Source: Patescibacteria group bacterium (GTDB lineage: Bacteria; Patescibacteriota; Microgenomatia; UBA8517). Taken from it: a stretch of 64,000 nt of DNA. Of the stretch, positions 1 to 64,000 are shown one piece after another. Within the stretch, counting starts at the first letter, position 1; the number at the start of each line of letters is the position of its first letter. Under the pieces are notes generated by a model. The model was not told the origin of the DNA, did not search any database, and saw only the letters and a program-made list of their open reading frames with translations. Both the position numbers and the translations under genes were made by a program. The stretch is from the NCBI GenBank assembly GCA_041742135.1, contig JBGSJG010000008.1, positions 32,518-96,517 on the forward strand, given 5' to 3'.

Positions 1-541
1 GGCAGCTTCGGATCACTTGGTTCGTGCATATCATCACACTTACGGCCTTCCCATAACTATTACAAATTGCTCGAATAATTTTGGGTCGTTTCAAGATCCA
101 GAAAAGTTTTTGCCGAGGTTTATTACGAATTTGATCGACGGAAAGAAGATCCCAGTGTATGGTAAGGGTGAAAATATTCGTGATTGGCTGCATGTGGAGG
201 ATCATGTTCGTGCAATCGAAATGGTCATAAATAGGGGGAAATTGGGTCAAACGTATCTGGTCGGAGGGCAGACTGAGAACGTCACAAATCTAGCAATTGC
301 AAAAAAGCTTGTAAAAATATTTGGATTATCAGAAGACATGATTGAATATGTAGCTGACAGGCCGGGGCATGATTTGCGCTACTCGGTCGATTGGAGCAAA
401 ATCAATCACGAATTGGGATGGGAACCACAATATGATTTTGAGACATGGTTGACCAACACGGTTGAATGGTATAAAATTAACGAGTGGTGGTGGAGACCGC
501 TAAAGGCCGAGGCAGAGAAATTGTATGAAGATAGTAAGTGA
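1..541 (+). CDS. rfbB: dTDP-glucose 4,6-dehydratase, C-terminal part (5' end lies outside the window)
   Basis: The frame stays open to the window edge. Translation ...SDHLVRAYHHTYGLPITITNCSNNFG...IYGKGENIRDWLHVEDH...YVADRPGHDLRYSVDWSKINHELGWEP matches the conserved C-terminal half of RmlB/RfbB nearly motif for motif. Confidence 0.85.
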   Translation, partial: AASDHLVRAYHHTYGLPITITNCSNNFGSFQDPEKFLPRFITNLIDGKKIPVYGKGENIRDWLHVEDHVRAIEMVINRGKLGQTYLVGGQTENVTNLAIAKKLVKIFGLSEDMIEYVADRPGHDLRYSVDWSKINHELGWEPQYDFETWLTNTVEWYKINEWWWRPLKAEAEKLYEDSK

Positions 542-1028
542 TGACCGAAGTGATTTTTTAGATGTTAAAAGCAACGAAGCTTTTCTGCTTAGCGTTAAAG
601 CTCTAATTCTTAACGGCGATCGGATTTTAATTCTTAAATATCCCAAACGTGGTGAGACAAGGTGGAATGGTTCATGGAATGCAAGATGGGGATTGCCTGG
701 CGGACTGGTTGAAATGGATGAGGCCCCTGATGCCGGGCTGAAGCGGGAAATTAAAGAAGAAACTGGCCTTCAAGTTGAATTAGGGAGTGTTTTTGGCGTT
801 GGCGAAATGAAGTTGAAAAGGTTTATTTTTCGTGACGGAAGAGAATCTAAGGTTAGAATTATCGAGCTGGGATATAAGTGTTCGTATGTTAGCGGTGAAG
901 CGGTTATAAGTTCTGAGCATTCTGAATTCAAGTGGGTGACTGTTGCTGAGTTAAAAAAACTCAAATTTACTCCTGACTCAAAAGATTTGATACAATCATA
1001 TATAAGTGAAAACAACAAAAAAAGATAA
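525..1028 (+). CDS. Nudix hydrolase
   Basis: Canonical Nudix box GGLVEMDEAPDAGLKREIKEETGL (G-x5-E-x7-REUxEExGU). 167 aa. Overlaps the rfbB stop. Confidence 0.8.
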   Translation: MKIVSDDRSDFLDVKSNEAFLLSVKALILNGDRILILKYPKRGETRWNGSWNARWGLPGGLVEMDEAPDAGLKREIKEETGLQVELGSVFGVGEMKLKRFIFRDGRESKVRIIELGYKCSYVSGEAVISSEHSEFKWVTVAELKKLKFTPDSKDLIQSYISENNKKR

Positions 1029-1938
1029 CATTTTAGTTTTTGGAAGAGGGCAAATGTCAGGGTTTATCCCTCAATATTTTGACAATGTAGTGATTTCTGA
1101 GGCTGATATCACAAAGCCCGACGAGATTGCCCGAGACTTTGAGAAATTTAAACCAACTGTTGTAATTAATACCGCCGCAAAAACTAATATTGACTGGTGC
1201 GAGCTAAATCGGGCTGAAGCTTTTAATGTTAATTCTCTAGGGGCTCAGAATATCTGGGAAGCGTGCAAGAAAAACAATGCTTACATGTGTCATTTTTCTA
1301 GCGGGTGCATTTTTCACAGCAATTTTCACGATCAGATATACACTGAAACGGACGCCCCGAACCCTAGATGCTATTATAGTTGGACGAAAGTTTGGGCAGA
1401 AAATTTACTCGGAAAATCCGAGAAGCTCCTGGTACTTCGTCCCCGAGTTGTGATTTCATCCGAAATAAGCAGAAGAAACACCCTAGCCAAGTGGATGGTC
1501 TATTCGCATTTCATAAGTGATCAAAATTCGGTTTCAATAATTGAAGACATGTTGCCTGTAGTCTCGAAGCTTGTGCAAAAACGAATCTCTGGTACTTTCA
1601 ACATTGTGAACCAAGGTACAATATCTCCTTTGCAAGTTGCACATCTACTTAAAAAGATTGTCAATCCAAAATTAGTTATAAGCGAAACAACACTAGACGA
1701 AGTGAATAAAAATTTAGTAGCCAAAAGATGCAGTACACTTCTTAATACCGATGCCCTAAGGACTTTGGGATATGAATTACCCCATGTCGATAAAAGCATA
1801 TTAAAAGTAATCGAAAGTTTTGCTAAGAATTTAGAGAAGGCCGGAGGGTTATCGGCACTTTCAGAAATGCGAAACGAAGCGTTGGCCAAGTATTCAGTTC
1901 TTCAAAACAAGGCCTCTACTTTTTCCTCTGTAAATTAG
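1006..1938 (+). CDS. RmlD-like dTDP-4-dehydrorhamnose reductase family SDR
   Basis: VINTAAKTNIDWCELNRAEAFNVNSLGAQNIWEAC and CYYSWTKVWAE (YxxxK) align with RmlD blocks VNAAAHTAVDKAE..., HYSTDYVF and YGKTK. The N-terminal glycine-rich motif is degenerate (VFGRGQMSG). Confidence 0.55.
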   Translation: MKTTKKDNILVFGRGQMSGFIPQYFDNVVISEADITKPDEIARDFEKFKPTVVINTAAKTNIDWCELNRAEAFNVNSLGAQNIWEACKKNNAYMCHFSSGCIFHSNFHDQIYTETDAPNPRCYYSWTKVWAENLLGKSEKLLVLRPRVVISSEISRRNTLAKWMVYSHFISDQNSVSIIEDMLPVVSKLVQKRISGTFNIVNQGTISPLQVAHLLKKIVNPKLVISETTLDEVNKNLVAKRCSTLLNTDALRTLGYELPHVDKSILKVIESFAKNLEKAGGLSALSEMRNEALAKYSVLQNKASTFSSVN

Positions 1939-1946
1939 TTTTGTAA

Positions 1947-1975
1947 TTGCAATCACCCTCGTCCTCTAGTACAAT
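1947..1975 (+). promoter_or_regulatory. Sigma70-like promoter (TTGCAA-17bp-TACAAT) upstream of the 1547-aa gene
   Basis: TTGCAA at 1947-1952 and TACAAT at 1970-1975 with 17-bp spacing, about 50 nt upstream of the ATG at 2025. Confidence 0.45.
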
Positions 1976-2024
1976 ACTATGATCAATTTTTATAGACCTA
2001 TAGTTTACGGTATAGAAGATTTTT

Positions 2025-5000
2025 ATGGCAAAAAAAGCACCCGATTTGGACATTATAGTACCCGTTCTAAACGAAGAAAAATCAGTCGAAAAACTGATTA
2101 TAAGAGTTCATGATGCATTAAAATCTGCTCGTATTGAGTACAGATTGATCTTTGTTGATGATCACTCCTCTGATGCTACTGTAAAAAGGATTTTAGCTTT
2201 AAAGAAAAGTTACCCAATAGTTTTACTAACGAAAAAAGGGGCGCGTGGTAAGGCTTATAGTATTTTAGAAGGGGCGAGAGTCGCAAGCGCGAAAATCGTC
2301 GCGATGCTAGATGGAGATTTACAGTATCCTCCCGAGGCAATCCCCGAGATGTTTTCTCTTACAAAACAGCATGGGGTCGTAGTGGCAAACCGCAAAAAAA
2401 GAAGTACTTCAGCTTTAAGAAAGTTTGTTTCTAAGTTTGCTGCATTCGCGGTTGCAAAAGTGTTATTAGGCTTTAACTGTGATGCTCAGTCCGGTCTTAA
2501 GGTGTTTAAGCGAAAAGTAATCGAGAGTATTACTGAAGAAGACGTCAAGCCATGGGCTCTTGATATGCCACTTCTGCACTCAGCGCTTCAGATGGGTGAA
2601 AGCATCGGCACTGTGGATATTAACTTTAGCGCGCGAAAAAGTGGGCGATCTAAGGTTAATTTGTGGAAGACATCACTAGAAATTATTTTAGTAGCCTTGA
2701 AACTTCGTTTTGGTACATCAAAAGTTGCACACATATCTCCCGTGCGAGGGCACAAATATAAAGGTGCCGGCGTGATTCATAAATCGAAGACATATATTAC
2801 TCACACAAGGTTGCCTCACAGAAAATCTGCACTTTACACACTCGTGGCTTGGCAAAAGTGGTTTATACTCAGCGTATTCGCATTAGTGGGTATCGGACTT
2901 CTTTTGGATAGCTTGACCACGCTAGTGATTTTAATTGCTGGGCTGTCCTTAATATATTTTTCTGACGTGATTTTTAGCTCTTTTGTGCTACTCAAAAGCC
3001 TTCATTTCCCACCTGAGCTCAAATTTACCGACGAAGAATTAGGTGCAATCGACGAGAAGAAATTGCCTCTTTATACAGTTCTTTGCCCACTTTACAAAGA
3101 AAGCTCGGTTCTGCCGAAATTCGTCGAATCTGTTTCAAACCTGGACTGGCCCAAAAACAAGCTTGAAGTATTAATTCTCTTAGAAGAGGATGACGCAGAG
3201 ACACTCGAAGTGGCTAAAAGCCTTAAATTGGCAAAGTACTTTAAGGTAATAGTTGTTCCTGATTCCCAACCTAGAACAAAGCCTAAGGCTTGTAATTTCG
3301 GATTAAGCGAAGCGCGAGGAGAATTTACTGTTGTATACGATGCAGAAGACCGACCTGAGCCCAGCCAACTTAAAAAAGCGTACTTGGGGTTTCTTAAAAG
3401 TAGTAACAACGTAATATGCCTGCAATCTAAGCTCAATTATTATAATCCTGAAGGAAATTTGCTCACCAGGCTATTTACTGCAGAGTATTCGCTTTGGTTT
3501 GACGTTGTATTGCCAGGTCTTCAGTCGATCGACTCAAGTATCCCACTGGGGGGCACGAGCAATCATTTTAGAACTCAAGCACTAGCTGATCTTCACGGAT
3601 GGGACCCATTCAATGTGACAGAAGATTGTGATTTGGGAGTGAGAATTTTTAAGTCAGGTTTCAAAACTGCGATTATTGACTCCATAACTCTCGAAGAAGC
3701 TAATAGCTCAGTCAAAAATTGGATAAGACAGAGATCGAGGTGGATCAAGGGTTACATTCAAACTTACTTAGTCCACATGCGTGACCCCATTGCTTTTTTC
3801 AAGGCTCACGGCATCCATGCGCTAATTTTTCAGCTCATCATCGGGATGCGCATAAGCTTTTTGTTTATTAATCCGTTCTTGTGGTTAATGACGTTTTTAT
3901 ATTTCGCGTTTCGAAGTACTGTTGGCCCAACTATTGAAGCTCTTTACCCACCTGTAATTTTCTATATCGCCTCGTTTTCATTGGTCGTGGGTAACTTTAT
4001 GTACATCTATAACTATATGATTGGTTGCGCCAAAAGAGGCCAGTATGGGTTGATTAAGTATGTACTATTCATTCCTCTGTATTGGTTATTGGCTAGTCGC
4101 GCTGCTCTTAAGGCGATTCATCAACTTGTAGTTAAGCCTCATTTTTGGGAAAAAACTCACCACGGTCTTGATCAGGCAAAGATTGCTGTGCCAACGTTTG
4201 CGTTTCCAAAGGTTTCGGTCGTGGCATCAGGCTTAAGTCTAGTACTGGCCGCGTCTGTGGCAAACCTCTTAAATTTCATTACAAGTGCTTATCTTGGCCG
4301 CGTGCTCACTCCGGACGAATTTGGGCTAGTAGCGCTTATGAGCAGCCTCTTGTTTATTGTTCAGCTTGGCTACGGCGGGATTTTCCAAACCATGTCCCAC
4401 CAAACGGCCTATCTTTCAGGAAAGCACAAAAAACTGATCGGCAACCTCTGGACTAAAGTTCGCCCCAAAGTATTTTTTGCTTCAATCGTCTTCTTTTTGC
4501 TGTGGTTAATGCTAATTCCAGTCATGCCTAACTTCTTTAACTCAGCAACATTCGTACCATTTATTGTCTTCTCGCCAATATGGGTTGTGTTGTTTTTGAA
4601 CTCAGTCGACTCTGGGTTTATTCAAGGGAGTGGGAAATACCATTACCTTGCGGTTATATTTTCGCTCGAAGCATTTTCCAAGCTAGCATTGTCATTTTTA
4701 CTTGTTAACTCAGATCTTCGGGAATGGGTTTATGCTGCCTTGCCGCTTTCGACGTTTGTTAATTTAGCAATCGGCTGGAAGCTGGCCGGGCGTGTCTCGA
4801 AAAACAACCAACTTACAAAACCTCAGGAAGTTAAAACATCCAAAGATCTTACGCTTTCGAGGAAATTTTTAGCTAATTCGCTATTGTCTCAATTTGCCGT
4901 GATTTCTTTTCTTAGTTTGGATCTTTTGTTTGTGAAACATTTTATGTCTGCTCGGGATGCGGGTGTTTACGCATTATTGGCTCTTTCTGGCCGGATGGTT

Positions 5001-6668
5001 TATTTGGCAAGTAGTTTACTGGCACAATTTATACTGCCGATAATTAGCCGCCAGAGTGGTGAGGGCGAATTGCACAAGAACGCATTCAAGTGGTCAATGT
5101 TAGCTGTTGCCGCGCCTGCCTTGTTTGTGTTTTTAATTGTAGGACCGCTTGGTGCATTTACTTTGCCTCTGATGTTTGGGGAGCGTGCGCGAGAGATAAC
5201 TAGCCTCTCAACTACCTTCGCATTTTCAATGGTACTTTTTTCTTTGGCCGCCGGGATAGTTACATTTCACCAAGCTCGCAGACAATACGTTTTTGTGTTG
5301 GCAGGGGTAATCACTGCGGCAACTCAGGCCACACTTTTGCTGTTTTTCCATAGCAACTTGGGGCAAGTAGTTAATTCCATGTTGGCAAGTTCGATAACGT
5401 TTGTATTGCTGTCATCAATTTTTCACTTAAATTCCACAAGGATGGTAATTTTAGGTTCAAATTTTCGAGACATGTGGGATTTGCTTTGGATGAAATTTAA
5501 CGGAAAAACGCCGATTGAAGGCAAGCTTAGAATCTTAATATTAAACTGGCGAGACACAAAGCATGTATGGGCCGGAGGTGCGGAAGTTTATGTTCACGAG
5601 CTTGCCCGAAGATGGGTCAAAGAGGGACATAAAGTTACACTATTTTGTGGAAACGACGGCAAGAGCAAGCGTAATGAAGAAGTCGGTGGAGTGAGAGTTG
5701 TACGCCGGGGAGGATTTTACACAGTTTATCTTTGGGCTTTTTTCTATTATATATTTCGTTTCCGTGGCAGATATGATGTTGTTGTCGATAGCGAAAACGG
5801 TGTGCCGTTTTTTACACCACTTTACTCAAGAGTTCCAAAGATCCTTATCATCTATCATGTACACCAAGATATTTTTCAAAAACACCTGTCTTTTCCACTT
5901 TCAGTTGTGGCGCGATTTCTTGAAGGAAAATTTGTGCCTCTAGTTTATAAAAATGTTCAAATTGTTACCATTTCAAATTCATCCAAAAAAGGCTTGGTAA
6001 AGTTGGGAGTAGGAAATAGTAAAGAGATGTATGTGGTTAATCCCGGAGTTGATTTGAAACTCTTAAAGCCAGGACCCAAAGCGGCCAGCCCTACAATTTC
6101 CTATCTGGGTCGGCTTAAACCATATAAGTCGGTTGATACATTAATTAAAGCCGCGGCACTTCTTGTTAAGGATTTGCCTAGTTTGAAAGTAAAAATTGCT
6201 GGATTTGGAGAAAGTAGATTATCTTTGGAAAAATTGGTTGCAAAGCTTGGGTTGTCTAGTAACATTGAGTTTTTGGGTAAAATTTCTGAAAATCAGAAAG
6301 CGAAACTTTTAGCTCAGTCTTGGGTTTTTGTGCAACCATCTACCATGGAAGGTTGGGGAATTTCGGTGATTGAAGCAAACGCTTGTGGAACTCCCGTCGT
6401 GGCTTCCCGCGTACCCGGGCTTCTTGACTCGGTTAAAAATCCATCTACTGGGTACGTAGTTCAAGCAGGCAACGAGAAGGCTTTTGCCGAGAAAATTAAA
6501 AAAATTCTGACTGACGAGCAACTGAGAAATGAATTTTCGAAAAATTCAATAGAGTGGGCTCAAAGTTTTGACTGGAACGAGAAAGCTTCAGAATTTATGT
6601 TAGTGATTAATAAAACTGTCGCTCGCGCTAACGGCTCAGAATCATACAGTATCGCTGAAACTAATTAA
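2025..6668 (+). CDS. 1547-aa four-module glycan synthase fusion: GT2 (DPM1/GtrB-like) – GT2 with QxxRW – Wzx/MOP-like flippase – GT4
   Basis: Module 1 (nt ~2025-2714): IVPVLNEEKS...LIFVDDHSSD...MLDGDLQYPP. TM segments follow. Module 2 (nt ~3042-3824): DxD-like EEDDAE, DAEDRPE, TEDCDLG and QRSRW (at ~3727). Module 3 (nt ~4216-5450): 10-12 predicted TM helices. Module 4 (nt ~5527-6668): GT4 core with EGWGISVIEANACGTPVVASRVPG. Confidence 0.75.
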   Translation: MAKKAPDLDIIVPVLNEEKSVEKLIIRVHDALKSARIEYRLIFVDDHSSDATVKRILALKKSYPIVLLTKKGARGKAYSILEGARVASAKIVAMLDGDLQYPPEAIPEMFSLTKQHGVVVANRKKRSTSALRKFVSKFAAFAVAKVLLGFNCDAQSGLKVFKRKVIESITEEDVKPWALDMPLLHSALQMGESIGTVDINFSARKSGRSKVNLWKTSLEIILVALKLRFGTSKVAHISPVRGHKYKGAGVIHKSKTYITHTRLPHRKSALYTLVAWQKWFILSVFALVGIGLLLDSLTTLVILIAGLSLIYFSDVIFSSFVLLKSLHFPPELKFTDEELGAIDEKKLPLYTVLCPLYKESSVLPKFVESVSNLDWPKNKLEVLILLEEDDAETLEVAKSLKLAKYFKVIVVPDSQPRTKPKACNFGLSEARGEFTVVYDAEDRPEPSQLKKAYLGFLKSSNNVICLQSKLNYYNPEGNLLTRLFTAEYSLWFDVVLPGLQSIDSSIPLGGTSNHFRTQALADLHGWDPFNVTEDCDLGVRIFKSGFKTAIIDSITLEEANSSVKNWIRQRSRWIKGYIQTYLVHMRDPIAFFKAHGIHALIFQLIIGMRISFLFINPFLWLMTFLYFAFRSTVGPTIEALYPPVIFYIASFSLVVGNFMYIYNYMIGCAKRGQYGLIKYVLFIPLYWLLASRAALKAIHQLVVKPHFWEKTHHGLDQAKIAVPTFAFPKVSVVASGLSLVLAASVANLLNFITSAYLGRVLTPDEFGLVALMSSLLFIVQLGYGGIFQTMSHQTAYLSGKHKKLIGNLWTKVRPKVFFASIVFFLLWLMLIPVMPNFFNSATFVPFIVFSPIWVVLFLNSVDSGFIQGSGKYHYLAVIFSLEAFSKLALSFLLVNSDLREWVYAALPLSTFVNLAIGWKLAGRVSKNNQLTKPQEVKTSKDLTLSRKFLANSLLSQFAVISFLSLDLLFVKHFMSARDAGVYALLALSGRMVYLASSLLAQFILPIISRQSGEGELHKNAFKWSMLAVAAPALFVFLIVGPLGAFTLPLMFGERAREITSLSTTFAFSMVLFSLAAGIVTFHQARRQYVFVLAGVITAATQATLLLFFHSNLGQVVNSMLASSITFVLLSSIFHLNSTRMVILGSNFRDMWDLLWMKFNGKTPIEGKLRILILNWRDTKHVWAGGAEVYVHELARRWVKEGHKVTLFCGNDGKSKRNEEVGGVRVVRRGGFYTVYLWAFFYYIFRFRGRYDVVVDSENGVPFFTPLYSRVPKILIIYHVHQDIFQKHLSFPLSVVARFLEGKFVPLVYKNVQIVTISNSSKKGLVKLGVGNSKEMYVVNPGVDLKLLKPGPKAASPTISYLGRLKPYKSVDTLIKAAALLVKDLPSLKVKIAGFGESRLSLEKLVAKLGLSSNIEFLGKISENQKAKLLAQSWVFVQPSTMEGWGISVIEANACGTPVVASRVPGLLDSVKNPSTGYVVQAGNEKAFAEKIKKILTDEQLRNEFSKNSIEWAQSFDWNEKASEFMLVINKTVARANGSESYSIAETN

Positions 6669-6669
6669 C

Positions 6670-7593
6670 ATGCCCAAAACAAACAAACCAAAAATTACTG
6701 TGGGGATAACTACGTGTTATGGGAAAAGGCAGCTTCTATCTGCGGTTCGTTCTGTTAAAGAATCGGTTGGTGTAGACAATTTTGAAATTATTGTTATTGC
6801 GGACTCCGTGCCATTGACACCATTTGTTAAACAGGGTCTAAAAAAAATGGGGGTAATAATTCGCGAAAACAAGATACCTTCAAGTGCTTTTGCCAAACAA
6901 AAACAGATTTTAAAACTATGTAAAGGAGAAATCATAGTTTTAACTCAGGATGATATGTTATTCGAAAAAGGTGCTTTAAGAGAAATCGCATCAGCGCTAA
7001 GTGTTGACGACGGCGTTACCTTTGTTGGTATCCGGAATGAACCAGTTAGTCCAAAAACACTAGTCGAAAGGGGAATAAATGTTGGCACAAGGCTAAACAA
7101 TTCAATTGGAAAGCTACGGCGAGATGGCGATAACTATCTAGCAATGCTCGGGCGGGTTATGGCCTTTAAAGTAAGCTGGCTTAAAAAACTCAATGTTCAC
7201 TCTGAATCGGTTTCCTTGGATGCATATTTATACCTTGAAAACAAAAAACATGGAGGAAAGTATCGATGTTTGTGGAACACCTGTCTTTGGTTTCGAAACC
7301 CCACGAACATTGATGAGCATATTAGAAAAAGCAGCCGATTTCAAAACTCAAAACATGAAATGCTGTCTTACGGAAAGTTTGCCAACCTTGAAGTCGAATA
7401 TAAAATACCTTTCTGGGTTATTTTAATTGCTGCTACCAAGGAGCTAATGCGCGATCCTATCGGTTTTGTAATTTATGTATATATTTTTGTCTATACGAGA
7501 GTTTATAAGCAAAAACCAGCAGCGTGTCTGACTGCATTGTGGGAAGTGGATCGATCAACCAAGGATATTAGGATGGCCGGAGGTGCAAGATGA
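6670..7593 (+). CDS. Putative GT-A-fold glycosyltransferase with C-terminal TM segment
   Basis: KITVGITTCYGKR...FEIIVIADS...IIVLTQDDMLF resembles a GT2-like DxD arrangement; hydrophobic C-terminus. The start sits 2 nt after the upstream stop. Confidence 0.35.
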   Translation: MPKTNKPKITVGITTCYGKRQLLSAVRSVKESVGVDNFEIIVIADSVPLTPFVKQGLKKMGVIIRENKIPSSAFAKQKQILKLCKGEIIVLTQDDMLFEKGALREIASALSVDDGVTFVGIRNEPVSPKTLVERGINVGTRLNNSIGKLRRDGDNYLAMLGRVMAFKVSWLKKLNVHSESVSLDAYLYLENKKHGGKYRCLWNTCLWFRNPTNIDEHIRKSSRFQNSKHEMLSYGKFANLEVEYKIPFWVILIAATKELMRDPIGFVIYVYIFVYTRVYKQKPAACLTALWEVDRSTKDIRMAGGAR

Positions 7594-9008
7594 AAAAATT
7601 ATTTTCCAAGTATGATTTTTTACCATTTACTTTTTTGGCGGCCGTGTTGGTCTTTTTCCGATTGGGGTTTCATAGTTTCGAGCTAGATGAGGCTTTTAGT
7701 TTGTACATATCAAAAGATTTAGGGCAAATGTTTAAGATTCTTTGGAATAACGAATCAAACATGGGGCTCTATTATTTCTTACTTTATTTCTGGCAATTTT
7801 TAGGAACCAGCGAATTTGCCGTTCGAAGCCTTTCTGCGATATGTGCCATTCTTTCAGTTCCACTCGTTTATAAAATCGCCTCACTTATGTTTGACAGATC
7901 AACCGCTCGAATATCTAGCTTGCTGTTGGCTATTAATATTTATTTTATTTATGTAGGCCAGTTGGCCAGAGGATACTCGCTTTTACTCTTGTTGTCTTTA
8001 GTGTCTACGTATTCATATTTACACTTGAAAAAATACTCTAAAGCTAGGTATGTATATGTTGTATCGCTGATTGCTTCGGTTTTTACACATTATTATGCTA
8101 TCTTGCTATTTATTTCTCATGCTTTGGATGCGTTTACTCGAAAGTTTGCAGGGTCTTTTATTAAAATTGTTTGGCCGGTATTAATCGTTTTGCCTGTGAT
8201 CTTTATAGCTCCTTCATTTTCTAGCGGGCAAATTGACTGGATCGCTGCGCCGACAGTTAAGAATCTAATAGGCACAATATTTGTGCTAGCCGGCGATTTT
8301 CCTCCACTGTTTATAGTTTACGGACTAATTTTTGCTATGAGTTTGCCATTCTTGGTGAGCCGAATTAGGAATGAAAAAATGCAGTTTACATTAATTTGGT
8401 TGACTGGCCCAGTTGTTTTTGCCTTCATTTTTTCAATTTTTGTAAAGCCGATTTTCCAGTCGGTATACTTCATAGTTTGCCTTCCACCATTTTTAATTCT
8501 ATCAGCGCACTTAATCGATCAAATAAAAGTTAAGAAAATTAAGGAGACAATGCTTGCAGCAATTATCATTTTATCTATTGCCAGACTTTATTTGTGGTAT
8601 AGCGGAAATGCACAACACCAATGGATTTTAAGTAACACTTCTGAAGACTGGAGAGCACTGGCTCATTATGTCGATCTCCAGGAAGAGACGGGCGATTCAA
8701 AAATATTTTTTGGATACTACAACAGGCTGCCATACGGACTCTATGCGAAAGATAATGCGAAGTTTGTCGAAATTTCATCTGGACTATATTCACTGGGAGG
8801 CGGATCGAGTTTGCCCTACGCAAATTTGAATTTGATTGCTAGTTTCAATCACTCTCGTGTGTGGGTGATTAAGCGAAAAGCCGACTTAGGTAATTTCAAC
8901 GATCGAGAAATTTTAGACCAAATACATGTGACTTTGATACCAAATTATAATTTGGAAGAGGAGACAAAATTTCCAGAAGTATCTGTTGAACTGTGGAGCA
9001 AAATATGA
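7590..9008 (+). CDS. Multi-pass membrane protein, GT-C-like (PMT/ArnT-related) glycosyltransferase
   Basis: More than 10 hydrophobic helices. Acidic motif in the first extracytoplasmic loop (FELDEAFSLY). ATGA overlap with the upstream gene. Confidence 0.45.
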   Translation: MKKLFSKYDFLPFTFLAAVLVFFRLGFHSFELDEAFSLYISKDLGQMFKILWNNESNMGLYYFLLYFWQFLGTSEFAVRSLSAICAILSVPLVYKIASLMFDRSTARISSLLLAINIYFIYVGQLARGYSLLLLLSLVSTYSYLHLKKYSKARYVYVVSLIASVFTHYYAILLFISHALDAFTRKFAGSFIKIVWPVLIVLPVIFIAPSFSSGQIDWIAAPTVKNLIGTIFVLAGDFPPLFIVYGLIFAMSLPFLVSRIRNEKMQFTLIWLTGPVVFAFIFSIFVKPIFQSVYFIVCLPPFLILSAHLIDQIKVKKIKETMLAAIIILSIARLYLWYSGNAQHQWILSNTSEDWRALAHYVDLQEETGDSKIFFGYYNRLPYGLYAKDNAKFVEISSGLYSLGGGSSLPYANLNLIASFNHSRVWVIKRKADLGNFNDREILDQIHVTLIPNYNLEEETKFPEVSVELWSKI

Positions 9009-9898
9009 AAAATAAGCCATCGTTAACTGTCGCAATTCCAGCATACAACGAGGAAAAAAATATCGTGCGTTTACTTAGCGCTTTAGTGAATCAAACTGCT
9101 AAAAATTACAAATTAGACAGCATTTCTGTTTACTCGGATGGTAGTAGTGACAATACGGTTGCTTTAGTCAAAACGAACTTCCCAAACGTATTTGTATATA
9201 ATTTTCGCAAGAACTTGGGAAAAAATAGGCGTGTCAACCAAATGATGAAAAACAATAAAAGCGACATTCTGGTCCAGGTGGATGCTGATATCGAAATTTT
9301 AGACAACCGCGTTCTTGATCGTTTGGTTTGTGCGTTTGATGATAATCCAAGGATTGGTTTGGTTTGCGCGTACCATAAAGCTTTGGAACCACGAACACTA
9401 TTTGGCCGGCTTTCGTACTTTGGGTTTTTGGTATGGGACGAGGCACGAAGTAGGCTTGGGGAAAAAGGCATTCGCTATTATTGCGAGGGCGGCATGCGAG
9501 CATTTTCGCGAAGCTTTACAAAAGTGTTTCGTCTTCCTTTGGATCGCCATGTTGGTGAAGATAGTTACAGTTTCTATTTCGCTGTTGCCAACGGATTTGT
9601 GGTAGTTGCTGCTGAAAAAGCAGTTGTTTATATAAAACTTGCCGACAATGTACACGACTACGTACACCAGATGAAGCGGTTTTTAAAAGACCCGCAAATG
9701 GTTCGGGAGACTTTTGACAAGAATCTTGAAGCCAAGTACGAGATTATGTCTTCCGGTATAAAATTCAAAGCTCTGCTAAATCAATTAGCGAAAGATCCGA
9801 TTTCGGGAGTAGGATATTTCATTTTGCAATCTGCTACAAAATTAATGGCAATCAACTATAGTCCCGAAAAGAAATGGCAACCAATTGAAAGAAAATAA
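8993..9898 (+). CDS. GT2 family glycosyltransferase
   Basis: LTVAIPAYNEEKNIVRLLSAL...YSDGSSDNT...VQVDADIEIL; typical GT-A N-terminus with DxD. Confidence 0.7.
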   Translation: MEQNMKNKPSLTVAIPAYNEEKNIVRLLSALVNQTAKNYKLDSISVYSDGSSDNTVALVKTNFPNVFVYNFRKNLGKNRRVNQMMKNNKSDILVQVDADIEILDNRVLDRLVCAFDDNPRIGLVCAYHKALEPRTLFGRLSYFGFLVWDEARSRLGEKGIRYYCEGGMRAFSRSFTKVFRLPLDRHVGEDSYSFYFAVANGFVVVAAEKAVVYIKLADNVHDYVHQMKRFLKDPQMVRETFDKNLEAKYEIMSSGIKFKALLNQLAKDPISGVGYFILQSATKLMAINYSPEKKWQPIERK

Positions 9899-11774
9899 AA
9901 TGAACAACATGTCATACAGATTGTTTCTGACTGTCTTAAAAATACTAGGCTCAGTGCGAAATTTTGGCCTGAATCAACACAGAGGTCGTAAGTTGATTTT
10001 GTGTTATCACGACATCAGTAATAAAAAGTGGGCTTTTTCAGTTACGAAAAAAGAATTTGAAAAACAAATGAAATATTTGGCTGATAATTTTTCAGTCGTG
10101 AGTCTTGATGAGATTTTAAAAAATGACAAACCAAAAACTGACCAGATAGCAATAACTTTTGATGATGGTTACGTGGGTGTTATTAAACATGCTTTTCCGG
10201 TTATGAAAAAATTAGGAATAGTAGGGACTGTATTTGCAGTAGGGAAGACTGACATAAGCACTCAAACTGGCTATAAGGGCGAGCTATTAAGTAGCCACCA
10301 GCTTCGACGTCTTAAAAAAGCTGGCTGGGAAATTGGCTGGCATAGCAGATCTCACCAGAATCTTAATTTACTGGGCAGACGTGATTTACTTAGAGAAATC
10401 GGCACTAAGTCAAAATCTGTGCGCTACTTTGCGTATCCGTTTGGGTCGTATGATTTTTATGTATCGGAGATGGTTAAAAAAATCGGTTATACAAGCGCTT
10501 TTAGCGTCGACGGGAAAGCTGTAAATACTGATGGTTTTAGTGTCTCACGAATTACTGTTAGTAGTGGTATTAAGGGGATCGGGTTTGCCGGCCTGCTATG
10601 CCCGGCTGGAGTTTTGTTTAATGGCTTGTTTACTTCTTTTTGGCGAAAGCTGGATAATTTTAGAAACACAAGCTGTGGCACGTCCATTGTGATTTCAAGT
10701 TATGAAGATGTTAAGAACCCTAATTATGGTGGTGGAGGTGCTCGCGCTATACACGAAATGGCAAAAAGAATTTCACTAAACTTTAGAGTTAAAGTAATAA
10801 GTTGGAATCACTCGGGAGTTAAGAAGGAATTAATTGACAATGTCTACTACGAGCATATAGGATTTAAACGAATTAATCCAAAACTTGCACAGGTTGTTTT
10901 TGCAACACTGTTGCCATTTTTGGTAGTAACACAGCGGTTTGCGGTGTGGATTGAAAGTTTTGGTCCACCGTTCACTACCGCCTTTTTACCACTTTTTGGA
11001 CGTAAAAACATTGTTGGCGTGATGCACATGTTTGCAGCGGCTGAAATGAAGAGAAAATATAAATTGCCGTTCGGGTTAATTGAAAAGATGGGACTCCGGA
11101 TGTATAAGAACATTATTGCCACGAGCAGCGCTTTTGAGCATAAAATTCACCAAATTTCTCCGAATTCAAAGATCGCGATAATCGAAAACGGAGTAGAAAA
11201 GGTAAAGGCTCACACCGGAAAAAGAAAGAAGCAAATCTTATTTTTAGGCAGACTAGAAGTGGAACAAAAGGGCCTTGATCTTCTTGTGGAAGGCTTTAAA
11301 AAGTTTTCTAATACAAAGCAGGGGGAGGGCTACAAATTAATTTTTGCTGGCAACGGTACTCCAAATGAATTTAATAAACTAAAGCACTTGGTGCGCGAGG
11401 CGGGAATTAGAAAATCTGTTATTTTTGCAGGGAGGGTCGAAGGTAAACAAAAAGAGAAATTGTTTGAATCATCTAAGTGCATGATAGTATCCTCAAGATT
11501 TGAAACCTTCGGCATGGTCGCTTTGGAAGCTATGGCATATGGCCTACCTGTTATTGCATTTGATATCGACGGGCTTACGTGGACACCTAAAGACGCGGTG
11601 GTTAAAGTACCACCTTTTGACACAGACGCCTTAGCTCAAGCGGTCGAAAACATTGTTGATGAAAGTATGGCCAAAGTTGTAACTCAAAAAGGGATCAATT
11701 TTGCGAGAAAATTTACTTGGGAGAAAATTGCGATTAAGTATGAATCATATTTGGGTGAGTTCGTTTATCAGTAA
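9885..11774 (+). CDS. Fusion: NodB-type polysaccharide deacetylase (N-terminal) + GT4 glycosyltransferase (C-terminal)
   Basis: N-terminal IAITFDDGYVGVIKHAFPVMKKLGIVGTVFAV (NodB motif 1, nt ~10147) and WEIGWHSRSHQNL. C-terminal GT4 core FETFGMVALEAMAYGLPVIAFDIDGL. Confidence 0.7.
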   Translation: MKENKMNNMSYRLFLTVLKILGSVRNFGLNQHRGRKLILCYHDISNKKWAFSVTKKEFEKQMKYLADNFSVVSLDEILKNDKPKTDQIAITFDDGYVGVIKHAFPVMKKLGIVGTVFAVGKTDISTQTGYKGELLSSHQLRRLKKAGWEIGWHSRSHQNLNLLGRRDLLREIGTKSKSVRYFAYPFGSYDFYVSEMVKKIGYTSAFSVDGKAVNTDGFSVSRITVSSGIKGIGFAGLLCPAGVLFNGLFTSFWRKLDNFRNTSCGTSIVISSYEDVKNPNYGGGGARAIHEMAKRISLNFRVKVISWNHSGVKKELIDNVYYEHIGFKRINPKLAQVVFATLLPFLVVTQRFAVWIESFGPPFTTAFLPLFGRKNIVGVMHMFAAAEMKRKYKLPFGLIEKMGLRMYKNIIATSSAFEHKIHQISPNSKIAIIENGVEKVKAHTGKRKKQILFLGRLEVEQKGLDLLVEGFKKFSNTKQGEGYKLIFAGNGTPNEFNKLKHLVREAGIRKSVIFAGRVEGKQKEKLFESSKCMIVSSRFETFGMVALEAMAYGLPVIAFDIDGLTWTPKDAVVKVPPFDTDALAQAVENIVDESMAKVVTQKGINFARKFTWEKIAIKYESYLGEFVYQ

Positions 11775-11778
11775 AACT

Positions 11779-12525
11779 ATGCTGAAAATGTTTCAAATAC
11801 TAAAAAACAAAAGGATTTACATCATTTCTCCCCATCAGGACGATGCAGTACTTTCGTGTGGTGGACTCATGGCGCAGCTTTCAGGCAAAGCTGATATTAC
11901 TGTCGTTAATTTATTCACAAACGGAAACAAAGGACCTTACACCCTTTCTGCCAAAAGGTTTTTGAATATGTTAAAAGAACCTGATGCCGTTAGGCTTTTT
12001 GAGAAACGCAAACTTGAAGATAAAACGGTTTTGACTAAACTGAAGGCAAAAATTATTAATTTGGATCTAGAAGATGCTATGTTCAGACGCAAGAATGTAA
12101 GTGTTATTGGTAAGATAGTGCCTGAATTTGATCATGTATACCCCACCTACAGATGGCATTTTTCAAAAGGGATTTCTAAAATTGATTACGCATTAGCAGA
12201 TGTGGAAGAAAGGCTTAAAAAAATAGTTAAAAGTGATGATATTGTGCTAGCGCCTTACGGTATCGGCGGACACGTTGACCACATGATTGCCAGAAGAGTG
12301 TGCGAAAAAAATTTCAAAAGTGTGATTCTTTACTCAGACTTTCCATACAACGTTCGCACTAGTTACTTCGGTACCAAGGGTAGGAATTTCGACAGATTTA
12401 TTCTTAAGCCAGATTTATCAGCAAAGGAAAAGCTTGTAAAGATGTATGAAACACAATTTTTGGGATTGTTTCCTGACACGACATTACCGTCACACGAGGA
12501 GATTTATTTTATTAAGAAAAAATAA
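11779..12525 (+). CDS. LmbE/PIG-L family N-acetylglucosaminyl deacetylase
   Basis: IYIISPHQDDAVLSCGG (PIG-L signature) and HVDH. The start is reassigned to the ATG at 11779, just after the upstream stop at 11774; the track ORF starts at 11701 inside the upstream gene. Confidence 0.7.
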   Translation: MLKMFQILKNKRIYIISPHQDDAVLSCGGLMAQLSGKADITVVNLFTNGNKGPYTLSAKRFLNMLKEPDAVRLFEKRKLEDKTVLTKLKAKIINLDLEDAMFRRKNVSVIGKIVPEFDHVYPTYRWHFSKGISKIDYALADVEERLKKIVKSDDIVLAPYGIGGHVDHMIARRVCEKNFKSVILYSDFPYNVRTSYFGTKGRNFDRFILKPDLSAKEKLVKMYETQFLGLFPDTTLPSHEEIYFIKKK

Positions 12526-14009
12526 TGTTAAAAATTTTTGAAAAATACGCCTTCGCAATTTTTGTAGTTGTAGCAGTGATGCTTTATGGGTTGACCATTC
12601 GCGGCGCTGTCGGCGTACCAGATGAGCGTGATGTGACGTATGGGCAAATAGACTCTGGCGAGCCGTTCGAGACTTCTCAGGAAAGATCTAGATATGCGAT
12701 TATTTTAGCTCTTTACCACCATGGAGCATTTAATGTTGATGCATTTCCTCAAATGGGAACTCCGGACGTTGGTTTTATAAACGGACATTACTTTTCGTTT
12801 TTTCCGCCCACCGTTTCTATTTTTGCCTTGCCGCTTTATCACATAGGTCTAAAAATTGGGGCCACTCAGTTGATGGTGTTTCTTATTTCAACAGTTTTTG
12901 CTTTAGCTACAGGTGTATTGATCTATAAATACGCCCAGAAATTAGGCCTATCAAATATAAAGTCTGTTTTAATTGCTTACTCCTTTCTGTTTGCTACAAA
13001 TGCATGGGGATATTCGGTGACACTTTATGCACATTTGATTTCAGCGTTTTTCGTTTTAGCTGGTGTTTATGTCTTGCAATTTTCAAAAGAAGGGGCGTTG
13101 AAGGGTGCATTAATTTGGTTGTTTTACGCCTTCGCTGTTTTTGTTGATTTTCCTAACATTTTTATTTATTTCCCTATCGCATTGATTTATAGCTTGAGGG
13201 GGATATCTATTCGGGAAGCAAACAATAAGCTTAAAATTCGTATCAGCTTTATTCAAATTTTAACACCGCTAATTTTCTTTGCCGGCGTAGTTTTGTATGG
13301 ATACTATAATTATACTCAGTTCGGAAGCCCTACAATTTTAAGCAATAACCTGCCTCGCGTGCGAAATCTCAATATAATAGCCGAAGCAGCTCCGGAGCTT
13401 GGGCGTAATGTGACAGGGGCGTTAAACACCAGAATGTTGTTGAATGGCTATTACACTTTTATCGCAAGCATAGATCGAGGAGCGTTGTTTTATACGCCGA
13501 TAGTACTATTATGTTTGTTCGGATTTATCAAACTCAGAAAAAAGTACTCTGAACATATTCAGGTTATGAGTGCAGTGCCGCTTGTGTGCCTAACTTTGTA
13601 TTCAATGTTTTCAGACCCATATGGCGGTTGGGCATTCGGCTCACGCTACATGATCGTAGCTTACCCATATCTATTGCTTTTGGGTGGCGCTTGGTTTGCT
13701 AATTCTAAAAGCATACTAACAAAAATTATCTTTTCTATTGTGTTTATTTATAGCGTAGGGGTTTCTCTTTTGGCGCCTTTAACTACAAACGTTATTCCAC
13801 CACAAGTTGAAGCAAATAGTTTAGGGCTTTCTTATACTTATGCAGTTAACATGAGAATGCTTCTTGATAATAAGTTAAATTCGTTTGTTTATAACTCATT
13901 TTTAGAAGAAAAATATTCAGCTCTAGAGTACTACGCCGCTATTTTTGCTACAGTTGCAATTTTTGGATTGTTATTGATATGGGTAAAAGGAGATAAAAAA
14001 TGGAAATAA
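12525..14009 (+). CDS. Multi-pass integral membrane protein, possible GT-C glycosyltransferase (unclassified)
   Basis: About 12 hydrophobic segments. Acidic loop motif GVPDERDVTYG after TM1. ATGA-type overlap with the upstream gene. Confidence 0.35.
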   Translation: MLKIFEKYAFAIFVVVAVMLYGLTIRGAVGVPDERDVTYGQIDSGEPFETSQERSRYAIILALYHHGAFNVDAFPQMGTPDVGFINGHYFSFFPPTVSIFALPLYHIGLKIGATQLMVFLISTVFALATGVLIYKYAQKLGLSNIKSVLIAYSFLFATNAWGYSVTLYAHLISAFFVLAGVYVLQFSKEGALKGALIWLFYAFAVFVDFPNIFIYFPIALIYSLRGISIREANNKLKIRISFIQILTPLIFFAGVVLYGYYNYTQFGSPTILSNNLPRVRNLNIIAEAAPELGRNVTGALNTRMLLNGYYTFIASIDRGALFYTPIVLLCLFGFIKLRKKYSEHIQVMSAVPLVCLTLYSMFSDPYGGWAFGSRYMIVAYPYLLLLGGAWFANSKSILTKIIFSIVFIYSVGVSLLAPLTTNVIPPQVEANSLGLSYTYAVNMRMLLDNKLNSFVYNSFLEEKYSALEYYAAIFATVAIFGLLLIWVKGDKKWK

Positions 14010-15604
14010 GTATTTCGAAAACAAGAATAAATAACTTACTAAAGATATTTGAAAAAAGGGCAGCCTTATATATCGTTATAGTGCTCGGACTCCTCGCCAT
14101 CTTTGCTTGGTACGGACTGTATGAAAACGGCTTAGGCCTTGCCTATAACGATGCCAGAAGCCATTTGAGTATTGGGCGCCGTGTGGTGGAAGGGTTGAAG
14201 CCAGGTTTGGCACAAATTGGTTCAGTTTGGCTCCCCTTGACTCACTTACTCATGATACCTACGGTGTGGAACGATTTTATGTGGCATTCTGGTCTTTCCG
14301 GAGCTATACAATCAATGTTTTCCTTTACAGCCACAGGAGTTTTAGTCTATCTTTTTCTCAAAGAACTTAAGGTTGGTTTACTGGCTAGGATCTTCGGGGT
14401 GTTTTTGTTTGTTGCCAATCTTAATGTTTTGTATTTACAGTCTACCGCGATGACAGAACTGTTACTTCTCGCGACCATGACTGCTGGGGCTTACTATCTA
14501 CTTGTGTGGGCGAAGGGAGATAATTTAGTAGACATCCTCAAGTCAGCAGGCTTTATAATGCTTTCAACTTTAATTCGATACGATGGTTGGTTTTTGATTT
14601 TTTACTCCACGATTGTTGTTGCTTTTCTTGCGTTTCGTAAAACAGGTTATAAAGGCATGGAGGGGATAGCTATTTTATTTGCAACCCTTGGGGGAGTTGG
14701 AATATTTCTGTGGGTTATATGGAATCTGTTAATATTCGGCGACCCACTATACTTTGCTTTCGGCCCTTTTTCCGCCCACGCCCAACAATCTCAATTATTG
14801 GCTGCCGGAGAGTTGCCAACCAAAGGAAATTTGCTTCTTTCAATTAAAGTATATGTTTACGCATTCTTTTACAATTCATACACTTTGCCTGCGATATTTG
14901 GGCTTATTGGTGCGTTCGCACTCTGGTTTAATCGCGAAGTTTCATCAAGGGTAAAAATCGCATCTACCGCTCTGATGGCGCCTTTTATGTTCAATGTGCT
15001 AGCCTTGTATTTGGGACATTCTGTTCTTTTCGTTCAGGGCATTTCCGGAAACACTTGGTTTAATGTGCGCTATGGGATTATGTTAGCTCCGTCCGTCGCC
15101 ATTTTTGCAGCCTACTTGGCGGATTCATTAAAGCGTTTCCGTTATGTAATCATCGGTGTTTGTCTTTTTGTTCTCTTCTTTGCTTTTGGCGCAGGAGATG
15201 CGGTTACAATCGACGATGCTACTGTTGGCTCAAGCCAGAAAAACGTATCAGAGGTTTCAGGGTGGCTTAATAAAAATATCAAAGACAAAGAAGGCTTTGT
15301 GCTGATTTCAGCTGCTTCTCACGATGCGATAATTTTTTCCTCTGGTCTTCCTATGAAGCGATTTATTCACGAAGGAACAGGTGCTTATTGGGAAAGCGCA
15401 GTAGGTTCTCCGGACCGATGGGCTCGTTGGATAGTTATGCGAACACATGACCAAAACGATCTCGTGTTTAAGCTAATCCAAAAAGAAGCTCTAGAAAAAT
15501 ATTACGTACTAGTAGATCATTATCCGTTCGCAGATATTTATGAGTTGAAAGAAGAAAAATTACCCGAACTTATAACCGAGCCCATTTTTGGTAAGCAAAA
15601 ATAA
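14000..15604 (+). CDS. Multi-pass integral membrane protein with C-terminal soluble domain, possible GT-C glycosyltransferase (unclassified)
   Basis: About 11 TM segments. Loop motif LAYNDARSHL after TM1. C-terminal ~130 aa is hydrophilic. Confidence 0.35.
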   Translation: MEISISKTRINNLLKIFEKRAALYIVIVLGLLAIFAWYGLYENGLGLAYNDARSHLSIGRRVVEGLKPGLAQIGSVWLPLTHLLMIPTVWNDFMWHSGLSGAIQSMFSFTATGVLVYLFLKELKVGLLARIFGVFLFVANLNVLYLQSTAMTELLLLATMTAGAYYLLVWAKGDNLVDILKSAGFIMLSTLIRYDGWFLIFYSTIVVAFLAFRKTGYKGMEGIAILFATLGGVGIFLWVIWNLLIFGDPLYFAFGPFSAHAQQSQLLAAGELPTKGNLLLSIKVYVYAFFYNSYTLPAIFGLIGAFALWFNREVSSRVKIASTALMAPFMFNVLALYLGHSVLFVQGISGNTWFNVRYGIMLAPSVAIFAAYLADSLKRFRYVIIGVCLFVLFFAFGAGDAVTIDDATVGSSQKNVSEVSGWLNKNIKDKEGFVLISAASHDAIIFSSGLPMKRFIHEGTGAYWESAVGSPDRWARWIVMRTHDQNDLVFKLIQKEALEKYYVLVDHYPFADIYELKEEKLPELITEPIFGKQK

Positions 15605-15618
15605 AGGTACAATCTTAT

Positions 15619-16842
15619 ATGAAGAAAATTATATTTAGTTTAATACTTGTATTGCTAAGTTTAGCAACAGCCTCTGGTGTTTACGCTAGCGACAATTGGT
15701 GGCAGATTCAATCTGTTGATACCATGAAATACTCGCGTGATTTGGCAGGGGAGAAATTGAATGACCCTTCATTTGACTCAGAAATTGATTTTCAGGTAAA
15801 AAACATCAAAGAGCTTGGTGCAACACATGTCGCCATCGGCACACCGTACGACTCTGAATTCACGCCATTTTTGGAGCGCTGGGTTTTGGCCGCAAGGAAA
15901 TACGATTTAAAAGTCTGGTTTCGAGGCAATTTTTCTGGCTGGGAAGGTTGGTTTGGAAGAAGAAAAATTACCCCCGAAGAGCACACCGAGCGTTTAGGTG
16001 AGCTTATATTGGATAACCCTGATTTGTTTGAAGATGGAGATATTTTTTCAAGCTGCCCCGAGTGTGAAAATGGAGCCATGGGAGACCCTCGAAACACTGG
16101 AAAGCTTACGGAGTTTAGGAATTTCCTAATTACTCAGAAGTCTGTGGCAGATGATGCATTTTCCAGAATTGGCAAAGACGTCTCAGCTGGTTACTTTTCA
16201 ATGAATGGTGACGTAGCCGAGCTTGTAATGGACCCAACAACTACCAAAGCCTTGGGGGGTGTTGTCGTGGTAGATCATTATGTAGCAACGCCGAGGCAAT
16301 TAGTTGATGATATCCAAAGGTACAGAGAAAAATCGCAAGGGCAGATTATGCTCGGGGAATTCGGTGCACCAATTCCGGACATTCACGGGCAAATATCGCT
16401 TGAACAGCAAGCTGCTTGGGTGCGAGAAGCCTTGACTTTGTTAGCTCAAGAAGATGGTGTTGTGGGAGTTAACTACTGGGTTTTTATGGGGGGGTCAACG
16501 GGTTTATGGAGCGAAAATGGCAATAGTAGGCCAGTAGCAAATAGCCTGTCTGATTTTTATAAGCCTTCGAGCTTTAGCGTAAAAGTTTCAGACGAGCTAG
16601 GTAGGGGGATTAAAGAAGCTAAAGTTCAAGTAGGGCAAAACACATACAGTCCCGCTAGCAATGGTGTAATTAGGGCTCTTAAAGTACCCGGAGTTGAGGA
16701 GATGACTGTATATGCAAAAGGGTATAAAAGCTATACGCAAAAAATTATTAATCCCGAAAACACCGATCAAATAGTACTTAGTTCTGAACGAAGCAACTTA
16801 TTGCTCAGAATCATTAAATTTTTGCGCAGTATCTTCATTTAG
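15619..16842 (+). CDS. Secreted putative glycoside hydrolase (TIM-barrel, GH5-like) with C-terminal CarboxypepD_reg-like beta domain
   Basis: Signal peptide MKKIIFSLILVLLSLATASGVYA. Nucleophile-like MLGEFGAP motif. C-terminal KVSDELGRGIKEAKVQVGQNTY... Confidence 0.4.
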   Translation: MKKIIFSLILVLLSLATASGVYASDNWWQIQSVDTMKYSRDLAGEKLNDPSFDSEIDFQVKNIKELGATHVAIGTPYDSEFTPFLERWVLAARKYDLKVWFRGNFSGWEGWFGRRKITPEEHTERLGELILDNPDLFEDGDIFSSCPECENGAMGDPRNTGKLTEFRNFLITQKSVADDAFSRIGKDVSAGYFSMNGDVAELVMDPTTTKALGGVVVVDHYVATPRQLVDDIQRYREKSQGQIMLGEFGAPIPDIHGQISLEQQAAWVREALTLLAQEDGVVGVNYWVFMGGSTGLWSENGNSRPVANSLSDFYKPSSFSVKVSDELGRGIKEAKVQVGQNTYSPASNGVIRALKVPGVEEMTVYAKGYKSYTQKIINPENTDQIVLSSERSNLLLRIIKFLRSIFI

Positions 16843-16844
16843 AG

Positions 16845-16873
16845 TTGAAAAATTCTCTGAAAAGTTATATACT
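16845..16873 (+). promoter_or_regulatory. Sigma70-like promoter TTGAAA-17bp-TATACT upstream of the sortase-substrate gene
   Basis: TTGAAA at 16845-16850 and TATACT at 16868-16873, about 35 nt before the ATG at 16909. Confidence 0.45.
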
Positions 16874-16908
16874 CCTATAACTTATAACTATATTCTAAAT
16901 ATATCTGT

Positions 16909-17490
16909 ATGAATAAATTATTTTTGATATTGATAAGTATTTCAGTACTTCTTGTAAGTGCTTCACCTATTTTGGCGATTGATGCTGCGCCTAACTTTCC
17001 CTCGTGTGTAAACCCTCAAGGACAGCTGAAAGTTAGATACGAGAATGGAAAACATGCTGTTATTGGTCGTTCAAATTTAATCTCTGGTAAGGACGAAGTT
17101 TATTGGCTTGATAATGGAAATTTACTTCAGTGCTTATGTGAAGAGAATGGTGAGGGAACGCAAACAAATTGGTGGAAGGTAACTGGAATAACTCAAGAAG
17201 AAATTAACGCTTACAAATCGCAAGGCTGGATTTTTGTCCCAACTGGGTCAGATTGGGGTTTAATTAGCGATCCATATTTGGCAAAAAACTTTACCTACGG
17301 ATGTAAAGGCAATGATGGTGGATCAGGCGGAGGAGATTCAGGCATTGGTGGTGGTGGGACAAGCTCTGTTTTGGGTTTGGCTCAAACAGGAAACAATGCC
17401 ACGTACGTTGCTCTGTTTTCTTTGGGGATTAGCTTTGTTTTGGGTGGGGTTTTACTTCGTAGAAAGCGCCATGCGTCAGACCGCGTCTAA
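16909..17490 (+). CDS. Small secreted sortase-substrate protein (LAQTG sorting signal)
   Basis: N-terminal signal peptide. Gly/Ser-rich linker. C-terminal LAQTG, then hydrophobic stretch ATYVALFSLGISFVLGGVLL, then basic tail RRKRH: a classic tripartite cell-wall sorting signal. Confidence 0.65.
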   Translation: MNKLFLILISISVLLVSASPILAIDAAPNFPSCVNPQGQLKVRYENGKHAVIGRSNLISGKDEVYWLDNGNLLQCLCEENGEGTQTNWWKVTGITQEEINAYKSQGWIFVPTGSDWGLISDPYLAKNFTYGCKGNDGGSGGGDSGIGGGGTSSVLGLAQTGNNATYVALFSLGISFVLGGVLLRRKRHASDRV

Positions 17491-18007
17491 TCTACTTGTC
17501 CTCATAGGTATCGGAATACTTCTTGCAAGCATCTTTCTATTGTGGAAGCGAAATGACCCAGGTAGGCTTCAGTTTAGCGGTGAGTATGTCTCCGAAGTGA
17601 GAGTTGAAGATGAGCTTGCCGTGCCTACTGGGTTTGTTATAAAAGACATTGGGATTAGGCTTCCAGTGGTACCCGCAGAAAAAAGAGGGGATTATTGGGA
17701 AACTACACCGGATGGCGTTTCGTATTTGCTTAGCAGTGCTAAGCCTGGAGAAACAGGCAACAGCATATTTTATGGCCACAACTGGGGAAGTGTGCTGGGT
17801 AGTTTGTATAGGGCAAGGGTGGGCCAAACTGTCGAAGTGTATTTTTCAGATGGATCACAAAAACATTTTGAAATTTCACTTATACAAGAAGTTAAACCAG
17901 ACAATATTTCAGTCTTAGCCCAAACTGAGGATAGAAGAATCACAATTTATACTTGTAGTGGAATTTTGGATCAAAACAGATTTGTGGTCACTGCTGTTTT
18001 GATCTAG
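17471..18007 (+). CDS. Sortase (transpeptidase)
   Basis: FYGHNWG (catalytic His region) and ITIYTCSG (TLxTC catalytic Cys), with a single N-terminal TM. The start is reassigned to the ATG at 17471; the track ORF from 17312 runs through the upstream gene. Confidence 0.7.
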   Translation: MRQTASNLLVLIGIGILLASIFLLWKRNDPGRLQFSGEYVSEVRVEDELAVPTGFVIKDIGIRLPVVPAEKRGDYWETTPDGVSYLLSSAKPGETGNSIFYGHNWGSVLGSLYRARVGQTVEVYFSDGSQKHFEISLIQEVKPDNISVLAQTEDRRITIYTCSGILDQNRFVVTAVLI

Positions 18008-18644
18008 TTAAATCTTGGGCTTTTTCTTGTCTCCACTTCTCAATCTCTTTGTGATTGCCGCCGAGTAAAACCTCAGGAACTCTCCAGCCTTTATAATCTT
18101 CTGGCCTAGTAAACACCGGAAAATCAAGCTGATCCTCGATCGAAAAAGACTCATGTGTGGTCGCTTCTTCTTCGAGCACTCCTGGGATAAGCCTCACCAA
18201 GGAGTCAGTTATGGCCATGGCAGGGATTTCCCCTCCAGTAAGAATGTAGTCTCCGATCGAGATTTGCTCGTCAACGAGGTGCTCGTGAATTCTCTGATCA
18301 AAGCCTTCATAGTGGCCTGCGATTATGATTATGTGTTTTTGCGCAACCAATTCGCGTGCTTTGGCTTGATTATAAGTAGCGCCTTGTGGAGTTAAAAGAA
18401 TCACCCGGGAATCTTTTGTTCGAAGCTCTGAAAGCATTGCATCAATCGGCTCAACCATTAAAACCATGCCAACTCCGCCTCCGTAAGGCCTATCGTCAAC
18501 GCTCTTTCGACGGTCCTTTGCCCATTTTCTAAGATCGTGAATATTAATTTCGACCAAGCCCAAGTCTTTTGCTTTTTTGAGCATCGATGTGTCAAAAGGC
18601 CCCACAAACATGCTTGGGAAAAGCGTTACAATATCAATTCTCAT
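17988..18644 (-). CDS. trmD: tRNA (guanine37-N1)-methyltransferase
   Basis: MRIDIVTLFPSMF...DDRPYGGGVGMVLMVEPI...IIIAGHYEGFDQRI...DYILTGGEIPAMAITDSLVRLIPGVL. Confidence 0.9.
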   Translation of the reverse strand: MRIDIVTLFPSMFVGPFDTSMLKKAKDLGLVEINIHDLRKWAKDRRKSVDDRPYGGGVGMVLMVEPIDAMLSELRTKDSRVILLTPQGATYNQAKARELVAQKHIIIIAGHYEGFDQRIHEHLVDEQISIGDYILTGGEIPAMAITDSLVRLIPGVLEEEATTHESFSIEDQLDFPVFTRPEDYKGWRVPEVLLGGNHKEIEKWRQEKAQDLTRSKQQ

Positions 18645-18667
18645 TGTGATTGTAGTATACTCTATGC

Positions 18668-19216
18668 ATGGATGTGACTGTGGATATCGCAGCTACCTTA
18701 GATACAATTAAGAAGGTTTTTAAGGGGCCTAAAAAATTCTTCGAGGGAGTAAAAAAACAAAAGTCGTGGAAGGACGCCTTTGGTGTTGTTCTAATTACTG
18801 CCGCGATTGGGCATATTTTGGCAGGGGCTTATGCTTTTATTTATTCTTCTACCCAGTCCGAGCCCTTAGCTCTTGCACAAATAATCCCAGCAATATTGAT
18901 AAGTTTCGTTCTCACTCTTGGGATGAGTTTTGTTTGGGGTTGGGCCCTTAAAATTTGGCTTAGCATCTTTAAAGTTGAGACAAGCTTTAGTCGGGCATTT
19001 TTGGTAATGGCCTATTCTCGTATTCCAAATCTTTTGTTTAGTTGGTTACCTTTTGTTAATTTCTTTATGGCGGTTTTTAGTTTTTATCTTCTTATGATTG
19101 GTCTTGAAAGCCAGTACGAAATCAAGAGAAAGAAGGCCATTGTGATTATCGTGACCTCCATAATTGCTTTGTTTGCTTTGTCTGTTCTTCTGTTTTTAAT
19201 ATTTCCGCAAGTTTAA
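18668..19216 (+). CDS. Small polytopic membrane protein (Yip1-like?)
   Basis: Hydrophilic N-terminus followed by 4-5 TM helices. No catalytic motif. Confidence 0.3.
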   Translation: MDVTVDIAATLDTIKKVFKGPKKFFEGVKKQKSWKDAFGVVLITAAIGHILAGAYAFIYSSTQSEPLALAQIIPAILISFVLTLGMSFVWGWALKIWLSIFKVETSFSRAFLVMAYSRIPNLLFSWLPFVNFFMAVFSFYLLMIGLESQYEIKRKKAIVIIVTSIIALFALSVLLFLIFPQV

Positions 19217-19219
19217 CCT

Positions 19220-20368
19220 ATGGATAAAGTAGTCATTGTAATGCCCACATATAAGGAAAAAGAGAATATTGGCAGTATGATTGAGGTTCTTTTTGAAAAA
19301 GAATTTCCAAAAATTAAAAATGCCCAGATGCATTTATTAGTAGTTAATGATTTACCTGCTCTGGATGGAAAAGACGATGGAACAGGAGATATAGTTCGGA
19401 ATTTTGCTAAAAAATATTCCAATCTTCATATTATTGAGCATGTCAAAGAAGGTTTGGGCTGGGCATATATTCGTGGGATGAAATATGCAGTGGACAAGCT
19501 TGGCGCTGATGCTGTCATGGAGATGGATGCAGATTTTCAGCACCCGCCAAGATTTGTAAAGCCAATGGTAGAGGCTTATTTGGGTGGCGCGGATTATGCG
19601 ATTGGCTCACGCTACATCAAAGGCGGCTCTGTTCCTGCCGAGTGGGCAACAAGTCGCAAAGCCGTGAGCTTTTTTGGCAATTTGTTCATAAGACTTGTGC
19701 TTGTGAAACCGGGTCTTCACGATTTGACAACAGGTTTTAGGCTGACTCGAGTTAAAGGAGTTTTGGACAAAATAAATTTGAATAACTTGATGGAGCCAAG
19801 CCGTTTTGCTTATAAAGTTGATTTGCTCTATCAAAGCATTAAAAATGCGAAGAAAGTTGTCGAGGTCCCCTTGGAATTCGCGGCACGCTCCAAAGAAGCC
19901 TCAAAGTTTAGCGGTAAAGAAATGATTTCTACTTTCAAGGTAGCCATAATTTTGGGAATAAAGGACAAGATCAGGTTCATTAAATTCGGAACCGTCGGAG
20001 TGGCTGGCTTTATGGTCAATTTCATTGGTATCCGATTCTTTAGATCAATAGGTTGGCCAGAAGTAGCTGCATGGCTTGTGGCCACTGAGCTTGCAATAAT
20101 TAATAATTATATTTTCAATAACATCTGGACGTTCAAAGAGAAGAAAATCGGAGGAGTGGCAAAAACAATTGCAAGCTTTGCCAAATTTAATTTTACTTCG
20201 ATTGGAGCTCTTATTATCCAGTCGGTATTTGGGCCGTTAGGTGTACGGCTTGTGGGGCAGCAGTATGATTTTATAGTTTTGGCCGTGGTAGTGGCCTTCA
20301 TGGTTCTGCCTTACAACTACTTAATGTATAACTTGGTTATTTGGAAGACCTGGAAACTTCCTAAATAG
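19220..20368 (+). CDS. Polyprenyl-phosphate glycosyltransferase (DPM1/GtrB-like GT2) fused to C-terminal GtrA-like domain
   Basis: VVIVMPTYKEKENI...LVVNDLP...MEMDADFQHPP...IGSRYIKGG. C-terminal RFIKFGTVGVAGFMVNFIGIRFF... (GtrA-like 4-TM). Confidence 0.7.
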   Translation: MDKVVIVMPTYKEKENIGSMIEVLFEKEFPKIKNAQMHLLVVNDLPALDGKDDGTGDIVRNFAKKYSNLHIIEHVKEGLGWAYIRGMKYAVDKLGADAVMEMDADFQHPPRFVKPMVEAYLGGADYAIGSRYIKGGSVPAEWATSRKAVSFFGNLFIRLVLVKPGLHDLTTGFRLTRVKGVLDKINLNNLMEPSRFAYKVDLLYQSIKNAKKVVEVPLEFAARSKEASKFSGKEMISTFKVAIILGIKDKIRFIKFGTVGVAGFMVNFIGIRFFRSIGWPEVAAWLVATELAIINNYIFNNIWTFKEKKIGGVAKTIASFAKFNFTSIGALIIQSVFGPLGVRLVGQQYDFIVLAVVVAFMVLPYNYLMYNLVIWKTWKLPK

Positions 20369-20666
20369 CTTCTGGCTCCAAGACTTCTGAAGCGATCAAC
20401 ACTCGAGCATCGACAGGAAGCGCATCTTCGATCTTGCCTCCAAAATGGTTATACGCGGCTCTAAACCCCTGAGTATGTGCAATATTGGCCCACTCTGCCT
20501 GAGCTTCCTTACCAAGCGATGAAAATATCTTCAGTGCGTCAGGAGCCGATCCTTGAAGACGCGGAATATTTTCACTGGTAAACATCATTAGCCTCTGGCT
20601 TTCTCTCCACCTTAACGGATTATGTTCACATGTCATGAAACTATGGTAATTCTTAACAACTATCAA
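20361..20666 (-). CDS. Hypothetical protein
   Basis: 101-aa ORF, the only one covering this region. No recognisable motif. TTG start or internal ATG. Confidence 0.3.
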   Translation of the reverse strand: MIVVKNYHSFMTCEHNPLRWRESQRLMMFTSENIPRLQGSAPDALKIFSSLGKEAQAEWANIAHTQGFRAAYNHFGGKIEDALPVDARVLIASEVLEPEAI

Positions 20667-20682
20667 TTACTCGCAAATAGAG

Positions 20683-20715
20683 CTTGGTTGCTTTAAATGT
20701 CTGGTCTTGGTTGCT
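20683..20715. repeat. Direct repeat CTTGGTTGCT x2 (23-bp period) in the divergent intergenic region
   Basis: CTTGGTTGCT at 20683-20692 and again at 20706-20715, immediately upstream of the ATG at 20727. Confidence 0.5.
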
Positions 20716-20726
20716 AAAATACAAAA

Positions 20727-21593
20727 ATGACCCCAGAGAAGTCGGTGGAGAGTGTGAAATATTCTGATGAGTGGTTTTTGCGTCTTTATCTGGCAAGCGG
20801 CTCTGTAGAGGAGGCAATCGCAAGCTATCCGGAAAATCTACCAATCTCTGCTGCCAATTTTCACCGCCTAGTGGTCAGAAATGGCCTCGTAACGTCTGCT
20901 GGCCGCCATGTAAGCTTGCCCGAAACGCTGCATTTTTTTAGGCTTAAGGCTATGGAGCAAGATACTCCGCTTGAGCGCCTGTACCGCGAGTTCCCACCTT
21001 CTTTTAAAACTTCACTTTCTACTCTCCACAGAGTTTATCAGCGGATCGAAAAAGGCTTAGTGAATCGCAAAGCTGCGGCACTTTTGATTTCAGCCGAAAG
21101 TGATCGGACACAGATACTTATCGGCAGAGAGCTTACGGGCAACAGCCGCTATGGAAAGCACGCTGGGGATTTCTCGATTCCTATGGGTTTTTCAAGACAA
21201 GAAGAGTCATCAGTTGAATCGGTTGCAAGAGTGCTTCAACAGGAAGTTTTTGCAGGCGAAGCGGCAAAAGGCAATCTCCACACCGGCAGTGAACTTTTCA
21301 AAAAAATCGTACCCGAAAATATTGAACCAATAGCGTATTTTGATATTGTTGATGTTGAGGTGTCTGTTTATTGCCTGAGCATCCCAATAATTCACCCTGC
21401 CTTTGAGAGTTACAAACTTGCTGAGCATCAATTCCTAAATTTTGGCGATATGGAGGCTTTGTCTCTTCGCACAGGTGTGGGAGAGATTGTTAATATTTAT
21501 CAAAGCTATTTGGACAACCCTTACACTGTTGAATTCCCCGTTCGTTATAGATCAGAAGTTAATTTAGCACTTTCGCAAGTGTTTGAACTATAA
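20727..21593 (+). CDS. Hypothetical protein with degenerate Nudix-like core
   Basis: GFSRQEESSVESVARVLQQEV resembles a Nudix box with RE->RV and EE->QE substitutions. Confidence 0.3.
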   Translation: MTPEKSVESVKYSDEWFLRLYLASGSVEEAIASYPENLPISAANFHRLVVRNGLVTSAGRHVSLPETLHFFRLKAMEQDTPLERLYREFPPSFKTSLSTLHRVYQRIEKGLVNRKAAALLISAESDRTQILIGRELTGNSRYGKHAGDFSIPMGFSRQEESSVESVARVLQQEVFAGEAAKGNLHTGSELFKKIVPENIEPIAYFDIVDVEVSVYCLSIPIIHPAFESYKLAEHQFLNFGDMEALSLRTGVGEIVNIYQSYLDNPYTVEFPVRYRSEVNLALSQVFEL

Positions 21594-22742
21594 AAATGGC
21601 CCCCAGTCAGCTATTGGCATTACGTTGTTTGAGATAAAGGCCAAGGAAAATAGCACCACAGGTACAACAATAATAGCTAAAATTATCTTAAATTCTTTAG
21701 TTGATAATTCACGCCAAAAGGCCAAAAGAATATAAGGCATGATGGGGAGCGAATATCTCATCAAATCACGATGAGATACAAAAAATATTGTGACAGTAAA
21801 AATCCCCACAAACCAAGCAAGAACTACTTGCTTTTGCTTAACCAGAGCCATAAGCCCGAGAAGTGCAAAAATATAGATAAAAATTATCTCCTCTAGCCAG
21901 TGAGTGTTCACCCAAGGTTGTGAGTAGTTAAATATCTGGAAAGGTGGGAAAAAGAGGTGAATATTGTCCCCAGAGTTAAAATACGCTAGAAAATCTCCAA
22001 ACTGGATTTTGTAAAAATAAAACAGCCCCAATAAAGAAATTGGAATCAAAAAGATCGGATAAGCTCTATAGGAGAGCCCCGAAATCCAAGCAGGAACACT
22101 TTTGGTTGCCAAGTCTTTAAGCTTCGGCATGACAATAGCACAAAAATAGGCGACAAACAGAAGAATTGCAGGAGACTTTGTAAGCTGTGCAAGAGCTCCA
22201 AAGATTCCCGCCAACCAATATTGTTTTTTGTTAAAGTGATAAATTGAGGCCATTATTAGCCCAACAAACAAAGGTTCTGGCGAGCCAACCGCTTTCACTA
22301 TCAGCCACCGTGCTGGAAATACTGCAAAGACAAGTGACAGCCAAAGTGCAATTTTGGCGTTAGTAAATTTTTTGGCAAGTAAATAAAAATACGCAGAGCT
22401 AAGTACCGATCCAAACAGTGTCGCAAAAAGCATCCCCCAGGGGAACCCCAGAGGAAGGGCAAAAAGCCTTATCGTTAGAGGATAAAGAGGAAAGTGAGCT
22501 GCGTAATATTCCAATGGAAGGGGAAATGAGTAGTTTGCGGCGATACTGGGCAAATGGTAGAAGGTTTTTGCGATAACTATATATAGTGGTCCATCATAGT
22601 TGGCGGCGACATTTTGCATCCCACCTTCAGGGATCGGTATACCCAAGAAAGACTCAAAACCAAGCAGAAACGGAAGCCACAGCAACACTGTTGGTAGCAC
22701 TCCAAGAAGTACCAAGTATGCTAAAACTGACAAGTTCTTCAT
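21588..22742 (-). CDS. Multi-pass membrane protein, GT-C-like (possibly DUF2029/GT87-like mannosyltransferase)
   Basis: About 11 TM helices and aromatic-rich loops. One of the few minus-strand genes. Confidence 0.35.
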   Translation of the reverse strand: MKNLSVLAYLVLLGVLPTVLLWLPFLLGFESFLGIPIPEGGMQNVAANYDGPLYIVIAKTFYHLPSIAANYSFPLPLEYYAAHFPLYPLTIRLFALPLGFPWGMLFATLFGSVLSSAYFYLLAKKFTNAKIALWLSLVFAVFPARWLIVKAVGSPEPLFVGLIMASIYHFNKKQYWLAGIFGALAQLTKSPAILLFVAYFCAIVMPKLKDLATKSVPAWISGLSYRAYPIFLIPISLLGLFYFYKIQFGDFLAYFNSGDNIHLFFPPFQIFNYSQPWVNTHWLEEIIFIYIFALLGLMALVKQKQVVLAWFVGIFTVTIFFVSHRDLMRYSLPIMPYILLAFWRELSTKEFKIILAIIVVPVVLFSLAFISNNVMPIADWGPFL

Positions 22743-22792
22743 TCCTAATTTTACTAAATTTTAAGCTTAGATTATACTAACTACAGATTAGC

Positions 22793-23497
22793 ATGAAAAC
22801 ACCCGAGCTCTCTGTATTTTTTCCAGCTTACAACGAGGAGGCAAACATTGCAACGACAGTGGAGCGTGCTACAAAGATTTTGCCCAACGTTGCAAAAAAA
22901 TGGGAAATTATTATTGTCGATGATGGCTCGCGCGATAAGACTCCTGAAATTTCAGACCGCCTTGCACGCAAACATAAAAACGTAAGAGCAATTCACCACA
23001 ACCCTAATCGCGGGTATGGTGGGGCCTTCAAGACCGGTTTTGAGTCTTCTAAATACGACTGGATAGCATTTACCGATTCAGACGGCCAGTTTGATTTGGC
23101 TGAAATTACGCAATTTATTGATAAACAAAAGAAGAGCCGTGCTGACATCGTAATTGGTTACTATAAAAAACGTCAGGTTTCAAAAACCAAGATTCTTACA
23201 AGTAAAATCTGGGAGTATGTTGTTTATTTTTTCTTTGGGCTTAAAGTGACAGACATCGATTGTGGGTTTAAATATGTATCTAAAAAAGTAGTCGATAAAA
23301 TATTTCCTCTAGAAAGTGAACGTGGAGCGTTTATCTCAAGTGAATTTCTTATTAAAGCTCGCAAAAGCGGGTTCAAAATAGTTGAAATTCCGATTACGCA
23401 CTACCCGAGAACAAAAGGCGCGGGAACCGGAAGAGACATAAAAGTCATCATAAAAAGCTTCGAAGATTTGTTTCGCCTTTGGCTAAAACTGCGATGA
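22793..23497 (+). CDS. Polyprenyl-phosphate sugar synthase (ArnC/DPM1-like GT2)
   Basis: LSVFFPAYNEEANI...IIIVDDGSRDKTPEI...FTDSDGQFD. Confidence 0.75.
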   Translation: MKTPELSVFFPAYNEEANIATTVERATKILPNVAKKWEIIIVDDGSRDKTPEISDRLARKHKNVRAIHHNPNRGYGGAFKTGFESSKYDWIAFTDSDGQFDLAEITQFIDKQKKSRADIVIGYYKKRQVSKTKILTSKIWEYVVYFFFGLKVTDIDCGFKYVSKKVVDKIFPLESERGAFISSEFLIKARKSGFKIVEIPITHYPRTKGAGTGRDIKVIIKSFEDLFRLWLKLR

Positions 23498-25023
23498 AAA
23501 AGCTAGGTGCCGCTATCCGCCGAAATAAAACTGAGTTTATTATTTTATCTTTAATTCTGCTTGTTGGAGCATTTTTGCGGTTTTACAAAATAGATCAATA
23601 CCTCACTTTTTTGGGAGACGAAGGCCGGGATGTTCTTTTGGTTAGAAGATTCTTAGTCGAGGGTGATATCTTTCTAATTGGGCCGGGCACTTCCATTGGT
23701 AACATGTATCTGGGGCCGCTTTATTATTACTTAATTGCGCCCTTTTTGTGGGTGGCGAATTATTCTCCTGTTGGGCCAGCAGCAATGATAGCAGGCTTAG
23801 GAGTGGTAACAATTGCTTTTGTTTGGTGGGTGGGCCGAGAGTTTTTTGGAAAGCATGCCGCAATAGTTGCTTCACTTTTGTATGCTATTTCGCCAACGGT
23901 AATCATTTATTCTCGCTCTTCGTGGAACCCCAACATTATGCCATTTTTTGCCCTTTTGTGTGTTTATTCGCTTTGGCGTGTTTACTCAAAAAACCAGCCT
24001 AGATGGCTACTAGTCCTTGGTGTGTCGTTTGCGTTTGTACTTCAGTCGCACTACTTGGGGCTCGTCTTGGCTCCAACACTTGCGGTTTATTGGTTTTTGT
24101 CTTTGATAAAAGTCTGGAGAAATAAAGATTCAAGAGTAAAGTTTATTCTTAATTCATTTTTTGGCTTTGCAATCTTCTTGCTATTAATGTCACCCTTGGC
24201 AATTTTTGATGCTCGGCACAATTGGCAAAACCTAGAAGCTATCAAAAAGTTTTTCTTTGAGCGGCAGACAACGGTTTCTGCAAGGCCATGGAATGCATTA
24301 CCTGTGATTTGGCCAGAGCTTAAAGAGATAAGCACTCGACTAGTGGGAGGGCGTAGCATGGTCTTTGGCGAGTGGGTTGCGTTGTTTTTAGCTGGAGGCT
24401 CAGTGTTTGCACTGGTTAAAAACAGGCTTGGGAGCAAAAAGTCTTTGATGGCCTTCGTGTTACTTTTAGTTTGGCTAGGGATGTCGCTTGTTGGGCTTGG
24501 GCTTTATAAACAACATATTTATGATCACTATTACGGCTTTTTCTTTGTAGTGCCATTTTTATTGCTAGGCGGTATTTCTCAGGCATTCATCAATCAATCT
24601 AAAATCCGTGGTGTTTGGATTGTCGCAACCGTGATAGTTTTTGCGGTTTATTTTAATTTGCAGGAAAATCCTTTAAGATCGAGCCCAAACAATCAGATGG
24701 GAAGGACGAGGCAGGCTGCCGATAGAATAATCGAGCTTGCAGACGGAAGGCCTCTTAATTTGGCTGTGTTGGCCGAGCGAAACTATGAAGACGCTTATCA
24801 GTATTTTTTGGAGGCTCGTAATGTGCAGGTTCTTGAAATCAACCCACAAGAGCTGGAAAACACACTCGCCCAGCAGCTTTTTGTGGTCTGTGAACTTCCC
24901 GAAGAGAAATGCGATCCGGTTCATAGTCCAAAAACGGAAATAGCGAATTTTGGCTGGAGCGTGGTCGAAAGTAAAGAAAATGTGGCTGGAGTAATTCTTT
25001 ACAAATTAGTTCACTCCGAGTAG
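23494..25023 (+). CDS. PMT/ArnT-like GT-C glycosyltransferase ('FLGDEGRD' subfamily)
   Basis: LRFYKIDQYLTFLGDEGRDVLLVRRFLVEGDIFLIGPGTSIGNMYLGPLYYY, with more than 10 TM helices. ATGA overlap with the upstream GT2 (start taken at the second Met, 23494). Confidence 0.6.
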   Translation: MKKLGAAIRRNKTEFIILSLILLVGAFLRFYKIDQYLTFLGDEGRDVLLVRRFLVEGDIFLIGPGTSIGNMYLGPLYYYLIAPFLWVANYSPVGPAAMIAGLGVVTIAFVWWVGREFFGKHAAIVASLLYAISPTVIIYSRSSWNPNIMPFFALLCVYSLWRVYSKNQPRWLLVLGVSFAFVLQSHYLGLVLAPTLAVYWFLSLIKVWRNKDSRVKFILNSFFGFAIFLLLMSPLAIFDARHNWQNLEAIKKFFFERQTTVSARPWNALPVIWPELKEISTRLVGGRSMVFGEWVALFLAGGSVFALVKNRLGSKKSLMAFVLLLVWLGMSLVGLGLYKQHIYDHYYGFFFVVPFLLLGGISQAFINQSKIRGVWIVATVIVFAVYFNLQENPLRSSPNNQMGRTRQAADRIIELADGRPLNLAVLAERNYEDAYQYFLEARNVQVLEINPQELENTLAQQLFVVCELPEEKCDPVHSPKTEIANFGWSVVESKENVAGVILYKLVHSE

Positions 25024-25053
25024 ACTCGACTAGAGTTTTTTCATTAAAACCCA

Positions 25054-26037
25054 ATGACATACCGTGAATCGCAAGAAATATTGGCAAAAATTAAGAGTGC
25101 TAATAAGATCTTAATCAATTGCCACCAACGCCCGGATGTAGACTCAATAAGTAGCGCACTGTCTATGTGCCAGGCTCTGCATCAGCTTGGAAAAGAAGTA
25201 AAAATTATCTGCCCAGACGAAAAGTTGCCAGAGTTAGATTTTTTAGAATGTTACGAACATTTTGCAACAATTGACTTTGCAAACTTCAATTTTAGCGATT
25301 ATGATTTGTTTATTATTCTTGATTCTGCAAGCCAAGAGGTGGTGACGGGCAGTAAAGAAATTAAGCTTCCAAATATTCCAACCATCGTGATCGATCACCA
25401 CATGACCAATCTAAGCTTTGGAGACATTAATTTGATCGACGAGCAAAGATCGGCTGCCACAGAACTTTTATACCTGTTGTTTGTCGACTGGGGTATAAAA
25501 ATTACCCGACCTCTGGCGACTTCACTTCTGACCGGTATATTGGGCGATACTGGTGCTTTCGAGTATCACAATACAACTCCAAAGACTCTCCAGATAGCTT
25601 CGAAGCTTATGAAAAAAGGAGCTGACAAAGACGAGATACTTCTTAAAATATTTAGAAGTAAGCAACTTAATCTTTTGAAATTTTGGGGCAAAGTGTTAGA
25701 TGAGTTGGAGGTTGATGAAAGCGGCAAATTTACCTGGTGCGCAATTGCCTATGCGGATTATCAAAAACTTGGTTTTCCCCAGACTGCTCGTGAATCGGCA
25801 AGCTCATCGTTTATCAGAATGGTGGAGGGAACAGAGTTTGGGATCGTGATGCTTGAAGAGGAGCCCGGCGTGCTTCGTGTGAGCCTTAGATCCAGAAGCT
25901 CGGATTTTGATGTTTCAGAAATTGCATTAGCCTTGGGAGGAGGAGGGCACTCTGGTGCGGCCGGAGCAACAGTGATAAACGGATCGTTCGAGGAGTCTGT
26001 TGAAAAAGTTGTAGACACAGCTCGAAAATTTATATAA
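25054..26037 (+). CDS. DHH/DHHA1 phosphoesterase (NrnA-like), copy 1
   Basis: INCHQRPDVDSISS, IVIDHH, GILGDTGAF, LGGGGHSGAAGA. Confidence 0.75.
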   Translation: MTYRESQEILAKIKSANKILINCHQRPDVDSISSALSMCQALHQLGKEVKIICPDEKLPELDFLECYEHFATIDFANFNFSDYDLFIILDSASQEVVTGSKEIKLPNIPTIVIDHHMTNLSFGDINLIDEQRSAATELLYLLFVDWGIKITRPLATSLLTGILGDTGAFEYHNTTPKTLQIASKLMKKGADKDEILLKIFRSKQLNLLKFWGKVLDELEVDESGKFTWCAIAYADYQKLGFPQTARESASSSFIRMVEGTEFGIVMLEEEPGVLRVSLRSRSSDFDVSEIALALGGGGHSGAAGATVINGSFEESVEKVVDTARKFI

Positions 26038-27015
26038 ATGAATTACAAAGAATCAAAAAAGATACTTCAGTTAATTAAACAAGCTAAAAATATCTTGATC
26101 AATTGCCATGTGCATCCAGACGCTGACTCGGTTGGAGGAGCATTGGCTTTGGCGCTAGTCATAAAAAGATTGGATAAAAAAGTGAAGATAGTTTGTGCTG
26201 ACCCAATTGGCGATGAACTTAGGTTTTTAACTAGTTCAGAGTTAATCGAAGAGACTGATTTTTCAAAATTAGATTATGAAGAATATGACTTGTTTTTGGC
26301 TTTGGATACATCAACTTGGGATAGGGTGTGTGGAAGTAAGGACTTGCCTTTGCCAGATATTAAAATTATTCAAATAGATCACCATAAGACAAATTCTATG
26401 TATGGCCAAATTAATCTAGTTGATTACACCAAAAAATCAAATTGCGAGATTTTGTACAAGGTCTTTGAGGATTGGCAGGTTAAAATTGACGAGAAGCTGG
26501 CGCAATATTTGCTGACTGGAATCATTGGTGACACGGGAAGTTTCCAATATGAAACGCCACCAGAAACTTTGGAGCTTGCGGCAAAACTCATGAGATTAGG
26601 GGGAAACAAGGAGGAAATCAGCAAAAACTTATCTAGAAGTGTGGAATTTGGTGACATTAAAATAATCGGGGAGTTATTAAGGAATGCCGTCTTCGATAAA
26701 AAACACAAGTTTATATGGTGTGCGATACCGTATAAATTTATCAAAAATTATTCTGAAGACCCGAAATTAGACGCAGTCGATTTGCTGCTTCAAGGGACTA
26801 GAGGAGCTACGTTTGGGATTAGGATGGTCGAAAAAGCACCTAAAGAGGTAAGTGTAAGTTTAAGAGCGAGGGATGATTTTGACACGTCGAAAATTTCAGT
26901 AGAACTTGGCGGAGGCGGACACCCAGTAGCTTCAGGCGCGAAAATTGTTGGTATGAACTTTAATGAGGTTGTTGAAAAAGTTCTTCAGACTGCGAGGAAG
27001 TATGCCAGCCAGTAA
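26038..27015 (+). CDS. DHH/DHHA1 phosphoesterase (NrnA-like), copy 2
   Basis: INCHVHPDADSVGG, IQIDHH, GIIGDTGSF, LGGGGHPVASGA. Starts at the nucleotide after the copy 1 stop. Confidence 0.75.
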   Translation: MNYKESKKILQLIKQAKNILINCHVHPDADSVGGALALALVIKRLDKKVKIVCADPIGDELRFLTSSELIEETDFSKLDYEEYDLFLALDTSTWDRVCGSKDLPLPDIKIIQIDHHKTNSMYGQINLVDYTKKSNCEILYKVFEDWQVKIDEKLAQYLLTGIIGDTGSFQYETPPETLELAAKLMRLGGNKEEISKNLSRSVEFGDIKIIGELLRNAVFDKKHKFIWCAIPYKFIKNYSEDPKLDAVDLLLQGTRGATFGIRMVEKAPKEVSVSLRARDDFDTSKISVELGGGGHPVASGAKIVGMNFNEVVEKVLQTARKYASQ

Positions 27016-27044
27016 GCTGATATAATTTCTTATAAACTATTCGC

Positions 27045-28052
27045 ATGAATTACACAGAATCTGTCGCCATAAAGCAAAAAATTGATTCTTCAGAGCGGAT
27101 TTTAGTCAACTGCCACCACAATCCGGATGCGGATTCTGTGGGAAGTGCCTTGGCTATGGCTCGGCTTTTGCGTTTTTGGAAAAAAGATGTAAGGATAATT
27201 TGCCCGACAGAAGTTCCCTCGAATCTACAATTTTTACTTGGAGAAGAAAAAATTGAGACCGTAGATTTCTCGAGTTTTGAATTTGGAAGTTATGATCTTT
27301 TTATCGCGCTTGATTCGTCAAGCTGGAGCAGAGTCGCTGGATCACAGGATGTTTTAAAGCCAGATATTCCCTTTGTCGTGATTGATCACCACAAGTCCAA
27401 TAAACGCTTTGGTGAAATAAGTCTGATTGTTCCCGAGGCTGCTGCCAATTGTGAAGTTTTGTATTATCTTTTTTCAGACTGGGGAGTGTCCCCTGATGTG
27501 GAGAGAGATTTTCCTGACATCCACACGCCTTTACTGACTGGAATAATCGGAGACACTGGAGCTTTCCGCTTTCCAGAAGCAGACACGGCAACTTTCGCTG
27601 TTGCAAGTGAGCTCATGAAGTTGGCGAATAAAGACAAAATAATATTTAATTTGTATCAATCATACGGCGAAAATCATGTTATGGTTTGGCGCGCCCTTTT
27701 AGATAATTTGCGAGTAGATCACGAGCATAAGTTTGTTTATTCATTTATCCCTAAAGAAATTCTGGAAAAAAATGGAAAGCCCGCAAACGCCAAAAGCGAG
27801 CTGGCTGATATGTTGTTTCAAAGTATTGAAGGAACAGATTTTGGGCTTGTGGGAGCGGAGGATAATGGTTATATCTCTGTAAGTTTCAGAAGCCGTACGG
27901 GAGTAGATGTTTCCAAAATTGCTGAGAGTCTCGGTGGTGGGGGGCACGCATGGGCTTCGGCGGCTCGAGTTTATGATGTAAACTATGATAATGCAGTACA
28001 AACGATTTTGGACCACGCTCGCGAGTTTGCGAAAAAGCTTCAAAAAGCATAG
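27045..28052 (+). CDS. DHH/DHHA1 phosphoesterase (NrnA-like), copy 3
   Basis: VNCHHNPDADSVGS, VVIDHH, GIIGDTGAF, LGGGGHAWASAA. Confidence 0.75.
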   Translation: MNYTESVAIKQKIDSSERILVNCHHNPDADSVGSALAMARLLRFWKKDVRIICPTEVPSNLQFLLGEEKIETVDFSSFEFGSYDLFIALDSSSWSRVAGSQDVLKPDIPFVVIDHHKSNKRFGEISLIVPEAAANCEVLYYLFSDWGVSPDVERDFPDIHTPLLTGIIGDTGAFRFPEADTATFAVASELMKLANKDKIIFNLYQSYGENHVMVWRALLDNLRVDHEHKFVYSFIPKEILEKNGKPANAKSELADMLFQSIEGTDFGLVGAEDNGYISVSFRSRTGVDVSKIAESLGGGGHAWASAARVYDVNYDNAVQTILDHAREFAKKLQKA

Positions 28053-29511
28053 GACTTACTACTTGTTGTTAATTGTAATTTTATTTATCGCCCTATTTTT
28101 ACGTGTATATAGGGCAGGGGAGGTGCTGGGGTTTTATTTTGATCAAGGCCGCGACGCCCTTCACATCTGGGACCTAATCCACAAAGGAGACATATTTTTG
28201 ATTGGGCCCACGACCGGAATTGCTGGCATTTTTCGTGGCCCATTTTATTATTACCTCATTACTCCTTTTTACTTTTTGTCAGGCGGAAACCCAACTCTTC
28301 CAGCTAATTTTCTGGCCTTAACTTCAGTATTAGGACTCGCCGTAATGGGCTATTTGGCTACAAAAGTTCATTCAAAAGAATCTGCTTTCTTTGGCTTAGT
28401 TTTAGCTACATTTTCTTTTGGTCTAATTTTTGATTCTCGTTGGCTTTCAAACCCAACTCCCATGCTTTTGATTTCAATGCTTTTCCTCGCATGCATTTTT
28501 GCCGCAATAGAATCTAAAAAATGGGCTTGGCCAGCAATCTCATTCTCGGCAGGTATTTCCCTTTTTCACTTCGGCAGTTCGGGCGAATTTTTCTATTTCC
28601 CTGCACTTTTAATATTCCTGATTTGGAAACGCAAAGATTTAAGTCCGAAAATTATAGCCCTATCGATATTTTTGTTTATTCTTTCCGCGTCGCCTTTGAT
28701 ACTTTTTGATCTTAAAAACAATTTCTTACTGACCAACAATATTAAAAGTTTTCTTTTTGAGCGGGAGAGCTTTAAAACCGATTTTTTTGTTATTTTGGCC
28801 GAAAGATTGGAGTTTTACAGGGCAACATTTTTGGGTAGAATATTTCCAAATCTCACCACAGCAGCCAACATATTTTTAGCTGTAATAATAATTAATTTGG
28901 TTGCTAAATTACCAAAACTTTTACATTCTAAATATTTTAAGGCTCTTGCAATCCTTTTTCTGTCTCCCCTGATTGGCCTTTTGTTTTTTCAAGGTAACGA
29001 AGGCAATGTTTATGGATATTACCTGACCGGTTACTTTTTGATTTTCTTTCTTTTAATGGGAATCTCCCTCGCGGAGCTCTGGAAAAGTGTTATCGGAAAA
29101 GTTTTTGTCTTGGTATTTTTGGGCTTTATGATTCAGGCAAACCTGCCTTTGGCTTTTTCTCGGATGAGCGATGGCGGCGATGGGCCTGACACGATTATCC
29201 TTCGAAACCAAACTAAGGCTATTGATTGGATTTATAAAGACGCTGCTGGGGTAGAATTTAATGTTGATGTTTACGTACCGCCCGTAATCCCTTATGCATA
29301 TGATTATCTTTTCACCTGGAAAGAAAGTTTACCTGAATATGGCGGGAAGGTGGAGAAGTTGACACCGCTTTTGTATACTTTATACGAGGTTGATCCGCCA
29401 CACCCAGAGCGTTTGGAAGCTTGGCTTAAAAGGCAAGCGGGGATTGGAGCAGTTGACAGTGAAGCAGAATTTGGAGGCATTACTGTCCAGAGACGGCATA
29501 GGCTCAACTAG
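27985..29511 (+). CDS. PMT/ArnT-like GT-C glycosyltransferase ('FLGDEGRD' subfamily paralog)
   Basis: LRVYRAGEVLGFYFDQGRDALHIWDLIHKGDIFLIGPTTGIAGIFRGPFYYY. Overlaps the upstream stop by 68 nt; the true start may be downstream at a non-ATG codon. Confidence 0.55.
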   Translation: MIMQYKRFWTTLASLRKSFKKHRTYYLLLIVILFIALFLRVYRAGEVLGFYFDQGRDALHIWDLIHKGDIFLIGPTTGIAGIFRGPFYYYLITPFYFLSGGNPTLPANFLALTSVLGLAVMGYLATKVHSKESAFFGLVLATFSFGLIFDSRWLSNPTPMLLISMLFLACIFAAIESKKWAWPAISFSAGISLFHFGSSGEFFYFPALLIFLIWKRKDLSPKIIALSIFLFILSASPLILFDLKNNFLLTNNIKSFLFERESFKTDFFVILAERLEFYRATFLGRIFPNLTTAANIFLAVIIINLVAKLPKLLHSKYFKALAILFLSPLIGLLFFQGNEGNVYGYYLTGYFLIFFLLMGISLAELWKSVIGKVFVLVFLGFMIQANLPLAFSRMSDGGDGPDTIILRNQTKAIDWIYKDAAGVEFNVDVYVPPVIPYAYDYLFTWKESLPEYGGKVEKLTPLLYTLYEVDPPHPERLEAWLKRQAGIGAVDSEAEFGGITVQRRHRLN

Positions 29512-29523
29512 GCTATACTACAA

Positions 29524-30249
29524 TTGCATATGTCAGTTTTTCTTTCGATCATTATTCCAGCCCACAACGAAGAGTTTAGGCTTCCTCCTGCGTTTAACAA
29601 AATTGATAGTTACCTTAAAAAACAGAAATATTCTTACGAGGTAATAGTCGTTGAAAATGGAAGCCGGGATAAGACTGTTGAGGTAACACGTGAGTTTGCC
29701 AAGACTCACCCATATGTAAAATTGATGATCGTCCGTACCCGAGGCAAAGGTCTTGCGGTCAAAGCTGGGATGCTTAAGGCCTCTGGTGAATATCGATTCA
29801 TTTGTGATTCTGACTTGTCCATGCCGATCGAAGAAATATCAAAGTTTCTGCCGCCAGAAACCAAAGGATTTGATGTAATGATAGGTGTGAGGGAGGGCAA
29901 GGGAGCCAAGCGCATTGGGGAGCCCTTAAAACGACATGTTATCGGAAGAATATTTAACTTCATAATTAAGCTTACAATATTGCCGGGATTTGAAGACACA
30001 CAGTGCGGCTTTAAGATGTTTAGTGGGGTAGCGGCAGATAAGTTGTTTAAAATCCAGAAAATCAACGGAATAGGTTTTGACATAGAGCTTATCTTTTTAG
30101 CGCAAAAATTAGGAATGAAGATTAAGGAGATCCCGATAATATGGTATTTTGATGCCGACAGTAGGATGAAGCTCATGAAAGACTCAATGCATGCGCTTTT
30201 GGAAATCTGGGAAATCAGAAAGAGCTGGTGGAGAGGGGAATATGTATAA
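29524..30249 (+). CDS. Polyprenyl-phosphate sugar synthase (ArnC/DPM1-like GT2)
   Basis: LSIIIPAHNEEFRL...VIVVENGSRDKT...FICDSDLSMP. TTG start. Confidence 0.7.
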   Translation: MHMSVFLSIIIPAHNEEFRLPPAFNKIDSYLKKQKYSYEVIVVENGSRDKTVEVTREFAKTHPYVKLMIVRTRGKGLAVKAGMLKASGEYRFICDSDLSMPIEEISKFLPPETKGFDVMIGVREGKGAKRIGEPLKRHVIGRIFNFIIKLTILPGFEDTQCGFKMFSGVAADKLFKIQKINGIGFDIELIFLAQKLGMKIKEIPIIWYFDADSRMKLMKDSMHALLEIWEIRKSWWRGEYV

Positions 30250-31762
30250 AAAGTGGAAGTTCACAATTTTGGGCCTTCTAATTATTCTTGGAGCCGCGCT
30301 TTTTATACGCATTTACAGGCTGGATTTGATACCAGTTTTTGTTGATGAAGCAATTTACATTCGCTGGGCACAGGTCATGAGAGCCGAGTCGACTCTTCGT
30401 TTTTTGCCGTTATCTGACGGCAAGCAGCCTTTGTTTATGTGGGCCGTGATGCCAGCCCTTAAGGTGATTGCGGATCCTTTAATTGCCGGCAGGGTAGTGT
30501 CTGTGGCGACTGGGCTGGGAACTACGATTGGAGTATTTGCCCTAAGCTACACACTATTCAAGTCGAGAAAAGCTGCGCTTTTTGCCTCACTCCTCTACGG
30601 CCTCTCCCCTTTCGCGGTTTTTTTCGATCGCATGGCTTTGGTTGACTCAATGCTTGCCTTTTTTGGTGTATGGACTTTGACCTTTTCTGTTTTAGCCGTA
30701 AAAAACCTAAGGCTTGATTTGGCTATGATTGCTGGATTTTTTATGGGCGGCGCATGGCTGACCAAATCCCCCGCCTTGTTTTTTTGGTTGATGCTTCCGG
30801 CAAGCTTGCTATTTATCCCTCAAAGCCGCAAAAAAAGTAAATTAATTACTTTGATACACGCAGGAATGCTCTTGGGAGTTGTTCTACTCATTTCATATGC
30901 AATGTATAACGTTCTAAGACTTGGGCCGAATTTTCACCTTATCGGCTCCAGAAACTTGGATTATGTTCACCCTTACACACATATTTTGCAAAGCCCGCTG
31001 GATCCGTTCTTGCCGCACATTGACCGTGCTCTTGAGTGGTTTGAAACAATGGGCCCTAGCGCCGTGATCTTATTAGTTTTGGGAGCCATAGTCGCCAACT
31101 TTCAGAGGTTTAAAAAAGAGATCATTATACTTTTGATTTGGGGGATGTTGCCAGTTGTTATTGAGGCGGAATTTAGCCGTGTCTTTACTTCACGATATAT
31201 TTTCTTTGTCCTCCCGCCAATTTTTGTATTGGCCGGATCAATTATTAAGAAGTACAAATTCCCCCCATTTGTGTACGTATCATATGGATTGGTATTTTTA
31301 TTTTTAGCTCAAGCTCTATTGTTTTACTTGCCTTTTTTCCATAAACCAGAAGAATCAATGATGCCTGAACGAGATGGCTATCTGTCCGACTGGACGGGTG
31401 GATACGGAATCCGCGAGGCTGCTGGTATTATTACGCAAAAAAGGAACGCCAACCAAGACAAGGAAATTGTCGTGGGGACCGAAGGCTATTTTGGCACCCT
31501 TCCTGACGGCCTTCAGATTTATTTGGAGAAGGAGCCAAATATTACAGTCATCGGAGTTGGTATTGATTTGTTGGAAGTGCCCGAAAGCTTAACAAGCTCG
31601 GCCGCGGCAGGGAACATCACATATTTATTGGCAAACCGCTCAAGGCTTCGTTTTGGTGAGCCTTTCGATCAATATGGCCTAAGAAAAGTGGCGGCTTTTG
31701 AAAAACCAACCCAAAAAGATGGCACGCACGACACGATGTATCTCTTGGAGGTCCTTCCATGA
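30242..31762 (+). CDS. PMT/ArnT-like GT-C glycosyltransferase
   Basis: FIRIYRLDLIPVFVDEAIYIRWAQV (DE motif in the first loop), with more than 10 TM helices. Start taken at ATG 30242 (8-nt overlap with the upstream stop at 30249). Confidence 0.6.
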   Translation: MYKKWKFTILGLLIILGAALFIRIYRLDLIPVFVDEAIYIRWAQVMRAESTLRFLPLSDGKQPLFMWAVMPALKVIADPLIAGRVVSVATGLGTTIGVFALSYTLFKSRKAALFASLLYGLSPFAVFFDRMALVDSMLAFFGVWTLTFSVLAVKNLRLDLAMIAGFFMGGAWLTKSPALFFWLMLPASLLFIPQSRKKSKLITLIHAGMLLGVVLLISYAMYNVLRLGPNFHLIGSRNLDYVHPYTHILQSPLDPFLPHIDRALEWFETMGPSAVILLVLGAIVANFQRFKKEIIILLIWGMLPVVIEAEFSRVFTSRYIFFVLPPIFVLAGSIIKKYKFPPFVYVSYGLVFLFLAQALLFYLPFFHKPEESMMPERDGYLSDWTGGYGIREAAGIITQKRNANQDKEIVVGTEGYFGTLPDGLQIYLEKEPNITVIGVGIDLLEVPESLTSSAAAGNITYLLANRSRLRFGEPFDQYGLRKVAAFEKPTQKDGTHDTMYLLEVLP

Positions 31763-32478
31763 GTATTTATTTGTCTTTGGTAATTCCTGTTTTTAACGAA
31801 GAGGAAATAATCAAAAAAAATCTTGATGTGGTTACAAGGTTTTTAAAAAAGTTAGGTAAGAGCTATGAAATTATTGTTGTTGATGATGGCTCAAGCGACA
31901 GCACTGTGAAAATTGTAGAAGGCATCGAAGACAAGAACGTTAAATTGATCATGCTTCGCCAGAATCGTGGGAAAGGAGCGGCGCTTCGCGCGGGGGTTGC
32001 CAAAGCCTCAGGAAAATACATCCTATTTTCTGACGCGGACTTGTCCGTGCCTATCGAGTTTTTGGATGAGATAATTAAAAAGCTTCAGATGCACGAAGTA
32101 GCTGTGGCTTCAAGAAGGGTTCAGGGGGCCGTGATTAAAACGCATCAGCCTCCACTGCGAGAACTTATGGGCAGGGTCTTTACAAAGTTAACTCAACTTC
32201 TCATCCAAAGCGGCATCGCCGATTTTACCTGCGGTTTTAAAGGCTTTACCTATGAATCAGGCAAAAAACTATTTTCTCAAAGCCGTATTGATCGCTGGGC
32301 TTATGATGCAGAGATCATATTTTTAGCTCACAAATACGGATACAAAATTGCGCAAGTGCCTGTAGTTTGGGAGAACAGAGTTGACACAAGAGTCAAGATG
32401 GGGCGTGCTGCAGTGGAGTCTTTTTTTGATGTTTTGCGGGTACGTGTGTGGGAGCTAATGGGTAAATATGAAAGTTAA
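31759..32478 (+). CDS. Polyprenyl-phosphate sugar synthase (ArnC/DPM1/CsbB-like GT2)
   Basis: LSLVIPVFNEEEII...IIVVDDGSSDST...FSDADLSVP. Confidence 0.75.
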   Translation: MSIYLSLVIPVFNEEEIIKKNLDVVTRFLKKLGKSYEIIVVDDGSSDSTVKIVEGIEDKNVKLIMLRQNRGKGAALRAGVAKASGKYILFSDADLSVPIEFLDEIIKKLQMHEVAVASRRVQGAVIKTHQPPLRELMGRVFTKLTQLLIQSGIADFTCGFKGFTYESGKKLFSQSRIDRWAYDAEIIFLAHKYGYKIAQVPVVWENRVDTRVKMGRAAVESFFDVLRVRVWELMGKYES

Positions 32479-34093
32479 GCTGCTTCTTTTATTGGCCTTA
32501 ATACCAACTTTCTGGGCGCTTACTCGTCCTGGGTATTTTCCAATGCACGACGACATTCAAGGTATGCGTGTGCTTCAAATGCATAAGTGCGTATTGGATT
32601 TTCAACTTCCTTGCAGGTGGGTGCCTGACATGGGTTACGGATACGGTTATCCTCAATTTAATTACTATGCTCCACTGCCGTACTATTTTATGGAAGGCTT
32701 TGTCATCGCGGGGAATCCGATTTTAGACACCGTAAAAGTTGGCTTTGCGGCGAGCTTGATTCTTTCCGCTTACTCAATGTACCTCCTGGCAAGTTACGTA
32801 TGGGGTAAAAAGGGTGGTTTTATTAGTGCGATATTTTATTCTTACGCACCTTATCGAGCTGTAGATATTTACGTTCGCGGGGCAATGGGGGAGGCGTGGG
32901 CGTTTGTGTTTTTGCCACTCGTGCTTCTTTTTTCTCTGAGAATCCTGGATGGGAAGAAAGCCGTTTTACCCTTTGCCCTAAGTGTCGCCGGGTTACTTTT
33001 ATCGCATAATATATCGATTGTTATGTTTGCGCCGTTTTGCGTTCTGTTTGTTTTCACTCTCAGGCGCTTCAACATAGACAGTCTCAAGCGTCTTTCTGTT
33101 GGAGCTTTTTGGGGACTGTCGTTGTCTGCCTTTTTTGTATTTCCAGCATTCCTTGAGAAAAACTTAGTTCATGTGGATACTATCCTTGCAGGATACTTTA
33201 ATTTTTTGGCTCATTTTGTTGGGATCCGGCAGTTACTTTTTTCAACGCATTGGGGATATGGAAGCTCGTCACTTGGCCCTTTGGATGGAATGAGCTTAAG
33301 CGTTGGTCTTTGGCACTGGGCCGTGCCGGCACTTTCACTGTTAGTTTTATTGCTACTAAAAAAATACAGTGAACTTAGGTTGGCTTTAATTTTTGTAATA
33401 TTCGGCGGATTAGCACTTCTCCTGATTCACCCAAGATCGCAAATTATTTGGAATAATCTGGATATTCTCTCGTTCGTTCAGTTCCCTTGGCGCTTTTTAA
33501 TGGTTGCTGTTTTGTTTTTCTCATTAGCGGCTGGCTCTGTCGGGGTTCTTCTTGCTCGCTACTCCAAATTAATTATTCTAAGTTTACTTTTTCTTTTGAT
33601 TCTTTTTAACGCAAGCTACTTTTTCCCAAAGGCCTATGTTGATATCGACGATCGCGCAAGATTCAGTGGAAACAACTGGATGCTTCAGCAAACAATAAGT
33701 ATCTTTGATTATCTACCTAAATCTGCAAAATTTCCGCCATCAAGTGAAGCACCTGATAAGCCATTCGCCACTGAGGGTGAAGTAACTATTGTTGATGGCT
33801 TGAAGGGCACCAATTGGCAAAGGTGGAATGTTATTGTTCATAGCGGCGAAAGTGAAATCGCTTTTCCTCTTTACAACTTCCCCACTTGGGAGGCTAAAAT
33901 CGATGGAAAGAAGGCAGAGGTTTTTGAGAGTGGGGACCTGGGGCTGGTAACCCTTGAGGTTTCCAATGGTGTTCACGAAGTAAGTCTTGTTCTTCGAGAT
34001 ACTCTCGTGCGCACAAGTGCAAATGTTGCGACTATCTTAGCCCTTCTTGCAATACCTGTCGTGCTTTATAACAATAAAAAGAAGCTATGGTAA
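32468..34093 (+). CDS. GT-C-like membrane glycosyltransferase, 'YFPMHDD' family (YfhO-like?), paralog 1
   Basis: YFPMHDDIQGMRVL...CRWVPDMGYGYGYPQFNYYAPLPYY and YRAVDIYVRGAMGEAWA. About 12 TM helices, a beta-rich soluble C-terminal domain and a terminal TM. Confidence 0.5.
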   Translation: MKVKLLLLLALIPTFWALTRPGYFPMHDDIQGMRVLQMHKCVLDFQLPCRWVPDMGYGYGYPQFNYYAPLPYYFMEGFVIAGNPILDTVKVGFAASLILSAYSMYLLASYVWGKKGGFISAIFYSYAPYRAVDIYVRGAMGEAWAFVFLPLVLLFSLRILDGKKAVLPFALSVAGLLLSHNISIVMFAPFCVLFVFTLRRFNIDSLKRLSVGAFWGLSLSAFFVFPAFLEKNLVHVDTILAGYFNFLAHFVGIRQLLFSTHWGYGSSSLGPLDGMSLSVGLWHWAVPALSLLVLLLLKKYSELRLALIFVIFGGLALLLIHPRSQIIWNNLDILSFVQFPWRFLMVAVLFFSLAAGSVGVLLARYSKLIILSLLFLLILFNASYFFPKAYVDIDDRARFSGNNWMLQQTISIFDYLPKSAKFPPSSEAPDKPFATEGEVTIVDGLKGTNWQRWNVIVHSGESEIAFPLYNFPTWEAKIDGKKAEVFESGDLGLVTLEVSNGVHEVSLVLRDTLVRTSANVATILALLAIPVVLYNNKKKLW

Positions 34094-35748
34094 TAGTAGT
34101 TATTTTAATATCACTTTTGACAGTTTTGCCGCTCTTGGCATCTGGGTATTTTCCAATGCACGATGACCTTCAGGTTATGCGGCTTTTCGAACTTGAAAAG
34201 TGCTTTTCGGTTGGTGATATCCCGTGCAGATGGGCTAGTGACATGGCTGGGGGTTACGGTCAAGCAATGTTTAATTTTTATAGTGCCTTTCCGTATTACC
34301 TGGGGCACCTGATCCGTTTGGTTTCTCCGTTTTCAATTATTGATACTGTAAAAATATTATTTGCCATAAGTTTAATAGCTTCAGGGGTAGGAATGTACTT
34401 TTTAGCTCGCGAGTTTTTTGGCAAAGCCGGGGGGTTTATCGCCTCGGTATTTTATGTTTTCGCGCCTTACCGCGCTTTAAACGTTTATGTTCGAGGAGCG
34501 ATGGCTGAAGCTTTTTCGCTGGCAATTCTGCCGTTTTTGTGGCTCGCTGTCTATAAAGTAATCAAAAAACCTACCTTCTTAAACGTGGTTTTTTTGGCCA
34601 TTATCACGGCATTACAGCTCACTACTCACAACATATCGACTATGATTTACGCAATTCCGACAGGGATTTGGATAATCTATCTGTTAATTCGTGAATTTTC
34701 TGCAAGGAGACTATTTGCAATTGTCCTTGGTGGCATTTTAGGTTTTGGTCTGGCTGGCTTTTTTATCCTCCCGGTTTTATTTGAAAAATCCTTAACGCAA
34801 GAGTCTGTTTTTACATCTAACTACTCGCATTACATTGCGCACTACGTTTCGCTGTATCAGGTTTTCACGAGCCGTTTCTGGGGTTATGGAGGGTCAATTT
34901 TTGGCGAAAATGATCATATGGCATTTCAACTTGGCTGGCCACACTGGTGGGTCGCGGCTTTCGTTGCTCTATTTTCGATAGTTCAATCGATTAAAGCGAG
35001 AAGTTTTAAATTTATTCTGCCATTAGCACTTGTGGCCTTGGCTCTTTTTGTAGTTTTCCTGACTCATTCCCGAAGCACTTTTATTTGGTTAGCTGTTCCC
35101 TCTATGGCTTTTATTCAGTTTCCGTGGCGGCTTTTGGGTCTTGCAGTGTTTTTGATTTCTTTTGCAATAGGGGCAGTGAACTGGATCAAGAACACGAGAT
35201 TGAAACAATCAATTTTAGTGCTCGGAGTTTTTCTGGCGGTAAGCCTGAACATCCAGTACTTTAAGCCAGAGATGCATTTTTACGGGGAAACTGACTCAAC
35301 TAAACTGTCGGGAGAGCTTTTTATAACTCAGCAGAAAGCAGCACTTCTTGATTATCTGCCTCTAACTGTGACCGATCCACCGTTGGATTTGGCTCCAGAT
35401 CAACCAGAAATTGTTGAGGGCAGTGGGGAAGTAGCTAACTTCAGTTACAAGGCGGGCACATTCTTTTTTGATCTTAAGGCAATGGAAGACTCCACGGTAA
35501 ATGTTCCAATTATTTACTTTCCTGGATGGAAAGCGTATTTGATTTACGGGCAAGGCGAGGAGTTGCCAATTGCTCCAAGCGACAAGACGGGATTGATTCA
35601 GCTCAAAGTCGAAAAAGGTGAGCACATGATTGAGGGAAGATTTGAAAATACTCCGATTCGCAACTTGGGGAATTTTGTAAGTATTTTGGCTTTTTTGGTG
35701 ATTTTGGGTGGCGTGCTTGTGGTAATTAATAAAAATGAAACTGCATAA
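34087..35748 (+). CDS. GT-C-like membrane glycosyltransferase, 'YFPMHDD' family, paralog 2
   Basis: YFPMHDDLQVMRLF...CRWASDMAGGYGQAMFNFYSAFPYY and YRALNVYVRGAMAEAF. Same architecture as paralog 1. Confidence 0.5.
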   Translation: MVIVVILISLLTVLPLLASGYFPMHDDLQVMRLFELEKCFSVGDIPCRWASDMAGGYGQAMFNFYSAFPYYLGHLIRLVSPFSIIDTVKILFAISLIASGVGMYFLAREFFGKAGGFIASVFYVFAPYRALNVYVRGAMAEAFSLAILPFLWLAVYKVIKKPTFLNVVFLAIITALQLTTHNISTMIYAIPTGIWIIYLLIREFSARRLFAIVLGGILGFGLAGFFILPVLFEKSLTQESVFTSNYSHYIAHYVSLYQVFTSRFWGYGGSIFGENDHMAFQLGWPHWWVAAFVALFSIVQSIKARSFKFILPLALVALALFVVFLTHSRSTFIWLAVPSMAFIQFPWRLLGLAVFLISFAIGAVNWIKNTRLKQSILVLGVFLAVSLNIQYFKPEMHFYGETDSTKLSGELFITQQKAALLDYLPLTVTDPPLDLAPDQPEIVEGSGEVANFSYKAGTFFFDLKAMEDSTVNVPIIYFPGWKAYLIYGQGEELPIAPSDKTGLIQLKVEKGEHMIEGRFENTPIRNLGNFVSILAFLVILGGVLVVINKNETA

Positions 35749-37369
35749 ATCAACTTATTTTTGGCTTTTGGTGCTTAGCCTGCCGGCGCTATGGTTTTTA
35801 GTTACTCCGGGGGGCTATGAGCCTCACGATTTTCACCATATTGCGGACATTCATCAAATGTATCGAGCAATAACATCGGGGCAAATTCCTCCAAGACTCG
35901 GCCCGGATTTTTATATGAGCTTTGGCTATCCACTATTTAATTACTACTATGTTTTGCCCTTTTATTTGGGCGCGGGATTTTTTGCCCTAACCGGGAGTTT
36001 GATGGAAGCCCTGAAGTGGGTTTTTCTGGCTTCAGGAATAGTTTCGGTACTGGGAATGTACGCCTTGCTTCGAAAATATTTCAGTAGTGCTGCTTCTGTG
36101 GCAGGTGCAGTCCTTTATCTGTACACACCTTTTCGCGCAGTTGAGATATATGTACGCGGTGCAATTGGCGAGGCTGTGGCAATTGCTCTTTTGCCCTGGG
36201 TTTTGTATGCATTTGTCGCTTTAGTTGGCAAAACCAATAAGAAAAATATCGCGCTTTTGGCCGTTGTTTTGGGTTTATTTTTTATTACTCACAACTACTT
36301 CTTTTTAATCGCTATGCCGTTTATCGGCCTTTTTACATTAATTGAGCTTCACGGGTCTGGCAAGTTTATTCAAAAAATACCCGCAGTACTTTCTGCTATC
36401 TTGCTAGGAATTTTGGCTTCTGCCTATTGGTGGTTACCTGCGTTTGTAGAACACCGTCTTGTGGCTTCGGCGACTCCATTCGCAATTCACGATCACTTTC
36501 CCTTTTTAAAACAGTTAATTTTGCCAAGTTGGGGATATGGCAGCTCAGTTTGGGGCCCGTATGATCTTATTTCTTTTCAAATTGGCATCGTGAATCTGAT
36601 AGCGGTTGCCGTTTCGATTCTTTTGTTTATCAAACTAAGAAACAACATGAATAGGCAATATAAAATCGCATTGCTTGCATTTGTCTTTTTTATGCTTTGC
36701 GTTTTTATGATGAACATCCGATCGATGCCTGTTTGGAAAATCATTCCCTTCACGAACTTCATTCAATTCCCATGGAGATTTTTAGGCTTCACCACCTTCT
36801 TCAGCTCGTTTTTGGCAGGGTTTGTAGTTGAGAATTTGCGTTGGCGTAAACTTGCGGCGCTTTTAGTTATAGCCTCTTGCATCATCTTGACTGTGGGGTA
36901 CTTTAGGCCGAGCGGGAATTTGCTTCGCACTAACGAGGAATATTTAAATCATTTTTTCAACAACACAATGTATAGTGAAGATTATTTGCAGACTCCAATT
37001 GGGGTTAGCGCAAAGCCCACAACTCCACTGGCAAAGTTTGAAGTCGAAGCTGGCGAGGTGTTGTCAATCGTGGAGGCCTCGCCTGTCAGTTGGCGAGCAG
37101 AGATCGTAGCAGAGTCTGGCTCGGTTGTTACAGCTAATGCTTTGGCCATTCCCGGATGGGTGGTTAAAGTTGATGGGAATCCGATCCAAACTCGATTTAA
37201 GGAACCCATGGGAAACATGGAGTTTTCTCTTTCCGCAGGCCTTCACACAGTTGAGCTTTCATGGGAGGAAACGGACTTGAGGCAGGTAGCAGACATCATG
37301 AGCCTAGCGGCACTACTAATTATTTGTTACCTATTTCTAGCGAGACCCCGTTCTCGTGCTACAATTTGA
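35735..37369 (+). CDS. GT-C-like membrane glycosyltransferase, 'YFPMHDD' family, divergent paralog 3
   Basis: YEPHDFHHIADIHQMYRAITSGQIPPRLGPDFYMSFGYPLFNYYYVLPFY and FRAVEIYVRGAIGEAVA. Same architecture as paralogs 1 and 2. Confidence 0.45.
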   Translation: MKLHKSTYFWLLVLSLPALWFLVTPGGYEPHDFHHIADIHQMYRAITSGQIPPRLGPDFYMSFGYPLFNYYYVLPFYLGAGFFALTGSLMEALKWVFLASGIVSVLGMYALLRKYFSSAASVAGAVLYLYTPFRAVEIYVRGAIGEAVAIALLPWVLYAFVALVGKTNKKNIALLAVVLGLFFITHNYFFLIAMPFIGLFTLIELHGSGKFIQKIPAVLSAILLGILASAYWWLPAFVEHRLVASATPFAIHDHFPFLKQLILPSWGYGSSVWGPYDLISFQIGIVNLIAVAVSILLFIKLRNNMNRQYKIALLAFVFFMLCVFMMNIRSMPVWKIIPFTNFIQFPWRFLGFTTFFSSFLAGFVVENLRWRKLAALLVIASCIILTVGYFRPSGNLLRTNEEYLNHFFNNTMYSEDYLQTPIGVSAKPTTPLAKFEVEAGEVLSIVEASPVSWRAEIVAESGSVVTANALAIPGWVVKVDGNPIQTRFKEPMGNMEFSLSAGLHTVELSWEETDLRQVADIMSLAALLIICYLFLARPRSRATI

Positions 37370-38835
37370 GTGTGGAAGACAAGTTTGAGCTAGGTTTGGA
37401 TGAGGTTAAAAAACGTGCCGTGCGTGGGGTGGTTGCCATAATGGGGCGCGGTTTTTTTATTCAATTTGTTGCTCAAATCTCACAATTTTTTCTCTTAGCA
37501 TTTTTAAGTGTCGAGGAAATGGGAGTGTTTTGGATTGTTTCAGCAGCTGTAGGTTTTTTCATATTCTTTTCCGATATTGGCCTCGCGGCAGCGCTTATAC
37601 AAAAGAGGGAAAAACCAACCACCGAGGACTTAAGAACCACCTTTACTGTTCAGCAAACTCTAATACTACTTCTTTTGGGAGTAATCTATGTTCTGACACC
37701 ATATTTTAAAAATATTTATAATCTCAGTGACCAGGGTGTAATTTTGCTATATGCTCTTGGGTTTTCACTTTTTTTGTCATCCTTAAAAAGCATCCCTTCT
37801 GTCCTTCTTGAGCGAAAACTGGAATTTTCAAAATTTATAATTCCCGATTTACTCGAGAGCGTGGTTTATAGTTTTGTGGTGGTTTTTTTGGCATGGAAGG
37901 GATTTGGCATTACCAGTTTTAGCTATGCCGTAATCCTAAGAGGCATCGTGGGAGTTGTTGCCATGTATTCACTACAGCCTTGGAGGCCGGGCTTGGCATT
38001 TGCCAAAAAATCTTTATTTGCGCTTTTTAAATTCGGCGTTCCTTACCAAATTAATCAACTTGTTGCGCTTCTTAAAGATCGAGGAGTAACGCTTGCTCTG
38101 GGGGCAGTTTTGGGGCCAAGTGGTGTTGGGTACTTGGGGACTGCTGAGCGCATGAGCCAAATACCACTACGACAATTTCTAGATCCAGTAACCAAAGTGA
38201 CATTTCCAGCATTTGCCAGGATGCAAAACGATAAAAACGAGCTTGCTCAAAGCGTTTCAAGGTCTTTGATGGTGATAAGTTTTTTTGTATTTCCTTGGGC
38301 GGTGGGCATGTGGCTTGTGGCACCACTTCTTTTGAAAGTCATCCCAAACTATGCCAAATGGGAGCCTTCTTTGATTCCTTTGGGCTTTATGACCATAAAC
38401 GTTTTGTTCGCTGCCGTTACTACCCAGCTTACCAACATGCTCATGGCCATTGGCCGAATTAAAACAGTTTCTCTCTTGATTGGCATGTGGGCAATTTTGA
38501 CAATAGCCTTTGTCCCGACTTTAGGTCATTTTTACGGGGTTAATGGCGCTGCGTTAGGCTACGCCATGGTTTCTTCAACTTCAGTGATCGCAATAATAAT
38601 CGCCAAAAAATATGTCGATTTTTCTTTACTTGGAGTGGCAAAGACGGCCGCGGCAACTATCGCGATGGCTTTGGTAGTATTCGTGGCTCGTGCCTTCGCT
38701 CCACCAACTCTTCCGGCCATCGGAGTGTTGATTGCGATGGGCGGACTTGTCTATGTAGCAGTCTCTTACCTCTTGTTGGGTAAAAGCCTCATAACCGATG
38801 CTAAGAAATTTATTAAAGCATTTTTCAACAAATAG
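37366..38835 (+). CDS. Wzx/MOP-superfamily oligosaccharide flippase (polysaccharide biosynthesis protein)
   Basis: About 12-14 TM helices; GRGFFIQFVAQISQFFLLAFLSVEEMGVFWIVSAAVGFFIFFSDIGLAAALIQKRE is typical of Wzx/RfbX. Start tentatively the TTG at 37366 (or GTG at 37372), just after the upstream stop at 37369; the track ORF starts at 37261 inside the upstream gene. Confidence 0.6.
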   Translation: MSVEDKFELGLDEVKKRAVRGVVAIMGRGFFIQFVAQISQFFLLAFLSVEEMGVFWIVSAAVGFFIFFSDIGLAAALIQKREKPTTEDLRTTFTVQQTLILLLLGVIYVLTPYFKNIYNLSDQGVILLYALGFSLFLSSLKSIPSVLLERKLEFSKFIIPDLLESVVYSFVVVFLAWKGFGITSFSYAVILRGIVGVVAMYSLQPWRPGLAFAKKSLFALFKFGVPYQINQLVALLKDRGVTLALGAVLGPSGVGYLGTAERMSQIPLRQFLDPVTKVTFPAFARMQNDKNELAQSVSRSLMVISFFVFPWAVGMWLVAPLLLKVIPNYAKWEPSLIPLGFMTINVLFAAVTTQLTNMLMAIGRIKTVSLLIGMWAILTIAFVPTLGHFYGVNGAALGYAMVSSTSVIAIIIAKKYVDFSLLGVAKTAAATIAMALVVFVARAFAPPTLPAIGVLIAMGGLVYVAVSYLLLGKSLITDAKKFIKAFFNK

Positions 38836-40486
38836 AGCTGTAACTCTTCTTATTCTCGCCGGAACCGTCGTTTGGTCGCTGACTATGGTTAAAAGCGGGA
38901 TTTTGTACGACTACGGACTAGGTTTCTGGGGACCAAATGGGCACGATGGAGTTTGGCATCTTTCCCTTGCTGGTTCGCTGTCGAGAGGCTCTATACAGAT
39001 GCCCGTATTTGCTGGAGAGGCGCTCCAAAATTACCATTTAGGTTTTGATTTGCTTCTGGCCGGTCTGTATAGAATCACGGGGATTCCTCTGGCGCTATGG
39101 TATTTTCAAATTATTCCAGTATTTACCGCGTTATCAATTGGGGTATTAACTTACGTTTTTGTTTTGTCTTGGAAAAAAAATAAAAGTGCAGCCTTTTGGA
39201 GTACGTTTTTGGTTTATTTTGCGGGCAACTTGGGTTGGGTTGTAAATATTTTCAAAACTGGTTCTTTGGGAGGAGAATCAATCTTCTGGGCTCAGCCTGC
39301 GGTTCTCACTCTTATTAATCCTCCTTTTGCGCTGTCATTGGTCTTTATTTTGGCCGGACTCTATTTTGTCACCAAATCTCGAGTAATTCTTGCGGCTATT
39401 TGTTTCGGGGTTTTGATTCAAATCAAAGCATATGCCGGTGTCATTGTTTTAGGAGCGCTTCTTGTAAGCGCAGTATACGAGTTTTTAAGTAGAAGAACCT
39501 TTGTCTTTTCACGAATATCTCTTGTTTCGCTTTTGATTTCGCTGATTATCTTTTTGCCATTTCTGTCTTCAAGTTCGCTTTTGGAGCTTAAACCCTTTTG
39601 GTTTTTGGAAACCATGATGGCTTTTCCTGATCGGTTTGGCTGGGCACAATTTGGTGAAGCCATGGTCAATTATCGGCTCGCTGGTAATTTTATTAAGTCA
39701 CTGGCAGCGTACTCTCTTGCCTTTGTCATCTTTTGGTATGGAAATATGGGAGTAAGGTTTTTGGGCGAGTTTTACGTAGCAAGTTTTGCAAAAAACAAAA
39801 GAAAACCTTCGGTCCTGGATGTTTTACTAATTAGTGCAATTTTAATCGGTACCCTTATGGCAATGCTTTTTGTTCAAAAGGGTACAGCTTGGAACACGAT
39901 CCAGTTTTATTACTATTCGCTATTTTTTGCCTCACTTCTGTCGGGAATAGTTTTTGCGGGGATACTTAAGAATTTCTCAAGTCGCAAGCTTGGATCACTT
40001 GTTGCCCTTGGCATGATCGTATTTTGCATACCAACTACCATTTCGGTCCTAAAGCATTACTTGCCCGCCCGCCCGCCGGCCATGATTTCAGTAAATGAAC
40101 TTGCAGCATTGAATTTTCTTAAAAATCAGCAAGATGGAGTAGTTTTGGTTATGCCATTTGACCGAAAAGCTGCCCAGGATGCGGTGAGTAAGCCGCCAAG
40201 GCCGCTTTATTTGTATGAGTCTACTGCATATGTCTCCGCTTTTTCGGGTAAGCCCGTGTGGCTTGAAGACGAGGTGAATCTGGATATTACTGGCTACGAT
40301 TGGCCGGCAAGACGTACCGAGCTTACACTTGCGCTTGAGAGTTCGTCAAGCTTTTCGGCCTTTGTTGAGTCAAATAATATTTCCTACGTTTATGTCGCCC
40401 AAGATCAGGCAGAAAAGTATAAAAACGTACTAGGTGGCCTAAATAAAATATATTCTGCGGAGTCTGAAATTTACAAAATAGACTAG
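38798..40486 (+). CDS. Multi-pass membrane protein, candidate glycan polymerase/ligase (Wzy-like) or GT-C
   Basis: About 12 TM helices, a large loop with GPNGHDGVWHLSLAGSL, and a C-terminal soluble region. Sits directly downstream of the Wzx-like gene. Confidence 0.3.
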   Translation: MLRNLLKHFSTNRAVTLLILAGTVVWSLTMVKSGILYDYGLGFWGPNGHDGVWHLSLAGSLSRGSIQMPVFAGEALQNYHLGFDLLLAGLYRITGIPLALWYFQIIPVFTALSIGVLTYVFVLSWKKNKSAAFWSTFLVYFAGNLGWVVNIFKTGSLGGESIFWAQPAVLTLINPPFALSLVFILAGLYFVTKSRVILAAICFGVLIQIKAYAGVIVLGALLVSAVYEFLSRRTFVFSRISLVSLLISLIIFLPFLSSSSLLELKPFWFLETMMAFPDRFGWAQFGEAMVNYRLAGNFIKSLAAYSLAFVIFWYGNMGVRFLGEFYVASFAKNKRKPSVLDVLLISAILIGTLMAMLFVQKGTAWNTIQFYYYSLFFASLLSGIVFAGILKNFSSRKLGSLVALGMIVFCIPTTISVLKHYLPARPPAMISVNELAALNFLKNQQDGVVLVMPFDRKAAQDAVSKPPRPLYLYESTAYVSAFSGKPVWLEDEVNLDITGYDWPARRTELTLALESSSSFSAFVESNNISYVYVAQDQAEKYKNVLGGLNKIYSAESEIYKID

Positions 40487-40507
40487 CTCTTCTGTTACAA
40501 TCAAGCT

Positions 40508-41407
40508 ATGGCAAGCATTTCTGTAGTCATAAATACCCTAAACGAGGAGCATCATTTGCCCGCCGCACTAAAGTCAGTCACTAATTGGGCACAAGAGATT
40601 GTAGTCGTTGATATGCATTCGACTGATAAAACGACTGAAATTGCTAAAAGTTTCGGAGCAAAAGTCTTTCTTCACGAACCCATGGGCTACGTTGAGCCTG
40701 CACGTAATTTTGCGATCGCAAAAGCCACCAGCGAGTGGATTTTGATTTTAGATGCCGACGAGGAGATCCCTAGTGAATTGGCTAAAAAACTTGAGAGCCT
40801 GGCGAAGGCAAGTGAGTACGACTATTTTTCAATTCCCAGAAAGAACATTGTTTTTAAGAAATGGTTAAAATATTCCCGTTGGTGGCCTGATTACAACATT
40901 CGTTTTTTTAGAAAAAATGCGGTCAGTTGGATGCCCGAAATTCATTCTATTCCCTTAACCCAGGGTAAAGGTATGGATCTTGAGGCGAAAGTGGAGTTTG
41001 CAATTGTTCATCATAACTATGACTCGATCGAGAGTTTCATTCAAAGACTAAATAGATATTCAACTGTCCAGGCTCATGAGCAAAAAAATGCAGGTCGCAA
41101 ATCTTCTTGGAGAAATTTCATTCGAAAACCTGTGTCTGAGTTTTTGGGAAGATATTTTGTTGGTAAAGGATACAAAGACGGGGCACACGGCTTGGCAGTG
41201 AGTTTGCTTCAGGCCTTCTCGGAGTTGGTGGTTGAGCTTAAGCTCTGGGAGCTTTCAAAGTTTAAGGAAAAAGAAATAAGCTTGAAAACACTTAGCGCGG
41301 AGCTCAGAAATAATCAAAAAGAGATAAATTACTGGGTCAACGAAGCACTTGTTAACGAAACTGGTGGAATTATTTCCAAAGTGAAACGGAAGTTCAAACT
41401 TCTATAA
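40508..41407 (+). CDS. GT2 family glycosyltransferase (WaaE/KdtX-like), paralog A
   Basis: ISVVINTLNEEHHL...VVVDMHSTDKTTEIAKSFGAKV...ILDADEEIP. Confidence 0.65.
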   Translation: MASISVVINTLNEEHHLPAALKSVTNWAQEIVVVDMHSTDKTTEIAKSFGAKVFLHEPMGYVEPARNFAIAKATSEWILILDADEEIPSELAKKLESLAKASEYDYFSIPRKNIVFKKWLKYSRWWPDYNIRFFRKNAVSWMPEIHSIPLTQGKGMDLEAKVEFAIVHHNYDSIESFIQRLNRYSTVQAHEQKNAGRKSSWRNFIRKPVSEFLGRYFVGKGYKDGAHGLAVSLLQAFSELVVELKLWELSKFKEKEISLKTLSAELRNNQKEINYWVNEALVNETGGIISKVKRKFKLL

Positions 41408-41411
41408 TTAA

Positions 41412-42326
41412 ATGATAAGCGTCTACGCAATAATCTTAAACTGGAATAGAAAAGTTGACACGATAGAGTGTTTAAAAAGTATAGCGAAGACTAAAAAAAG
41501 CGGGTTTAATTTGACTACTGTTGTTGTTGATAATGCATCTACTGATGGTTCAGTCGATGAAATCAAGAAATTTGTAAATAACCAAGATACAATTTTGATT
41601 GTTAATGATTCCAATTTAGGTTTCGCCGCCGGCAATAATGTTGGGATAAATTACGCACTTTTTCACTCGGCAGAGTACATTTTAGTTTTAAACAACGACA
41701 CAAGACTTGATGTGAATTTGCTGCATGAGCTTGTAGAGGCAGCTTCAAAAAGTCCTCGAGGGGGCGCATTTTCACCAAAGATTTATTTTGAAAAAGGCTA
41801 CGAATTTCACAAAAAAAGGTATTCAGAAAGTGATTTAGGAAAGGTTATTTGGGCTGCAGGTGGAATCATGGATTGGAATAACGTTTATGGAATTAACCGT
41901 GGAGTTGACGAAGTTGATGCCGGCCAGTATGACAAAAGTTTAAATATCGAGTTTGCTACAGGAGCATGTGTTTTATATAGCGCTTCGGCTCTTAAAAAAG
42001 TTGGAGTTTTTGATGAAAAATACTTCATGTATTACGAGGACGTGGATCTTTCAATTCGTTTGGCACGTGCTGGTTTTGCGATACACTTCGTACCTAAAGC
42101 AGTTTTATGGCACAAAGTAGCACAAAGTTCAGGAATCGGAAGTGGACTGAACGATTACTTTATTGCACGAAACAGGATGCTCTTTGGGCTTAAATACGCA
42201 TCAGTAAGAACAATACTTGCTTTGTTTCGAGAAAGCATTAAGCTTTTGCGCAAAGGCAGGGCTTGGCAAAGAATTGGGATCAAGGATTTTTACTTGAGCA
42301 AATTTGGCAAAGGAAGCTGGAAATGA
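41412..42326 (+). CDS. GT2 family glycosyltransferase (WbbL/rhamnosyltransferase-like)
   Basis: ISVYAIILNWNRKVDTIECLKSI...VVVDNASTDGS...LVLNNDTRLD. Confidence 0.65.
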   Translation: MISVYAIILNWNRKVDTIECLKSIAKTKKSGFNLTTVVVDNASTDGSVDEIKKFVNNQDTILIVNDSNLGFAAGNNVGINYALFHSAEYILVLNNDTRLDVNLLHELVEAASKSPRGGAFSPKIYFEKGYEFHKKRYSESDLGKVIWAAGGIMDWNNVYGINRGVDEVDAGQYDKSLNIEFATGACVLYSASALKKVGVFDEKYFMYYEDVDLSIRLARAGFAIHFVPKAVLWHKVAQSSGIGSGLNDYFIARNRMLFGLKYASVRTILALFRESIKLLRKGRAWQRIGIKDFYLSKFGKGSWK

Positions 42327-43093
42327 AAATATCTGCAGTAATTATCGCCAAGAACGAAGAGGTGATGCTCTCAGATTGTTTGGCCACGCTAAAATGGGCA
42401 GACGAAATTGTACTTATTGATAATGGCTCAACTGACAACACAGCAAAAATAGCTCGATCAGCCGGGGCGCGAGTGATCAATTTTCCTAAAGGGAAAAATT
42501 ATTCCGACCTTCGCAAAAAAGGAGCAAGCGAGGCAAAATTTGAGTGGATCTTGTATGTCGATGCTGACGAGCGCATTCCGGAAAACTTGGCTCGCGAGGT
42601 TGTGAGTATTGTTAAAAGTGAAAGTGCCTTAAATGCTTATGCGATACCAAGGCGAAATTTCGTCTTAGGTAAAGAGCTAAAACACGGTGGGTTTTGGCCG
42701 GATTATCAAAAACGTTTTTTTAGAAAAAAGGGACTTTCGGGCTGGAGTGGAAAAGTTCACGAGGAGCCAATTTTTAAAGGTGAATTGGGACTTCTAGTTA
42801 ACCCTATGCTTCACATTAAGCATGAAGATTTGTCTCAGATGGTTGAAAAAACAAATAATTGGTCGGAAATCGAAGGAAGATTGATGTTGGAAGCAAATCA
42901 TCCGCCGATGAATGTTCTACGCTTTTTAAGTGCCATGGCTCGCGAATTTTGGCTTAGGATGATTGCTAAAAAAGCTTTTTTAGATGGAAAGATTGGAGTT
43001 ATTTTTGCCCTGTATCAAGTGTTTAGCAAATTTGTTTCTTATGCCAAACTTTGGGAGATGCAACTCACACAAAATGAAAGCAGCAATAGTTAA
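42323..43093 (+). CDS. GT2 family glycosyltransferase (WaaE/KdtX-like), paralog B
   Basis: MKISAVIIAKNEEVML...VLIDNGSTDNTAKIARSAGARV...YVDADERIP. Start taken at ATG 42323 (ATGA overlap with the upstream stop). Confidence 0.65.
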   Translation: MKISAVIIAKNEEVMLSDCLATLKWADEIVLIDNGSTDNTAKIARSAGARVINFPKGKNYSDLRKKGASEAKFEWILYVDADERIPENLAREVVSIVKSESALNAYAIPRRNFVLGKELKHGGFWPDYQKRFFRKKGLSGWSGKVHEEPIFKGELGLLVNPMLHIKHEDLSQMVEKTNNWSEIEGRLMLEANHPPMNVLRFLSAMAREFWLRMIAKKAFLDGKIGVIFALYQVFSKFVSYAKLWEMQLTQNESSNS

Positions 43094-44096
43094 TCCGTAT
43101 TGGGACAGCTTGGGTGGTGGTGAGCGCTACTGTATTGGTGTGATTAAAGCCTTCGAAAATAAAGGGTACGCGGTTACGTTACAGTGGCCGGACCCCGCGA
43201 TTACTTCTCATCTTGAAAAAAGATTTGGAATTAAACTCGCAAGCGTAAAAGTAGCCAGTGATGTGAATCGGGGAGACGGGTATGATGCTTGTTTCTGGGT
43301 TTCAGATGGCAGTATCCCAACTTTAAAATCTAGAAATAACATCTTGCATTTTCAGGTTCCCTTTAGCGATGTAGGAGGCCGTACTCTGATCAATAAAATG
43401 AAGTTTATGCGAGTCAAAAATATCGTCGCAAATTCAGAGTTTACAAAAAGAGTAGTAGATCGAGAATACGGGATAAAAAGCAAAGTTGTTTATCCTCCAG
43501 TGTCTGTTTCCATGTTTCATCCTAAAAAGAAAGAAAATTGCATTTGTTATATCGGTCGTTTTTCCAAACTCGTACAACACAAAAGACAAGACATACTGAT
43601 TGAAGTGTTTAAGAAATTTTACAAGACTCACAAAAATTGGAAGTTAATTTTAGCGGGAGGGGCTGAAGTCGGGAATGATGTGACAGCATCGTTACGCGAT
43701 TTGGCTAAGGGCTATCCTATCGAAATAATAGAAAGCCCAAGCTTTAATGAAGTTCGAGACATTGTGGGAAAATCTAAAATATTTTGGTCAGCTGCTGGCT
43801 ATGGTGTTGACGAAACCCGTGATCCTTCGGGAGTCGAACATTTTGGAATAACGCTGATTGAAGCTATGGCCGCAAAAGCCGTGCCCGTAGTTGTCGGCAA
43901 AGGTGGCTTTACTGAGATAATCGAAAAAGACGTCACTGGATTTCTGTGGATCAGAAAACAAGAACTTGTTGATTATTCGGATTTAGTAGCAACAGACTAC
44001 AAACTTTACAGACAAATGTCGTCCGCAGCCAAAACACGAAGTGCAGATTTTTCAGAAAAAGTTTTTGAAGATAGTTTCGGAAGTTTAATTAATTAA
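43074..44096 (+). CDS. GT4 family glycosyltransferase
   Basis: EHFGITLIEAMAAKAVPVVVGKGGFTEII (GT4 E-x7-E region). Start taken at ATG 43074. Confidence 0.65.
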   Translation: MKAAIVNPYWDSLGGGERYCIGVIKAFENKGYAVTLQWPDPAITSHLEKRFGIKLASVKVASDVNRGDGYDACFWVSDGSIPTLKSRNNILHFQVPFSDVGGRTLINKMKFMRVKNIVANSEFTKRVVDREYGIKSKVVYPPVSVSMFHPKKKENCICYIGRFSKLVQHKRQDILIEVFKKFYKTHKNWKLILAGGAEVGNDVTASLRDLAKGYPIEIIESPSFNEVRDIVGKSKIFWSAAGYGVDETRDPSGVEHFGITLIEAMAAKAVPVVVGKGGFTEIIEKDVTGFLWIRKQELVDYSDLVATDYKLYRQMSSAAKTRSADFSEKVFEDSFGSLIN

Positions 44097-44097
44097 A

Positions 44098-45003
44098 GTG
44101 AAAAAAGTTGAAATATCAGTCGTTATCCCAAATTGGAACGGGGCATTTTTGCTTAAAAAAAATCTACCAAAAGTTATCGCGGCCAGTAAAAACAAGGTTA
44201 ACAATATCATTGAGATAATTATTGTCGACGACTTTTCAGGGGACGACTCTGTAGATTTACTTGAAAAAGAATTTGCATCAGACGTTCGTTTAATTAAACA
44301 TCAAAAAAATCAACGCTTTGCGGCCACCGTAAATACTGGCGTGCGTTTTTCTAAAGGGACGCATGTGTGTTTACTCAACACGGACGTTATCCCTACAGAG
44401 AACTTTCTGGAAAAAGTTATACCTAGCTTAAAAGACAAGCGCGTGTTTGGCGTTACGTTGCATGAAATTGGGTTTGGGCCAGCGGGTGGCTCGTTTGACG
44501 GTTATCTTGCCCACTACGGAAAGCCCGCAAGTACTTCAATTGAAAATACGCTTTGGATCAGTGGTGGCTCTGGAGTCTTTTCAAAAGAAAAGTGGCAAGA
44601 GCTTCATGGGTTGGATAGTGAGCTTTTTTCGCCGTTTTATTGGGAAGATGTTGACTTGGGGTACCGAGCTCATAAGCGTGGCTACCAGTTACTTTGGGAG
44701 CCTGGTGCTTTGGTTACACATAAACATGAATCCGTCACTAACCCAAAAAATTTTAAAAAAAGCTATTTATCTTTAATGAAGGAAAGAAACGAACTCTTAT
44801 TTATTTGGAAAAACATTACCAGTAAGAATCTTTTTGCAAAACATAAAAAGGCAGTTGTGGAAAGGATGATTAAGCATCCGGGCTACGCTAAAGTGGTGAT
44901 AGCAGCACTTCGTCGGTGGAATTTAGTCATGTCTCGTCGCGGACGCGAAAAAGCTGAATCTGTTGTTTCTGACGAAATGATCTTTGAAAAATTCTCCGTA
45001 TGA
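44098..45003 (+). CDS. GT2 family glycosyltransferase
   Basis: ISVVIPNWNGAFLL...IIVDDFSGDDS...LLNTDVIP. Confidence 0.65.
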   Translation: MKKVEISVVIPNWNGAFLLKKNLPKVIAASKNKVNNIIEIIIVDDFSGDDSVDLLEKEFASDVRLIKHQKNQRFAATVNTGVRFSKGTHVCLLNTDVIPTENFLEKVIPSLKDKRVFGVTLHEIGFGPAGGSFDGYLAHYGKPASTSIENTLWISGGSGVFSKEKWQELHGLDSELFSPFYWEDVDLGYRAHKRGYQLLWEPGALVTHKHESVTNPKNFKKSYLSLMKERNELLFIWKNITSKNLFAKHKKAVVERMIKHPGYAKVVIAALRRWNLVMSRRGREKAESVVSDEMIFEKFSV

Positions 45004-47204
45004 AATTATCTGTAATCATCGTCAATTACAACACGAAAGAAATTACGTTGGATTGTCTGCGTTCACTTGAGAAAAATCCATTTCGATCGCAATTTGAGGT
45101 AATTTTAGTCGACAATGCTTCGAGCGATGGATCAGAGGCGTCTCTTTCTAAATTCAGATCATCCAAGTTTTCCTACACTTTTGTGAGAAACGATCGCAAT
45201 CTTGGCTTTGCCAAAGCGAATAACATAGGGCTGAAAAAAGCGAAAGGCGAATACTGTTTGCTTCTTAATTCAGACACTTTGGTTTTGGAAGATTCACTAA
45301 ACGATCTTTACGATTTCGCAATAAAGCATCCGGATGCTGGGGTAATAGCTCCGAAGCTGTTAAATGGCGATAAAACGGTCCAAGCTTCTGTTTACAAGTT
45401 GCCAACAATCGCGAGGACTATTAAAGAATACTGGCTTGGCCAAAAAGGCTTAAATGACAAATATGTTCCACCCCAAAGCTCGCCAGTCTCGGTGGAGGCT
45501 GTGGTGGCGGCTGCGTTTTTAATTACACCTAAAGCGAAGAAAAAGGTTGGCTTGTTAGACGAGAAATATTTTATGTATTTTGAAGATCTTGATTATTGCA
45601 GAAGCGTTACCAAACAAGGCTTAAAAGTTTACTACTTGCCGAAAACAAAAATAGTCCATCTTCATGGCAAAAGCGGAGAAAACGCTGCTGCTCACGCCGA
45701 CCAGTGGAAAAGGCTTATTCCGTCAAGTAAGATTTACCACGGATTAATAACCCACTATATTCGTTGGTTTATTATGCGAACTAGCCAAGCTAGGCGTGAG
45801 CCGATTATTTTGGCAATAGTCCTTTTGGCACTTTTCTTCAGGCTTTATTACCTAAACGATAATTTGTTTTTTGGTTTTGAACAAGGAAGGGATTTTTTGA
45901 AATTTACAGAGATAGCTTCGGGAGATCCTACCTTGATTGGCCCAAAAACCGATATTGATGGAATATTTCATGGAGCTCTTTCGTATTATTTACCTTTACC
46001 TGCGTTCGTCCTTTTTTTAGGGAGCCCTTATCTGGTGCTAGCTTCGTTAATAGTGATTCACGCAATCTCCGTGTACTTTTTGCACAAGTTTGCTTTAAGT
46101 ATTGGGGACAAAAAATTTGCCACCTTTACAGCTTTAATTTATGCATGTTCGTATCCTTCAATTGTGTACGCGCGCTGGCTATCTAATCCAAACTTAGCCC
46201 CTGCCTTTGCGATTTTTGTATTTTATTTTTTGAGTCGTGCGAAACAGAACAAAATTAACCTTGTAATTGCAGCGATGTTTTGGGCCTTCATTTTTCATAT
46301 TCAAGTTATCGCAGCAATGATACTGATACTTCCGGTTTTGTTCTTCGTAATTTCAAAGAGAGTTTTGCAACTTAAGTACGCCATACTTTCTGCTCTTACG
46401 GTACTTGTCGTCTTGTCTACTTATGTTGCCTTTAATTTTATCAACGACAATATTTTGTATAACGGACTCATTAATTATTTTGCTGAGCTTGGAGGTCCGC
46501 GCATTTTCTCTCTTTCTGAGTTCTACAATCAAATTACTGATGAATTCATGCCTTCTTGGCGCTCAGGGGCTTTTATCTTATTGTCATTGTCAGTTTTTGC
46601 GGCACTGATTGATTGGCGAAGTTACAGATCTCGGCTGGTTCTTCTTCTGTATTTTTCGGCGCCGATTGTTTTTATGATTTTAGGAGTTACCCCACTCAGG
46701 CACTTGTTTATTCTATCGCCAGTTTTCGCATCGCTTTTGTTGGCCAATCTTGTAAGTTCTTCTATGCCGCGACTGCTCAAGACTGCTGGGCTTCTTTTGA
46801 TAATACTTGTCATCGTCGCTAGTATTGTTACGATTTTAGAGCGTTTACCAGAGAGTCAGCGAAATTATATTTATCCTGCACAGGCCACGTATCTTTCCGA
46901 CATGACTGAACTTATAGATTATGCCTATCAGGATTCAAACGGCACAGCTTTCAGTTATGATTATTATTCAATTCCCTATTGGCACAATGATTCTTGGCGA
47001 TATCTCTTTGGGTGGTATGGATTGAGAAAATACGGATCACTCCCGGCGGAAAATCGAACAGCTATTTTTTATGTCTTTATTGAGCCAGATGAAATTCAGC
47101 CTAAGTACCAGGAAGATTGGTACAAAAAAATGAATAGTGAAAGCCGCGTGCTAGAGTCTCGTAAATCAGGTAAACTAATACTAGAAAAGAGGCAAGTGTT
47201 GTGA
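45000..47204 (+). CDS. Fusion: GT2 glycosyltransferase (N-terminal) + PMT/ArnT-like GT-C membrane domain ('GDEGRD'-type, C-terminal)
   Basis: N-terminal LSVIIVNYNTKEI...ILVDNASSDGS...LLLNSDTLV (nt ~45000-45750). C-terminal FRLYYLNDNLFFGFEQGRDFLKFTEIASGDPTLIGPKTDIDGIFHGALSYY plus about 12 TM helices (nt ~45780-47204). Confidence 0.65.
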   Translation: MKLSVIIVNYNTKEITLDCLRSLEKNPFRSQFEVILVDNASSDGSEASLSKFRSSKFSYTFVRNDRNLGFAKANNIGLKKAKGEYCLLLNSDTLVLEDSLNDLYDFAIKHPDAGVIAPKLLNGDKTVQASVYKLPTIARTIKEYWLGQKGLNDKYVPPQSSPVSVEAVVAAAFLITPKAKKKVGLLDEKYFMYFEDLDYCRSVTKQGLKVYYLPKTKIVHLHGKSGENAAAHADQWKRLIPSSKIYHGLITHYIRWFIMRTSQARREPIILAIVLLALFFRLYYLNDNLFFGFEQGRDFLKFTEIASGDPTLIGPKTDIDGIFHGALSYYLPLPAFVLFLGSPYLVLASLIVIHAISVYFLHKFALSIGDKKFATFTALIYACSYPSIVYARWLSNPNLAPAFAIFVFYFLSRAKQNKINLVIAAMFWAFIFHIQVIAAMILILPVLFFVISKRVLQLKYAILSALTVLVVLSTYVAFNFINDNILYNGLINYFAELGGPRIFSLSEFYNQITDEFMPSWRSGAFILLSLSVFAALIDWRSYRSRLVLLLYFSAPIVFMILGVTPLRHLFILSPVFASLLLANLVSSSMPRLLKTAGLLLIILVIVASIVTILERLPESQRNYIYPAQATYLSDMTELIDYAYQDSNGTAFSYDYYSIPYWHNDSWRYLFGWYGLRKYGSLPAENRTAIFYVFIEPDEIQPKYQEDWYKKMNSESRVLESRKSGKLILEKRQVL

Positions 47205-48874
47205 AAAAGTACAGTCTACTGATTATTATTCTTCTTTTGACGTCGTTTCTCCGGTTATATAAGCTAGACCACGTCCCTGTGAGTCTGTTTGGGGACGAAA
47301 TGGATTTGGGCTATCAAGCTTATTCTATTTTAAAAACTGGTAATGATTATTACGGAAACTTCATGCCATTTCACTTTCATTCCTTGGCAGAGTGGAGAAC
47401 GCCTCTTTATTTGTATTCAGCAGTCCCAACTGTCGCTTTGTTTGGCATTTCACCTCTGGGAGTCAGACTCCCTGCAGCAATTTTTGGAATTTTGGGCGTA
47501 GTCGCCTTTTACTTCTTGGTTAAAATTATTCGCGAATCGTTCATGAAATCGGGAAGCACCCGCATTGAGGCAGTCGGAGCTTTTCTCCTGGCCATTTCAC
47601 CTTGGCATATCCAATACAGCCGTGCAGGTTTTGAAGTAACAGAAATGCTTTTTTTCCTGATAACAGGTATTTATTTCTTCCTTCGCGGGCTCAAGGATGG
47701 AAAATACTTATGGCTTTCGGCAGTCTGCCTTACTTTGACTCCTTGGATTTATAGCACTGCAAAAATGTTCGTTCCTTTTTTAATAATTTTTCTTGTAGTA
47801 ACTTTTCGAAAGGAGCTTGTGAAGACCTCAAAAAAGCACCTTCTGTCCGCAATCGTTGCTCTTCTTGTTGTTGGTTTGCCGATTGCAGCAAGTACACTGT
47901 TTGGCGGTGGCAGCCAACGTTTTGGTTACATATCGGTATTTACAGATCCTACAATAGAACACGAGATCGGAGTAGCGCGAGATATCGACGCCTGGGGAAA
48001 CTCAATTGCTTCCCGCGCATTTCACAATAAATTTGTTGTCTGGGCAGAGGCGATAGGCAACAATATGCTCCAGAGTTATTCTACTGATTATCTTTTTATT
48101 AGAGGTGATATTAATCTTCGCCACTCCATTGAAGATATGGGAATGCTCTATAAAGTCGAGATAGTCGCGCTTTTGTTGGGCATTGTTTATTTCTTTAGAG
48201 CCAAAGCAGACAGAAGAATTAAGTACCTTCTAGCCTTTTGGTTATTGGCAGGCGTGGTGCCATCAGCAATAACTCGTGAAGGAGGAAGCCATGGGACTAG
48301 GCTAATTTTAATCTTGCCACCTCTTATACTGCTTGTGGCTTCTGGTGTAAGCTGGCTTTCGAAAAACAAGATCTACCTTTTTCTTTACACTTTTGTTTTG
48401 TGCGGACTGTTTGTAATTTATCAGCATAACTTCTGGGTTCATAATCCAAAGTATTCAGAGCGTTGGTGGCATTATGGATGGCAAGAAGCGGTGGATAGCA
48501 TCAAAGCTGTAGAAGGAAGCTATGACAAAGTTGTGATCTCTACGGCGGATGAGCCACCTTGGGTGTTTTTTGCTGGGGCTTATGAATACGACCCCAAATC
48601 TTGGCAGGAAAATTTTCCATTAGATAACAAAGCCGATCTTGAGGGCTTCGGTTCGGTTTCTTATATCGATAAGTACTATTTCGGAAGTCCCAAGGCCGGT
48701 CTTTACGATTGGGGGAAAATTATCGATTCAAAAACGCTTTATTTGGCATCAACCCGAGAGGTGGGAGTGAATTTGATTCGCGAGCCCGAGCGAACCCCCG
48801 GGGATTTGAAATTAATTGATTCCATCGCTTTCCCGTCAGGCGAGCCTGCATTTTACTTGTTTACCCACAGATGA
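47201..48874 (+). CDS. PMT/ArnT-family GT-C glycosyltransferase (COG1807-like), tandem paralog 1
   Basis: LRLYKLDHVPVSLFGDEMDLGYQAYSILKTGNDYYGNFMPFHF...LFGISPLGVRLPAAIFGILGVVAFYFL. About 11 TM helices and a ~200-aa soluble C-terminal domain. Confidence 0.65.
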   Translation: MKKYSLLIIILLLTSFLRLYKLDHVPVSLFGDEMDLGYQAYSILKTGNDYYGNFMPFHFHSLAEWRTPLYLYSAVPTVALFGISPLGVRLPAAIFGILGVVAFYFLVKIIRESFMKSGSTRIEAVGAFLLAISPWHIQYSRAGFEVTEMLFFLITGIYFFLRGLKDGKYLWLSAVCLTLTPWIYSTAKMFVPFLIIFLVVTFRKELVKTSKKHLLSAIVALLVVGLPIAASTLFGGGSQRFGYISVFTDPTIEHEIGVARDIDAWGNSIASRAFHNKFVVWAEAIGNNMLQSYSTDYLFIRGDINLRHSIEDMGMLYKVEIVALLLGIVYFFRAKADRRIKYLLAFWLLAGVVPSAITREGGSHGTRLILILPPLILLVASGVSWLSKNKIYLFLYTFVLCGLFVIYQHNFWVHNPKYSERWWHYGWQEAVDSIKAVEGSYDKVVISTADEPPWVFFAGAYEYDPKSWQENFPLDNKADLEGFGSVSYIDKYYFGSPKAGLYDWGKIIDSKTLYLASTREVGVNLIREPERTPGDLKLIDSIAFPSGEPAFYLFTHR

Positions 48875-50148
48875 ACCGCAAACTGGTTTTGGTTTTTTTG
48901 ACAGCGCTACTGTTGCGTCTTGTTTTGTCCCCTCTTTTTTGGCATCCAGATGTCACAAACCATCTCGATTGGGGGATAAGATTTTTTGAGTACGGTATCG
49001 ATAAAATATACGCTCCCGAGTCAAACGTCTGGTCGTTTACTTGGCCAAATCAGCCTCCCGGAACAATGCTTATTTTTGCCTTTATTCGAAAGTTCTACGA
49101 GTTGGTATTTGGTTTTTTGTGGAACATAAACGTTTCAATTCCAAGTTTCCCCTCTGTGATTATCACACTTGCCCAGAGCTATTTGTATCAAGTATTCGTT
49201 AAGCTGCCGGCAATTCTTTCCGATCTCGGGATCGCCTACTTAATATATTTGTTTGTAGAGAAATTTAATAAAAAATCAGCAATTTGGGCAGCTGCAGCAT
49301 TTCTGTTTAATCCGGTAATTTGGTACAACTCCTCAGTCTGGGGACAAACGGATGCGGTTGTAAATTTCTTGTTTTTGTTGGGCTTTTGGTTACTGCTCAA
49401 AAAACGCCTTTTTTACTCAATGATTTTTGTTTGCTTGTGTTTATTTGTCAAAATTTCACTCGCAATATTTTTGCCAATATTTATCATCTTTCTCATTCGG
49501 CAAAAATTCTCTTGGAGTAAAATACTTTTTTCAGGCCTACTATCTTTTGTAATTATCATGCTAATCACGTTGCCGTTTTCGGGGGGCAACAATCCTACCC
49601 CGTGGCTTTATGAGATTTATAAAACCAAAGTCATGACCAATCAACTGCAAGTCATTACTGCCAATGCGTTTAACATTTGGATTAGCTTGACCGGAATTGC
49701 CGAAAAGCCACATACCCTATTTTTAGGACCGCTTACCTATCAATCTTGGGGAGTTTTGCTTTTTGGAGCCTCGATAATTCCCGTCTTCGTCATGCTCTGG
49801 AAAAAGCCCACTGAACTAGCTGCGATTTGGGGCTTCTTTATTATCGCTTTTTCTTCGTGGTTGCTTCTTACTAACATGCACGAGCGATATCTATATCCAG
49901 CTTTCCCATTTTTGACAATTTTGGCTTTCAAATACAAAAAGATGCTTCCGGTTCTATTCGGACTTTCGGCGCTAAACTTGTTAAACCTATACAATCTCTG
50001 GTGGACGCCGCTCATCCCTTTCGTCAAAAATATAATGTCCTATTCTGACTTTTTGCTGGCTCGCGTCTTTGGTATCGTTAATACGGTTTTTTACATGATC
50101 AGCTATAAGCAGTATTTGATAGATAGTCGCGATATAATTAAAAAATGA
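48871..50148 (+). CDS. Multi-pass membrane protein, GT-C-like (DUF2029/GT87-like?)
   Basis: About 11 TM helices. LFWHPDVTNHLDWGIRFFEYG loop. Inserted between PMT-like paralogs. Confidence 0.3.
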   Translation: MNRKLVLVFLTALLLRLVLSPLFWHPDVTNHLDWGIRFFEYGIDKIYAPESNVWSFTWPNQPPGTMLIFAFIRKFYELVFGFLWNINVSIPSFPSVIITLAQSYLYQVFVKLPAILSDLGIAYLIYLFVEKFNKKSAIWAAAAFLFNPVIWYNSSVWGQTDAVVNFLFLLGFWLLLKKRLFYSMIFVCLCLFVKISLAIFLPIFIIFLIRQKFSWSKILFSGLLSFVIIMLITLPFSGGNNPTPWLYEIYKTKVMTNQLQVITANAFNIWISLTGIAEKPHTLFLGPLTYQSWGVLLFGASIIPVFVMLWKKPTELAAIWGFFIIAFSSWLLLTNMHERYLYPAFPFLTILAFKYKKMLPVLFGLSALNLLNLYNLWWTPLIPFVKNIMSYSDFLLARVFGIVNTVFYMISYKQYLIDSRDIIKK

Positions 50149-51830
50149 GGTACAAATACATTTTTTTGGGGCTTATAGTTGGACTTGCTTTTGTACTGCG
50201 TTTTGTAGGTATTTCAAGCTATCCAGCTGGTTTTTCAGCTGACGAGGTAAACCAAGGCTACACCGCATATTCGATACTTAAAACCGGGCGAGACGAGTGG
50301 GGAGAGCTTTTTCCCGTTGCTCCGCGAGCCTACGGTGACTATCGAGCCCCGCTTTACACATATTTAACTGTGCCTTCAGTATTCTTGTTTGGACTAAACG
50401 AATTTGCGGTACGGTTCCCAAACGTCCTTGTTGGCACTATTGCTATCTTGGTTTTGTACCTTCTTTCTAAGGAATTATTTAAAAACTTCAAGAACTCTGA
50501 AGCAATTTCATTGTTAGCGGCCAGTATTCTTGCAATTAGTCCATGGCACGTGGGCATGTCGCGTGGCAGCTTTGAAACAAACTTGCCGTCACTACTGATT
50601 CCCTTGGCTTCACTTTTTTTCCTAAAAGGACTTGATAAGAAAAAGTACATGTTGGCTTCAATGATTTGTTTTGGGTTCAGTTTGTTCTCTTACTACTCAG
50701 CTCGGCTCCTTTTGCCATTCGTTTTATTGGCGTTTTATTTGCTCTTTGTGAGGCCAAAGTTTGGTGTTTTGCAGGCTGTTAAAAAATTCAAGCTTTCATT
50801 AATAGTTTTTGCCATCTTTGCTTTTCTAGCATCGTATACGATGTTCTTCGGAGCTCAAACAAGAATTGCTGACGTCGCGCTTTTTAATTCAGAGGCTATA
50901 TTCCGAACTGCGGCAGACCAAAAATACCAAGCAGTACTTTTGGGCTTGCCAGACACAATAGCCCGTCTGTTTTCGAACAAGGTTTTTGCGGTTGGTGAAC
51001 AAATAATTAAAAATTATTTAGGATATTTTTCGATTGAATTTTTGTTTACCCAAGGCGCTGGAGAAGCGACTTACGGACTCATGCCCGGCCGAGGACTGCT
51101 TCATCTAATTGAACTGCCATTTTTGTTGTTTTCGATTTATTCGATTTTACAAAACAAACTATATCGTGATCGAAGAATCTTGTTTATTTTAGTTGTTATT
51201 GCCATGGCACCGATCCCCGCATCTTTAACTGCGAGCGTTGGGTTTGCTGCAAATCGCTCAGCGCTTATGATTCCTTGGATTCACATTCTCGCGGCCTATG
51301 GTGCAATCGCACTCGCAAGCAAAATTAAAATCAAGAAAATTTGGATCGCCTTCGCAACATTTTATGTTTTTGCAACGGTTTTATTCTTGGAAGACTATTT
51401 TTTCCATGCCCCTATGCAAAATTCCCGTCAAATGAGCTATGGCTGGAAGCAGATGGCTTCGTATTTGGATGAAGTTTCAGATTCCTATCCCCAGGTAATT
51501 ATAAGCAGAAACTTGTCTGAGCCTCAGATGTTTTTAGCGTTCTATCTTAAAATTGACCCGCGCGTTGTTCAGAAAGAATCGCAGGACTGGTTAAGGTATC
51601 AAGCTAACGGGCTAAAATTTGTTGATCAATTGGGAGAATACAAAATCGCAAACTTCACAATCAGAAATCTAGATAGGAATTCAGATTTAAGATTGGATAG
51701 CGCACTGCTGGTTGGTAAGCCCGAGGATTTTCCTCACGATATCGTCCCAAGTTACTCTGTTAATTACCCGGATGGCCAACAAGCAATTATCGCGGTTTCA
51801 ACACGTGCGGAATATGCAAAAGGGAATTAA
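50145..51830 (+). CDS. PMT/ArnT-family GT-C glycosyltransferase, tandem paralog 2
   Basis: FSADEVNQGYTAYSILKTGRDEWGELFPVAPRAYGDYRAPLYTYL...LFGLNEFAVRFPNVLVGTIAILVLYLLSKE. Confidence 0.65.
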   Translation: MRYKYIFLGLIVGLAFVLRFVGISSYPAGFSADEVNQGYTAYSILKTGRDEWGELFPVAPRAYGDYRAPLYTYLTVPSVFLFGLNEFAVRFPNVLVGTIAILVLYLLSKELFKNFKNSEAISLLAASILAISPWHVGMSRGSFETNLPSLLIPLASLFFLKGLDKKKYMLASMICFGFSLFSYYSARLLLPFVLLAFYLLFVRPKFGVLQAVKKFKLSLIVFAIFAFLASYTMFFGAQTRIADVALFNSEAIFRTAADQKYQAVLLGLPDTIARLFSNKVFAVGEQIIKNYLGYFSIEFLFTQGAGEATYGLMPGRGLLHLIELPFLLFSIYSILQNKLYRDRRILFILVVIAMAPIPASLTASVGFAANRSALMIPWIHILAAYGAIALASKIKIKKIWIAFATFYVFATVLFLEDYFFHAPMQNSRQMSYGWKQMASYLDEVSDSYPQVIISRNLSEPQMFLAFYLKIDPRVVQKESQDWLRYQANGLKFVDQLGEYKIANFTIRNLDRNSDLRLDSALLVGKPEDFPHDIVPSYSVNYPDGQQAIIAVSTRAEYAKGN

Positions 51831-52449
51831 CTATAGATTGTTGTTTTTGATTCTTGTATGCTGCCCGTTCATCCTCTCTATCACCTTTCACTTTCCCGAT
51901 TTTGTAGATGCGTGGGTTGCTTATCCAAAGTTAGCTCAAGACAAAGTTCAATACCTTCTCTCCGATGGCTTGTTGGCAAATGCGCTTGAGATGAGGCAGA
52001 CAAACATGTATGGCTCAGGAGTGATTTTTTACCTTTCAAAATTACTGTATGGAAAGCCCATTTTGTACATTTCCGAGTTTATTTCGTGGCTTTCATATTT
52101 TTCGCCAAGGTTTTATTTTCAAGCGGGAGATGCGAGCCTTTTTTCAACCAGATTTGTAGAGCCGATTGTTTTTTTACTTTCGCCGATTTGGGTTTTTGGT
52201 TTTTTTACGAGCATTAAGCTTAGGAAGTTTAAAGTAATTGTTTTGTATGTGGCATTTACCCTCTTGGCCTACATGTCAGGCAAGCGCGAGTTTGCATATT
52301 TATTGCCAGCAATCATGTTCATGATTTATTTTATATATTTAGGCTCAACTCGTCTTTTGCCCACCAGATGGTTTAGAAGGTATCTTGCTGTGTCAGTGGT
52401 CTATGGGGTGTACATTCTGCTTCGACTAGCTTACGCAATTAACATATGA
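51814..52449 (+). CDS. Small polytopic membrane protein (hypothetical)
   Basis: About 5 hydrophobic segments. Start taken at ATG 51814 (17-nt overlap with upstream). Confidence 0.3.
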   Translation: MQKGINYRLLFLILVCCPFILSITFHFPDFVDAWVAYPKLAQDKVQYLLSDGLLANALEMRQTNMYGSGVIFYLSKLLYGKPILYISEFISWLSYFSPRFYFQAGDASLFSTRFVEPIVFLLSPIWVFGFFTSIKLRKFKVIVLYVAFTLLAYMSGKREFAYLLPAIMFMIYFIYLGSTRLLPTRWFRRYLAVSVVYGVYILLRLAYAINI

Positions 52450-54065
52450 AGAAAATACTAATCGGCATATTTCTTTTGGCATTTTTTATTAGGATCGCCT
52501 ATGTTGGTTCATACCCTCTTAGCTTATCAATGGACGAGTTATCGATTGGATACAACGCATATTCAATATCTGAAATTGGAATGGATGAGTGGGGGGTTCG
52601 TTACCCGCTCGTATTTAGATCTCTTAGCGACTACAAACCACCAGTAAGTGTTTATTTAGTGGCCATTTCGGTTCGACTTTTTGGATTAAATGAATTTTCG
52701 GTCAGGTTCCCAAATGTTCTCATAGGATCGCTAAGCGTCTTAGTGTTTTTTGGCTTACTGAGAGAACTTAAATTTAATAAAACGATATCGCTGGTTGGAG
52801 CAGCTTGGTTGGCCATAAACCCTTGGCATGTTTTTTATTCTAGAGCTGGTTTTGAGACATTGATTGCTTTATTTTTTGTAATAGCTGGTATTTGGTTCTT
52901 TCTTCGTGGAGTCAGTCGTAAATCAAGTTTAATTTTAAGTTTGAGTGCTATTGCCTTTTCTCTGTCAGTGTGGACGTACCACGCCGAACGGATATATGTG
53001 CCTATTCTTGTCTTTATCTTGGTTGTTTTAAAAAGAAAAGAGCTTTTGGTAATGCTAAAAGCGCAAAAGATCAAGCTTATTTTTCCCTTTTTGACCACTA
53101 TCCTTTTTGCAGCACCGTTTATTTATATGTGTGTATTTGCTGGTGATACTACTGCACGAGCATTTTCAACTTCTCTGCTTCGAGATTTTCATTTAACTGG
53201 CAGTCTTCACGCACACGGATACAGTGACGTTTTAGATATGATTTTTAATAACGACATCTTTTTAATCTTTAGACACTTTTTAGGAAAATACCTAAACTAT
53301 ATCGACGTAGAGTTTTTGTTCAAAAATGGACTTCACCTGACTCTTCCAGAGTATCCCGGAATGGGGTTGCTTTACCTAGTGGACTTGCCGGTTGTGCTTG
53401 TCGGAGTCTGCTCGGTTGTTACACACAAAAGCACTTTTCTTAAAAAAATTACACTTGCTCTTTTTTTTCTTGGGCCATTGGCGGCCGCTTCGACGCTAGA
53501 TGAGCAGCACACCCTTAGAGCTTTAACTTGGCTGCCGTTTTGGGGCATTATTTTTGTTTCAGGAGTGGATTATGTTGTTAAGCAAAGAATACGCTTGATT
53601 AAGCCTGTTGTAGCATTTTACTCACTAGCTCTTTTGCTTAATTTTACTTATTTTGCAGACATGTACGTGCGACAGTTTCCTTATTTTTACAGCGAACTCT
53701 GGCTTTACGGCTACAAAGAAGCGTCTATTTTGGCTTGTGCCGAAAAAGACAATTACGATTATATAGTTTTAACGGATACTTTCGGGCAAGATGGCCCACT
53801 TTACACAGGAGTGCCGTATGAATATGTGCTTTTTTATTGCAACATCCACCCTTCAGAGTTTTTGGCAAATGGAAGGAAAATCCCCAAAATACTAATGAGG
53901 CGTCCAGACTGGCCAAGCGACGTCAAAAAAGATATGCTTGTTATCGCAGCGCCTTACGATTTTCCGCTTGATCAGATCGATCAAAAGCAAATTGTCAAAA
54001 CGATCTCGTATTATAACGGGAAAAAGGCCTTTATAGCAGTTACAACTAGACTAAATGAAGAATAA
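52446..54065 (+). CDS. PMT/ArnT-family GT-C glycosyltransferase, tandem paralog 3
   Basis: SMDELSIGYNAYSISEIGMDEWGVRYPLVFRSLSDYKPPVSVYL...LFGLNEFSVRFPNVLIGSLSVLVFFGLLRE. Confidence 0.65.
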   Translation: MKKILIGIFLLAFFIRIAYVGSYPLSLSMDELSIGYNAYSISEIGMDEWGVRYPLVFRSLSDYKPPVSVYLVAISVRLFGLNEFSVRFPNVLIGSLSVLVFFGLLRELKFNKTISLVGAAWLAINPWHVFYSRAGFETLIALFFVIAGIWFFLRGVSRKSSLILSLSAIAFSLSVWTYHAERIYVPILVFILVVLKRKELLVMLKAQKIKLIFPFLTTILFAAPFIYMCVFAGDTTARAFSTSLLRDFHLTGSLHAHGYSDVLDMIFNNDIFLIFRHFLGKYLNYIDVEFLFKNGLHLTLPEYPGMGLLYLVDLPVVLVGVCSVVTHKSTFLKKITLALFFLGPLAAASTLDEQHTLRALTWLPFWGIIFVSGVDYVVKQRIRLIKPVVAFYSLALLLNFTYFADMYVRQFPYFYSELWLYGYKEASILACAEKDNYDYIVLTDTFGQDGPLYTGVPYEYVLFYCNIHPSEFLANGRKIPKILMRRPDWPSDVKKDMLVIAAPYDFPLDQIDQKQIVKTISYYNGKKAFIAVTTRLNEE

Positions 54066-55701
54066 ACTATTACTTGCAATTTTTGTTTTTGCCTTGATTA
54101 TCAGGGTTTGGAACATTAATGCCCTTCCACCGTCGCTCAATTGGGACGAAGTAAGCCATGGATATAATGCCTATTCAATAATCCAAACTGGTAAGGATGA
54201 ATGGGGGGAGGTCTTGCCATTAATATTTCGGGCATATGGCGATTACAAATTGCCAGTCTACATTTACTTGACTGCGCTTTTTGAGTATCTACTAGGTGTA
54301 AGCGTACTTTCAGTTAGGCTGACTTCCATTTTGGCTGGTAGCTTTTCTGTAGTGCTAGTTTATTTTTTGTCGTTAGAAATATTCAAAAAGAGAAGCACTG
54401 CCACAATTTCAGCCTTACTTATGGCGATAGTCCCGTGGAGTTTGTTTCTCTCCCGTATCGCTTTGGAAGCCAACTTGGCTTTGGCGTTGGTGATTGCAGG
54501 TTTTTTGTTTTTCATAAAAGGAGTCCGTGGGTCGAAATGGCTATTGGTTGTAAGTATGTTGTTTTTTGGGTTATCGATGTGGACATATAATTCATGTCGA
54601 GTCTTTGTTCCCATAATCATGGTCTTAATGGGAATTTTATACAGAGCAGAACTTAGCCAAAAACTTAAAGCTAACAAGCGTGTTTTTATTGCTATCGCTG
54701 TAGTTCTTACAGTAATTTTTACTCCGGTAGCGTATCAGATGGTAAATTCGGTAGGGCTTGCGCGCTACGAAAATATACAAATTCTTGATTCAGGAGCAAT
54801 AGCGCGCATCGAGAATTCTAGGGCTTCATCAGGCTTGCCTAGCATCCCTGCGCGGCTGGTTTATAACAAGGCAACATATATGGCAATAAATATTTTTGGA
54901 AATTATACAAAACATTTTGGACTGAATTTTCTATTTTTTACAGGAGGAGATAACTACCAATTTAGTGTTCCCGGGCAAGGACTTTTATATATCGTAAATA
55001 TTCCATTTTTATTCATAGGGCTTTGGGCCACGAGGAAAGTAAAATCTAAAGAAAAAATACTGCTTTTGTTATGGCTATTTGCGGCACCAATTGCAGCTAG
55101 CATCACACGGGAGTCACCTCATGTGTTGCGTAGTATCTTGATGCTGCCACCATTAGTTATTCTGATAGGCTTGGGTGTTTCCTTTTTTGATCGTTACAGA
55201 TTTTCAACTAAAAGAATTTTATTGTTTGTCTACGTGACAGCACTTTTGATAAGTTTTGCGGATTATGCCCACAATGCACTGAATATCTACAGACAAAGAT
55301 ATTCACAATCTTGGCAATATGGGTACGAGCAGCTAGTAGATAAAATTCGCGATAGGTATGACAGTTATGAGAAAATTGTTATTACTAAGAAGTATGGTGA
55401 GCCACATGAGTTCTTGTTTTACCACTGGCCTTGGTCGCCCGCAATGTTGCAGGCTGATACAAGTAAAATTCAATTTAAGCAATCAAACTGGTATTGGACT
55501 GACAAGTTTGACAAGTTTTATTTTGTTAATGACTGGGATATTCCAAAAACGGGGGTTAAGTTTGTACTTGAAAGTGGGCAAGAAATTGAATGTGCCAGCT
55601 GCATGCTAATTACCGCTGGAGGAGCACCTGAGAATTGGAGACAGTTGGACACGATTTATTTTCTAGATGGCTCTGTTGCTTTTGAAATATATGAACATTA
55701 A
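54055..55701 (+). CDS. PMT/ArnT-family GT-C glycosyltransferase, tandem paralog 4
   Basis: NWDEVSHGYNAYSIIQTGKDEWGEVLPLIFRAYGDYKLPVYIYL...SVRLTSILAGSFSVVLVYFLSLE. Confidence 0.65.
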   Translation: MKNKLLLAIFVFALIIRVWNINALPPSLNWDEVSHGYNAYSIIQTGKDEWGEVLPLIFRAYGDYKLPVYIYLTALFEYLLGVSVLSVRLTSILAGSFSVVLVYFLSLEIFKKRSTATISALLMAIVPWSLFLSRIALEANLALALVIAGFLFFIKGVRGSKWLLVVSMLFFGLSMWTYNSCRVFVPIIMVLMGILYRAELSQKLKANKRVFIAIAVVLTVIFTPVAYQMVNSVGLARYENIQILDSGAIARIENSRASSGLPSIPARLVYNKATYMAINIFGNYTKHFGLNFLFFTGGDNYQFSVPGQGLLYIVNIPFLFIGLWATRKVKSKEKILLLLWLFAAPIAASITRESPHVLRSILMLPPLVILIGLGVSFFDRYRFSTKRILLFVYVTALLISFADYAHNALNIYRQRYSQSWQYGYEQLVDKIRDRYDSYEKIVITKKYGEPHEFLFYHWPWSPAMLQADTSKIQFKQSNWYWTDKFDKFYFVNDWDIPKTGVKFVLESGQEIECASCMLITAGGAPENWRQLDTIYFLDGSVAFEIYEH

Positions 55702-57370
55702 ACGAATCGCACTTGTGGCTATATTGGTTTTGGCAGCAATTTTGCGTCTTTATAAGCTGGGTGAGTTTCCCATACACCTTACCAACGACGAAGCTGGATT
55801 GGGATACAACGCTTATTCAATCTTGCAAACTGGCAGAGATGAGCACGGGAATTTGTTCCCAGTGATTTTTAAGTCATTTGGGGATTGGAAGCCGGGACTT
55901 TATGTATATCTTTCTGTTCCCACAATCGCCCTTTTTGGGTTAAGCGAATTTTCAGTACGGCTTCCTTCTGCGCTCATGGGAATATTGGCCGTTTTATATA
56001 TTTACAAACTTGGATCAAAACTTTTTGGTGATAAAGTTGGCTTATTTTCTGCTCTATCTCTGGCGCTACTTCCTTGGCATATTCATTTCTCCAGAGGTGC
56101 CTGGGAGGCAAATGTCGCATTAACTTTGCTAATCGGAGGAGTTTATTACTTTCTAAAGTCATTTGAAAATAATAAATATTTTGTTTTGTCTGCGCTGTTT
56201 CTTTCCTTGACCCTATGGTCTTATCAAAGTGCAAAGATCGCGAGCTTGATTGTTTTGGTAGGATTAGCGTTTTTATACCACAAGCAGTTATTCAAAATTA
56301 AGTTTAAATACCTTGTGTCTGCCTTGATACTGGGACTATTAGTATCCTTGCCTATCGTTTTGTCATTGTTCACAGGAAAAGCGGGTCGCGCAAACGTGAT
56401 GAGCGTTTTTTCTTATACTCGTTCGGAAGAGTACATAGAAGAAACCGTTTTTGCTCACGAAAATATCACTAGAGATAGTCCGATTTTTGCGCTGTACCAC
56501 TCAGAAGCGCTTAACTTGTTTCGAGGCATATCTGGTAGATATCTTAACTACCTAAGTGGTAAGTTTCTGTTTTTCGAAGGCGATTGGTCCAATCCGAGGC
56601 ATACATCTGTCGACTCTGGATATTTGCTTTATGTTGACATAATAATCTTTGTTTTGGGAATTATTGGAATTTTGAAGCGAAAAATGTCAAAAGAAGTTGC
56701 GTTTGTTTGGTTTTTATTTTTGGTTTCTCAGGTTCCCGCGGCTTTGACTCGTGACAGTGCGCATGGTGTTAGATCTCTTGGAATGATATTTCCTATTTCC
56801 TTGATACTCGGTTACGGTTTAAATGACTTGGTACATTATTTACAAATGAATAAATTGGCCATTAGGTTATTTGGCTTTATTGCGTTGGTTTCCGCTTTCG
56901 TGTATAGCATGGCAATTTACTTAGACGCTTATTATGTCCAAAATAAATACCTAGAGCCAAAAGATTATTTTTATGGGTATAAACAAGTAGTCCAGAAAGT
57001 ATTTGAAAGAGAAACAAAGTATGAAAAAATAGTTTTTTCTCAAAGCTACGATCAGCCCTATATCTTCTTTTTGTTTTTCGGAGCTATGGATGGGGACTCG
57101 AGATTTTCAGCATGGGAGTATCAGAAAGAAAGTAGCTTTGAAGAGAACCAGTGGGGAGACGTTGGTTTAATCAAGAAGCTGGGCAATATTGAATTTAGAC
57201 CAATTAATTGGTATGACGACCGAGGCTTGGGGAACACACTTTTTATCGTCCGTGAAGAAGATGTCTCAAAAAGCGATTTGATCAGTAAGGAATTTAATAT
57301 TGAGACTGTAAGTTACCCCGATGGAAAAACAGCATTTATCTTAATAAACAAAAATGAAATTAATCAATAA
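55691..57370 (+). CDS. PMT/ArnT-family GT-C glycosyltransferase, tandem paralog 5
   Basis: TNDEAGLGYNAYSILQTGRDEHGNLFPVIFKSFGDWKPGLYVYL...LFGLSEFSVRLPSALMGILAVLYIYKLGSK. Start chosen at Met 55691 (MNIKRIALV...), which gives the same N-terminal length as the paralogs; the track ORF begins at 55667. Confidence 0.6.
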   Translation: MNIKRIALVAILVLAAILRLYKLGEFPIHLTNDEAGLGYNAYSILQTGRDEHGNLFPVIFKSFGDWKPGLYVYLSVPTIALFGLSEFSVRLPSALMGILAVLYIYKLGSKLFGDKVGLFSALSLALLPWHIHFSRGAWEANVALTLLIGGVYYFLKSFENNKYFVLSALFLSLTLWSYQSAKIASLIVLVGLAFLYHKQLFKIKFKYLVSALILGLLVSLPIVLSLFTGKAGRANVMSVFSYTRSEEYIEETVFAHENITRDSPIFALYHSEALNLFRGISGRYLNYLSGKFLFFEGDWSNPRHTSVDSGYLLYVDIIIFVLGIIGILKRKMSKEVAFVWFLFLVSQVPAALTRDSAHGVRSLGMIFPISLILGYGLNDLVHYLQMNKLAIRLFGFIALVSAFVYSMAIYLDAYYVQNKYLEPKDYFYGYKQVVQKVFERETKYEKIVFSQSYDQPYIFFLFFGAMDGDSRFSAWEYQKESSFEENQWGDVGLIKKLGNIEFRPINWYDDRGLGNTLFIVREEDVSKSDLISKEFNIETVSYPDGKTAFILINKNEINQ

Positions 57371-58991
57371 AAATATTATTCTAATTTTAATTCTTCTCTT
57401 GGCTGGTATTCTTCGCGTTTACCAGCTTGATGTTTATCCAGCGTTAAATGCCGACGAGGCCTCCATCGGTTACGATGCTTACTCGCTAATTGAGACTGGA
57501 AAAGATCAGCATGGAAATTCGTGGCCTATCCATTTCCAGTCCTTTAATGACTATAAACCTGGTGGCTACGTTTATGCAGTTTTACCATTTGTGTATTTAT
57601 TTGGACTTAATGAATGGAGTGTGCGACTGCCGGGTGCGATTTTTGGAATTTTTACAGTCTTGGCAGTCTATCTTTTGGCCCGTGAGCTAAACGTAGGAAA
57701 CTCCAAACTTAAAATTGTTTCAGCTCTTCTTTTAGCTATTTCTCCGTGGCATATTCATTTCTCCAGAGGTGGCTGGGAAGTTAATATGGCAACTTTTTTG
57801 ATAACTTTGGGATTATATTTTTTTGTTAAAGCTCAAAGGCAGATGAAGTATTTGGTCATTAGTGTTTTGCTTTTGACTCTCAGTCTTTACACCTATCATG
57901 CTGCTCGTGTGATAGTTCCACTTTTGGGGTTGGGGCTTTTGGCAATTTATCGAAAGACTTTGCTTTCAAAAGACAATCTCAGACTAAGCGTAGGGGCAGC
58001 TGTCTTTGTGTTTGTGCTGGTTGTTCCACTTATGAGCAATTTTTTTGGTGATGCTGTCTCCTCTCGGGCTTCGGGTGTGAGTATTTTGGCAGACCGAGGC
58101 TACATTGACAGAATTAACGAGAAAAGAGGAAGGCATGATAATCCCAGTTCGATTGTTAACAGGCTGATTTACAATAGACCGAAAGAAATTGCAATCGAGT
58201 TTGGTAAAAATTATCTAGAGCATTTTTGGGGCGATTTTCTATTTATATCAGGTGATGACATAGAGCGAAACAAGGTTTCAGAGTTTGGGCAATTGTACAT
58301 GTGGCAGCTTTTTGCATTAGTTGTTGGGGTAGTTGCTGTAGTCAAAAAACAAAAAGAGTGGGGAGTGGTTGTTTTATGGTTACTATTAGCACCGATTCCT
58401 GCTGCACTAACTTTTCAGTCACCACATGCACTTCGTGCGCAGAGTATGATTATTCCATTAATAATCCTTTCAGCTTTAGGTTTATGTATCGTGCTAGATT
58501 TTATAAAAAGAAAAGTCAGTAGCAAAACGCTTCGCACAATATTTTACCTCGCAATAAGCTTGGTAATTGTTTGGGATTTTTCAAGATATTTGCACAATTA
58601 TTGGGTTCACATGTCCAAGGCTTATCCATATTCATCTCAATACGGAGTAAAAGAATTGGTCAGTTATCTGGCTAATGAGCAGTCTCATGAAAAGAATATT
58701 ATAATAACTACAAGGTACGACCAACCTTACATCTTGTTCCTGTTTTATTTGAAATACCCTCCCAAGCAGTTTCAAAATGATCATGTGTTAAGTGGAAGGG
58801 ATGAATACGGTTTTTCTACAGTACCAACTTTTGATCGATATGAATTTAGAAAAATAAATTATGATACTGAATGGAGTTTATACCAGAATTCAGTGGTAGC
58901 TGGAACTGATGAGGAAATCGTTGAAGGGGCGAACGTAATAAAAAACATTTATGGGACGAACGGCTTTTTGTATTTCCAGGTAGTTAGATGA
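57354..58991 (+). CDS. PMT/ArnT-family GT-C glycosyltransferase, tandem paralog 6
   Basis: NADEASIGYDAYSLIETGKDQHGNSWPIHFQSFNDYKPGGYVYA...LFGLNEWSVRLPGAIFGIFTVLAVYLLARE. Confidence 0.65.
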   Translation: MKLINKNIILILILLLAGILRVYQLDVYPALNADEASIGYDAYSLIETGKDQHGNSWPIHFQSFNDYKPGGYVYAVLPFVYLFGLNEWSVRLPGAIFGIFTVLAVYLLARELNVGNSKLKIVSALLLAISPWHIHFSRGGWEVNMATFLITLGLYFFVKAQRQMKYLVISVLLLTLSLYTYHAARVIVPLLGLGLLAIYRKTLLSKDNLRLSVGAAVFVFVLVVPLMSNFFGDAVSSRASGVSILADRGYIDRINEKRGRHDNPSSIVNRLIYNRPKEIAIEFGKNYLEHFWGDFLFISGDDIERNKVSEFGQLYMWQLFALVVGVVAVVKKQKEWGVVVLWLLLAPIPAALTFQSPHALRAQSMIIPLIILSALGLCIVLDFIKRKVSSKTLRTIFYLAISLVIVWDFSRYLHNYWVHMSKAYPYSSQYGVKELVSYLANEQSHEKNIIITTRYDQPYILFLFYLKYPPKQFQNDHVLSGRDEYGFSTVPTFDRYEFRKINYDTEWSLYQNSVVAGTDEEIVEGANVIKNIYGTNGFLYFQVVR

Positions 58992-59851
58992 TCAAACTAA
59001 GTATAGTTTTAGCAGTTAGAAATGAGGAAGAAAATATTGCAAGATGCTTGAGCGCTGTTGCGGATATTGCTGATGAAATAATTATTTTTGATGAATATTC
59101 GGTGGATAAAACCCGTGATATCGCGAAGTCTTTTGGCGCGAAAGTATATTTGGAACCACATCACGCTAACTTCCATATTACAAAACAGAAAGCCATCAGC
59201 AAGGCTCGAGGCGAATGGATTTTGCAATTGGATGCAGATGAGGTGGTCACGCCTGAGCTTGCTCGCGAAATCATAGACGTTACCCAGATGAATTACGAGC
59301 AAATTATTTCTCGAAGGCCAAAGGAAAATAAAAAGTTGGTTTTATTTCAAAGACATTTGAAAGTGGTAGAGGAAAAAGATGGAAGTCTGGGTAAAAAGTC
59401 TGGGGAAATTGTTGCTTTCTTTGTTCCTCGAAGAAATATGTTTTTAGGAAAACCCTTAATTCACGCAGGTGTTTACCCCGATGCTGTCATCAGACTAATT
59501 AGACGTGGAAAGGCGTATCTTCCAGCCAAATCAGTACACGAGCAAATGGACATAGATGGAGAGGTGGCTTGGCTATTTAATGATTTACTTCACTTCGATT
59601 CCCCGACGCTAGCGAGATACTTTAGTAGACTAAACCGATACACAGACCTAAGGGCACAAGAGCTAAAAAACAGCAATGTATCTAAAGGGCTGCAAGGTTT
59701 CATCAAAGAAGTCGTAATTATGCCAATTTTGGTTTTTGTAAAGTTATACTTACGACACAAAGGGTTTTTGGACGGTCCTCGCGGGTTTATGTGGTCAGCC
59801 CTGTCAGCTAGTCATTTTCCCATTTCATATTTTAAATACATCACAAAATGA
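58988..59851 (+). CDS. GT2 family glycosyltransferase (WaaE/KdtX-like), paralog C
   Basis: LSIVLAVRNEEENIARCLSAVADIADEIIIFDEYSVDKTRDIAKSFGAKV...LDADEVVTP; clear paralog of 40508 and 42323. Confidence 0.65.
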   Translation: MIKLSIVLAVRNEEENIARCLSAVADIADEIIIFDEYSVDKTRDIAKSFGAKVYLEPHHANFHITKQKAISKARGEWILQLDADEVVTPELAREIIDVTQMNYEQIISRRPKENKKLVLFQRHLKVVEEKDGSLGKKSGEIVAFFVPRRNMFLGKPLIHAGVYPDAVIRLIRRGKAYLPAKSVHEQMDIDGEVAWLFNDLLHFDSPTLARYFSRLNRYTDLRAQELKNSNVSKGLQGFIKEVVIMPILVFVKLYLRHKGFLDGPRGFMWSALSASHFPISYFKYITK

Positions 59852-60915
59852 AAAAAATCGCTATCGATTCTCTTCCCTTGGTTTCTGGGCATTCCTCGCG
59901 AGGGATGGGAGTATATGCGCGAAGATTGATAGAGAACATAAAACTAATTGGGCAAAGTGATTTCGATGTTAATGAGTTTAATTTCATCGAAAACAAAACT
60001 AAGTTACAAAATTACGATTTAATTCATTATCCATATTTCGATCTTTTCTATCGTACACTGCCTTTTTATAAGCCTACAAAAACAGTCGTGACAGTAGCTG
60101 ATGTGACTCCACTTTTGTTTCCGAAGTATTACCCGCCGGGTTTTCGAGGATCATTTAACTTTGCACTACAGAAGAAATCGCTAAAAGGTGCAGACGCAGT
60201 GATAACAATTTCAGAGACCTCGAAAGCGGACATTGTGAAGTATCTTTCTATTGCGGCAAATAAAATATTTGTGACCAAGTTAGCTAGTAACTTTTCAATT
60301 CACAAAGTCGCAAAACAAAACTTGCTTCACGTTCAGAAAGAGTATGATTTGCCGAAAAGATTTGTGCTTTACATTGGCGATGTTAACTGGAACAAGAACC
60401 TGCTTCGGTTGATTGAAGCGGTGAAACAGAGCGGAGAAATACTAGTAATTGTAGGAAAAAGCGCGACAAGGACGGATTACGACAAAGCCCATATTGAGAA
60501 TCTGCCACTTAGAACCCTGCAGGAAAACTACAGCAACGACAGGCAAGTTAGACGTTTGGGATTTGTTGAAGATGATGAGCTAAATGCAATTTGGCAGCTT
60601 GCGACAACGTACTGCATGCCTTCCTTGTATGAAGGCTTCGGTTTATCTGTGGTTGAAGCAATGGAAGCTGGTGTTCCAGTCCTATCTTCAAACACTCCTG
60701 CATTGGTTGAAACTGCAGGGGAAGCAGCACTATATTTTGACCCAGAAGATGTTTCAGATATGTCAGCAAAACTGGTAAAAATTACGAAAGACTCCACACT
60801 AAGAAAGTCACTTATCTCAAAAGGGTACGATAAAGCTAAAACTTACTCTTGGCGAAAATGCGCCAAGGAGACACTGGCTGTCTACAAACATGTCTTGAAT
60901 TTAAAATTTAAATGA
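59848..60915 (+). CDS. GT4 family glycosyltransferase
   Basis: YEGFGLSVVEAMEAGVPVLSSNTPALVETAGEAALYFDPEDV. Confidence 0.7.
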   Translation: MKKIAIDSLPLVSGHSSRGMGVYARRLIENIKLIGQSDFDVNEFNFIENKTKLQNYDLIHYPYFDLFYRTLPFYKPTKTVVTVADVTPLLFPKYYPPGFRGSFNFALQKKSLKGADAVITISETSKADIVKYLSIAANKIFVTKLASNFSIHKVAKQNLLHVQKEYDLPKRFVLYIGDVNWNKNLLRLIEAVKQSGEILVIVGKSATRTDYDKAHIENLPLRTLQENYSNDRQVRRLGFVEDDELNAIWQLATTYCMPSLYEGFGLSVVEAMEAGVPVLSSNTPALVETAGEAALYFDPEDVSDMSAKLVKITKDSTLRKSLISKGYDKAKTYSWRKCAKETLAVYKHVLNLKFK

Positions 60916-61505
60916 AAACAAAAAGCCAGAGTGTCGCGGTTTTTGATTTTGATGGGACTATAACAAAATCCGACTCTTTTAATGCATTTTTAGTATATTT
61001 ACACGGACCGGCTGCATTTTTTTTGTTTGTAGCATCTCATTTTTATTTATTCTTAAGGTACTTTCTCGGGTTTGTATCAAATCAGCAAATAAAAGAAGCT
61101 CTGGCAAAACGGTTTTTGAAAGGAGTTAAATACAGTGATTTTGCAAAAATTGCAGGAGATTTCTCGACATCTAAACTTCAGGATATTATAAATCCAGAAG
61201 CACAAAAGGCAATAAATAAGCACTTGTCGCATGCAGATAAAGTTGTGATTATTAGTGCTTCTTTAGGTGAATGGATTTCCCCGTGGGGGGCCAGCATAGG
61301 CGATATTGAAGTAATTTGCTCCACACTTGAAGTAAAAAAAGGCTTATTAACCGGAAAGTTTTCTTACAATTGTTATGGTTCTGAAAAAAAAGCAGTTTTT
61401 TTAAAATCTTACGAAAAATATAAAACGATTCATGTTTACGCTGATTCAAGTGGGGACAAAGATCTTCTTGAGGTGGCAACGCATTCACACTATAAAACAT
61501 TTTAA
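60912..61505 (+). CDS. HAD-superfamily hydrolase (HAD-IB/phosphoserine-phosphatase-like)
   Basis: Motif I VAVFDFDGTITKSDSF (DxDGT). C-terminal ADSSGDKDLL (motif IV-like). Confidence 0.55.
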   Translation: MKTKSQSVAVFDFDGTITKSDSFNAFLVYLHGPAAFFLFVASHFYLFLRYFLGFVSNQQIKEALAKRFLKGVKYSDFAKIAGDFSTSKLQDIINPEAQKAINKHLSHADKVVIISASLGEWISPWGASIGDIEVICSTLEVKKGLLTGKFSYNCYGSEKKAVFLKSYEKYKTIHVYADSSGDKDLLEVATHSHYKTF

Positions 61506-62677
61506 TGGCAAATAATAAAAAAATTGCGATTGTGACAGATGGTTTGTGGCGAAAGAGCCTGAGCGCCATCAGGGCGCTGGGTAACGATGGCTACGAGGTA
61601 ATCGTCATGGGAGATAGTCTAGCGACAACTGGTTTCTGGTCACGCTTCACCGCACGAAGAGTAATCGCACCAACCGCAAAGAATAACAGTGAGACTTTTG
61701 GCGAGGCGCTAGTTATACTGTTAAGAAGCCTTAAAAGCAAACCAGTGCTGTTTCCCATGGAAGATGACACTGTAATTTGGTGTTCAAAAAATGCCAAATT
61801 GATAAGTCAATATGCACACATTGCATTACCCCAAGCAAAATCCCTAGATATTGCGATGGATAAGTCTAAAACAATGCTCCAAGCGAAAAAAGTCGGCATC
61901 CCTCATCCGGAGACTTGGATACCCAAATCCTTTGAAGAATTCGTATCGATTATAAACAGTTCTTCAAGTGAAGTGGTAGTCAAGCCTGTACGTGGCAGTG
62001 GATCGCACGGCATGGTTTACGATACGCAAAAAAGCATGGTGGATTGGAGAATTTATTGGGACAAATATAGCCCTGTAGTAGTTCAGGAGCGCATTCCTGC
62101 CGATGGTGAAGCGCTTGGTGTTAGCGTTCTTATGGATCACGCCAACTGTGTGGCGGCTTTTGCACACAAACGCTTACAGCAATACCCTAACTCCGGTGGT
62201 CCCAGCACCGACAGAATCGCCATAGAAGACAAAAAAATAACCCAGCTTAGCATTAAGCTACTTGAAAGCTTGAACTGGCACGGGGTGGCGATGGTTGAAT
62301 GGAAAGTAGATCCAAATACTAAAAAAGCAAAACTGCTTGAAATAAACCCGAGATTTTGGGGCAGTTTGGAGTTGGCTGTTAGAAGTGGAGTCGACTTCCC
62401 AGTTTTATACGCTAAATTAGCCAGAGGAGAAAGAATTTCACCAGTTAAAGAGTATAAATTTGGAACTAGATGCCGATGGTTAATTCCAGGTGAAATACTC
62501 AGGTACTTAAGCCAAAAACCCGCAAATCGTGAATCGCTTTCTGCTTTTGCAAATGGGCTTCCGGCAAGCGCAGAAGAATGGGACAGGCAAGATATACAAG
62601 GATTTATATCAACTGTAATATGTACTTTTATTCAGGCATTTGACCGCGAAAACTGGAAATTTCTGAGGCGAAAATGA
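61505..62677 (+). CDS. ATP-grasp domain protein
   Basis: N-terminal pre-ATP-grasp KIAIVTDGLW...YEVIVMGD. Central VVKPVRGSGSHGMVY and VVQERIPADGE. LLEINPRFWGS at the C-terminal lobe. Confidence 0.6.
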   Translation: MANNKKIAIVTDGLWRKSLSAIRALGNDGYEVIVMGDSLATTGFWSRFTARRVIAPTAKNNSETFGEALVILLRSLKSKPVLFPMEDDTVIWCSKNAKLISQYAHIALPQAKSLDIAMDKSKTMLQAKKVGIPHPETWIPKSFEEFVSIINSSSSEVVVKPVRGSGSHGMVYDTQKSMVDWRIYWDKYSPVVVQERIPADGEALGVSVLMDHANCVAAFAHKRLQQYPNSGGPSTDRIAIEDKKITQLSIKLLESLNWHGVAMVEWKVDPNTKKAKLLEINPRFWGSLELAVRSGVDFPVLYAKLARGERISPVKEYKFGTRCRWLIPGEILRYLSQKPANRESLSAFANGLPASAEEWDRQDIQGFISTVICTFIQAFDRENWKFLRRK

Positions 62678-63528
62678 AAGTAAACAATTTTCTGACTTTT
62701 GATATCGAGGAATGGTACCACGCTAATTATAAAGGTTTTGATAATTCAGTTTATAAAACTAAGAAGGATGCTCATCTGCCAAGGCTAGTCGATCAACTTC
62801 TTCACATCTGCGAGAAACATAATGTAAAAGCCACTTTCTTTGTTGTAGGCTCTGTTGCTAAGCGGTATCCAAATATTATTAAAAATATAGTAAAGAGTGG
62901 CCACGAAATTGCTTCTCACAGTATGAACCACGATTTAATTTATGAAATGACCCAAAAGCAATTTGTGAAAGACATAAAACAATCAAAGGAAATTTTAGAA
63001 AACATATCTGGGAAAAAGGTGATCGGTTTTCGTGCACCGTCTTGGTCGGTAAATGAAAAAATTTCTGACTGGTTTTATGAAACACTTTTGGCTAGCGGGT
63101 ATAAATACTCTTCTTCAGTTTTTCCGGCCAAGAACTTTTTGTACGGGATGAATGACGCGCCTCTTGTCCCTTTCAGGCCAAAGGTCAAGCACAAGCAAAG
63201 CAAAATTTTAGAGATTCCCTGCTCAGTTTTTGAAGTAATGGGTAAGCGATTCGGCTTTTCTGGTGGGTTTTATTTGCGGATGCTCCCTGGACAAGTTTCT
63301 CGGTTTCTTACCAGATCCGTCAACAATCAGGGCCGATCTGTTGTATTTTATCTTCATCCCCGGGAGATTGACCCGAATCAGCCAAAAATCGATTTGCCAT
63401 TTCCTGAAAACTTAATCCACTACCATGGAATCAATAGTTCGAAAGGAAAGTTGGAATTTTTGGTCGCTAGTTTCAAAGACACTCTTGGCAATACGATGGA
63501 GGAGTATGTTAACAAGCAAAATCTATAG
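62674..63528 (+). CDS. Polysaccharide deacetylase (NodB family, 'FDIEEW' / PEP-CTERM-locus-like subfamily)
   Basis: FLTFDIEEWYHANY, ATFFVVGSVAKRYPNIIKNIVKSGHEIASHSMNHD, GFRAPSWS. Confidence 0.65.
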   Translation: MKVNNFLTFDIEEWYHANYKGFDNSVYKTKKDAHLPRLVDQLLHICEKHNVKATFFVVGSVAKRYPNIIKNIVKSGHEIASHSMNHDLIYEMTQKQFVKDIKQSKEILENISGKKVIGFRAPSWSVNEKISDWFYETLLASGYKYSSSVFPAKNFLYGMNDAPLVPFRPKVKHKQSKILEIPCSVFEVMGKRFGFSGGFYLRMLPGQVSRFLTRSVNNQGRSVVFYLHPREIDPNQPKIDLPFPENLIHYHGINSSKGKLEFLVASFKDTLGNTMEEYVNKQNL

Positions 63529-64000
63529 ATTTAGCAGTTTATTTTTAATTTCCTTGATCGCCGCGTCTGCGATATATATTCTTTTGGGAAGTCTATTCCA
63601 ATTTGTCTTTCAAATGCCTTTTGAATCTATTGTTGTGTTTGCTCTAATATTTCTAGTTGTAAGATTTTTACTTCGTAAGCAAATAATCCTTGATTCACAC
63701 AAACAAAGTGATCTACCCACGATTGTAATGTTAATTCTTGGAATAATACTAATATTCTATCGATCAACAACTTATGCTTTTTCGTTTGACGACATGGTTT
63801 TCCATTTGCCCTCGGGGCACTATTTCGGCAGCATTTGGCTTTTTAAAAACTTCATGCCCATGGACTTTGCGACGTTTTTGTATCCACTTCTTCAGGTCCC
63901 GTATTTATTTTTAGTTGAACTGTTGGGTCTTCGCGCCGCAATATTATTTTTAAGCACTTTTCAGCTGCTATGGTTCGTTGGCTTGTCTAAAAGGTTTGCG
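63506..64000 (+). CDS. Partial membrane protein (3' end outside the window), probably another GT-C-like gene
   Basis: Open frame from ATG 63506 to the window edge. Translation MLTSKIYRFSSLFLISLIAASAIYILLG... is strongly hydrophobic. Not in the ORF track because it has no stop. Confidence 0.3.
   Translation, partial: MLTSKIYRFSSLFLISLIAASAIYILLGSLFQFVFQMPFESIVVFALIFLVVRFLLRKQIILDSHKQSDLPTIVMLILGIILIFYRSTTYAFSFDDMVFHLPSGHYFGSIWLFKNFMPMDFATFLYPLLQVPYLFLVELLGLRAAILFLSTFQLLWFVGLSKRFA

What the first reader, a model, noticed from the sequence alone, without database searches (positions are those of the whole stretch)
25054..28052. Three tandem, diverged NrnA-like DHH/DHHA1 phosphoesterase genes embedded in the glycosylation cluster
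Three back-to-back ~330-aa ORFs each keep all catalytic motifs (DxD near the N-terminus, DHH, GDTG, GGGH). They are clearly diverged from one another (e.g. INCHQRPDVDSISS / INCHVHPDADSVGG / VNCHHNPDADSVGS). Stand-alone DHH-DHHA1 enzymes degrade nanoRNA, pAp, or linear/cyclic dinucleotides (NrnA, DhhP/Pde2). Most bacteria have one. A retained triplet in what appears to be a streamlined genome suggests three substrate specificities, possibly oligoribonucleotides and c-di-AMP/pApA, or nucleotide scavenging in a symbiont. The placement between GT-C cassettes is unexplained. It may simply be a conserved essential island that splits the cluster.
Basis: partly seen in the sequence, partly recalled or inferred. 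Interest (0 to 1): 0.55.

Follow-up and report, generated by a model that had tools for sequence, protein, structure and literature searches.

The report
Three tandem NrnA-like phosphodiesterase paralogs
A tiny-genome Woesebacteria (CPR) bacterium carries three diverged, apparently active copies of a housekeeping enzyme that chops very short RNA and dinucleotides into single nucleotides; this is a lineage-specific gene expansion, not a new kind of system.

Summary
ORFs 25054-26037, 26038-27015 and 27045-28052 (+) each encode a stand-alone DHH+DHHA1 protein (327/325/335 aa). They are about 44% identical to each other, and every catalytic and substrate-binding motif is intact.

The closest solved relative is Thermotoga TM1595, a linear-dinucleotide phosphodiesterase. 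None reaches the NCBIfam NrnA cutoff, and all lack the Bacillus-type R-x-R-x-R patch.

In bootstrapped trees the three copies and the single-copy Microgenomates genes form one clade. It excludes TM1595, DhhP, Pde2 and mycobacterial NrnA. They are therefore lineage-specific in-paralogs, not one NrnA plus one Pde2 plus one DhhP.

The placement is ancestral. In about 19 single-copy relatives the one DHH gene sits in the same order: GT2, GT-C, DHH, overlapping GT-C. The array occurs only in a narrow Woesebacteria clade.

Slots 1 and 3 are stable. The middle slot holds two deeply diverged, mutually exclusive types whose distribution conflicts with the flanking genes. It is frameshifted in one genome and absent in another.

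Distinct substrate ranges are plausible because group-specific residues cluster beside substrate-contact motifs, but this is untested. Tandem DHH paralogs with different specificities are already known in Mycoplasma bovis.

Verdict: real, ordinary to modestly interesting, a new member of a known kind.

The parts
25054..26037 (+). DHH/DHHA1 paralog 1 (327 aa; ortholog group C1). It is the slowest-evolving copy and the one most like TM1595. Group-specific residues: E170 after GDTGAF, R275-x-S277-x-R279, GGGH-S-G-AAG.
   Evidence: NrnA model 119.6 bits against a cutoff of 350; TM1595 E 6.8e-46; C1 100% bootstrap.
26038..27015 (+). DHH/DHHA1 paralog 2 (325 aa; middle slot, type C2a). Its ATG directly follows the copy 1 stop codon (TAA-ATG). 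Relatives carry either this type or a second deep type (C2b), a frameshifted copy, or nothing in this slot.
   Evidence: TM1595 E 3.1e-33; model pLDDT 94.2.
27045..28052 (+). DHH/DHHA1 paralog 3 (335 aa; group C3). It has a 5-residue insertion after the DHH core, fixed S275, W301 and a G304A change in GGGH-x-x-ASG. It is the most widely conserved lineage, and its orthologs are the sole gene at this locus in L091, L012 and L018.
   Evidence: 100% bootstrap; pLDDT 94.4; TM1595 TM-score 0.85-0.91.
22793..25023 (+). Upstream conserved neighbours: a small GT2 (22793-23497) and a GT-C/PMT_2 glycosyltransferase (23479-25023). These are context and probable co-transcription partners, not shown to be functionally linked.
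   Evidence: Pfam; same order in about 19 single-copy and 9 multi-copy loci; no excess of terminator-like sites.
27985..30249 (+). Downstream conserved neighbours: a GT-C/PMT_2 ORF (27985-29511) whose start overlaps the copy 3 end by 68 nt, then a GT2 (29524-30249).
   Evidence: (downstream GT-C start lies within -127 to +4 nt of the DHH gene's end in all 17 single-copy loci where it was detected; L021 ends at the DHH gene).

Best explanation
The three genes encode cytoplasmic, metal-dependent DHH/DHHA1 phosphodiesterases of the stand-alone 'NrnA-like' class, closest in sequence and predicted fold to Thermotoga TM1595. The DHH domain supplies the two-metal catalytic site. The DHHA1 domain binds a 5'-phosphorylated short substrate through R279/R281 and GGGH. 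The products are nucleoside monophosphates from linear dinucleotides and 2-4-mer RNA, the last step of RNA turnover and nucleotide recycling.

The genes arose by tandem duplication, in place, of a single ancestral gene that already lay between GT-C glycosyltransferase genes in Microgenomates. The duplication happened within one Woesebacteria lineage. All copies stay under purifying selection and keep the core activity, so they overlap functionally. Fixed differences next to the substrate-contact motifs suggest partly specialised substrate ranges (base, length, or pApA/pGpG versus nanoRNA). Slots 1 and 3 are stable; the middle slot is a replaceable, dispensable extra.

Shown: identity, motifs, fold, duplication history, synteny, constraint. 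Inferred: substrates, specialisation, co-transcription.
For: - Domains and motifs.
- Closest solved proteins: TM1595 at E 6.8e-46, 3.1e-33 and 3.9e-25 for copies 1-3. The copy 3 model (pLDDT 94.4) superposes on TM1595 at TM 0.85-0.91 and on Rv2837c at 0.83-0.87. The copy 2 model has pLDDT 94.2.
- The Bacillus R-x-R-x-R motif maps to positions 275/277/279. These read R-S-R, S-S-R and S-S-R here, and H-S-R in TM1595. Loss of the first two Arg was proposed to favour dinucleotides (PMC5593865).
- In-paralogs: ingroup monophyly is 99.5% against TM1595, DhhP, Pde2/SH1221 and MsNrnA.
- Array restricted to a narrow clade: 80 of 80 genome loci and 65 of 67 metagenome loci with a DHH hit carry one gene. 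Arrays occur in L082-L089, L092, L094 and L095.
- Ancestral placement.
- Purifying selection: synonymous sites are saturated (pS >= 0.72) while dN is 0.10-0.29 between orthologs.
- No concerted evolution: paralog identity is 36-48% within and between genomes.
- Group-specific fixed residues cluster at 170-174, directly after GDTGxF. They flank the aromatic residue equivalent to BsNrnA F162, which stacks on the substrate base (PMC5593865). They also cluster at 301/304 inside GGGH-x-x-ASG.
- Precedent: adjacent paralogs Mbov_0327/0328 differ in substrate range and are needed for nucleotide recycling in a genome-reduced bacterium (PMC7373297).
Against: No enzymatic data exist for any Patescibacteria member, and substrate range in this family cannot be read from sequence (PMC9757072). 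All three score far below the NCBIfam NrnA equivalog cutoff. Differential retention of different paralog lineages as the sole gene at the locus, together with loss or frameshift of the middle copy, could equally mean plain redundancy without specialisation. Deep branching among C1, C2a, C2b and C3 is unresolved (C2a+C2b 28% bootstrap). The trees are neighbour-joining only. 'Single copy' was judged only within +-7-10 kb of each locus.
Confidence: 0.65

Rival explanations
1. Plain redundancy or dosage. The copies do the same job, and the array is a birth-and-death by-product of the tandem duplication that is rampant in this region (more than 12 GT-C and 13 GT2 paralogs). There is no meaningful division of substrates.
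For: The middle gene is lost in L088 and frameshifted in L087. Genomes with one gene at the locus keep different paralog lineages. The region is rich in tandem paralogs.
Against: Slots 1 and 3 are both kept in all seven genomes that carry a C1-type first gene and are long enough to judge (the window, L082, L084, L085, L087, L088, L089; L094 likewise). This holds although synonymous sites are saturated. Each group has its own fixed residues next to substrate-contact motifs. Pure redundancy is rarely stable over that depth in streamlined genomes (general knowledge).
Confidence: 0.25
2. A split like the Mycoplasma one: one copy is a DhhP/Pde2-type c-di-AMP (and pApA) phosphodiesterase tied to second-messenger signalling, and the others are nanoRNases.
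For: Precedent in M. bovis and M. pneumoniae (PMC7373297, PMC9779919). All copies resemble enzymes reported to act on pApA.
Against: No copy is orthologous to DhhP or Pde2. TM1595, the closest relative, is reported to cleave cyclic dinucleotides only at non-physiological concentrations (PMC9779919). No DAC motif occurs in the window (weak, only 64 kb).
Confidence: 0.2
3. The paralogs assemble as heterodimers. NrnA-like enzymes are obligate dimers, so the array would encode subunits of mixed enzymes rather than three independent ones.
For: Stop-start adjacency of copies 1 and 2 (TAA-ATG) and tight spacing suggest co-translation. Solved relatives form side-by-side dimers (PMC8861645).
Against: No direct evidence. 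L088 works with copies 1 and 3 only, and other genomes work with one gene, so each can presumably homodimerise.
Confidence: 0.1
4. The DHH enzymes are functionally part of the glycosylation machinery, for example by removing a nucleotide by-product that inhibits the GT2 polyprenyl-phosphate glycosyltransferases. That would explain the conserved GT2 > GT-C > DHH > GT-C order and the overlapping reading frames.
For: The gene order is conserved down to about 41% protein identity, with the downstream GT-C start overlapping the DHH 3' end. No excess of terminators lies between them.
Against: The whole region (TrmD, Yip1, GT2-GtrA and so on) is collinear in these genomes, so shared ancestry suffices. 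Roizmanbacteria-like loci, Saccharibacteria, Dojkabacteria and all non-CPR homologs lack the linkage. The proteins keep the nucleic-acid-type DHHA1 motifs (GGGH, R279). No such role is known for the family.
Confidence: 0.05

Closest known systems
Thermotoga maritima TM1595 (stand-alone DHH/DHHA1 linear-dinucleotide phosphodiesterase; PDB 5O1U, 5O25, 5O4Z)
   Same: It is the best sequence hit for copies 1 and 2 and is tied for best with copy 3. It is the best structural match to the copy 3 model (TM 0.85-0.91). It has the same length, the same two-domain architecture and all catalytic motifs. It has the same reduced Arg patch (x-x-S-x-R-x-R/K) instead of the Bacillus R-x-R-x-R.
   Different: Identity is only 28-30%. 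It is not orthologous: TM1595 groups with Thermotogota loci at 100%, outside the Patescibacteria clade. Copy 1 replaces the Arg after DTGxF with Glu, and copy 3 changes GGGH-x-x-AAG to GGGH-x-W-ASA.
Mycoplasma bovis Mbov_0327/Mbov_0328 (adjacent DHH/DHHA1 paralogs)
   Same: These are tandem stand-alone DHH/DHHA1 paralogs in a genome-reduced, host-dependent bacterium. They are reported to differ in substrate range and to secure nucleotide recycling (PMC7373297). This is the best functional analogy.
   Different: There are two copies rather than three, in a different phylum, from an independent duplication. No sequence comparison was made here. There is no glycosyltransferase context.
Bacillus subtilis NrnA / Staphylococcus aureus Pde2 (NCBIfam NF053633 NrnA equivalog)
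   Same: Same family, fold and catalytic residues (H20, D24, D26, D80, H103, H104 and D156 correspond to H24, D28, D30, D90, H115, H116 and D165) and the GGGH motif.
   Different: Scores are 119.6, 102 and 68.6 bits against a cutoff of 350. The R262/R264 patch that binds the 5' phosphate of 3-4-mers is incomplete or absent. Identity is 24-28%.
Borrelia DhhP, Mycobacterium Rv2837c/CnpB and GdpP catalytic domain (c-di-AMP/pApA phosphodiesterases)
   Same: Homologous fold, with structural matches at TM up to 0.83-0.87 for Rv2837c and DhhP. pApA hydrolysis is a likely shared activity.
   Different: Not orthologous. There are no GdpP-type N-terminal TM/PAS/GGDEF domains. The link to c-di-AMP signalling is untested.

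Membership tests
DHH/DHHA1 phosphoesterases, stand-alone 'NrnA-like' class (Pfam PF01368 + PF02272) | DHH domain and DHHA1 domain both above the Pfam gathering scores, with no other domain, about 310-340 aa | tested here: met
   DHH 66.9, 58 and 61.2 bits (cutoff 28.1); DHHA1 35.9, 29.4 and 44.3 bits (cutoff 25.9). Lengths 327, 325 and 335 aa.
DHH/DHHA1 phosphoesterases, stand-alone 'NrnA-like' class (Pfam PF01368 + PF02272) | Catalytic motifs I-IV (H, DxD, D, DHH, D of GDTG) and the DHHA1 GGGH motif | tested here: met
   all are present in the three window proteins. They are essentially invariant across 23, 12 and 36 orthologs; the only departures are one H115N in C1 and one G295N in C3.
DHH/DHHA1 phosphoesterases, stand-alone 'NrnA-like' class (Pfam PF01368 + PF02272) | Bilobal DHH/DHHA1 fold | tested here: met
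   Copy 3 model: pLDDT 94.4, Foldseek E 1e-27, TM 0.85-0.91 to TM1595. Copy 2 model: pLDDT 94.2 with the same secondary-structure order. Copy 1 was not modelled.
NrnA sensu stricto (Bacillus type; NCBIfam NF053633 equivalog) | Score at or above the curated equivalog cutoff (350 bits) | tested here: not met
   119.6, 102.0 and 68.6 bits.
NrnA sensu stricto (Bacillus type; NCBIfam NF053633 equivalog) | R-x-R-x-R substrate patch (BsNrnA R262, R264, R266) | tested here: not met
   The alignment to S. aureus NrnA/Pde2 and SH1221 maps the motif to positions 275/277/279. Copy 1 reads R-S-R; copies 2 and 3 read S-S-R.
NrnA sensu stricto (Bacillus type; NCBIfam NF053633 equivalog) | 5'-3' exonuclease activity on 2-4-nt RNA | not testable with these tools
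   Requires enzymology (PMC9757072 defines the activity).
TM1595-type linear dinucleotide phosphodiesterase | Orthology with TM1595 | tested here: not met
   TM1595 groups with Thermotogota loci L057 and L080 (100%). The window copies lie in a Microgenomates clade (99.5%) that excludes it.
TM1595-type linear dinucleotide phosphodiesterase | Preference for 5'-pNpN over longer RNA and cyclic dinucleotides | not testable with these tools
   Only an indirect hint: the reduced Arg patch resembles that of TM1595 (PMC5593865).
DhhP/Pde2-type c-di-AMP phosphodiesterase | Orthology with Borrelia DhhP or S. aureus Pde2 | tested here: not met
   both references fall outside the 99.5% ingroup. Identity is 23-30%.
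DhhP/Pde2-type c-di-AMP phosphodiesterase | Co-occurrence with a diadenylate cyclase (DisA_N/DAC) in the genome | tested here: inconclusive
   No RHR[AS]A or DGAxx motif in the six-frame translation of the window, and no DisA_N among the 25 Pfam families listed of 43 found. Only 64 kb of the genome was available.
GdpP | N-terminal transmembrane helices, PAS and degenerate GGDEF domains before DHH/DHHA1 | tested here: not met
   only DHH and DHHA1, starting at residue 18 of proteins about 330 aa long.
Family II inorganic pyrophosphatase | DHH domain followed by DHHA2 (not DHHA1) | tested here: not met
   One search finds DHHA1. The PPase models match only the DHH half, far below cutoff. Structural matches have TM of about 0.5.
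Known anti-phage defence or counter-defence proteins (PADLOC) | Match to a PADLOC family model | tested here: not met
   no hits for the three copies or for the L082 middle copy.

The most novel reading that the evidence does not exclude
The middle slot of the array is a long-lived polymorphic cassette. Two ancient, mutually exclusive NrnA-like lineages (C2a and C2b, only 41-48% identical) are swapped or differentially kept between closely related Woesebacteria. Their distribution contradicts the flanking genes. If that reflects selection rather than chance loss, the middle enzyme could target a variable nucleotide pool, for instance host- or phage-derived cyclic or linear oligonucleotide signals met by an epibiont. 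Alternatively, the deeply conserved, overlapping GT-C > DHH > GT-C arrangement could mean that DHH enzymes have an unrecognised role in envelope glycosylation.
Probability: 0.07. Interest if true: 0.65.

Novelty: new member of a known kind. Interest (0 to 1): 0.3.

Why it matters
Stand-alone DHH/DHHA1 enzymes carry out the final step of RNA degradation in bacteria that lack Orn. Their sub-classes cannot yet be told apart from sequence (PMC9757072).

CPR bacteria are thought to depend on salvaged nucleotides (general knowledge). A maintained expansion of this enzyme in a streamlined genome therefore points to nucleotide recycling as a pressure point, as shown experimentally for Mycoplasma bovis (PMC7373297).

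The array also offers a natural experiment. It holds three to four in-paralog lineages about 44% identical, with group-specific changes right beside the substrate-contact motifs. These could help map specificity determinants in the family.

It does not reveal a new system or mechanism.

Tried and rejected
1. dN/dS per copy. Synonymous sites are saturated in every genome pair (pS 0.72-0.89). Only dN and the qualitative conclusion dN << dS could be used.

2. The small ORFs (131 and 211 aa) between copies 2 and 3 in L082, L084 and L089 as a decayed fourth DHH gene. Rejected: no DHH HMM signal even at E <= 10, and only weak START-like (AHSA1/DUF3284) Pfam hints.

3. Search for a four-copy array to support differential loss from a larger ancestor. 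None was found in 80 genome loci, 75 metagenome loci and 11 look-ups. The metagenome scan yielded only two more clade members, on contigs of about 4 kb.

4. Faster evolution of the middle copy as the cause of its low cross-genome identity. Rejected: within a type, its dN (0.145, 0.258) is like that of copy 3 (0.161, 0.280).

5. Concerted evolution or gene conversion among copies. Rejected: paralog identity is the same within and between genomes.

6. Defence-system membership. No PADLOC hits.

7. Literature linking NrnA and Patescibacteria. No papers found.

8. Promoter and terminator scan. Terminator-like sites are at chance level (10 against 10.5 expected). Promoter-like sites are about two standard deviations above the shuffled expectation (29 against 18.8, sd 4.7), but they are scattered consensus matches and not informative.

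9. Maximum-likelihood phylogeny. No ML program was available, so only bootstrapped neighbour-joining was run. Deep relationships among the paralog groups remain unresolved.
Full report
**1. Observation**

The window holds three consecutive + strand ORFs at 25054-26037, 26038-27015 and 27045-28052, of 327, 325 and 335 aa.

Each protein hits Pfam DHH and DHHA1 above the gathering scores and has no other domain. The copies are 42-44% identical to one another.

Copy 2's ATG directly follows copy 1's TAA. Copy 3 starts 29 nt after copy 2. The downstream GT-C ORF begins 68 nt before copy 3 ends.

**2. Source and surroundings**

Homolog names place the window in Candidatus Woesebacteria (Microgenomates, Patescibacteria/CPR). 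For example, the 75%-identical P0008 comes from 'Candidatus Woesebacteria bacterium RIFCSPHIGHO2_01_FULL_44_21'.

A Pfam census was run on 52 ORFs of at least 150 aa; 53 were listed, and an antisense ORF inside a GT2 gene was left out. It gives 13 Glycos_transf_2, 12 PMT_2 (GT-C) and 4 GT4. The few non-glycosylation genes are the three DHH genes, TrmD, NUDIX, HAD and a sortase.

The immediate neighbours are:
- GT2 (22793-23497) and GT-C (23479-25023) upstream;
- GT-C (27985-29511) and GT2 (29524-30249) downstream.

Terminator-like sites in 21-31 kb are at chance level. With the tight spacing, this is compatible with co-transcription, but it does not prove it.

**3. What the proteins are**

All catalytic residues defined for NrnA-like enzymes are present. 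BsNrnA H20, D24, D26, D80, H103, H104 and D156 (PMC9757072) correspond to H24, D28, D30, D90, H115, H116 and D165 here. The DHHA1 GGGH motif and R279/R281 are also present.

These residues are essentially invariant in 23 orthologs of copy 1, 12 of copy 2 and 36 of copy 3; the only departures are one H115N and one G295N.

The best solved relative is the Thermotoga TM1595 linear-dinucleotide phosphodiesterase, with E-values of 6.8e-46, 3.1e-33 and 3.9e-25 for copies 1-3. For copy 3 the D. radiodurans RecJ-like protein scores about the same.

AlphaFold models of copies 3 and 2 are confident (pLDDT 94.4 and 94.2). The copy 3 model matches TM1595 at TM 0.85-0.91, and then Rv2837c, Borrelia DhhP, S. 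aureus NrnA/Pde2 and Bacillus NrnA.

None of the three qualifies as NrnA in the strict sense:
- The NCBIfam equivalog scores are 119.6, 102 and 68.6 bits against a cutoff of 350.
- The Bacillus-type R-x-R-x-R patch maps to positions 275/277/279 (alignment to S. aureus NrnA and SH1221). It reads R-S-R in copy 1 and S-S-R in copies 2 and 3, like H-S-R in TM1595.

Schmier et al. proposed that lack of the first two arginines goes with a preference for dinucleotides (PMC5593865). That is a lead, not a test.

**4.

I added the aligned regions of five solved references: TM1595, Borrelia DhhP, S. aureus Pde2/NrnA, SH1221 and M. smegmatis NrnA.

- The three window copies, all array members and the single-copy Microgenomates genes form one clade at 99.5% bootstrap. 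It excludes every reference.
- Patescibacteria as a whole are recovered at 90.5%.
- TM1595 groups with Thermotogota loci at 100%.

The copies are therefore lineage-specific in-paralogs. No copy can inherit a function from Pde2, DhhP or NrnA by orthology.

**5. How widespread the array is**

- In 80 reference-genome loci found with the three-copy alignment, every locus has one DHH/DHHA1 gene within +-10 kb.
- Of 75 metagenome loci, 67 contain a DHH hit; 65 of these have one gene, two of them split by frameshifts.
- Arrays occur only in close relatives of the window. These are L082/83, L084, L085/86, L087, L089 and L094 (three copies), L095 (at least two; the contig ends), L088 (two copies), and a more distant L092 (three copies).

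**6. The placement is ancestral**

I searched all loci with HMMs built from the window's GT-C and small GT2 genes. About 19 single-copy loci show the same order: GT2 (-2.2 kb), GT-C (-1.5 kb), DHH, then a GT-C. These loci have 36-52% identity to copy 1 and include Woesebacteria, Microgenomatus, unnamed Patescibacteria and one record labelled Jorgensenbacteria. In all 17 of them where the downstream GT-C was detected, its start lies within -127 to +4 nt of the DHH gene's end.

Four Roizmanbacteria-like loci (L011, L013, L015, L017) lack GT-C or GT2 genes within 4 kb. So do all Saccharibacteria, Dojkabacteria and non-CPR loci.

The wider region (TrmD, Yip1, GT2-GtrA and so on) is also collinear in these genomes. 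Shared ancestry is therefore enough to explain the linkage.

The triplication happened in place.

**7. History of the copies**

Bootstrapped neighbour-joining (200 replicates) gives four groups.

| Group | Members | Support |
|---|---|---|
| C1 | first-slot genes of 7 syntenic genomes | 100% |
| C3 | third-slot genes, plus the third gene of L092, L093, and the sole genes of L091, L012 and L018 | 100% |
| C2a | middle genes of the window and L084 | 100% (with L087 85%; with L087 and single-copy L090 81%) |
| C2b | middle genes of L082, L089 and L085; L094 and L095 by 69-77% identity | 100% |

C2a and C2b are 41-48% identical, which is paralog level. They are joined in only 28% of replicates.

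The copy 1 tree puts L084 with L082+L089 (89-92%). A 131-aa ORF shared by L082, L084 and L089 agrees with that. Yet L084 carries the C2a middle gene, while L082 and L089 share C2b with the more distant L085.

The gap is not due to faster evolution of the middle gene. Within a type its dN matches that of copy 3: 0.145 against 0.161 for L082-L089, and 0.258 against 0.280 for window-L084.

So either an ancestor had at least four paralogs and one of the two middle types was repeatedly lost, or the middle gene was replaced by recombination between relatives. No four-copy array was found.

In L087 the middle gene is frameshifted inside motif I, which means a pseudogene or an assembly error. In L088 it is absent and a 142-nt spacer remains.

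**8. Constraint and specialisation**

Synonymous sites are saturated in all comparisons (pS >= 0.72), while dN between orthologs is 0.10-0.29. All copies are therefore under purifying selection, though a ratio cannot be computed.

Paralogs are more alike in the catalytic DHH half (48-49%) than in the substrate-binding DHHA1 half (34-39%).

Twenty-four positions are each at least 90% conserved within C1 and within C3 but differ between them. They cluster in three places:
- At 170-174, directly after GDTGxF: E-Y-H-N-T in C1 against R-F-P-E-A in C3 (R-H-S-N-A in TM1595). Position 171 corresponds to BsNrnA F162, which stacks on the substrate base (PMC5593865).
- At 246-251.
- At 301/304 inside GGGH-x-x-ASG: G and G in C1, W and A in C3.

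Glu at position 170 is rare in the wider family (9 of 357) but fixed in C1. This is what substrate specialisation would look like, but it remains inference.

Against strict specialisation, genomes with one gene at the locus retain different paralog lineages (C3 type or C2a type). This implies each lineage can still do the essential job, with the caveat that only +-7-10 kb was inspected.

**9. Mechanism proposed**

The proteins are Mn2+/Mg2+-dependent two-metal phosphodiesterases that work as dimers. The DHHA1 domain binds a 5'-phosphorylated dinucleotide or 2-4-mer and closes onto the DHH active site, releasing NMPs. These steps follow from family knowledge (PMC9757072, PMC5593865, PMC9779919).

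In a CPR cell that relies on salvage (general knowledge), this is the terminal step of RNA turnover and nucleotide recycling.

The closest functional analogy is the adjacent pair Mbov_0327/0328 in Mycoplasma bovis. That pair has different substrate ranges and is needed for growth unless nucleotides are supplied (PMC7373297).

I put 0.65 on 'active TM1595-like short-oligonucleotide/dinucleotide phosphodiesterases from in-place duplication, overlapping in core function, with partial specialisation'.

| Rival | Confidence |
|---|---|
| Pure redundancy or dosage | 0.25 |
| One copy is a c-di-AMP phosphodiesterase | 0.20 |
| Heterodimers | 0.10 |
| Role in glycosylation | 0.05 |

The rivals are not all mutually exclusive with the main reading.

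**10. Novelty and verdict**

I found no paper linking NrnA-like enzymes and Patescibacteria, and no defence-family match.

The proteins are ordinary members of a well-known family, and tandem paralogs with split specificities are already documented. The array is a new member of a known kind.

Three modest extras emerged:
- the deep conservation of the GT-C > DHH > GT-C arrangement;
- the stable outer slots;
- the polymorphic, dispensable middle slot with two ancient types.

Interest: 0.3.

Noticed in passing
window 2025-6668 (+): A 1547-aa single ORF fuses two GT2 domains, a Polysacc_synt (Wzx-like flippase) domain and a GT4 domain. This is an unusually large multi-glycosyltransferase/flippase fusion.
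   Followed up: no
window, whole 64 kb (e.g. 22793-25023, 27985-40486, 47201-58991): The region is an extreme tandem expansion of alternating small GT2 and ~510-560-aa GT-C (PMT_2-like) genes: 13 GT2 and at least 12 GT-C, nearly all on the + strand. The acceptors and the reason for so many paralogs are unknown.
   Followed up: partly
window 27985-28052; L002-L022, L082-L093: The downstream GT-C ORF starts inside the 3' end of the last DHH gene (68 nt overlap in the window). In all 17 single-copy relatives where it was detected, its start lies within -127 to +4 nt of the DHH gene's end, which suggests translational coupling.
   Followed up: partly
window 21588-22742 (-): A 384-aa polytopic membrane protein is transcribed divergently from the GT2-GT-C-DHH block. 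It has only a weak PMT_2 hit (E 6e-4). A gene of 344-389 aa on the minus strand is present at the same place in every syntenic locus, mostly with no Pfam hit on record (L090: weak PMT_2).
   Followed up: no
L084 11979-13396; L082 11979-13006; L089 11975-12370: Small genes are inserted between the middle and third DHH genes in some relatives. One is a shared 131-aa ORF with weak AHSA1/DUF3284 (START-like) hints. L082 also has a 211-aa ORF with a weak 2TM-effector PADLOC hint. L084 also has a SET-domain gene and a DUF5615/DUF433 toxin-antitoxin-like pair.
   Followed up: partly
L087 10984-11100: The middle DHH gene is frameshifted within motif I...ILINCHQSP in one frame, PDSVSSALAM in another, with the second Asp of DxD missing. 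This is a pseudogene or a single-sample assembly error.
   Followed up: partly
L005, L007, L010, L011, L013, L015, L018 and others (record titles): Many MAG records titled 'uncultured Gammaproteobacteria bacterium' carry loci that by gene content and phylogeny are Woesebacteria/Microgenomates-like, so the taxonomic labels look wrong. A record labelled Jorgensenbacteria (L016) groups at 100% with a Woesebacteria locus (L019).
   Followed up: no
L082 15467-16048; L089 14876-15457: A NUDIX hydrolase gene sits right after the GT-C downstream of the DHH array in some relatives. The window also has one NUDIX ORF somewhere, whose position was not located.
   Followed up: no

Follow-up and report, generated by a model that had tools for sequence, protein, structure and literature searches.

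A predicted single-polypeptide GT-A(GT2)::GT-C glycosyltransferase in a Wzx-type glycan-assembly operon of the Microgenomates group

Extracytoplasmic glycosylation normally takes separate enzymes at the inner and outer faces of the membrane, and the coordination of these enzymes is poorly understood. In Mycobacterium tuberculosis Ppm1 (Rv2051c), a polytopic membrane domain is joined to a polyprenol-P-mannose synthase; this membrane domain is Lnt-like and N-terminal, the GT2 is a DPM1-type synthase, and in related species the genes are split. Three-component systems consist of a GT-A enzyme (GtrB/CsbB/GtlA), a flippase (GtrA/GtcA or Wzx) and a GT-C enzyme (GtrC/YfhO/GtlB) (PMC8035078). The lactococcal PSP pathway comprises WpsA/B, WpsC-F, WpsG (Wzx) and the GT-C proteins WpsH/WpsJ, and provides a precedent (WpsC, WpsG, WpsH, WpsJ) for the elongation of a C55-P-linked sugar by cytoplasmic GT2s ahead of the Wzx flip and GT-C transfer (PMC10821137). 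Here we describe a 734-aa ORF which, judged from its sequence, is a genuine single-polypeptide GT-A(GT2)::GT-C glycosyltransferase of the Microgenomates group (Patescibacteria/CPR), and which comes last among the cytoplasmic transferase genes of a conserved Wzx-type operon for glycan assembly (Table 1). The whole stretch of DNA that was analyzed, 64 kb in length, is referred to as the window.

Table 1. Coordinates of the fusion gene, its predicted parts and the surrounding operon in the window
Feature	Position	Strand	Remarks
Whole fusion gene	45000..47204	+	734 aa plus stop; 4-nt overlaps couple translation to both neighbours
GT2 / GT-A catalytic domain (aa 1-231)	45000..45692	+	Pfam, NCBIfam, alignment, AF2, Foldseek
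Linker, two helices (aa 232-247, 249-264)	45693..45791	+	Conserved SSKIYHG motif
TM1 of GT-C (aa 268-282)	45801..45845	+	Inside to outside; GT2 junction just before, ARRE aa 264-267
First extracytoplasmic loop, EL1 (aa 283-342)	45846..46025	+	Motif FGFEQGRD; putative GT-C catalytic site
Ten remaining TM helices of GT-C core (aa 343-618)	46026..46853	+	Short K/R-rich loops all predicted cytoplasmic
C-terminal alpha/beta domain (aa 619-734)	46854..47201	+	Predicted extracytoplasmic
Wzx/MOP-family flippase	37261..38835	+	First operon gene; same position in L088, L089
Conserved 562-aa membrane protein	38798..40486	+	No family match
Five cytoplasmic glycosyltransferase genes	40508..45003	+	Conserved order
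GT2	40508-41407	+	First of five
GT2	41412-42326	+	Second of five; closest in-window paralogue of fused GT2, 34% identity
GT2	42263-43093	+	Third of five
GT4	42984-44096	+	Fourth of five
GT2	44098-45003	+	Fifth of five
Downstream GT-C genes	47201..50148	+	Syntenic in all related loci

The fusion ORF is uninterrupted and contains no N bases. It shares 4 nt with each neighbour: at its 5' end the ATG lies over the stop of the preceding gene, and at its 3' end the stop lies over the GTG start of the following one. The initial annotation of this region had proposed a single-gene fusion of GT2 and GT-C, and this proposal is borne out: both domains lie in one frame, and every motif that it quoted (VIIVNYNTKE, VDNASSDGS, NSDTLV, FEDLDY, FRLYYLNDNLFFGFEQGRDFLKF, GDPTLIGPKTDIDG and YYLPLP) occurs in the translation. 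In a single frame, the part homologous to GT2 tails ends at Q263 and the part homologous to GT-C N-termini begins at P268, the entire gap between the two segments being 12 nt (ARRE). At this junction, no stop, homopolymer or usable downstream start is present, and the alternative frames contain many stops. The linker is of the 'fused' type, as in P0004, and not of the 'free tail' type of L001; P0004 is itself a fusion, from an independent assembly, that is 69% identical over the N-domain and linker and contains the identical linker stretch RWFIMRTSQ. A frameshift or a missed stop between the domains, which had been named as a finding that would remove the fusion, is ruled out by the single frame together with the match of the linker to that of P0004. 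An artefact of assembly or sequencing that joined two genes could still be envisaged, given that the contig is metagenome-assembled, that one record only carries the protein, and that the 4-nt overlap of split orthologues would in principle allow one indel to merge them; but with homology in the same frame on both sides of a junction free of stops, homopolymers and N bases, and with a 'fused' linker, such an artefact appears extremely improbable.

The N-terminal domain matches the Pfam GT2 models over residues 4-227 (PF00535, 3e-25, 89.4 bits against a gathering cut-off of 23.3; PF13641, 3e-11, 44.2 bits against 27), adopts a GT-A fold in the AF2 model (pLDDT about 90-98 for residues 1-230) and, in Foldseek comparisons of GT-A enzymes with the fusion model, yields E values of 5e-10 to 1e-8, all in agreement with the earlier description of the N-terminal ~250 aa as a standard GT-A. 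In an alignment of 7 fusions, N39, N90-x-D92 (LNSDT), E195 and D198 (FEDLD) and H220 are invariant, so that both the DXD-type motif N90-S-D92 and the C-terminal acidic motif E195-D-L-D198 are invariant as well.

The best full-domain NCBIfam matches of the fused GT2 are the rhamnosyltransferase model TIGR01556, MftF, HpsE/N and GlfT1; its neighbours in the PDB sequence search are TarS and TarP, and those in fold space (Foldseek) are ppGalNAc-T2, WrtF, TarS and RmlT. The TIGR01556 (RfbF/WbbL-type) alignment spans residues 10-225 with 56.3 bits against a curated cut-off of 200.55 and, given that the NCBIfam scores are all far below the curated cut-offs, the class of this domain is to be read as resemblance, not equivalence. 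The standalone orthologue (L001:5168-6004) gives the same NCBIfam pattern, and an ~830-aa relative, QLG69557.1, is named WbbL by one database source. The ArnC model of NCBIfam aligns with the N-terminal half only (residues 2-93, E 2e-3), and the PDB sequence search yielded no GtrB or ArnC match, with DPMS at 3e-4. Full-domain similarity to the DPM1/GtrB/ArnC/PpgS class is thus lacking in the fused GT2, whereas the small GT2s of the window, which served as the positive control, do display it. Hence the fused GT2 probably resembles RfbF/WbbL/MftF-type enzymes, which use sugar or peptide acceptors, and not the ArnC/GtrB/DPM1-type lipid-phosphate-sugar synthases, and it most likely extends a lipid-linked glycan. 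These observations bear directly on the model put forward initially, under which the fused GT2 is a polyprenyl-phosphate sugar synthase (GtrB, CsbB, ArnC, DPM1-like) and its flipped product is the donor of its own GT-C, which amounts to a two-in-one version of a three-component glycosylation system. Apart from the lack of full-domain similarity to ArnC, GtrB, DPMS or PpgS, the retention of the invariant acidic FE(D/E)xD motif, which would supply the catalytic base expected for hydroxyl acceptors, speaks against this model.

The C-terminal 469 aa alone gave no Pfam or NCBIfam match, the GT-C sequence of the fusion does not match Pfam PMT_2 (PF13231) even at E 10, and the profile of the C-domain family retrieved nothing from the PDB sequences, no solved GT-C being matched. 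Accordingly, the GT-C identity was taken from paralogues, from Pfam matches of the family and from the fold search. The aligned family A1 (49 sequences, two in-window paralogues included) contains 42 members that match PMT_2, and two proteins of the window show homology along the entire C-domain: the PMT_2 protein 27985-29511 (E 4e-25) and 23479-25023, which bears the 'FLGDEGRD' motif. Because Foldseek with the full-length model listed only GT-A among the top 50 matches, the C-domain was modelled separately (pLDDT 93, pTM 0.93); at E <= 1e-3, all 20 matches of this predicted structure are GT-C enzymes or subunits of GT-C-based complexes, among them ALG12 (TMq 0.64), STT3, ArnT (0.62), Pmt4, AglB and DPY19, with AftB next (E 2.7e-3). 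The assignment to GT-C made in the initial annotation therefore stands, but its count of ~12 TM helices does not, as the AF2 model and hydropathy give 11. A processive synthase composed of a GT2 and a channel, like HAS or BcsA, was also considered and rejected: the HAS alignments in Foldseek have an rmsd of ~20 Å, and the membrane domain is clearly GT-C.

D298 is invariant within alignment A1, and position 294 is always acidic (D or E; E294 in the fusion), followed by an invariant Q295; the alignments thus show catalytic-type residues conserved in both domains. The K/R-rich loops 369-372, 414-418, 453-454, 538-545 and 590-594 are all on the same side, in a positive-inside pattern, and EL1 and the 482-520 loop are acidic. 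The model and the charge pattern place the GT2 domain in the cytoplasm, tethered to the membrane by two helices and TM1 of the GT-C, and place the first GT-C loop (E294, Q295, D298) and the C-terminal domain outside, which is the topology previously expected for the GT2 and the first loop. The second linker helix, being aromatic, basic and amphipathic, would lie at the membrane interface, and the AF2 model is confident over both domains (pTM 0.88). The predicted topology is compatible with a donor synthase, and the two helices between the GT-A domain and TM1, which we take to be comparable to the interface helices of the published DPMS structure, as well as the strong conservation of the SSKIYHG motif, can be counted in its favour.

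The gene order of the operon, namely Wzx, an unknown membrane protein, three GT2s, a GT4, a GT2 and then the GT2::GT-C fusion, is conserved: the co-directional cluster of the MOP/Wzx flippase and five GT genes is found in the same order in L086-L089, and wherever the full flank of a locus is covered, the GT2 orthologue has the same place in the operon. The flippase matches Polysacc_synt_3 (1e-51) and the MOP flippase model PRK10459 (5e-32). In L088 and L089, Wzx is followed by a protein similar in size to the unknown membrane protein and without Pfam matches; such a protein is also located ahead of the GT2 run in L086 and L087. Of the downstream genes, one encodes a PMT_2 protein of 557 aa, with 81% identity to the counterpart in L005, and the other a GT87-like protein of 425 aa. 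No match to a phosphoglycosyl transferase or Wzy family was detected among the Pfam-scanned window ORFs (the scan excluded 51712-52449 and 62674-63528, and a few other ORFs were scanned against NCBIfam only); Wzy_C is present in the related clusters L090 and L091. Genes for dTDP-rhamnose, sought beside the fusion as support for a rhamnosyltransferase, are not found nearby. The sole candidates, which constitute weak evidence, lie 43 kb from the fusion at 17-1938 and encode a 4,6-dehydratase, which is truncated, and an RmlD-like reductase.

Altogether, the window encodes ~19 PMT_2-, PTPS_related-, GT87-like or paralogous proteins, and GT2 genes overlap GT-C genes at 6670/7590, 22793/23479, 29524/30191 and 31759/32468. 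The small GT2s at 22793, 29524 and 31759 match ArnC/PgfS/PpgS/AglJ-type models and are also Dol-P-hexose transferase-, GtrB- and DPMS-like; the one at 31759 matches GtrB, ArnC and DPMS in the PDB, and the one at 6670-7593 is unclassifiable. Thus, the initial suggestion that the same two activities occur elsewhere in the window as separate, overlapping genes holds for the overlapping pairs but not for the activity, because the 3 GT2s tested belong to the ArnC/GtrB/DPMS-like class. The presence of at least three canonical enzymes of this class beside other GT-Cs, and of a small GT2 plus PMT_2 pair directly beside the fusion in L090 and L091, argues against the fused GT2 being a donor synthase, as do its neighbours, five other soluble GTs and Wzx, which have the layout of a repeat-unit pathway.

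Comparison of relatives shows that the same GT2 orthologue is partnered, as a separate gene or in a fusion, with at least four different GT-C lineages. In Woesebacteria, it is a separate gene that overlaps the same GT-C by 4 nt; L001 has split orthologues, GT2-278 and GT-C-470. Other relatives have it joined to another PMT_2-type GT-C or to ~550-aa PTPS_related/YfhO-like GT-C modules. Proteins of ~700-780 aa form at least 76 clusters at 50% identity, mostly matching the fusion profile in one long stretch; in 66 retrieved proteins of >650 aa, the orthologous GT2 is joined to another GT-C module, and the ~830-aa relatives have a homologous GT-C core (hhalign probability 96%). Of 87 retrieved relatives with this GT2 orthologue, which were selected for similarity to the fusion, 71 have it fused to some GT-C. 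The Rosetta-stone check recommended in the initial annotation succeeds: the split and fused orthologues are found in syntenic positions, which links the two modules functionally. An association with at least four GT-C lineages is what a synthase and its consumers would generically display, and the recurrent joining of a single GT2 to many unrelated GT-C modules would equally be expected of a donor synthase and its consumer. The architecture, which the initial annotation did not recognize as described, is abundant in sequence databases, but a full-text literature search for natural GT2::GT-C fusions found no paper describing them.

The pairing in the window, GT2::GTCb, occurs on only one contig in a search of about 15 billion proteins. 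Otherwise GTCb is only free-standing, the closest relatives carrying it as a separate gene; none of the best 80 GTDB loci encoding C-domain relatives has it fused, and only the three closest of these have the orthologous GT2 upstream. This pairing looks like the result of an in-frame deletion of the usual GT-C partner, in which GTCa would have been removed from an ancestral [GT2::GTCa][GTCb] arrangement and the GT2 linker joined to TM1 of GTCb. A collapse of GTCa and GTCb during assembly is implausible, as the two share only about 24% identity. The fusion might be no more than an incidental by-product of such a deletion, its domains independent, loosely related or one of them inactive, and the GT-C at most a membrane anchor. 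The uniqueness of the pairing, the separate GTCb gene in the closest relatives and the interchangeability of the partner module fit this possibility, but intact catalytic-type residues in both domains, the prevalence of fusions in the similarity-selected set, the 4-nt overlap of the split genes and a model confident across both domains make it distinctly unlikely.

The best explanation overall, which we consider somewhat probable, is that an RfbF/WbbL-like GT2 extends a glycan that is flipped by Wzx and subjected to an outer GT-C step, the pairing itself having arisen by in-frame deletion. Under this scenario, the five upstream GTs would assemble a polyprenyl-phosphate- or diphosphate-linked glycan at the inner face, the fused GT2 would add one residue to it from a nucleotide sugar, and Wzx would then flip the lipid-linked glycan. 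At the outer face, in the same pathway, the fused GT-C would either transfer the glycan off the lipid carrier or decorate it, the donor in the latter case being a polyprenyl-P-sugar from the separate ArnC-like GT2s. The main benefit of the fusion would be membrane anchoring, co-localization and 1:1 stoichiometry. Of the functional coupling proposed initially, the link between the modules is retained, given the synteny of split and fused forms, but the role of the GT2 as the maker of the lipid-linked donor is not, given its lack of full-domain likeness to ArnC/GtrB/DPMS, and the donor-synthase model appears rather unlikely. A self-contained 'inside-out' machine, in which the RfbF-like GT2 would load a sugar onto a lipid held by the GT-C (polyprenyl phosphate or a lipid-linked glycan) and the GT-C would mediate translocation and then transfer outside, seems very unlikely. 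If true, it would represent a new mechanistic class of transmembrane glycosyltransferase that makes a separate flippase unnecessary for that step, and it would explain why one GT2 is fused repeatedly to interchangeable GT-C modules.

The gene itself adds one member to a large, unstudied protein family; the results of general use are the corrected GT2 class and the defined conserved operon. A natural one-polypeptide GT-A/GT-C family, with a constant GT2, interchangeable GT-C modules and split forms in sister genomes, offers structural and biochemical studies a tractable way into the coupling of the two steps. It also gives access to the cell-surface chemistry, as yet almost unknown, of the CPR/Patescibacteria, in whose genomes GT-C paralogues take up remarkable space.

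Like the three-component systems, this locus combines a cytoplasmic GT-A, a polyprenyl-phosphate carrier, a flippase and an extracytoplasmic GT-C in what would be one pathway encoded by adjacent genes, and the window also has separate pairs of the three-component kind (e.g. 22793/23479 and 31759/32468); however, those systems employ separate polypeptides and a GT-A of the GtrB/DPM1/ArnC class, whereas the fusion is one polypeptide with another GT2 subclass. The lactococcal PSP pathway shares soluble GT2 elongation, Wzx-type export and GT-C polymerization or transfer, and its gene set resembles the window operon (37261-50148), but no natural GT2::GT-C fusion is reported there, and a WpsA/B-type primer was not detected in the core operon of the window. 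With respect to ArnC/ArnT (undecaprenyl-P-Ara4N synthase and transferase), no bacterial structure matches the C-domain better than ArnT (5F15/5EZM; TM-score 0.62), and the GT-C family of the fusion matches Pfam PMT_2; however, there is no sequence-level match to any solved GT-C, the EL1 motif G-[FY]-E-Q-G-R-D is distinct, and the fused GT2 is not ArnC-like. The best matches of the N-domain, covering both GT-A halves, are RfbF/WbbL-type enzymes (TIGR01556), GlfT1, MftF, HpsE/N, TarS, TarP, RmlT, WrtF and ppGalNAc-T2, with scores far below the equivalog cut-offs; we know of none of these characterized enzymes fused to a GT-C. Ppm1 is likewise a natural fusion of a GT2 of a lipid-linked-sugar pathway to a polytopic membrane protein, but it differs in its Lnt-like N-terminal membrane domain and DPM1-type GT2, the membrane domain of the window fusion being a GT-C. 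Further counterparts are two families of uncharacterized database proteins, GT2::PTPS_related/YfhO-like (~810-835 aa; e.g. BCX14740.1, MEK7550243.1) and GT2::PMT_2 (~700-780 aa; P0117, P0120, P0135-P0281), both of which share the domain order, the linker S-[KR]-x-x-[YF]...H-G and the same or a similar Wzx-containing cluster with the window protein, which differs from both in bearing another GT-C lineage, GTCb.

The fusion gene is an uninterrupted ORF of 734 aa (45000-47204, + strand), in a region free of ambiguous bases; its ATG shares 4 nt with the stop of the preceding GT2 gene (44098-45003) and its stop shares 4 nt with the GTG start of the next PMT_2 gene (47201-48874). All sequence motifs quoted in the initial annotation were found in its translation, and residues 4-227 match the Pfam GT2 models (PF00535, 3e-25; PF13641, 3e-11). 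Up to Q263, the protein is homologous in frame to the C-terminal ends of orthologous GT2s, and from P268 on, in the same frame, to the N-terminal regions of unfused GT-C proteins, which run from M-K-K through TM1 to NLFFG[FY]EQGRD. The four codons (ARRE) between the two segments contain no homopolymer, the remaining two frames are rich in stops, and the frame analysis of the junction revealed no usable start codon downstream of it. Furthermore, the N-domain, its linker RWFIMRTSQ included, shares 69% identity with P0004, a 761-aa GT2::GT-C fusion protein from an independent assembly, and the genes flanking P0004 are 78-81% identical to their counterparts in the window. Given the frame analysis and this match, an artefactual origin of the fusion appears very unlikely; a frameshift or a missed stop, the latter raised as an objection to the single-gene fusion in the initial annotation, was rejected on account of the single frame, the lack of a homopolymer and the P0004 linker. 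The exact fusion protein is present in only one database record.

The C-terminal 469 aa alone matched no Pfam or NCBIfam model, permissive thresholds included. This segment is homologous over its full length to two proteins encoded in the window (27985-29511, E 4e-25, and 23479-25023), both of which match PMT_2 and show related motifs in the first loop (FYFDQGRD and FLGDEGRD); in a 49-sequence GT-C family alignment that takes in these two paralogues, 42 members match PMT_2 (best E 5e-17). All 20 significant Foldseek matches of the separately modelled C-domain (pLDDT 93.2, pTM 0.93) are GT-C enzymes or subunits of complexes built on one, namely ALG12 (TM-score 0.64), STT3/OST, ArnT (0.62), Pmt4, AglB and DPY19, with AftB following slightly under the significance threshold. 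The AlphaFold2 model of the whole fusion, for which 93 sequences were aligned, reaches very high confidence (mean pLDDT 95.4, pTM 0.88), and the PDB entries that Foldseek lists for it are GT-A enzymes with peptide, polymer or oligosaccharide acceptors (ppGalNAc-T2, fucosyltransferase WrtF, TarS and RmlT). The layout derived from this model together with hydropathy and charge analysis (Table) includes 11 TM helices rather than the approximately 12 originally proposed. In the predicted topology, the short K/R-rich loops all lie with the GT2 domain on one side of the membrane and the acidic loops on the other, so that the anticipated orientation, with a cytoplasmic GT2 and an extracytoplasmic first GT-C loop, holds.

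Layout of the fusion protein, its orthologues and other features of the window
Feature	Position or loci	Details
GT-A domain	aa 1-231	model + hydropathy/charge
Two helices	aa 232-247 and 249-264	model + hydropathy/charge
TM1	aa 268-282	model + hydropathy/charge
First external loop	after TM1	60 residues, bears FGFEQGRD; model + hydropathy/charge
Ten further TM helices	after first external loop	model + hydropathy/charge
C-terminal alpha/beta domain	aa 619-734	model + hydropathy/charge
Separate GT2, orthologue of fused GT2	Candidatus Woesebacteria (L001-L004, L006)	278 aa, 60% identical
GT-C orthologue	Candidatus Woesebacteria (L001-L004, L006)	470 aa, 58% identical; 4-nt overlap with GT2 gene
GT2 fused to PMT_2-type GTCa	L005, L086, L087	GTCa ~24% identical to window GT-C; free-standing GTCb next
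GT2 fused to ~550-aa PTPS_related/YfhO-like module	L088, L089 and ~60 other proteins	810-835 aa; GT2 51-58% identical
Conserved operon in window	37261-50148	
Polytopic protein	38798-40486 (+) and L086-L089	~530-580 aa
NDP-sugar 4,6-dehydratase (C-terminal part, cut by window edge), NUDIX hydrolase, RmlD-like reductase	17-1938 (+)	
Two GT2 + Wzx/Polysacc_synt flippase domain + GT4 (GT-B)	2025-6668 (+)	1547 aa; flippase domain aa 733-1009
Polysaccharide deacetylase + GT4 fusion	9885-11774 (+)	629 aa; deacetylase domain aa 82-204
Sortase	17312-18007 (+)	near glycosylation clusters
Three tandem NrnA-like DHH/DHHA1 phosphoesterase genes	25054-28052 (+)	amid glycosylation genes
Dense GT-C regions	7590-9008, 21588-25023, 27985-37369, 47201-58991	
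Three PTPS_related-like paralogues	32468-37369	
Six tandem PMT_2 paralogues	47201-48874 and 50145-58991	mutually 28-35% identical
GT87-like gene	48871-50148	sole interruption of the PMT_2 run
Very hydrophobic TTG-start ORF	51712-52449 (+)	245 aa; 'small GT2' position ahead of GT-C; shares 119 nt with end of 50145-51830

Both split and fused orthologues were detected (Table), in a conserved operon, as the Rosetta-stone argument of the initial annotation anticipated; the PTPS_related/YfhO-like module of some of the fusions is homologous to the core of the window GT-C (hhalign probability 96%). Conservation of the operon extends to several Patescibacteria assemblies, and in every locus with the full flank available the order is the same: Wzx flippase, a ~570-aa membrane protein without a family, three GT2, GT4, GT2, GT2::GT-C and more GT-Cs. 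The polytopic protein, which is located after Wzx in L088 and L089 and in L086 and L087 comes before the series of GT2 genes, has no Pfam or NCBIfam match in the window or in these four loci and is a candidate for a polymerase or another missing component.

The window gene is a unique, module-swapped member of the GT2::GT-C variant. Its GT-C belongs to the GTCb lineage, the usual fusion partner being the different, PMT_2-type GTCa; no GTCa orthologue was found in the window, and the junction combines a P0004-type linker with a GTCb-type TM1. The simplest history, judging from these sequences, would be that a [GT2::GTCa][GTCb] ancestor lost GTCa by an in-frame deletion, yielding the present pairing. 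Among the best 80 GTDB species-representative loci, none encodes a fused relative of the C-domain, and only the three closest have an orthologue of the fused GT2 upstream of such a relative. The window GT-C family is confined to Patescibacteria apart from TPA_asm MAG records labelled 'uncultured Gammaproteobacteria bacterium' (L009, L010, L013 and many other loci), labels that probably serve as placeholders or are wrong.

A profile built from seven fusions and run against 1.84 billion representatives (50% identity) gave 147 new proteins. Of these, 76 measure 680-780 aa, most of them aligning to the profile over a single long stretch; they are fusions of the GT2::PMT_2 type that share a conserved linker (S-R-F-Y-Y-x-K-K-x-x-G) and the first loop FIGDQGWF. 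The GT2::GT-C architecture is therefore abundant in databases, not rare. Two of the loci encoding these fusions contain Wzx, GT4, a Wzy_C protein and a small GT2 paired with PMT_2; one of the two, L090, bears two GT2::PMT_2 fusion genes (2211-4805, 864 aa; 8001-10154, 717 aa) and additionally encodes a methyltransferase. Their database annotation goes no further than 'GT2 family glycosyltransferase' or 'WbbL', and full-text literature searches yielded no description of the architecture, which the initial annotation had not recognised as described.

The window also encodes a far more extreme fusion of cytoplasmic transferases with a membrane component of the same pathway (2025-6668), and its GT-C density is extraordinary, with ~19 PMT_2-, PTPS_related- or GT87-like (or paralogous) polytopic proteins in its 64 kb. 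The ORF at 51712-52449, for which the family-model search gave no match, may be mis-called or encode a small membrane partner protein. The gene set at 17-1938, on the left edge of the glycosylation region, suggests 6-deoxyhexose synthesis, and the sortase fits a monoderm-type envelope that bears wall-anchored proteins.

Three small GT2s whose genes overlap GT-C genes (22793, 29524 and 31759) match models of ArnC, PgfS, PpgS, Dol-P-hexose transferase and AglJ, and that at 31759 additionally matches GtrB, ArnC and DPMS structures across the catalytic domain; by these matches, the window encodes genuine GT2s of the lipid-linked-donor class. Over both domain halves, the fused GT2 matches TIGR01556 rhamnosyltransferase, MftF, HpsE/N and GlfT1, as does its orthologue encoded by a separate gene, all HMM scores of the fused GT2 being far below the curated cut-offs so that its class denotes resemblance. 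The earlier statement that the same two activities are split elsewhere in the window thus conflated two GT2 classes. The fused GT2 was also proposed to make the lipid-linked donor for its own GT-C; the repeated fusion of one GT2 to unrelated GT-C modules speaks for such coupling, but the family affinities do not support it, the ArnC model matching only the nucleotide-binding half of the fused GT2 and of its orthologue (2e-3) and GtrB and ArnC structures giving no match in a PDB sequence search, and this role appears unlikely. Given the family matches, the retention of the invariant FE(D/E)xD motif, the nearest window paralogue being a free GT2 of the same operon (41412-42326), and the position of the fusion gene among five further genes for cytoplasmic GTs that follow Wzx, the fused GT2 most likely extends a lipid-linked glycan by a residue on the inner face. 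The glycan so extended would then be flipped by Wzx, and the fused GT-C would act outside in the same pathway. The proposed order resembles that of the lactococcal PSP pathway, where WpsC enzymes elongate the lipid-linked glycan prior to Wzx flipping and GT-C transfer (PMC10821137), within the general scheme of transmembrane glycosylation systems (PMC8035078). The fusion is best described as a variant, undescribed in the literature, of these known multi-component, Wzx-dependent systems.

Follow-up and report, generated by a model that had tools for sequence, protein, structure and literature searches.

The window analysed here is a stretch of 64,000 nucleotides from a Microgenomates (CPR/Patescibacteria) bacterium, an uncultivated, ultra-small organism. 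It contains a string of co-directional genes for GT-C-type membrane glycosyltransferases that has conserved GT2 and GT4 genes on its flanks and a Wzx-like flippase nearby:

37261..38835, +, Wzx-like (MOP) flippase in the same co-directional gene string (Pfam Polysacc_synt_3, E 1e-51)
42984..44096, +, GT4 glycosyltransferase of the conserved upstream block (Pfam Glycos_transf_1)
44098..45003, +, GT2 glycosyltransferase of the conserved upstream block (Pfam Glycos_transf_2)
45000..47204, +, GT2::GT-C-like fusion, 734 aa (Pfam GT2, hhalign)
47201..48874, +, GT-C paralog A, 557 aa (PMT_2, E 2.2e-11)
48871..50148, +, X, 425-aa putative GT-C of PIG-M/GT87/PIG-U type (Pfam GT87, ortholog profile)
50145..51830, +, GT-C paralog B, 561 aa (PMT_2, E 3.5e-14)
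51814..52449, +, Y, 211-aa membrane protein (profile-profile comparison with the family)
52446..54065, +, GT-C paralog C, 539 aa (PMT_2, E 8.2e-13; PMT, E 1.4e-8)
54055..55701, +, GT-C paralog D, 548 aa (PMT_2 and PMT matches)
55691..57370, +, GT-C paralog E, 559 aa, the structure-modelled copy (100% identical to P0001)
57354..58991, +, GT-C paralog F, 545 aa (PMT_2, PMT, sub-threshold GtrII match)
58988..59851, +, conserved GT2 glycosyltransferase directly 3' of F (Pfam GT2)
59848..60915, +, conserved downstream GT4 glycosyltransferase (Pfam Glycos_transf_1)

The six co-directional reading frames reported in the initial annotation are thus all present on the plus strand, with 539-567 aa. For the fifth, which had been given two alternative starts, 55691 is the better one, yielding the 559-aa protein P0001, and 55667 is not preferred. 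From 45000 to 60915, with Y starting at 51814 and E at 55691, there is a 4-17 nt overlap at every gene junction, and promoter and terminator matches do not exceed their frequency in shuffled sequence; both observations fit, and support, an operon structure. Elsewhere in the window, beyond the six-copy finding, there are about 8 further GT-C-like genes.

Family, fold and conserved residues of the six paralogs

In pairwise BLASTP comparisons, the paralogs are 28-35% identical to one another over 450-580 residues, far above chance, and no DNA-level repeats were found among the six copies, so that these are old duplicates, as originally proposed. The shared motifs are also real: in the alignment of the six copies, R18, D32-E33, G37 Y38 x A40 Y41 S42 and G47 x D49 are invariant, Y425-G426 marks the start of the C-terminal domain, and the YGDYKPP-like hairpin and the LFGLxEFSVRLP stretch are recognizable, with some deviations in copy A. 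All copies and their orthologs keep the acidic motif of the first loop; among 60 homologs, E34 never varies and D33 shows at least 90% conservation.

All six copies match Pfam PMT_2 (PF13231; COG1807-like) with 40.7-53.8 bits, above the gathering threshold of 26.1, and copies C, D and F additionally pass Pfam PMT (PF02366; threshold 22.7 bits) with 35.0, 40.1 and 37.1 bits, respectively; A, B and E have no match to the latter model. Two equivalog models were rejected, namely bacterial Pmt (NCBIfam NF058602), matched by copy C only at 18.4 bits against a cut-off of 800, and ArnT (NCBIfam PRK13279), matched by copies C and D only at 16 bits against a cut-off of 567. Assignment to the oligosaccharyltransferases (OST; STT3/AglB/PglB; GT66) was discarded as well, the WWDYG motif and the OST-type C-terminal domain being absent. 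No copy has a Pfam match to MIR domains, and a profile search of PDB sequences with the paralog family returned no match at E <= 1. By these sequence comparisons, the assignment of the six copies to the GT-C enzymes of the PMT_2 (COG1807-like) family is supported, and they appear not to be specifically PMT or ArnT orthologs; of the initial label "PMT/ArnT-family", the PMT_2 placement stands and the implied orthology falls. Of the two outcomes that the initial annotation had named as refuting it, placement outside PMT_2/ArnT (COG1807) and loss of the acidic first-loop motif, neither was observed. As to family, the array proteins are ordinary. Their relatives are named "glycosyltransferase family 39 protein" and, in some cases, "ArnT family" at NCBI.

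In the structural model of copy E (pLDDT 93), the polypeptide crosses the membrane many times and contains the conserved helical core of GT-C enzymes; a periplasmic alpha/beta domain forms its C-terminal part, an architecture that matches that of ArnT. About 11 TM helices, as first described, fit the model as well as the hydropathy profile and the positive-inside rule; the soluble C-terminal domain outside the membrane, previously put at about 200 aa, measures about 135 aa in the model, and the loop 228-315 is short and helical. In Foldseek, ArnT has the highest mutual TM-score (0.54/0.56), E-values are about 1e-8 for OST and ArnT, and PMTs rank far lower (1e-3 to 8e-6). Judging from the model, OST, ALG12 and ArnT are equally close to the paralog fold, and PMT is more distant.

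The likeness to ArnT (CAZy GT83; PDB 5EZM/5F15) extends to the GT-C-A fold, the C-terminal periplasmic alpha/beta domain and the acidic loop-1 residues, and one could accordingly imagine a modification of membrane lipids (lipid A or a glycolipid head group) that alters surface charge or confers resistance to antimicrobial peptides, the more so as some relatives carry the ArnT name. We regard such a role as very improbable. The array copies are only 12-14% identical to ArnT and have 11 predicted TM helices against its 13, the equivalog score falls far below its cut-off (16 bits against 567), and the Ara4N genes ArnA, B and D are absent from the window, which encodes only generic ArnC-like GT2s. 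CPR bacteria are not known to make LPS, and 5-6 conserved paralogs exceed the needs of a simple head-group modification.

Conservation reaches at least 90% in all six orthogroups at eight positions (D33, E34, D50, R90, R135, E139, R233 and R361), all of which lie at the outer face in the modelled, self-consistent 11-TM topology. Computation shows a predicted extracytoplasmic catalytic loop bearing the invariant Asp-Glu pair, with conserved basic residues at the outer face, and residue conservation supports the prediction that all six copies are catalytically competent. The ratio of within- to between-orthogroup identity is highest, at 2.0-2.1, in loop 228-315 on the periplasmic side and in the C-terminal domain, which are the parts that diverge most between orthogroups, and lower in the TM core (1.56) and loop 1 (1.47). 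This pattern fits, and lends support to, different acceptors being served by a common chemistry.

X, Y and the GT2::GT-C-like fusion

The two interspersed genes had been put forward as possible accessory subunits. The product of 48871 (X), initially left unclassified, is itself a predicted GT-C glycosyltransferase. It reaches 25.7 bits with Pfam GT87 (cut-off 25), a threshold that, of the 11 orthologs, the copy in the window alone passes, and 2 of the 11 orthologs match the PIG-U model. A profile of the 11 orthologs matches a GPI mannosyltransferase 1 in the PDB (E 5.5e-8 over 114 residues), and the motifs H25-x-D27, NQPP, WGQTD and HERY are invariant. Sequence comparison thus points to a PIG-M/GT87-like protein, for which the GT-C class is clear and the family less so.

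The product of 51814 (Y), previously described as a 5-TM protein and possible accessory subunit, turns out to be a truncated homolog of the paralog family: residues 44-205 align with family positions 245-417 (probability 96.4%, E 1.4e-9). Y covers the last periplasmic loop and the last four TM helices, that is, the last third of the membrane domain, and lacks the DE loop and the C-terminal domain. Its orthologs occur only in loci L016, L021, L030 and L079 of the survey described below, all four of which also carry C, and orthologs of C (at least 40% identity) were found in just 5 of 83 loci. C is a lineage-restricted accessory copy, and Y-C an accessory module.

The array extends further than first claimed: the gene at 45000 combines a Pfam GT2 domain (residues 4-134) with a C-terminal part of 469 aa that is 8-TM and GT-C-like, with the DE motif replaced; residues 266-734 align with family positions 16-238 (hhalign, probability 85%, E 6.6e-6). 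In L001, L003 and L005, the GT2 half and the GT-C-like half are each encoded by a gene of their own.

Conservation of the array in Microgenomates

We surveyed synteny in 84 loci from related genomes, representing Woese-, Blackburn-, Shapiro-, Ames-, Davies- and Levy-bacteria. Nearly all keep the order D-E-F-GT2-GT4, and A-X-B mostly lies upstream: D adjoins E in 71 of 74 loci and E adjoins F in 74 of 76, the order E-F-GT2 is kept in 69/73, E-F-GT2-GT4 in 61/70 and B-D-E in 52/66. Across Microgenomates, positional orthologs, one to one and in unchanged order, exist for five of the six copies, with 40-70% identity to the orthologs versus 28-35% among paralogs (52-70% for A; 37-55%, in the same position, for B). 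Syntenic orthologs of the upstream GT4 (42984; 57-62% identity) are present in L001-L003 and those of the upstream GT2 (44098; 60-67%) in L001-L003 and L005; a flippase of the Polysacc_synt_3 family follows the GT4 in L001, L003 and L004. Every orthogroup is monophyletic in the tree, a test that is partly circular because orthogroups were assigned by best BLAST hit, and the deep branches of the NJ tree are too short to order the duplications.

The one-to-one positional orthologs indicate fixed, non-redundant roles of the copies, and, from the conserved gene order and the separate ortholog of each copy, the array appears to be an operon that is ancient and fixed rather than variable and combinatorial. 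The combinatorial surface decoration proposed in the initial annotation, comparable to phage-type Gtr serotype conversion, would account for the presence of the Y-C module in 4-5 of 83 loci, for the copy number of 3-7 per locus and for the extra divergent copies that some loci have between A/X and B, at times on the opposite strand. Nevertheless, it is highly unlikely, given that the core copies are one-to-one and in fixed order across the sampled, deeply divergent Microgenomates candidate lineages, that repeats or recombination-prone DNA identity are lacking, and that the locus showed no mobile-element genes.

The same regularity could also reflect obligate hetero-oligomers, as in Pmt1-Pmt2 or EmbA-EmbB, in which case the array would encode one or a few multi-subunit enzymes instead of six independent steps. 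The gene overlaps and the strictly kept order and co-occurrence fit complex formation, and Y, a partial homolog, is always found with C, which suggests a physical partnership. All six orthogroups, however, have kept every one of the catalytic and phosphate-binding-like residues, so that no copy looks like a dead scaffold subunit, and we consider obligate oligomers improbable. The two models are compatible: complex formation and stepwise glycosylation by the array enzymes do not exclude each other.

A candidate pathway for a cell-envelope glycan

The genes around the array bear on its likely product. Small GT2s resembling ArnC, PpgS and Dol-P-hexose synthases are encoded at 22793, 29524 and 31759, with sub-threshold scores; these polyprenyl-phosphate sugar synthase-like genes lie 15-28 kb upstream of the operon and none lies within it. 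None of the in-operon GT2s passes the curated thresholds for such synthases, so the DPM1-like GT2s once attributed to the locus are not assignable in the operon. A GtrA domain occurs only in a GT2-GtrA fusion (19220-20368), outside the conserved operon. Downstream genes encode a polysaccharide deacetylase, an ATP-grasp protein and a HAD protein, and within the window no initiating phosphoglycosyltransferase, recognizable polymerase or ligase was found. The window also encodes a sortase and a small LAQTG-anchored surface protein; no Ser/Thr-rich candidate acceptor was seen among the inspected window genes lacking a Pfam family.

The surface protein is of interest for protein O-glycosylation, in which each PMT-like paralog would transfer a sugar from a polyprenyl-phosphate donor to Ser/Thr of its own class of secreted or surface proteins. 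Divisions of labour of this kind are known for the fungal PMT1/2/4 subfamilies, paralogs with distinct substrates, and for mammalian POMT/TMTC/TMEM260. Protein acceptors retain some plausibility because C, D and F pass Pfam PMT and the DE motif in the first extracytoplasmic loop is of the type that is a hallmark of PMTs (GT39: fungal Pmt1/2/4, actinobacterial Pmt); the family 39 name of the relatives points the same way. Even so, we deem this scenario unlikely, although the strongest of the competing ones: the Pmt equivalog is missed by a wide margin (18 bits against 800), the copies lack MIR domains, Foldseek places PMTs behind OST, ArnT and ALG enzymes, the GT2/GT4 flanks and the nearby flippase are typical of oligo- and polysaccharide pathways, and the Ser/Thr-rich acceptor is missing from the inspected genes.

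Several further known systems offer parallels. In the GtrA/GtrB/Gtr* and CsbB/GtcA/YfhO systems, a wall polymer is decorated by a GT-C that acts together with a small flippase and a GT2-type synthase of polyprenyl-phosphate sugars (PMC8035078). The window has counterparts in its GT-Cs, ArnC/PpgS-like GT2s and GT2-GtrA fusion, but those systems employ one GT-C per modification, in contrast to the 7-8 contiguous conserved GT-C-type genes here, and both the GtrA domain and the putative donor synthases are located 15-28 kb away from the operon.

In Rhizobium leguminosarum, RgtA/B/C/D together with RgtE are ArnT-like GT-C galacturonosyltransferases acting on the LPS core and lipid A; as in the array, several ArnT/PMT_2-type paralogs are involved, each addressing a different position of one envelope glycoconjugate. 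The Rgt enzymes share a polyprenyl-phosphate sugar donor, and rgtA, B and C are adjacent genes. The array differs in having 5-6 paralogs plus the PIG-M/GT87-like GT-C and the GT2::GT-C-like fusion, in its CPR host, which is not known to have LPS, and in the lack of a detectable one-to-one sequence relationship beyond the common Pfam family. RgtA and RgtB are both listed as adding GalA to the outer Kdo (PMC4402001), and Brown et al. 2012 (cited in PMC9393093) name the five rgt genes in their title.

Sets of GT-Cs that extend one glycan stepwise with polyprenyl-phosphate sugars are represented by ALG3/9/12/6/8/10 in the ER lumen and by the mycobacterial PimE, AftA-D and EmbA-C, all acting extracytoplasmically once cytoplasmic GTs have done their part and the product has been flipped. 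X is similar to the PIG-M/GT87 (PimE) class. There is no orthology with either set, the functional analogy being drawn from gene content alone, and we know of no case in which these enzymes form one tandem operon of close paralogs.

The best explanation, which we hold to be probable by a modest measure, is that the region is the core of an ancient Microgenomates operon, comprising paralogs A, B, D, E and F, the Y-C module, X and the fusion, whose non-redundant GT-Cs glycosylate stepwise outside the cytoplasmic membrane. Cytoplasmic GT2 and GT4 enzymes would make a lipid-linked precursor and polyprenyl-phosphate monosaccharide donors, both would then be flipped across the membrane, and each GT-C paralog would attach a single sugar to one defined site on the same cell-envelope glycan, in a series analogous to the ALG enzymes or the mycobacterial LM/LAM/arabinogalactan GT-Cs. 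The donor type, sugars and acceptor we infer only by analogy; for the acceptor, a glycan attached to a lipid or to the wall is the likeliest candidate, ahead of a protein. More tentatively, and with doubts that outweigh our confidence, A-X-B-D-E-F with the GT2/GT4 genes and the flippase may be a bacterial single-operon counterpart of the ER-lumen ALG or mycobacterial LAM pathway, in which at least 7 GT-Cs, possibly as a complex, would use polyprenyl-phosphate sugars to build one defined glycan at the membrane's outer face.

We found no description of a conserved multi-GT-C operon in the literature open to searching. The recurrence of the ordered set throughout the lineage points to a fixed multi-step pathway for a cell-surface glycan, and, if the ALG/LAM counterpart reading is true, this lineage-wide glycan would be a previously unrecognized major envelope component of Microgenomates.

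The tandem array and its protein family

The six ORFs that the initial annotation listed as tandem GT-C paralogs are all present in the window and contain the motifs quoted for them.

Tandem GT-C paralogs of the array
47201-48874, + strand: copy A, 557 aa
50145-51830, + strand: copy B, 561 aa
52446-54065, + strand: copy C, 539 aa
54055-55701, + strand: copy D, 548 aa
55691-57370, + strand: copy E, 559 aa
57354-58991, + strand: copy F, 545 aa

The window is a single long string of genes for glycan biosynthesis, nearly all on the + strand and with a GC content of about 40%; glycosylation genes fill most of its 64 kb, and at least 16 genes are GT-C-like. Between 45000 and 60915, there is an overlap of 4-17 nt at every gene junction (with 51814 taken as the start of Y, the gene between B and C, and 55691 as that of E), and shuffled sequence yields promoter- and terminator-like matches at least as often as the array does, which fits a single operon. 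The residues R18, D32-E33, G37-Y38-x-A40-Y41-S42, G47-x-D49, R89 and Y425-G426 are invariant in the alignment of all six copies. Pairwise identity is 28-35% over essentially the full length and no DNA-level repeats were found between the copies, so that these genes are old duplicates, as initially proposed, and recent duplication or gene conversion is rejected for lack of such repeats.

All six copies score above the Pfam PMT_2 gathering threshold (41-54 bits vs 26.1), in broad agreement with the family assignment in the initial annotation, and three of them (C, D and F) pass the Pfam PMT threshold as well. None of three curated models fits: the ArnT equivalog model gives 16 bits vs a cut-off of 567, the bacterial Pmt equivalog model 18 vs 800, and the Agl23 model at most 44 vs 126. 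A profile search recovers 6,427 clusters (50% identity) at E <= 1e-30, nearly all of the best 150 of these 6,427 matches being full-length; the six belong, as unremarkable members, to a family that is very large and has already been annotated. Relatives are deposited as "glycosyltransferase family 39 protein", "ArnT family glycosyltransferase" or hypothetical, and the names "GT39" and "ArnT family" claim more than is known of these proteins.

The six-copy profile matches none of the PDB sequences at E <= 1, and the tie of the copies to solved GT-Cs comes only from comparison of a predicted fold. The AlphaFold2 model of copy E, with 60 homologs as input (pLDDT 93.2, pTM 0.92), scores 25.9 against AglB, 25.2 against ArnT, 25.0 against ALG12, 23.5 against STT3B and 23.2 against Pmt4. 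Foldseek places OSTs and ArnT at the top (~1e-8) and PMTs far lower, the best mutual TM-score being that with ArnT (0.54/0.56). ArnT-like modification of lipid A is unlikely, given that the equivalog scores are far too low and that Ara4N genes are absent from the window. The predicted topology, for which secondary structure, hydropathy and the positive-inside rule are self-consistent, comprises 11 TM helices with the N-terminus inside; on the outer side, it would place a first loop of 65 residues, a large one at 228-315 and, C-terminally, an alpha/beta domain of ~135 aa. An x-W-x-Y-G motif follows the last TM helix; its equivalence to the OST WWDYG motif is rejected because the Asp is not conserved, and the isolated C-terminal domain has no match to OST domains either.

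Conserved synteny across Microgenomates

Four contigs with E orthologs, and then 80 species-representative loci, were compared with the window, ORFs being assigned by best BLAST match to window genes. The named relatives are Candidatus Woesebacteria, Blackburnbacteria, Shapirobacteria, Amesbacteria, Daviesbacteria and Levyibacteriota, with others designated just as Microgenomates or Patescibacteria; the nearest is a Woesebacteria MAG (locus L005, 62% identity). With X denoting gene 48871, located between A and B, the gene order is GT4(42984)-GT2(44098)-GT2/membrane(45000)-A-X-B-D-E-F-GT2(58988)-GT4(59848).

Conservation of gene order; denominators are loci with enough flanking sequence
D-E adjacency: 71/74 loci
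E-F adjacency: 74/76 loci
E-F-GT2: 69/73 loci
E-F-GT2-GT4: 61/70 loci
B-(Y-C)-D-E: 52/66 loci
A, X and B all upstream: 35/63 loci
5-6 family copies within 10 kb either side: 38/46 loci

Each paralog has its own ortholog at ~40-70% identity, clearly above the 28-35% between paralogs, and every orthogroup is monophyletic in a neighbor-joining tree of 80 sequences, in which the deep branches are very short. The exception is copy C, with orthologs in just 5/83 loci. The initial annotation envisaged a combinatorial surface glycosylation system on the strength of six diverged copies; because orthology is one-to-one and fixed, this idea is disfavoured.

In many related loci (L009, L017, L020, L025-L027, L030, L041, L053 and L068), an extra divergent family copy, absent from the window, lies between A/X and B, usually on the opposite strand; its best match is E (29-35% identity). 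Many Microgenomates-type contigs (among L009-L081) are deposited as "uncultured Gammaproteobacteria bacterium" (binchicken, SRP co-assembly MAGs) and one as "Clostridia bacterium", labels that look wrong from gene content and synteny.

Interspersed and neighboring genes

X, initially left unclassified, has a marginal Pfam GT87 match, and a profile built from 11 orthologs finds, among PDB sequences, GPI mannosyltransferase 1 (PIG-M; E 5.5e-8); two of the orthologs match PIG-U. The motifs H-x-D, NQPP, WGQTD and HERY are invariant. X is a second type of GT-C.

The orthologs of Y (51814-52449) are confined to loci that also carry C, and in the loci inspected Y lies between B and C. Early signals linking Y to the family were weak (hhalign E 0.026, phmmer E 6e-7); profile-profile comparison aligns it with family positions 245-417 (probability 96.4%, E 1.4e-9), which span the F-x-F-x-x-G-D outer loop and the final four TM helices; Y has neither the DE loop nor the C-terminal domain. 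A decayed pseudogene fragment is rejected, since orthologs adjoin C in L016, L021, L030 and L079 and 16 residues are invariant; Y is a conserved family homolog in truncated form. In the gene at 45000, upstream of A, a GT2 domain is fused to a membrane part; the C-terminal 469 aa can be aligned, at 85% probability and E 6.6e-6, with the family's N-terminal half and contain no DE motif; in several relatives, the two parts are separate genes.

Other parts of the window are also rich in glycosylation genes. Within 22793-32478, small GT2s at 22793, 29524 and 31759 alternate with the GT-C genes 23479, 27985, 30191 and 32468, each GT2 adjoining a GT-C gene outside the array; the best, sub-threshold matches of these GT2s are ArnC, PgfS, PpgS and dolichyl-phosphate hexose transferase, and the pairs look like donor-synthase and GT-C units. 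The GT-C genes 23479 and 27985 are 27% identical, and amid these genes lies a tandem set of three DHH/DHHA1 paralogs (25054-28052), NrnA-like phosphoesterases with lengths of 325-335 aa. The genes 32468, 34087 and 35735 (32468-37369) form a tandem triplet of large membrane-protein paralogs, 28-35% identical and unrelated to the array, with Pfam PTPS_related (PF10131) matched by two of them and PMT_2 also by one; the triplet seems to be a further GT-C-like family arranged in series. No Pfam/NCBIfam family is matched by three other large multi-TM proteins (494, 534 and 562 aa; 12525-15604 and 38798-40486), and for 38798 hhalign gives just a weak hit on the GT-C family (43% probability); the three are candidate GT-C-like, or polymerase- or ligase-like, enzymes. 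Four domains are joined in a single 1547-aa ORF (2025-6668), namely GT2 twice, a flippase-like Polysacc_synt membrane domain and GT4. A polysaccharide deacetylase-GT4 fusion (629 aa) followed by a PIG-L-type de-N-acetylase (9885-12525) suggests de-N-acetylated amino sugars in the product. At 16909-18007, a 193-aa protein with a signal peptide, a Gly/Ser-rich linker, a LAQTG sorting-like motif, a hydrophobic tail and an RRKRH end is encoded directly 5' of, and overlapping, a sortase ORF, a likely substrate-enzyme pair.

Function and biological meaning

Eight residues (in E numbering: D33, E34, D50, R90, R135, E139, R233 and R361) reach at least 90% conservation in all six orthogroups and all lie on the outer face in the proposed topology, so that every copy looks catalytically competent. 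Identity within orthogroups is 1.47 times that between orthogroups in loop 1, 1.56 times in the TM core, 2.12 times in the 228-315 loop and 2.00 times in the C-terminal domain, the pattern expected if the copies have donor chemistry in common and differ in acceptor recognition. The array sits in a polysaccharide-type cluster: besides several genes for GT2 and GT4 enzymes, there are a Wzx-like flippase gene at 37261, a GT2-GtrA fusion upstream, and HAD, ATP-grasp and DUF3473 deacetylase genes 3' of the array. A DPM1-like donor synthase role for a GT2 inside the operon is rejected, the matches being sub-threshold and generic only.

The family and fold of the copies, their conserved residues, the structure of the operon and its synteny come from computation; donor type, sequential action and acceptor are inferred. 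In the best-supported reading, the conserved, non-redundant GT-Cs would act on a single envelope glycan, extending or decorating it at the outer face of the cytoplasmic membrane with sugars from polyprenyl-phosphate donors. Protein O-glycosylation by the array paralogs, which the Pfam PMT matches and the DE motif favour, is a serious rival, and hetero-oligomers of the paralogs would be compatible with either the glycan or the protein model.

The nearest functional precedent is the set of ArnT-like paralogs RgtA-D/RgtE of Rhizobium (PMC4402001), as also indicated by the title of Brown et al. 2012, cited in PMC9393093, and the array has its general component logic in common with multi-component transmembrane glycosylation systems (reviewed in PMC8035078). 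It exceeds both in comprising 7-8 contiguous GT-C genes conserved across a superphylum. We found no description of these GT-C arrays in the searchable literature on CPR/Patescibacteria/Microgenomates; a Microgenomates genome paper just counts 29 glycosyltransferase genes (PMC7143001). What is new here is the conserved multi-GT-C operon, the proteins themselves being of a known, annotated family.

CPR/Patescibacteria have tiny genomes and are thought to be host-attached, which makes the envelope central to their biology. The order and orthologs of the GT-C operon are kept across Microgenomates and imply a conserved, multi-step surface glycan; X and the five core paralogs, with the GT2 and GT4 genes that flank them, provide a concrete set for heterologous reconstitution.
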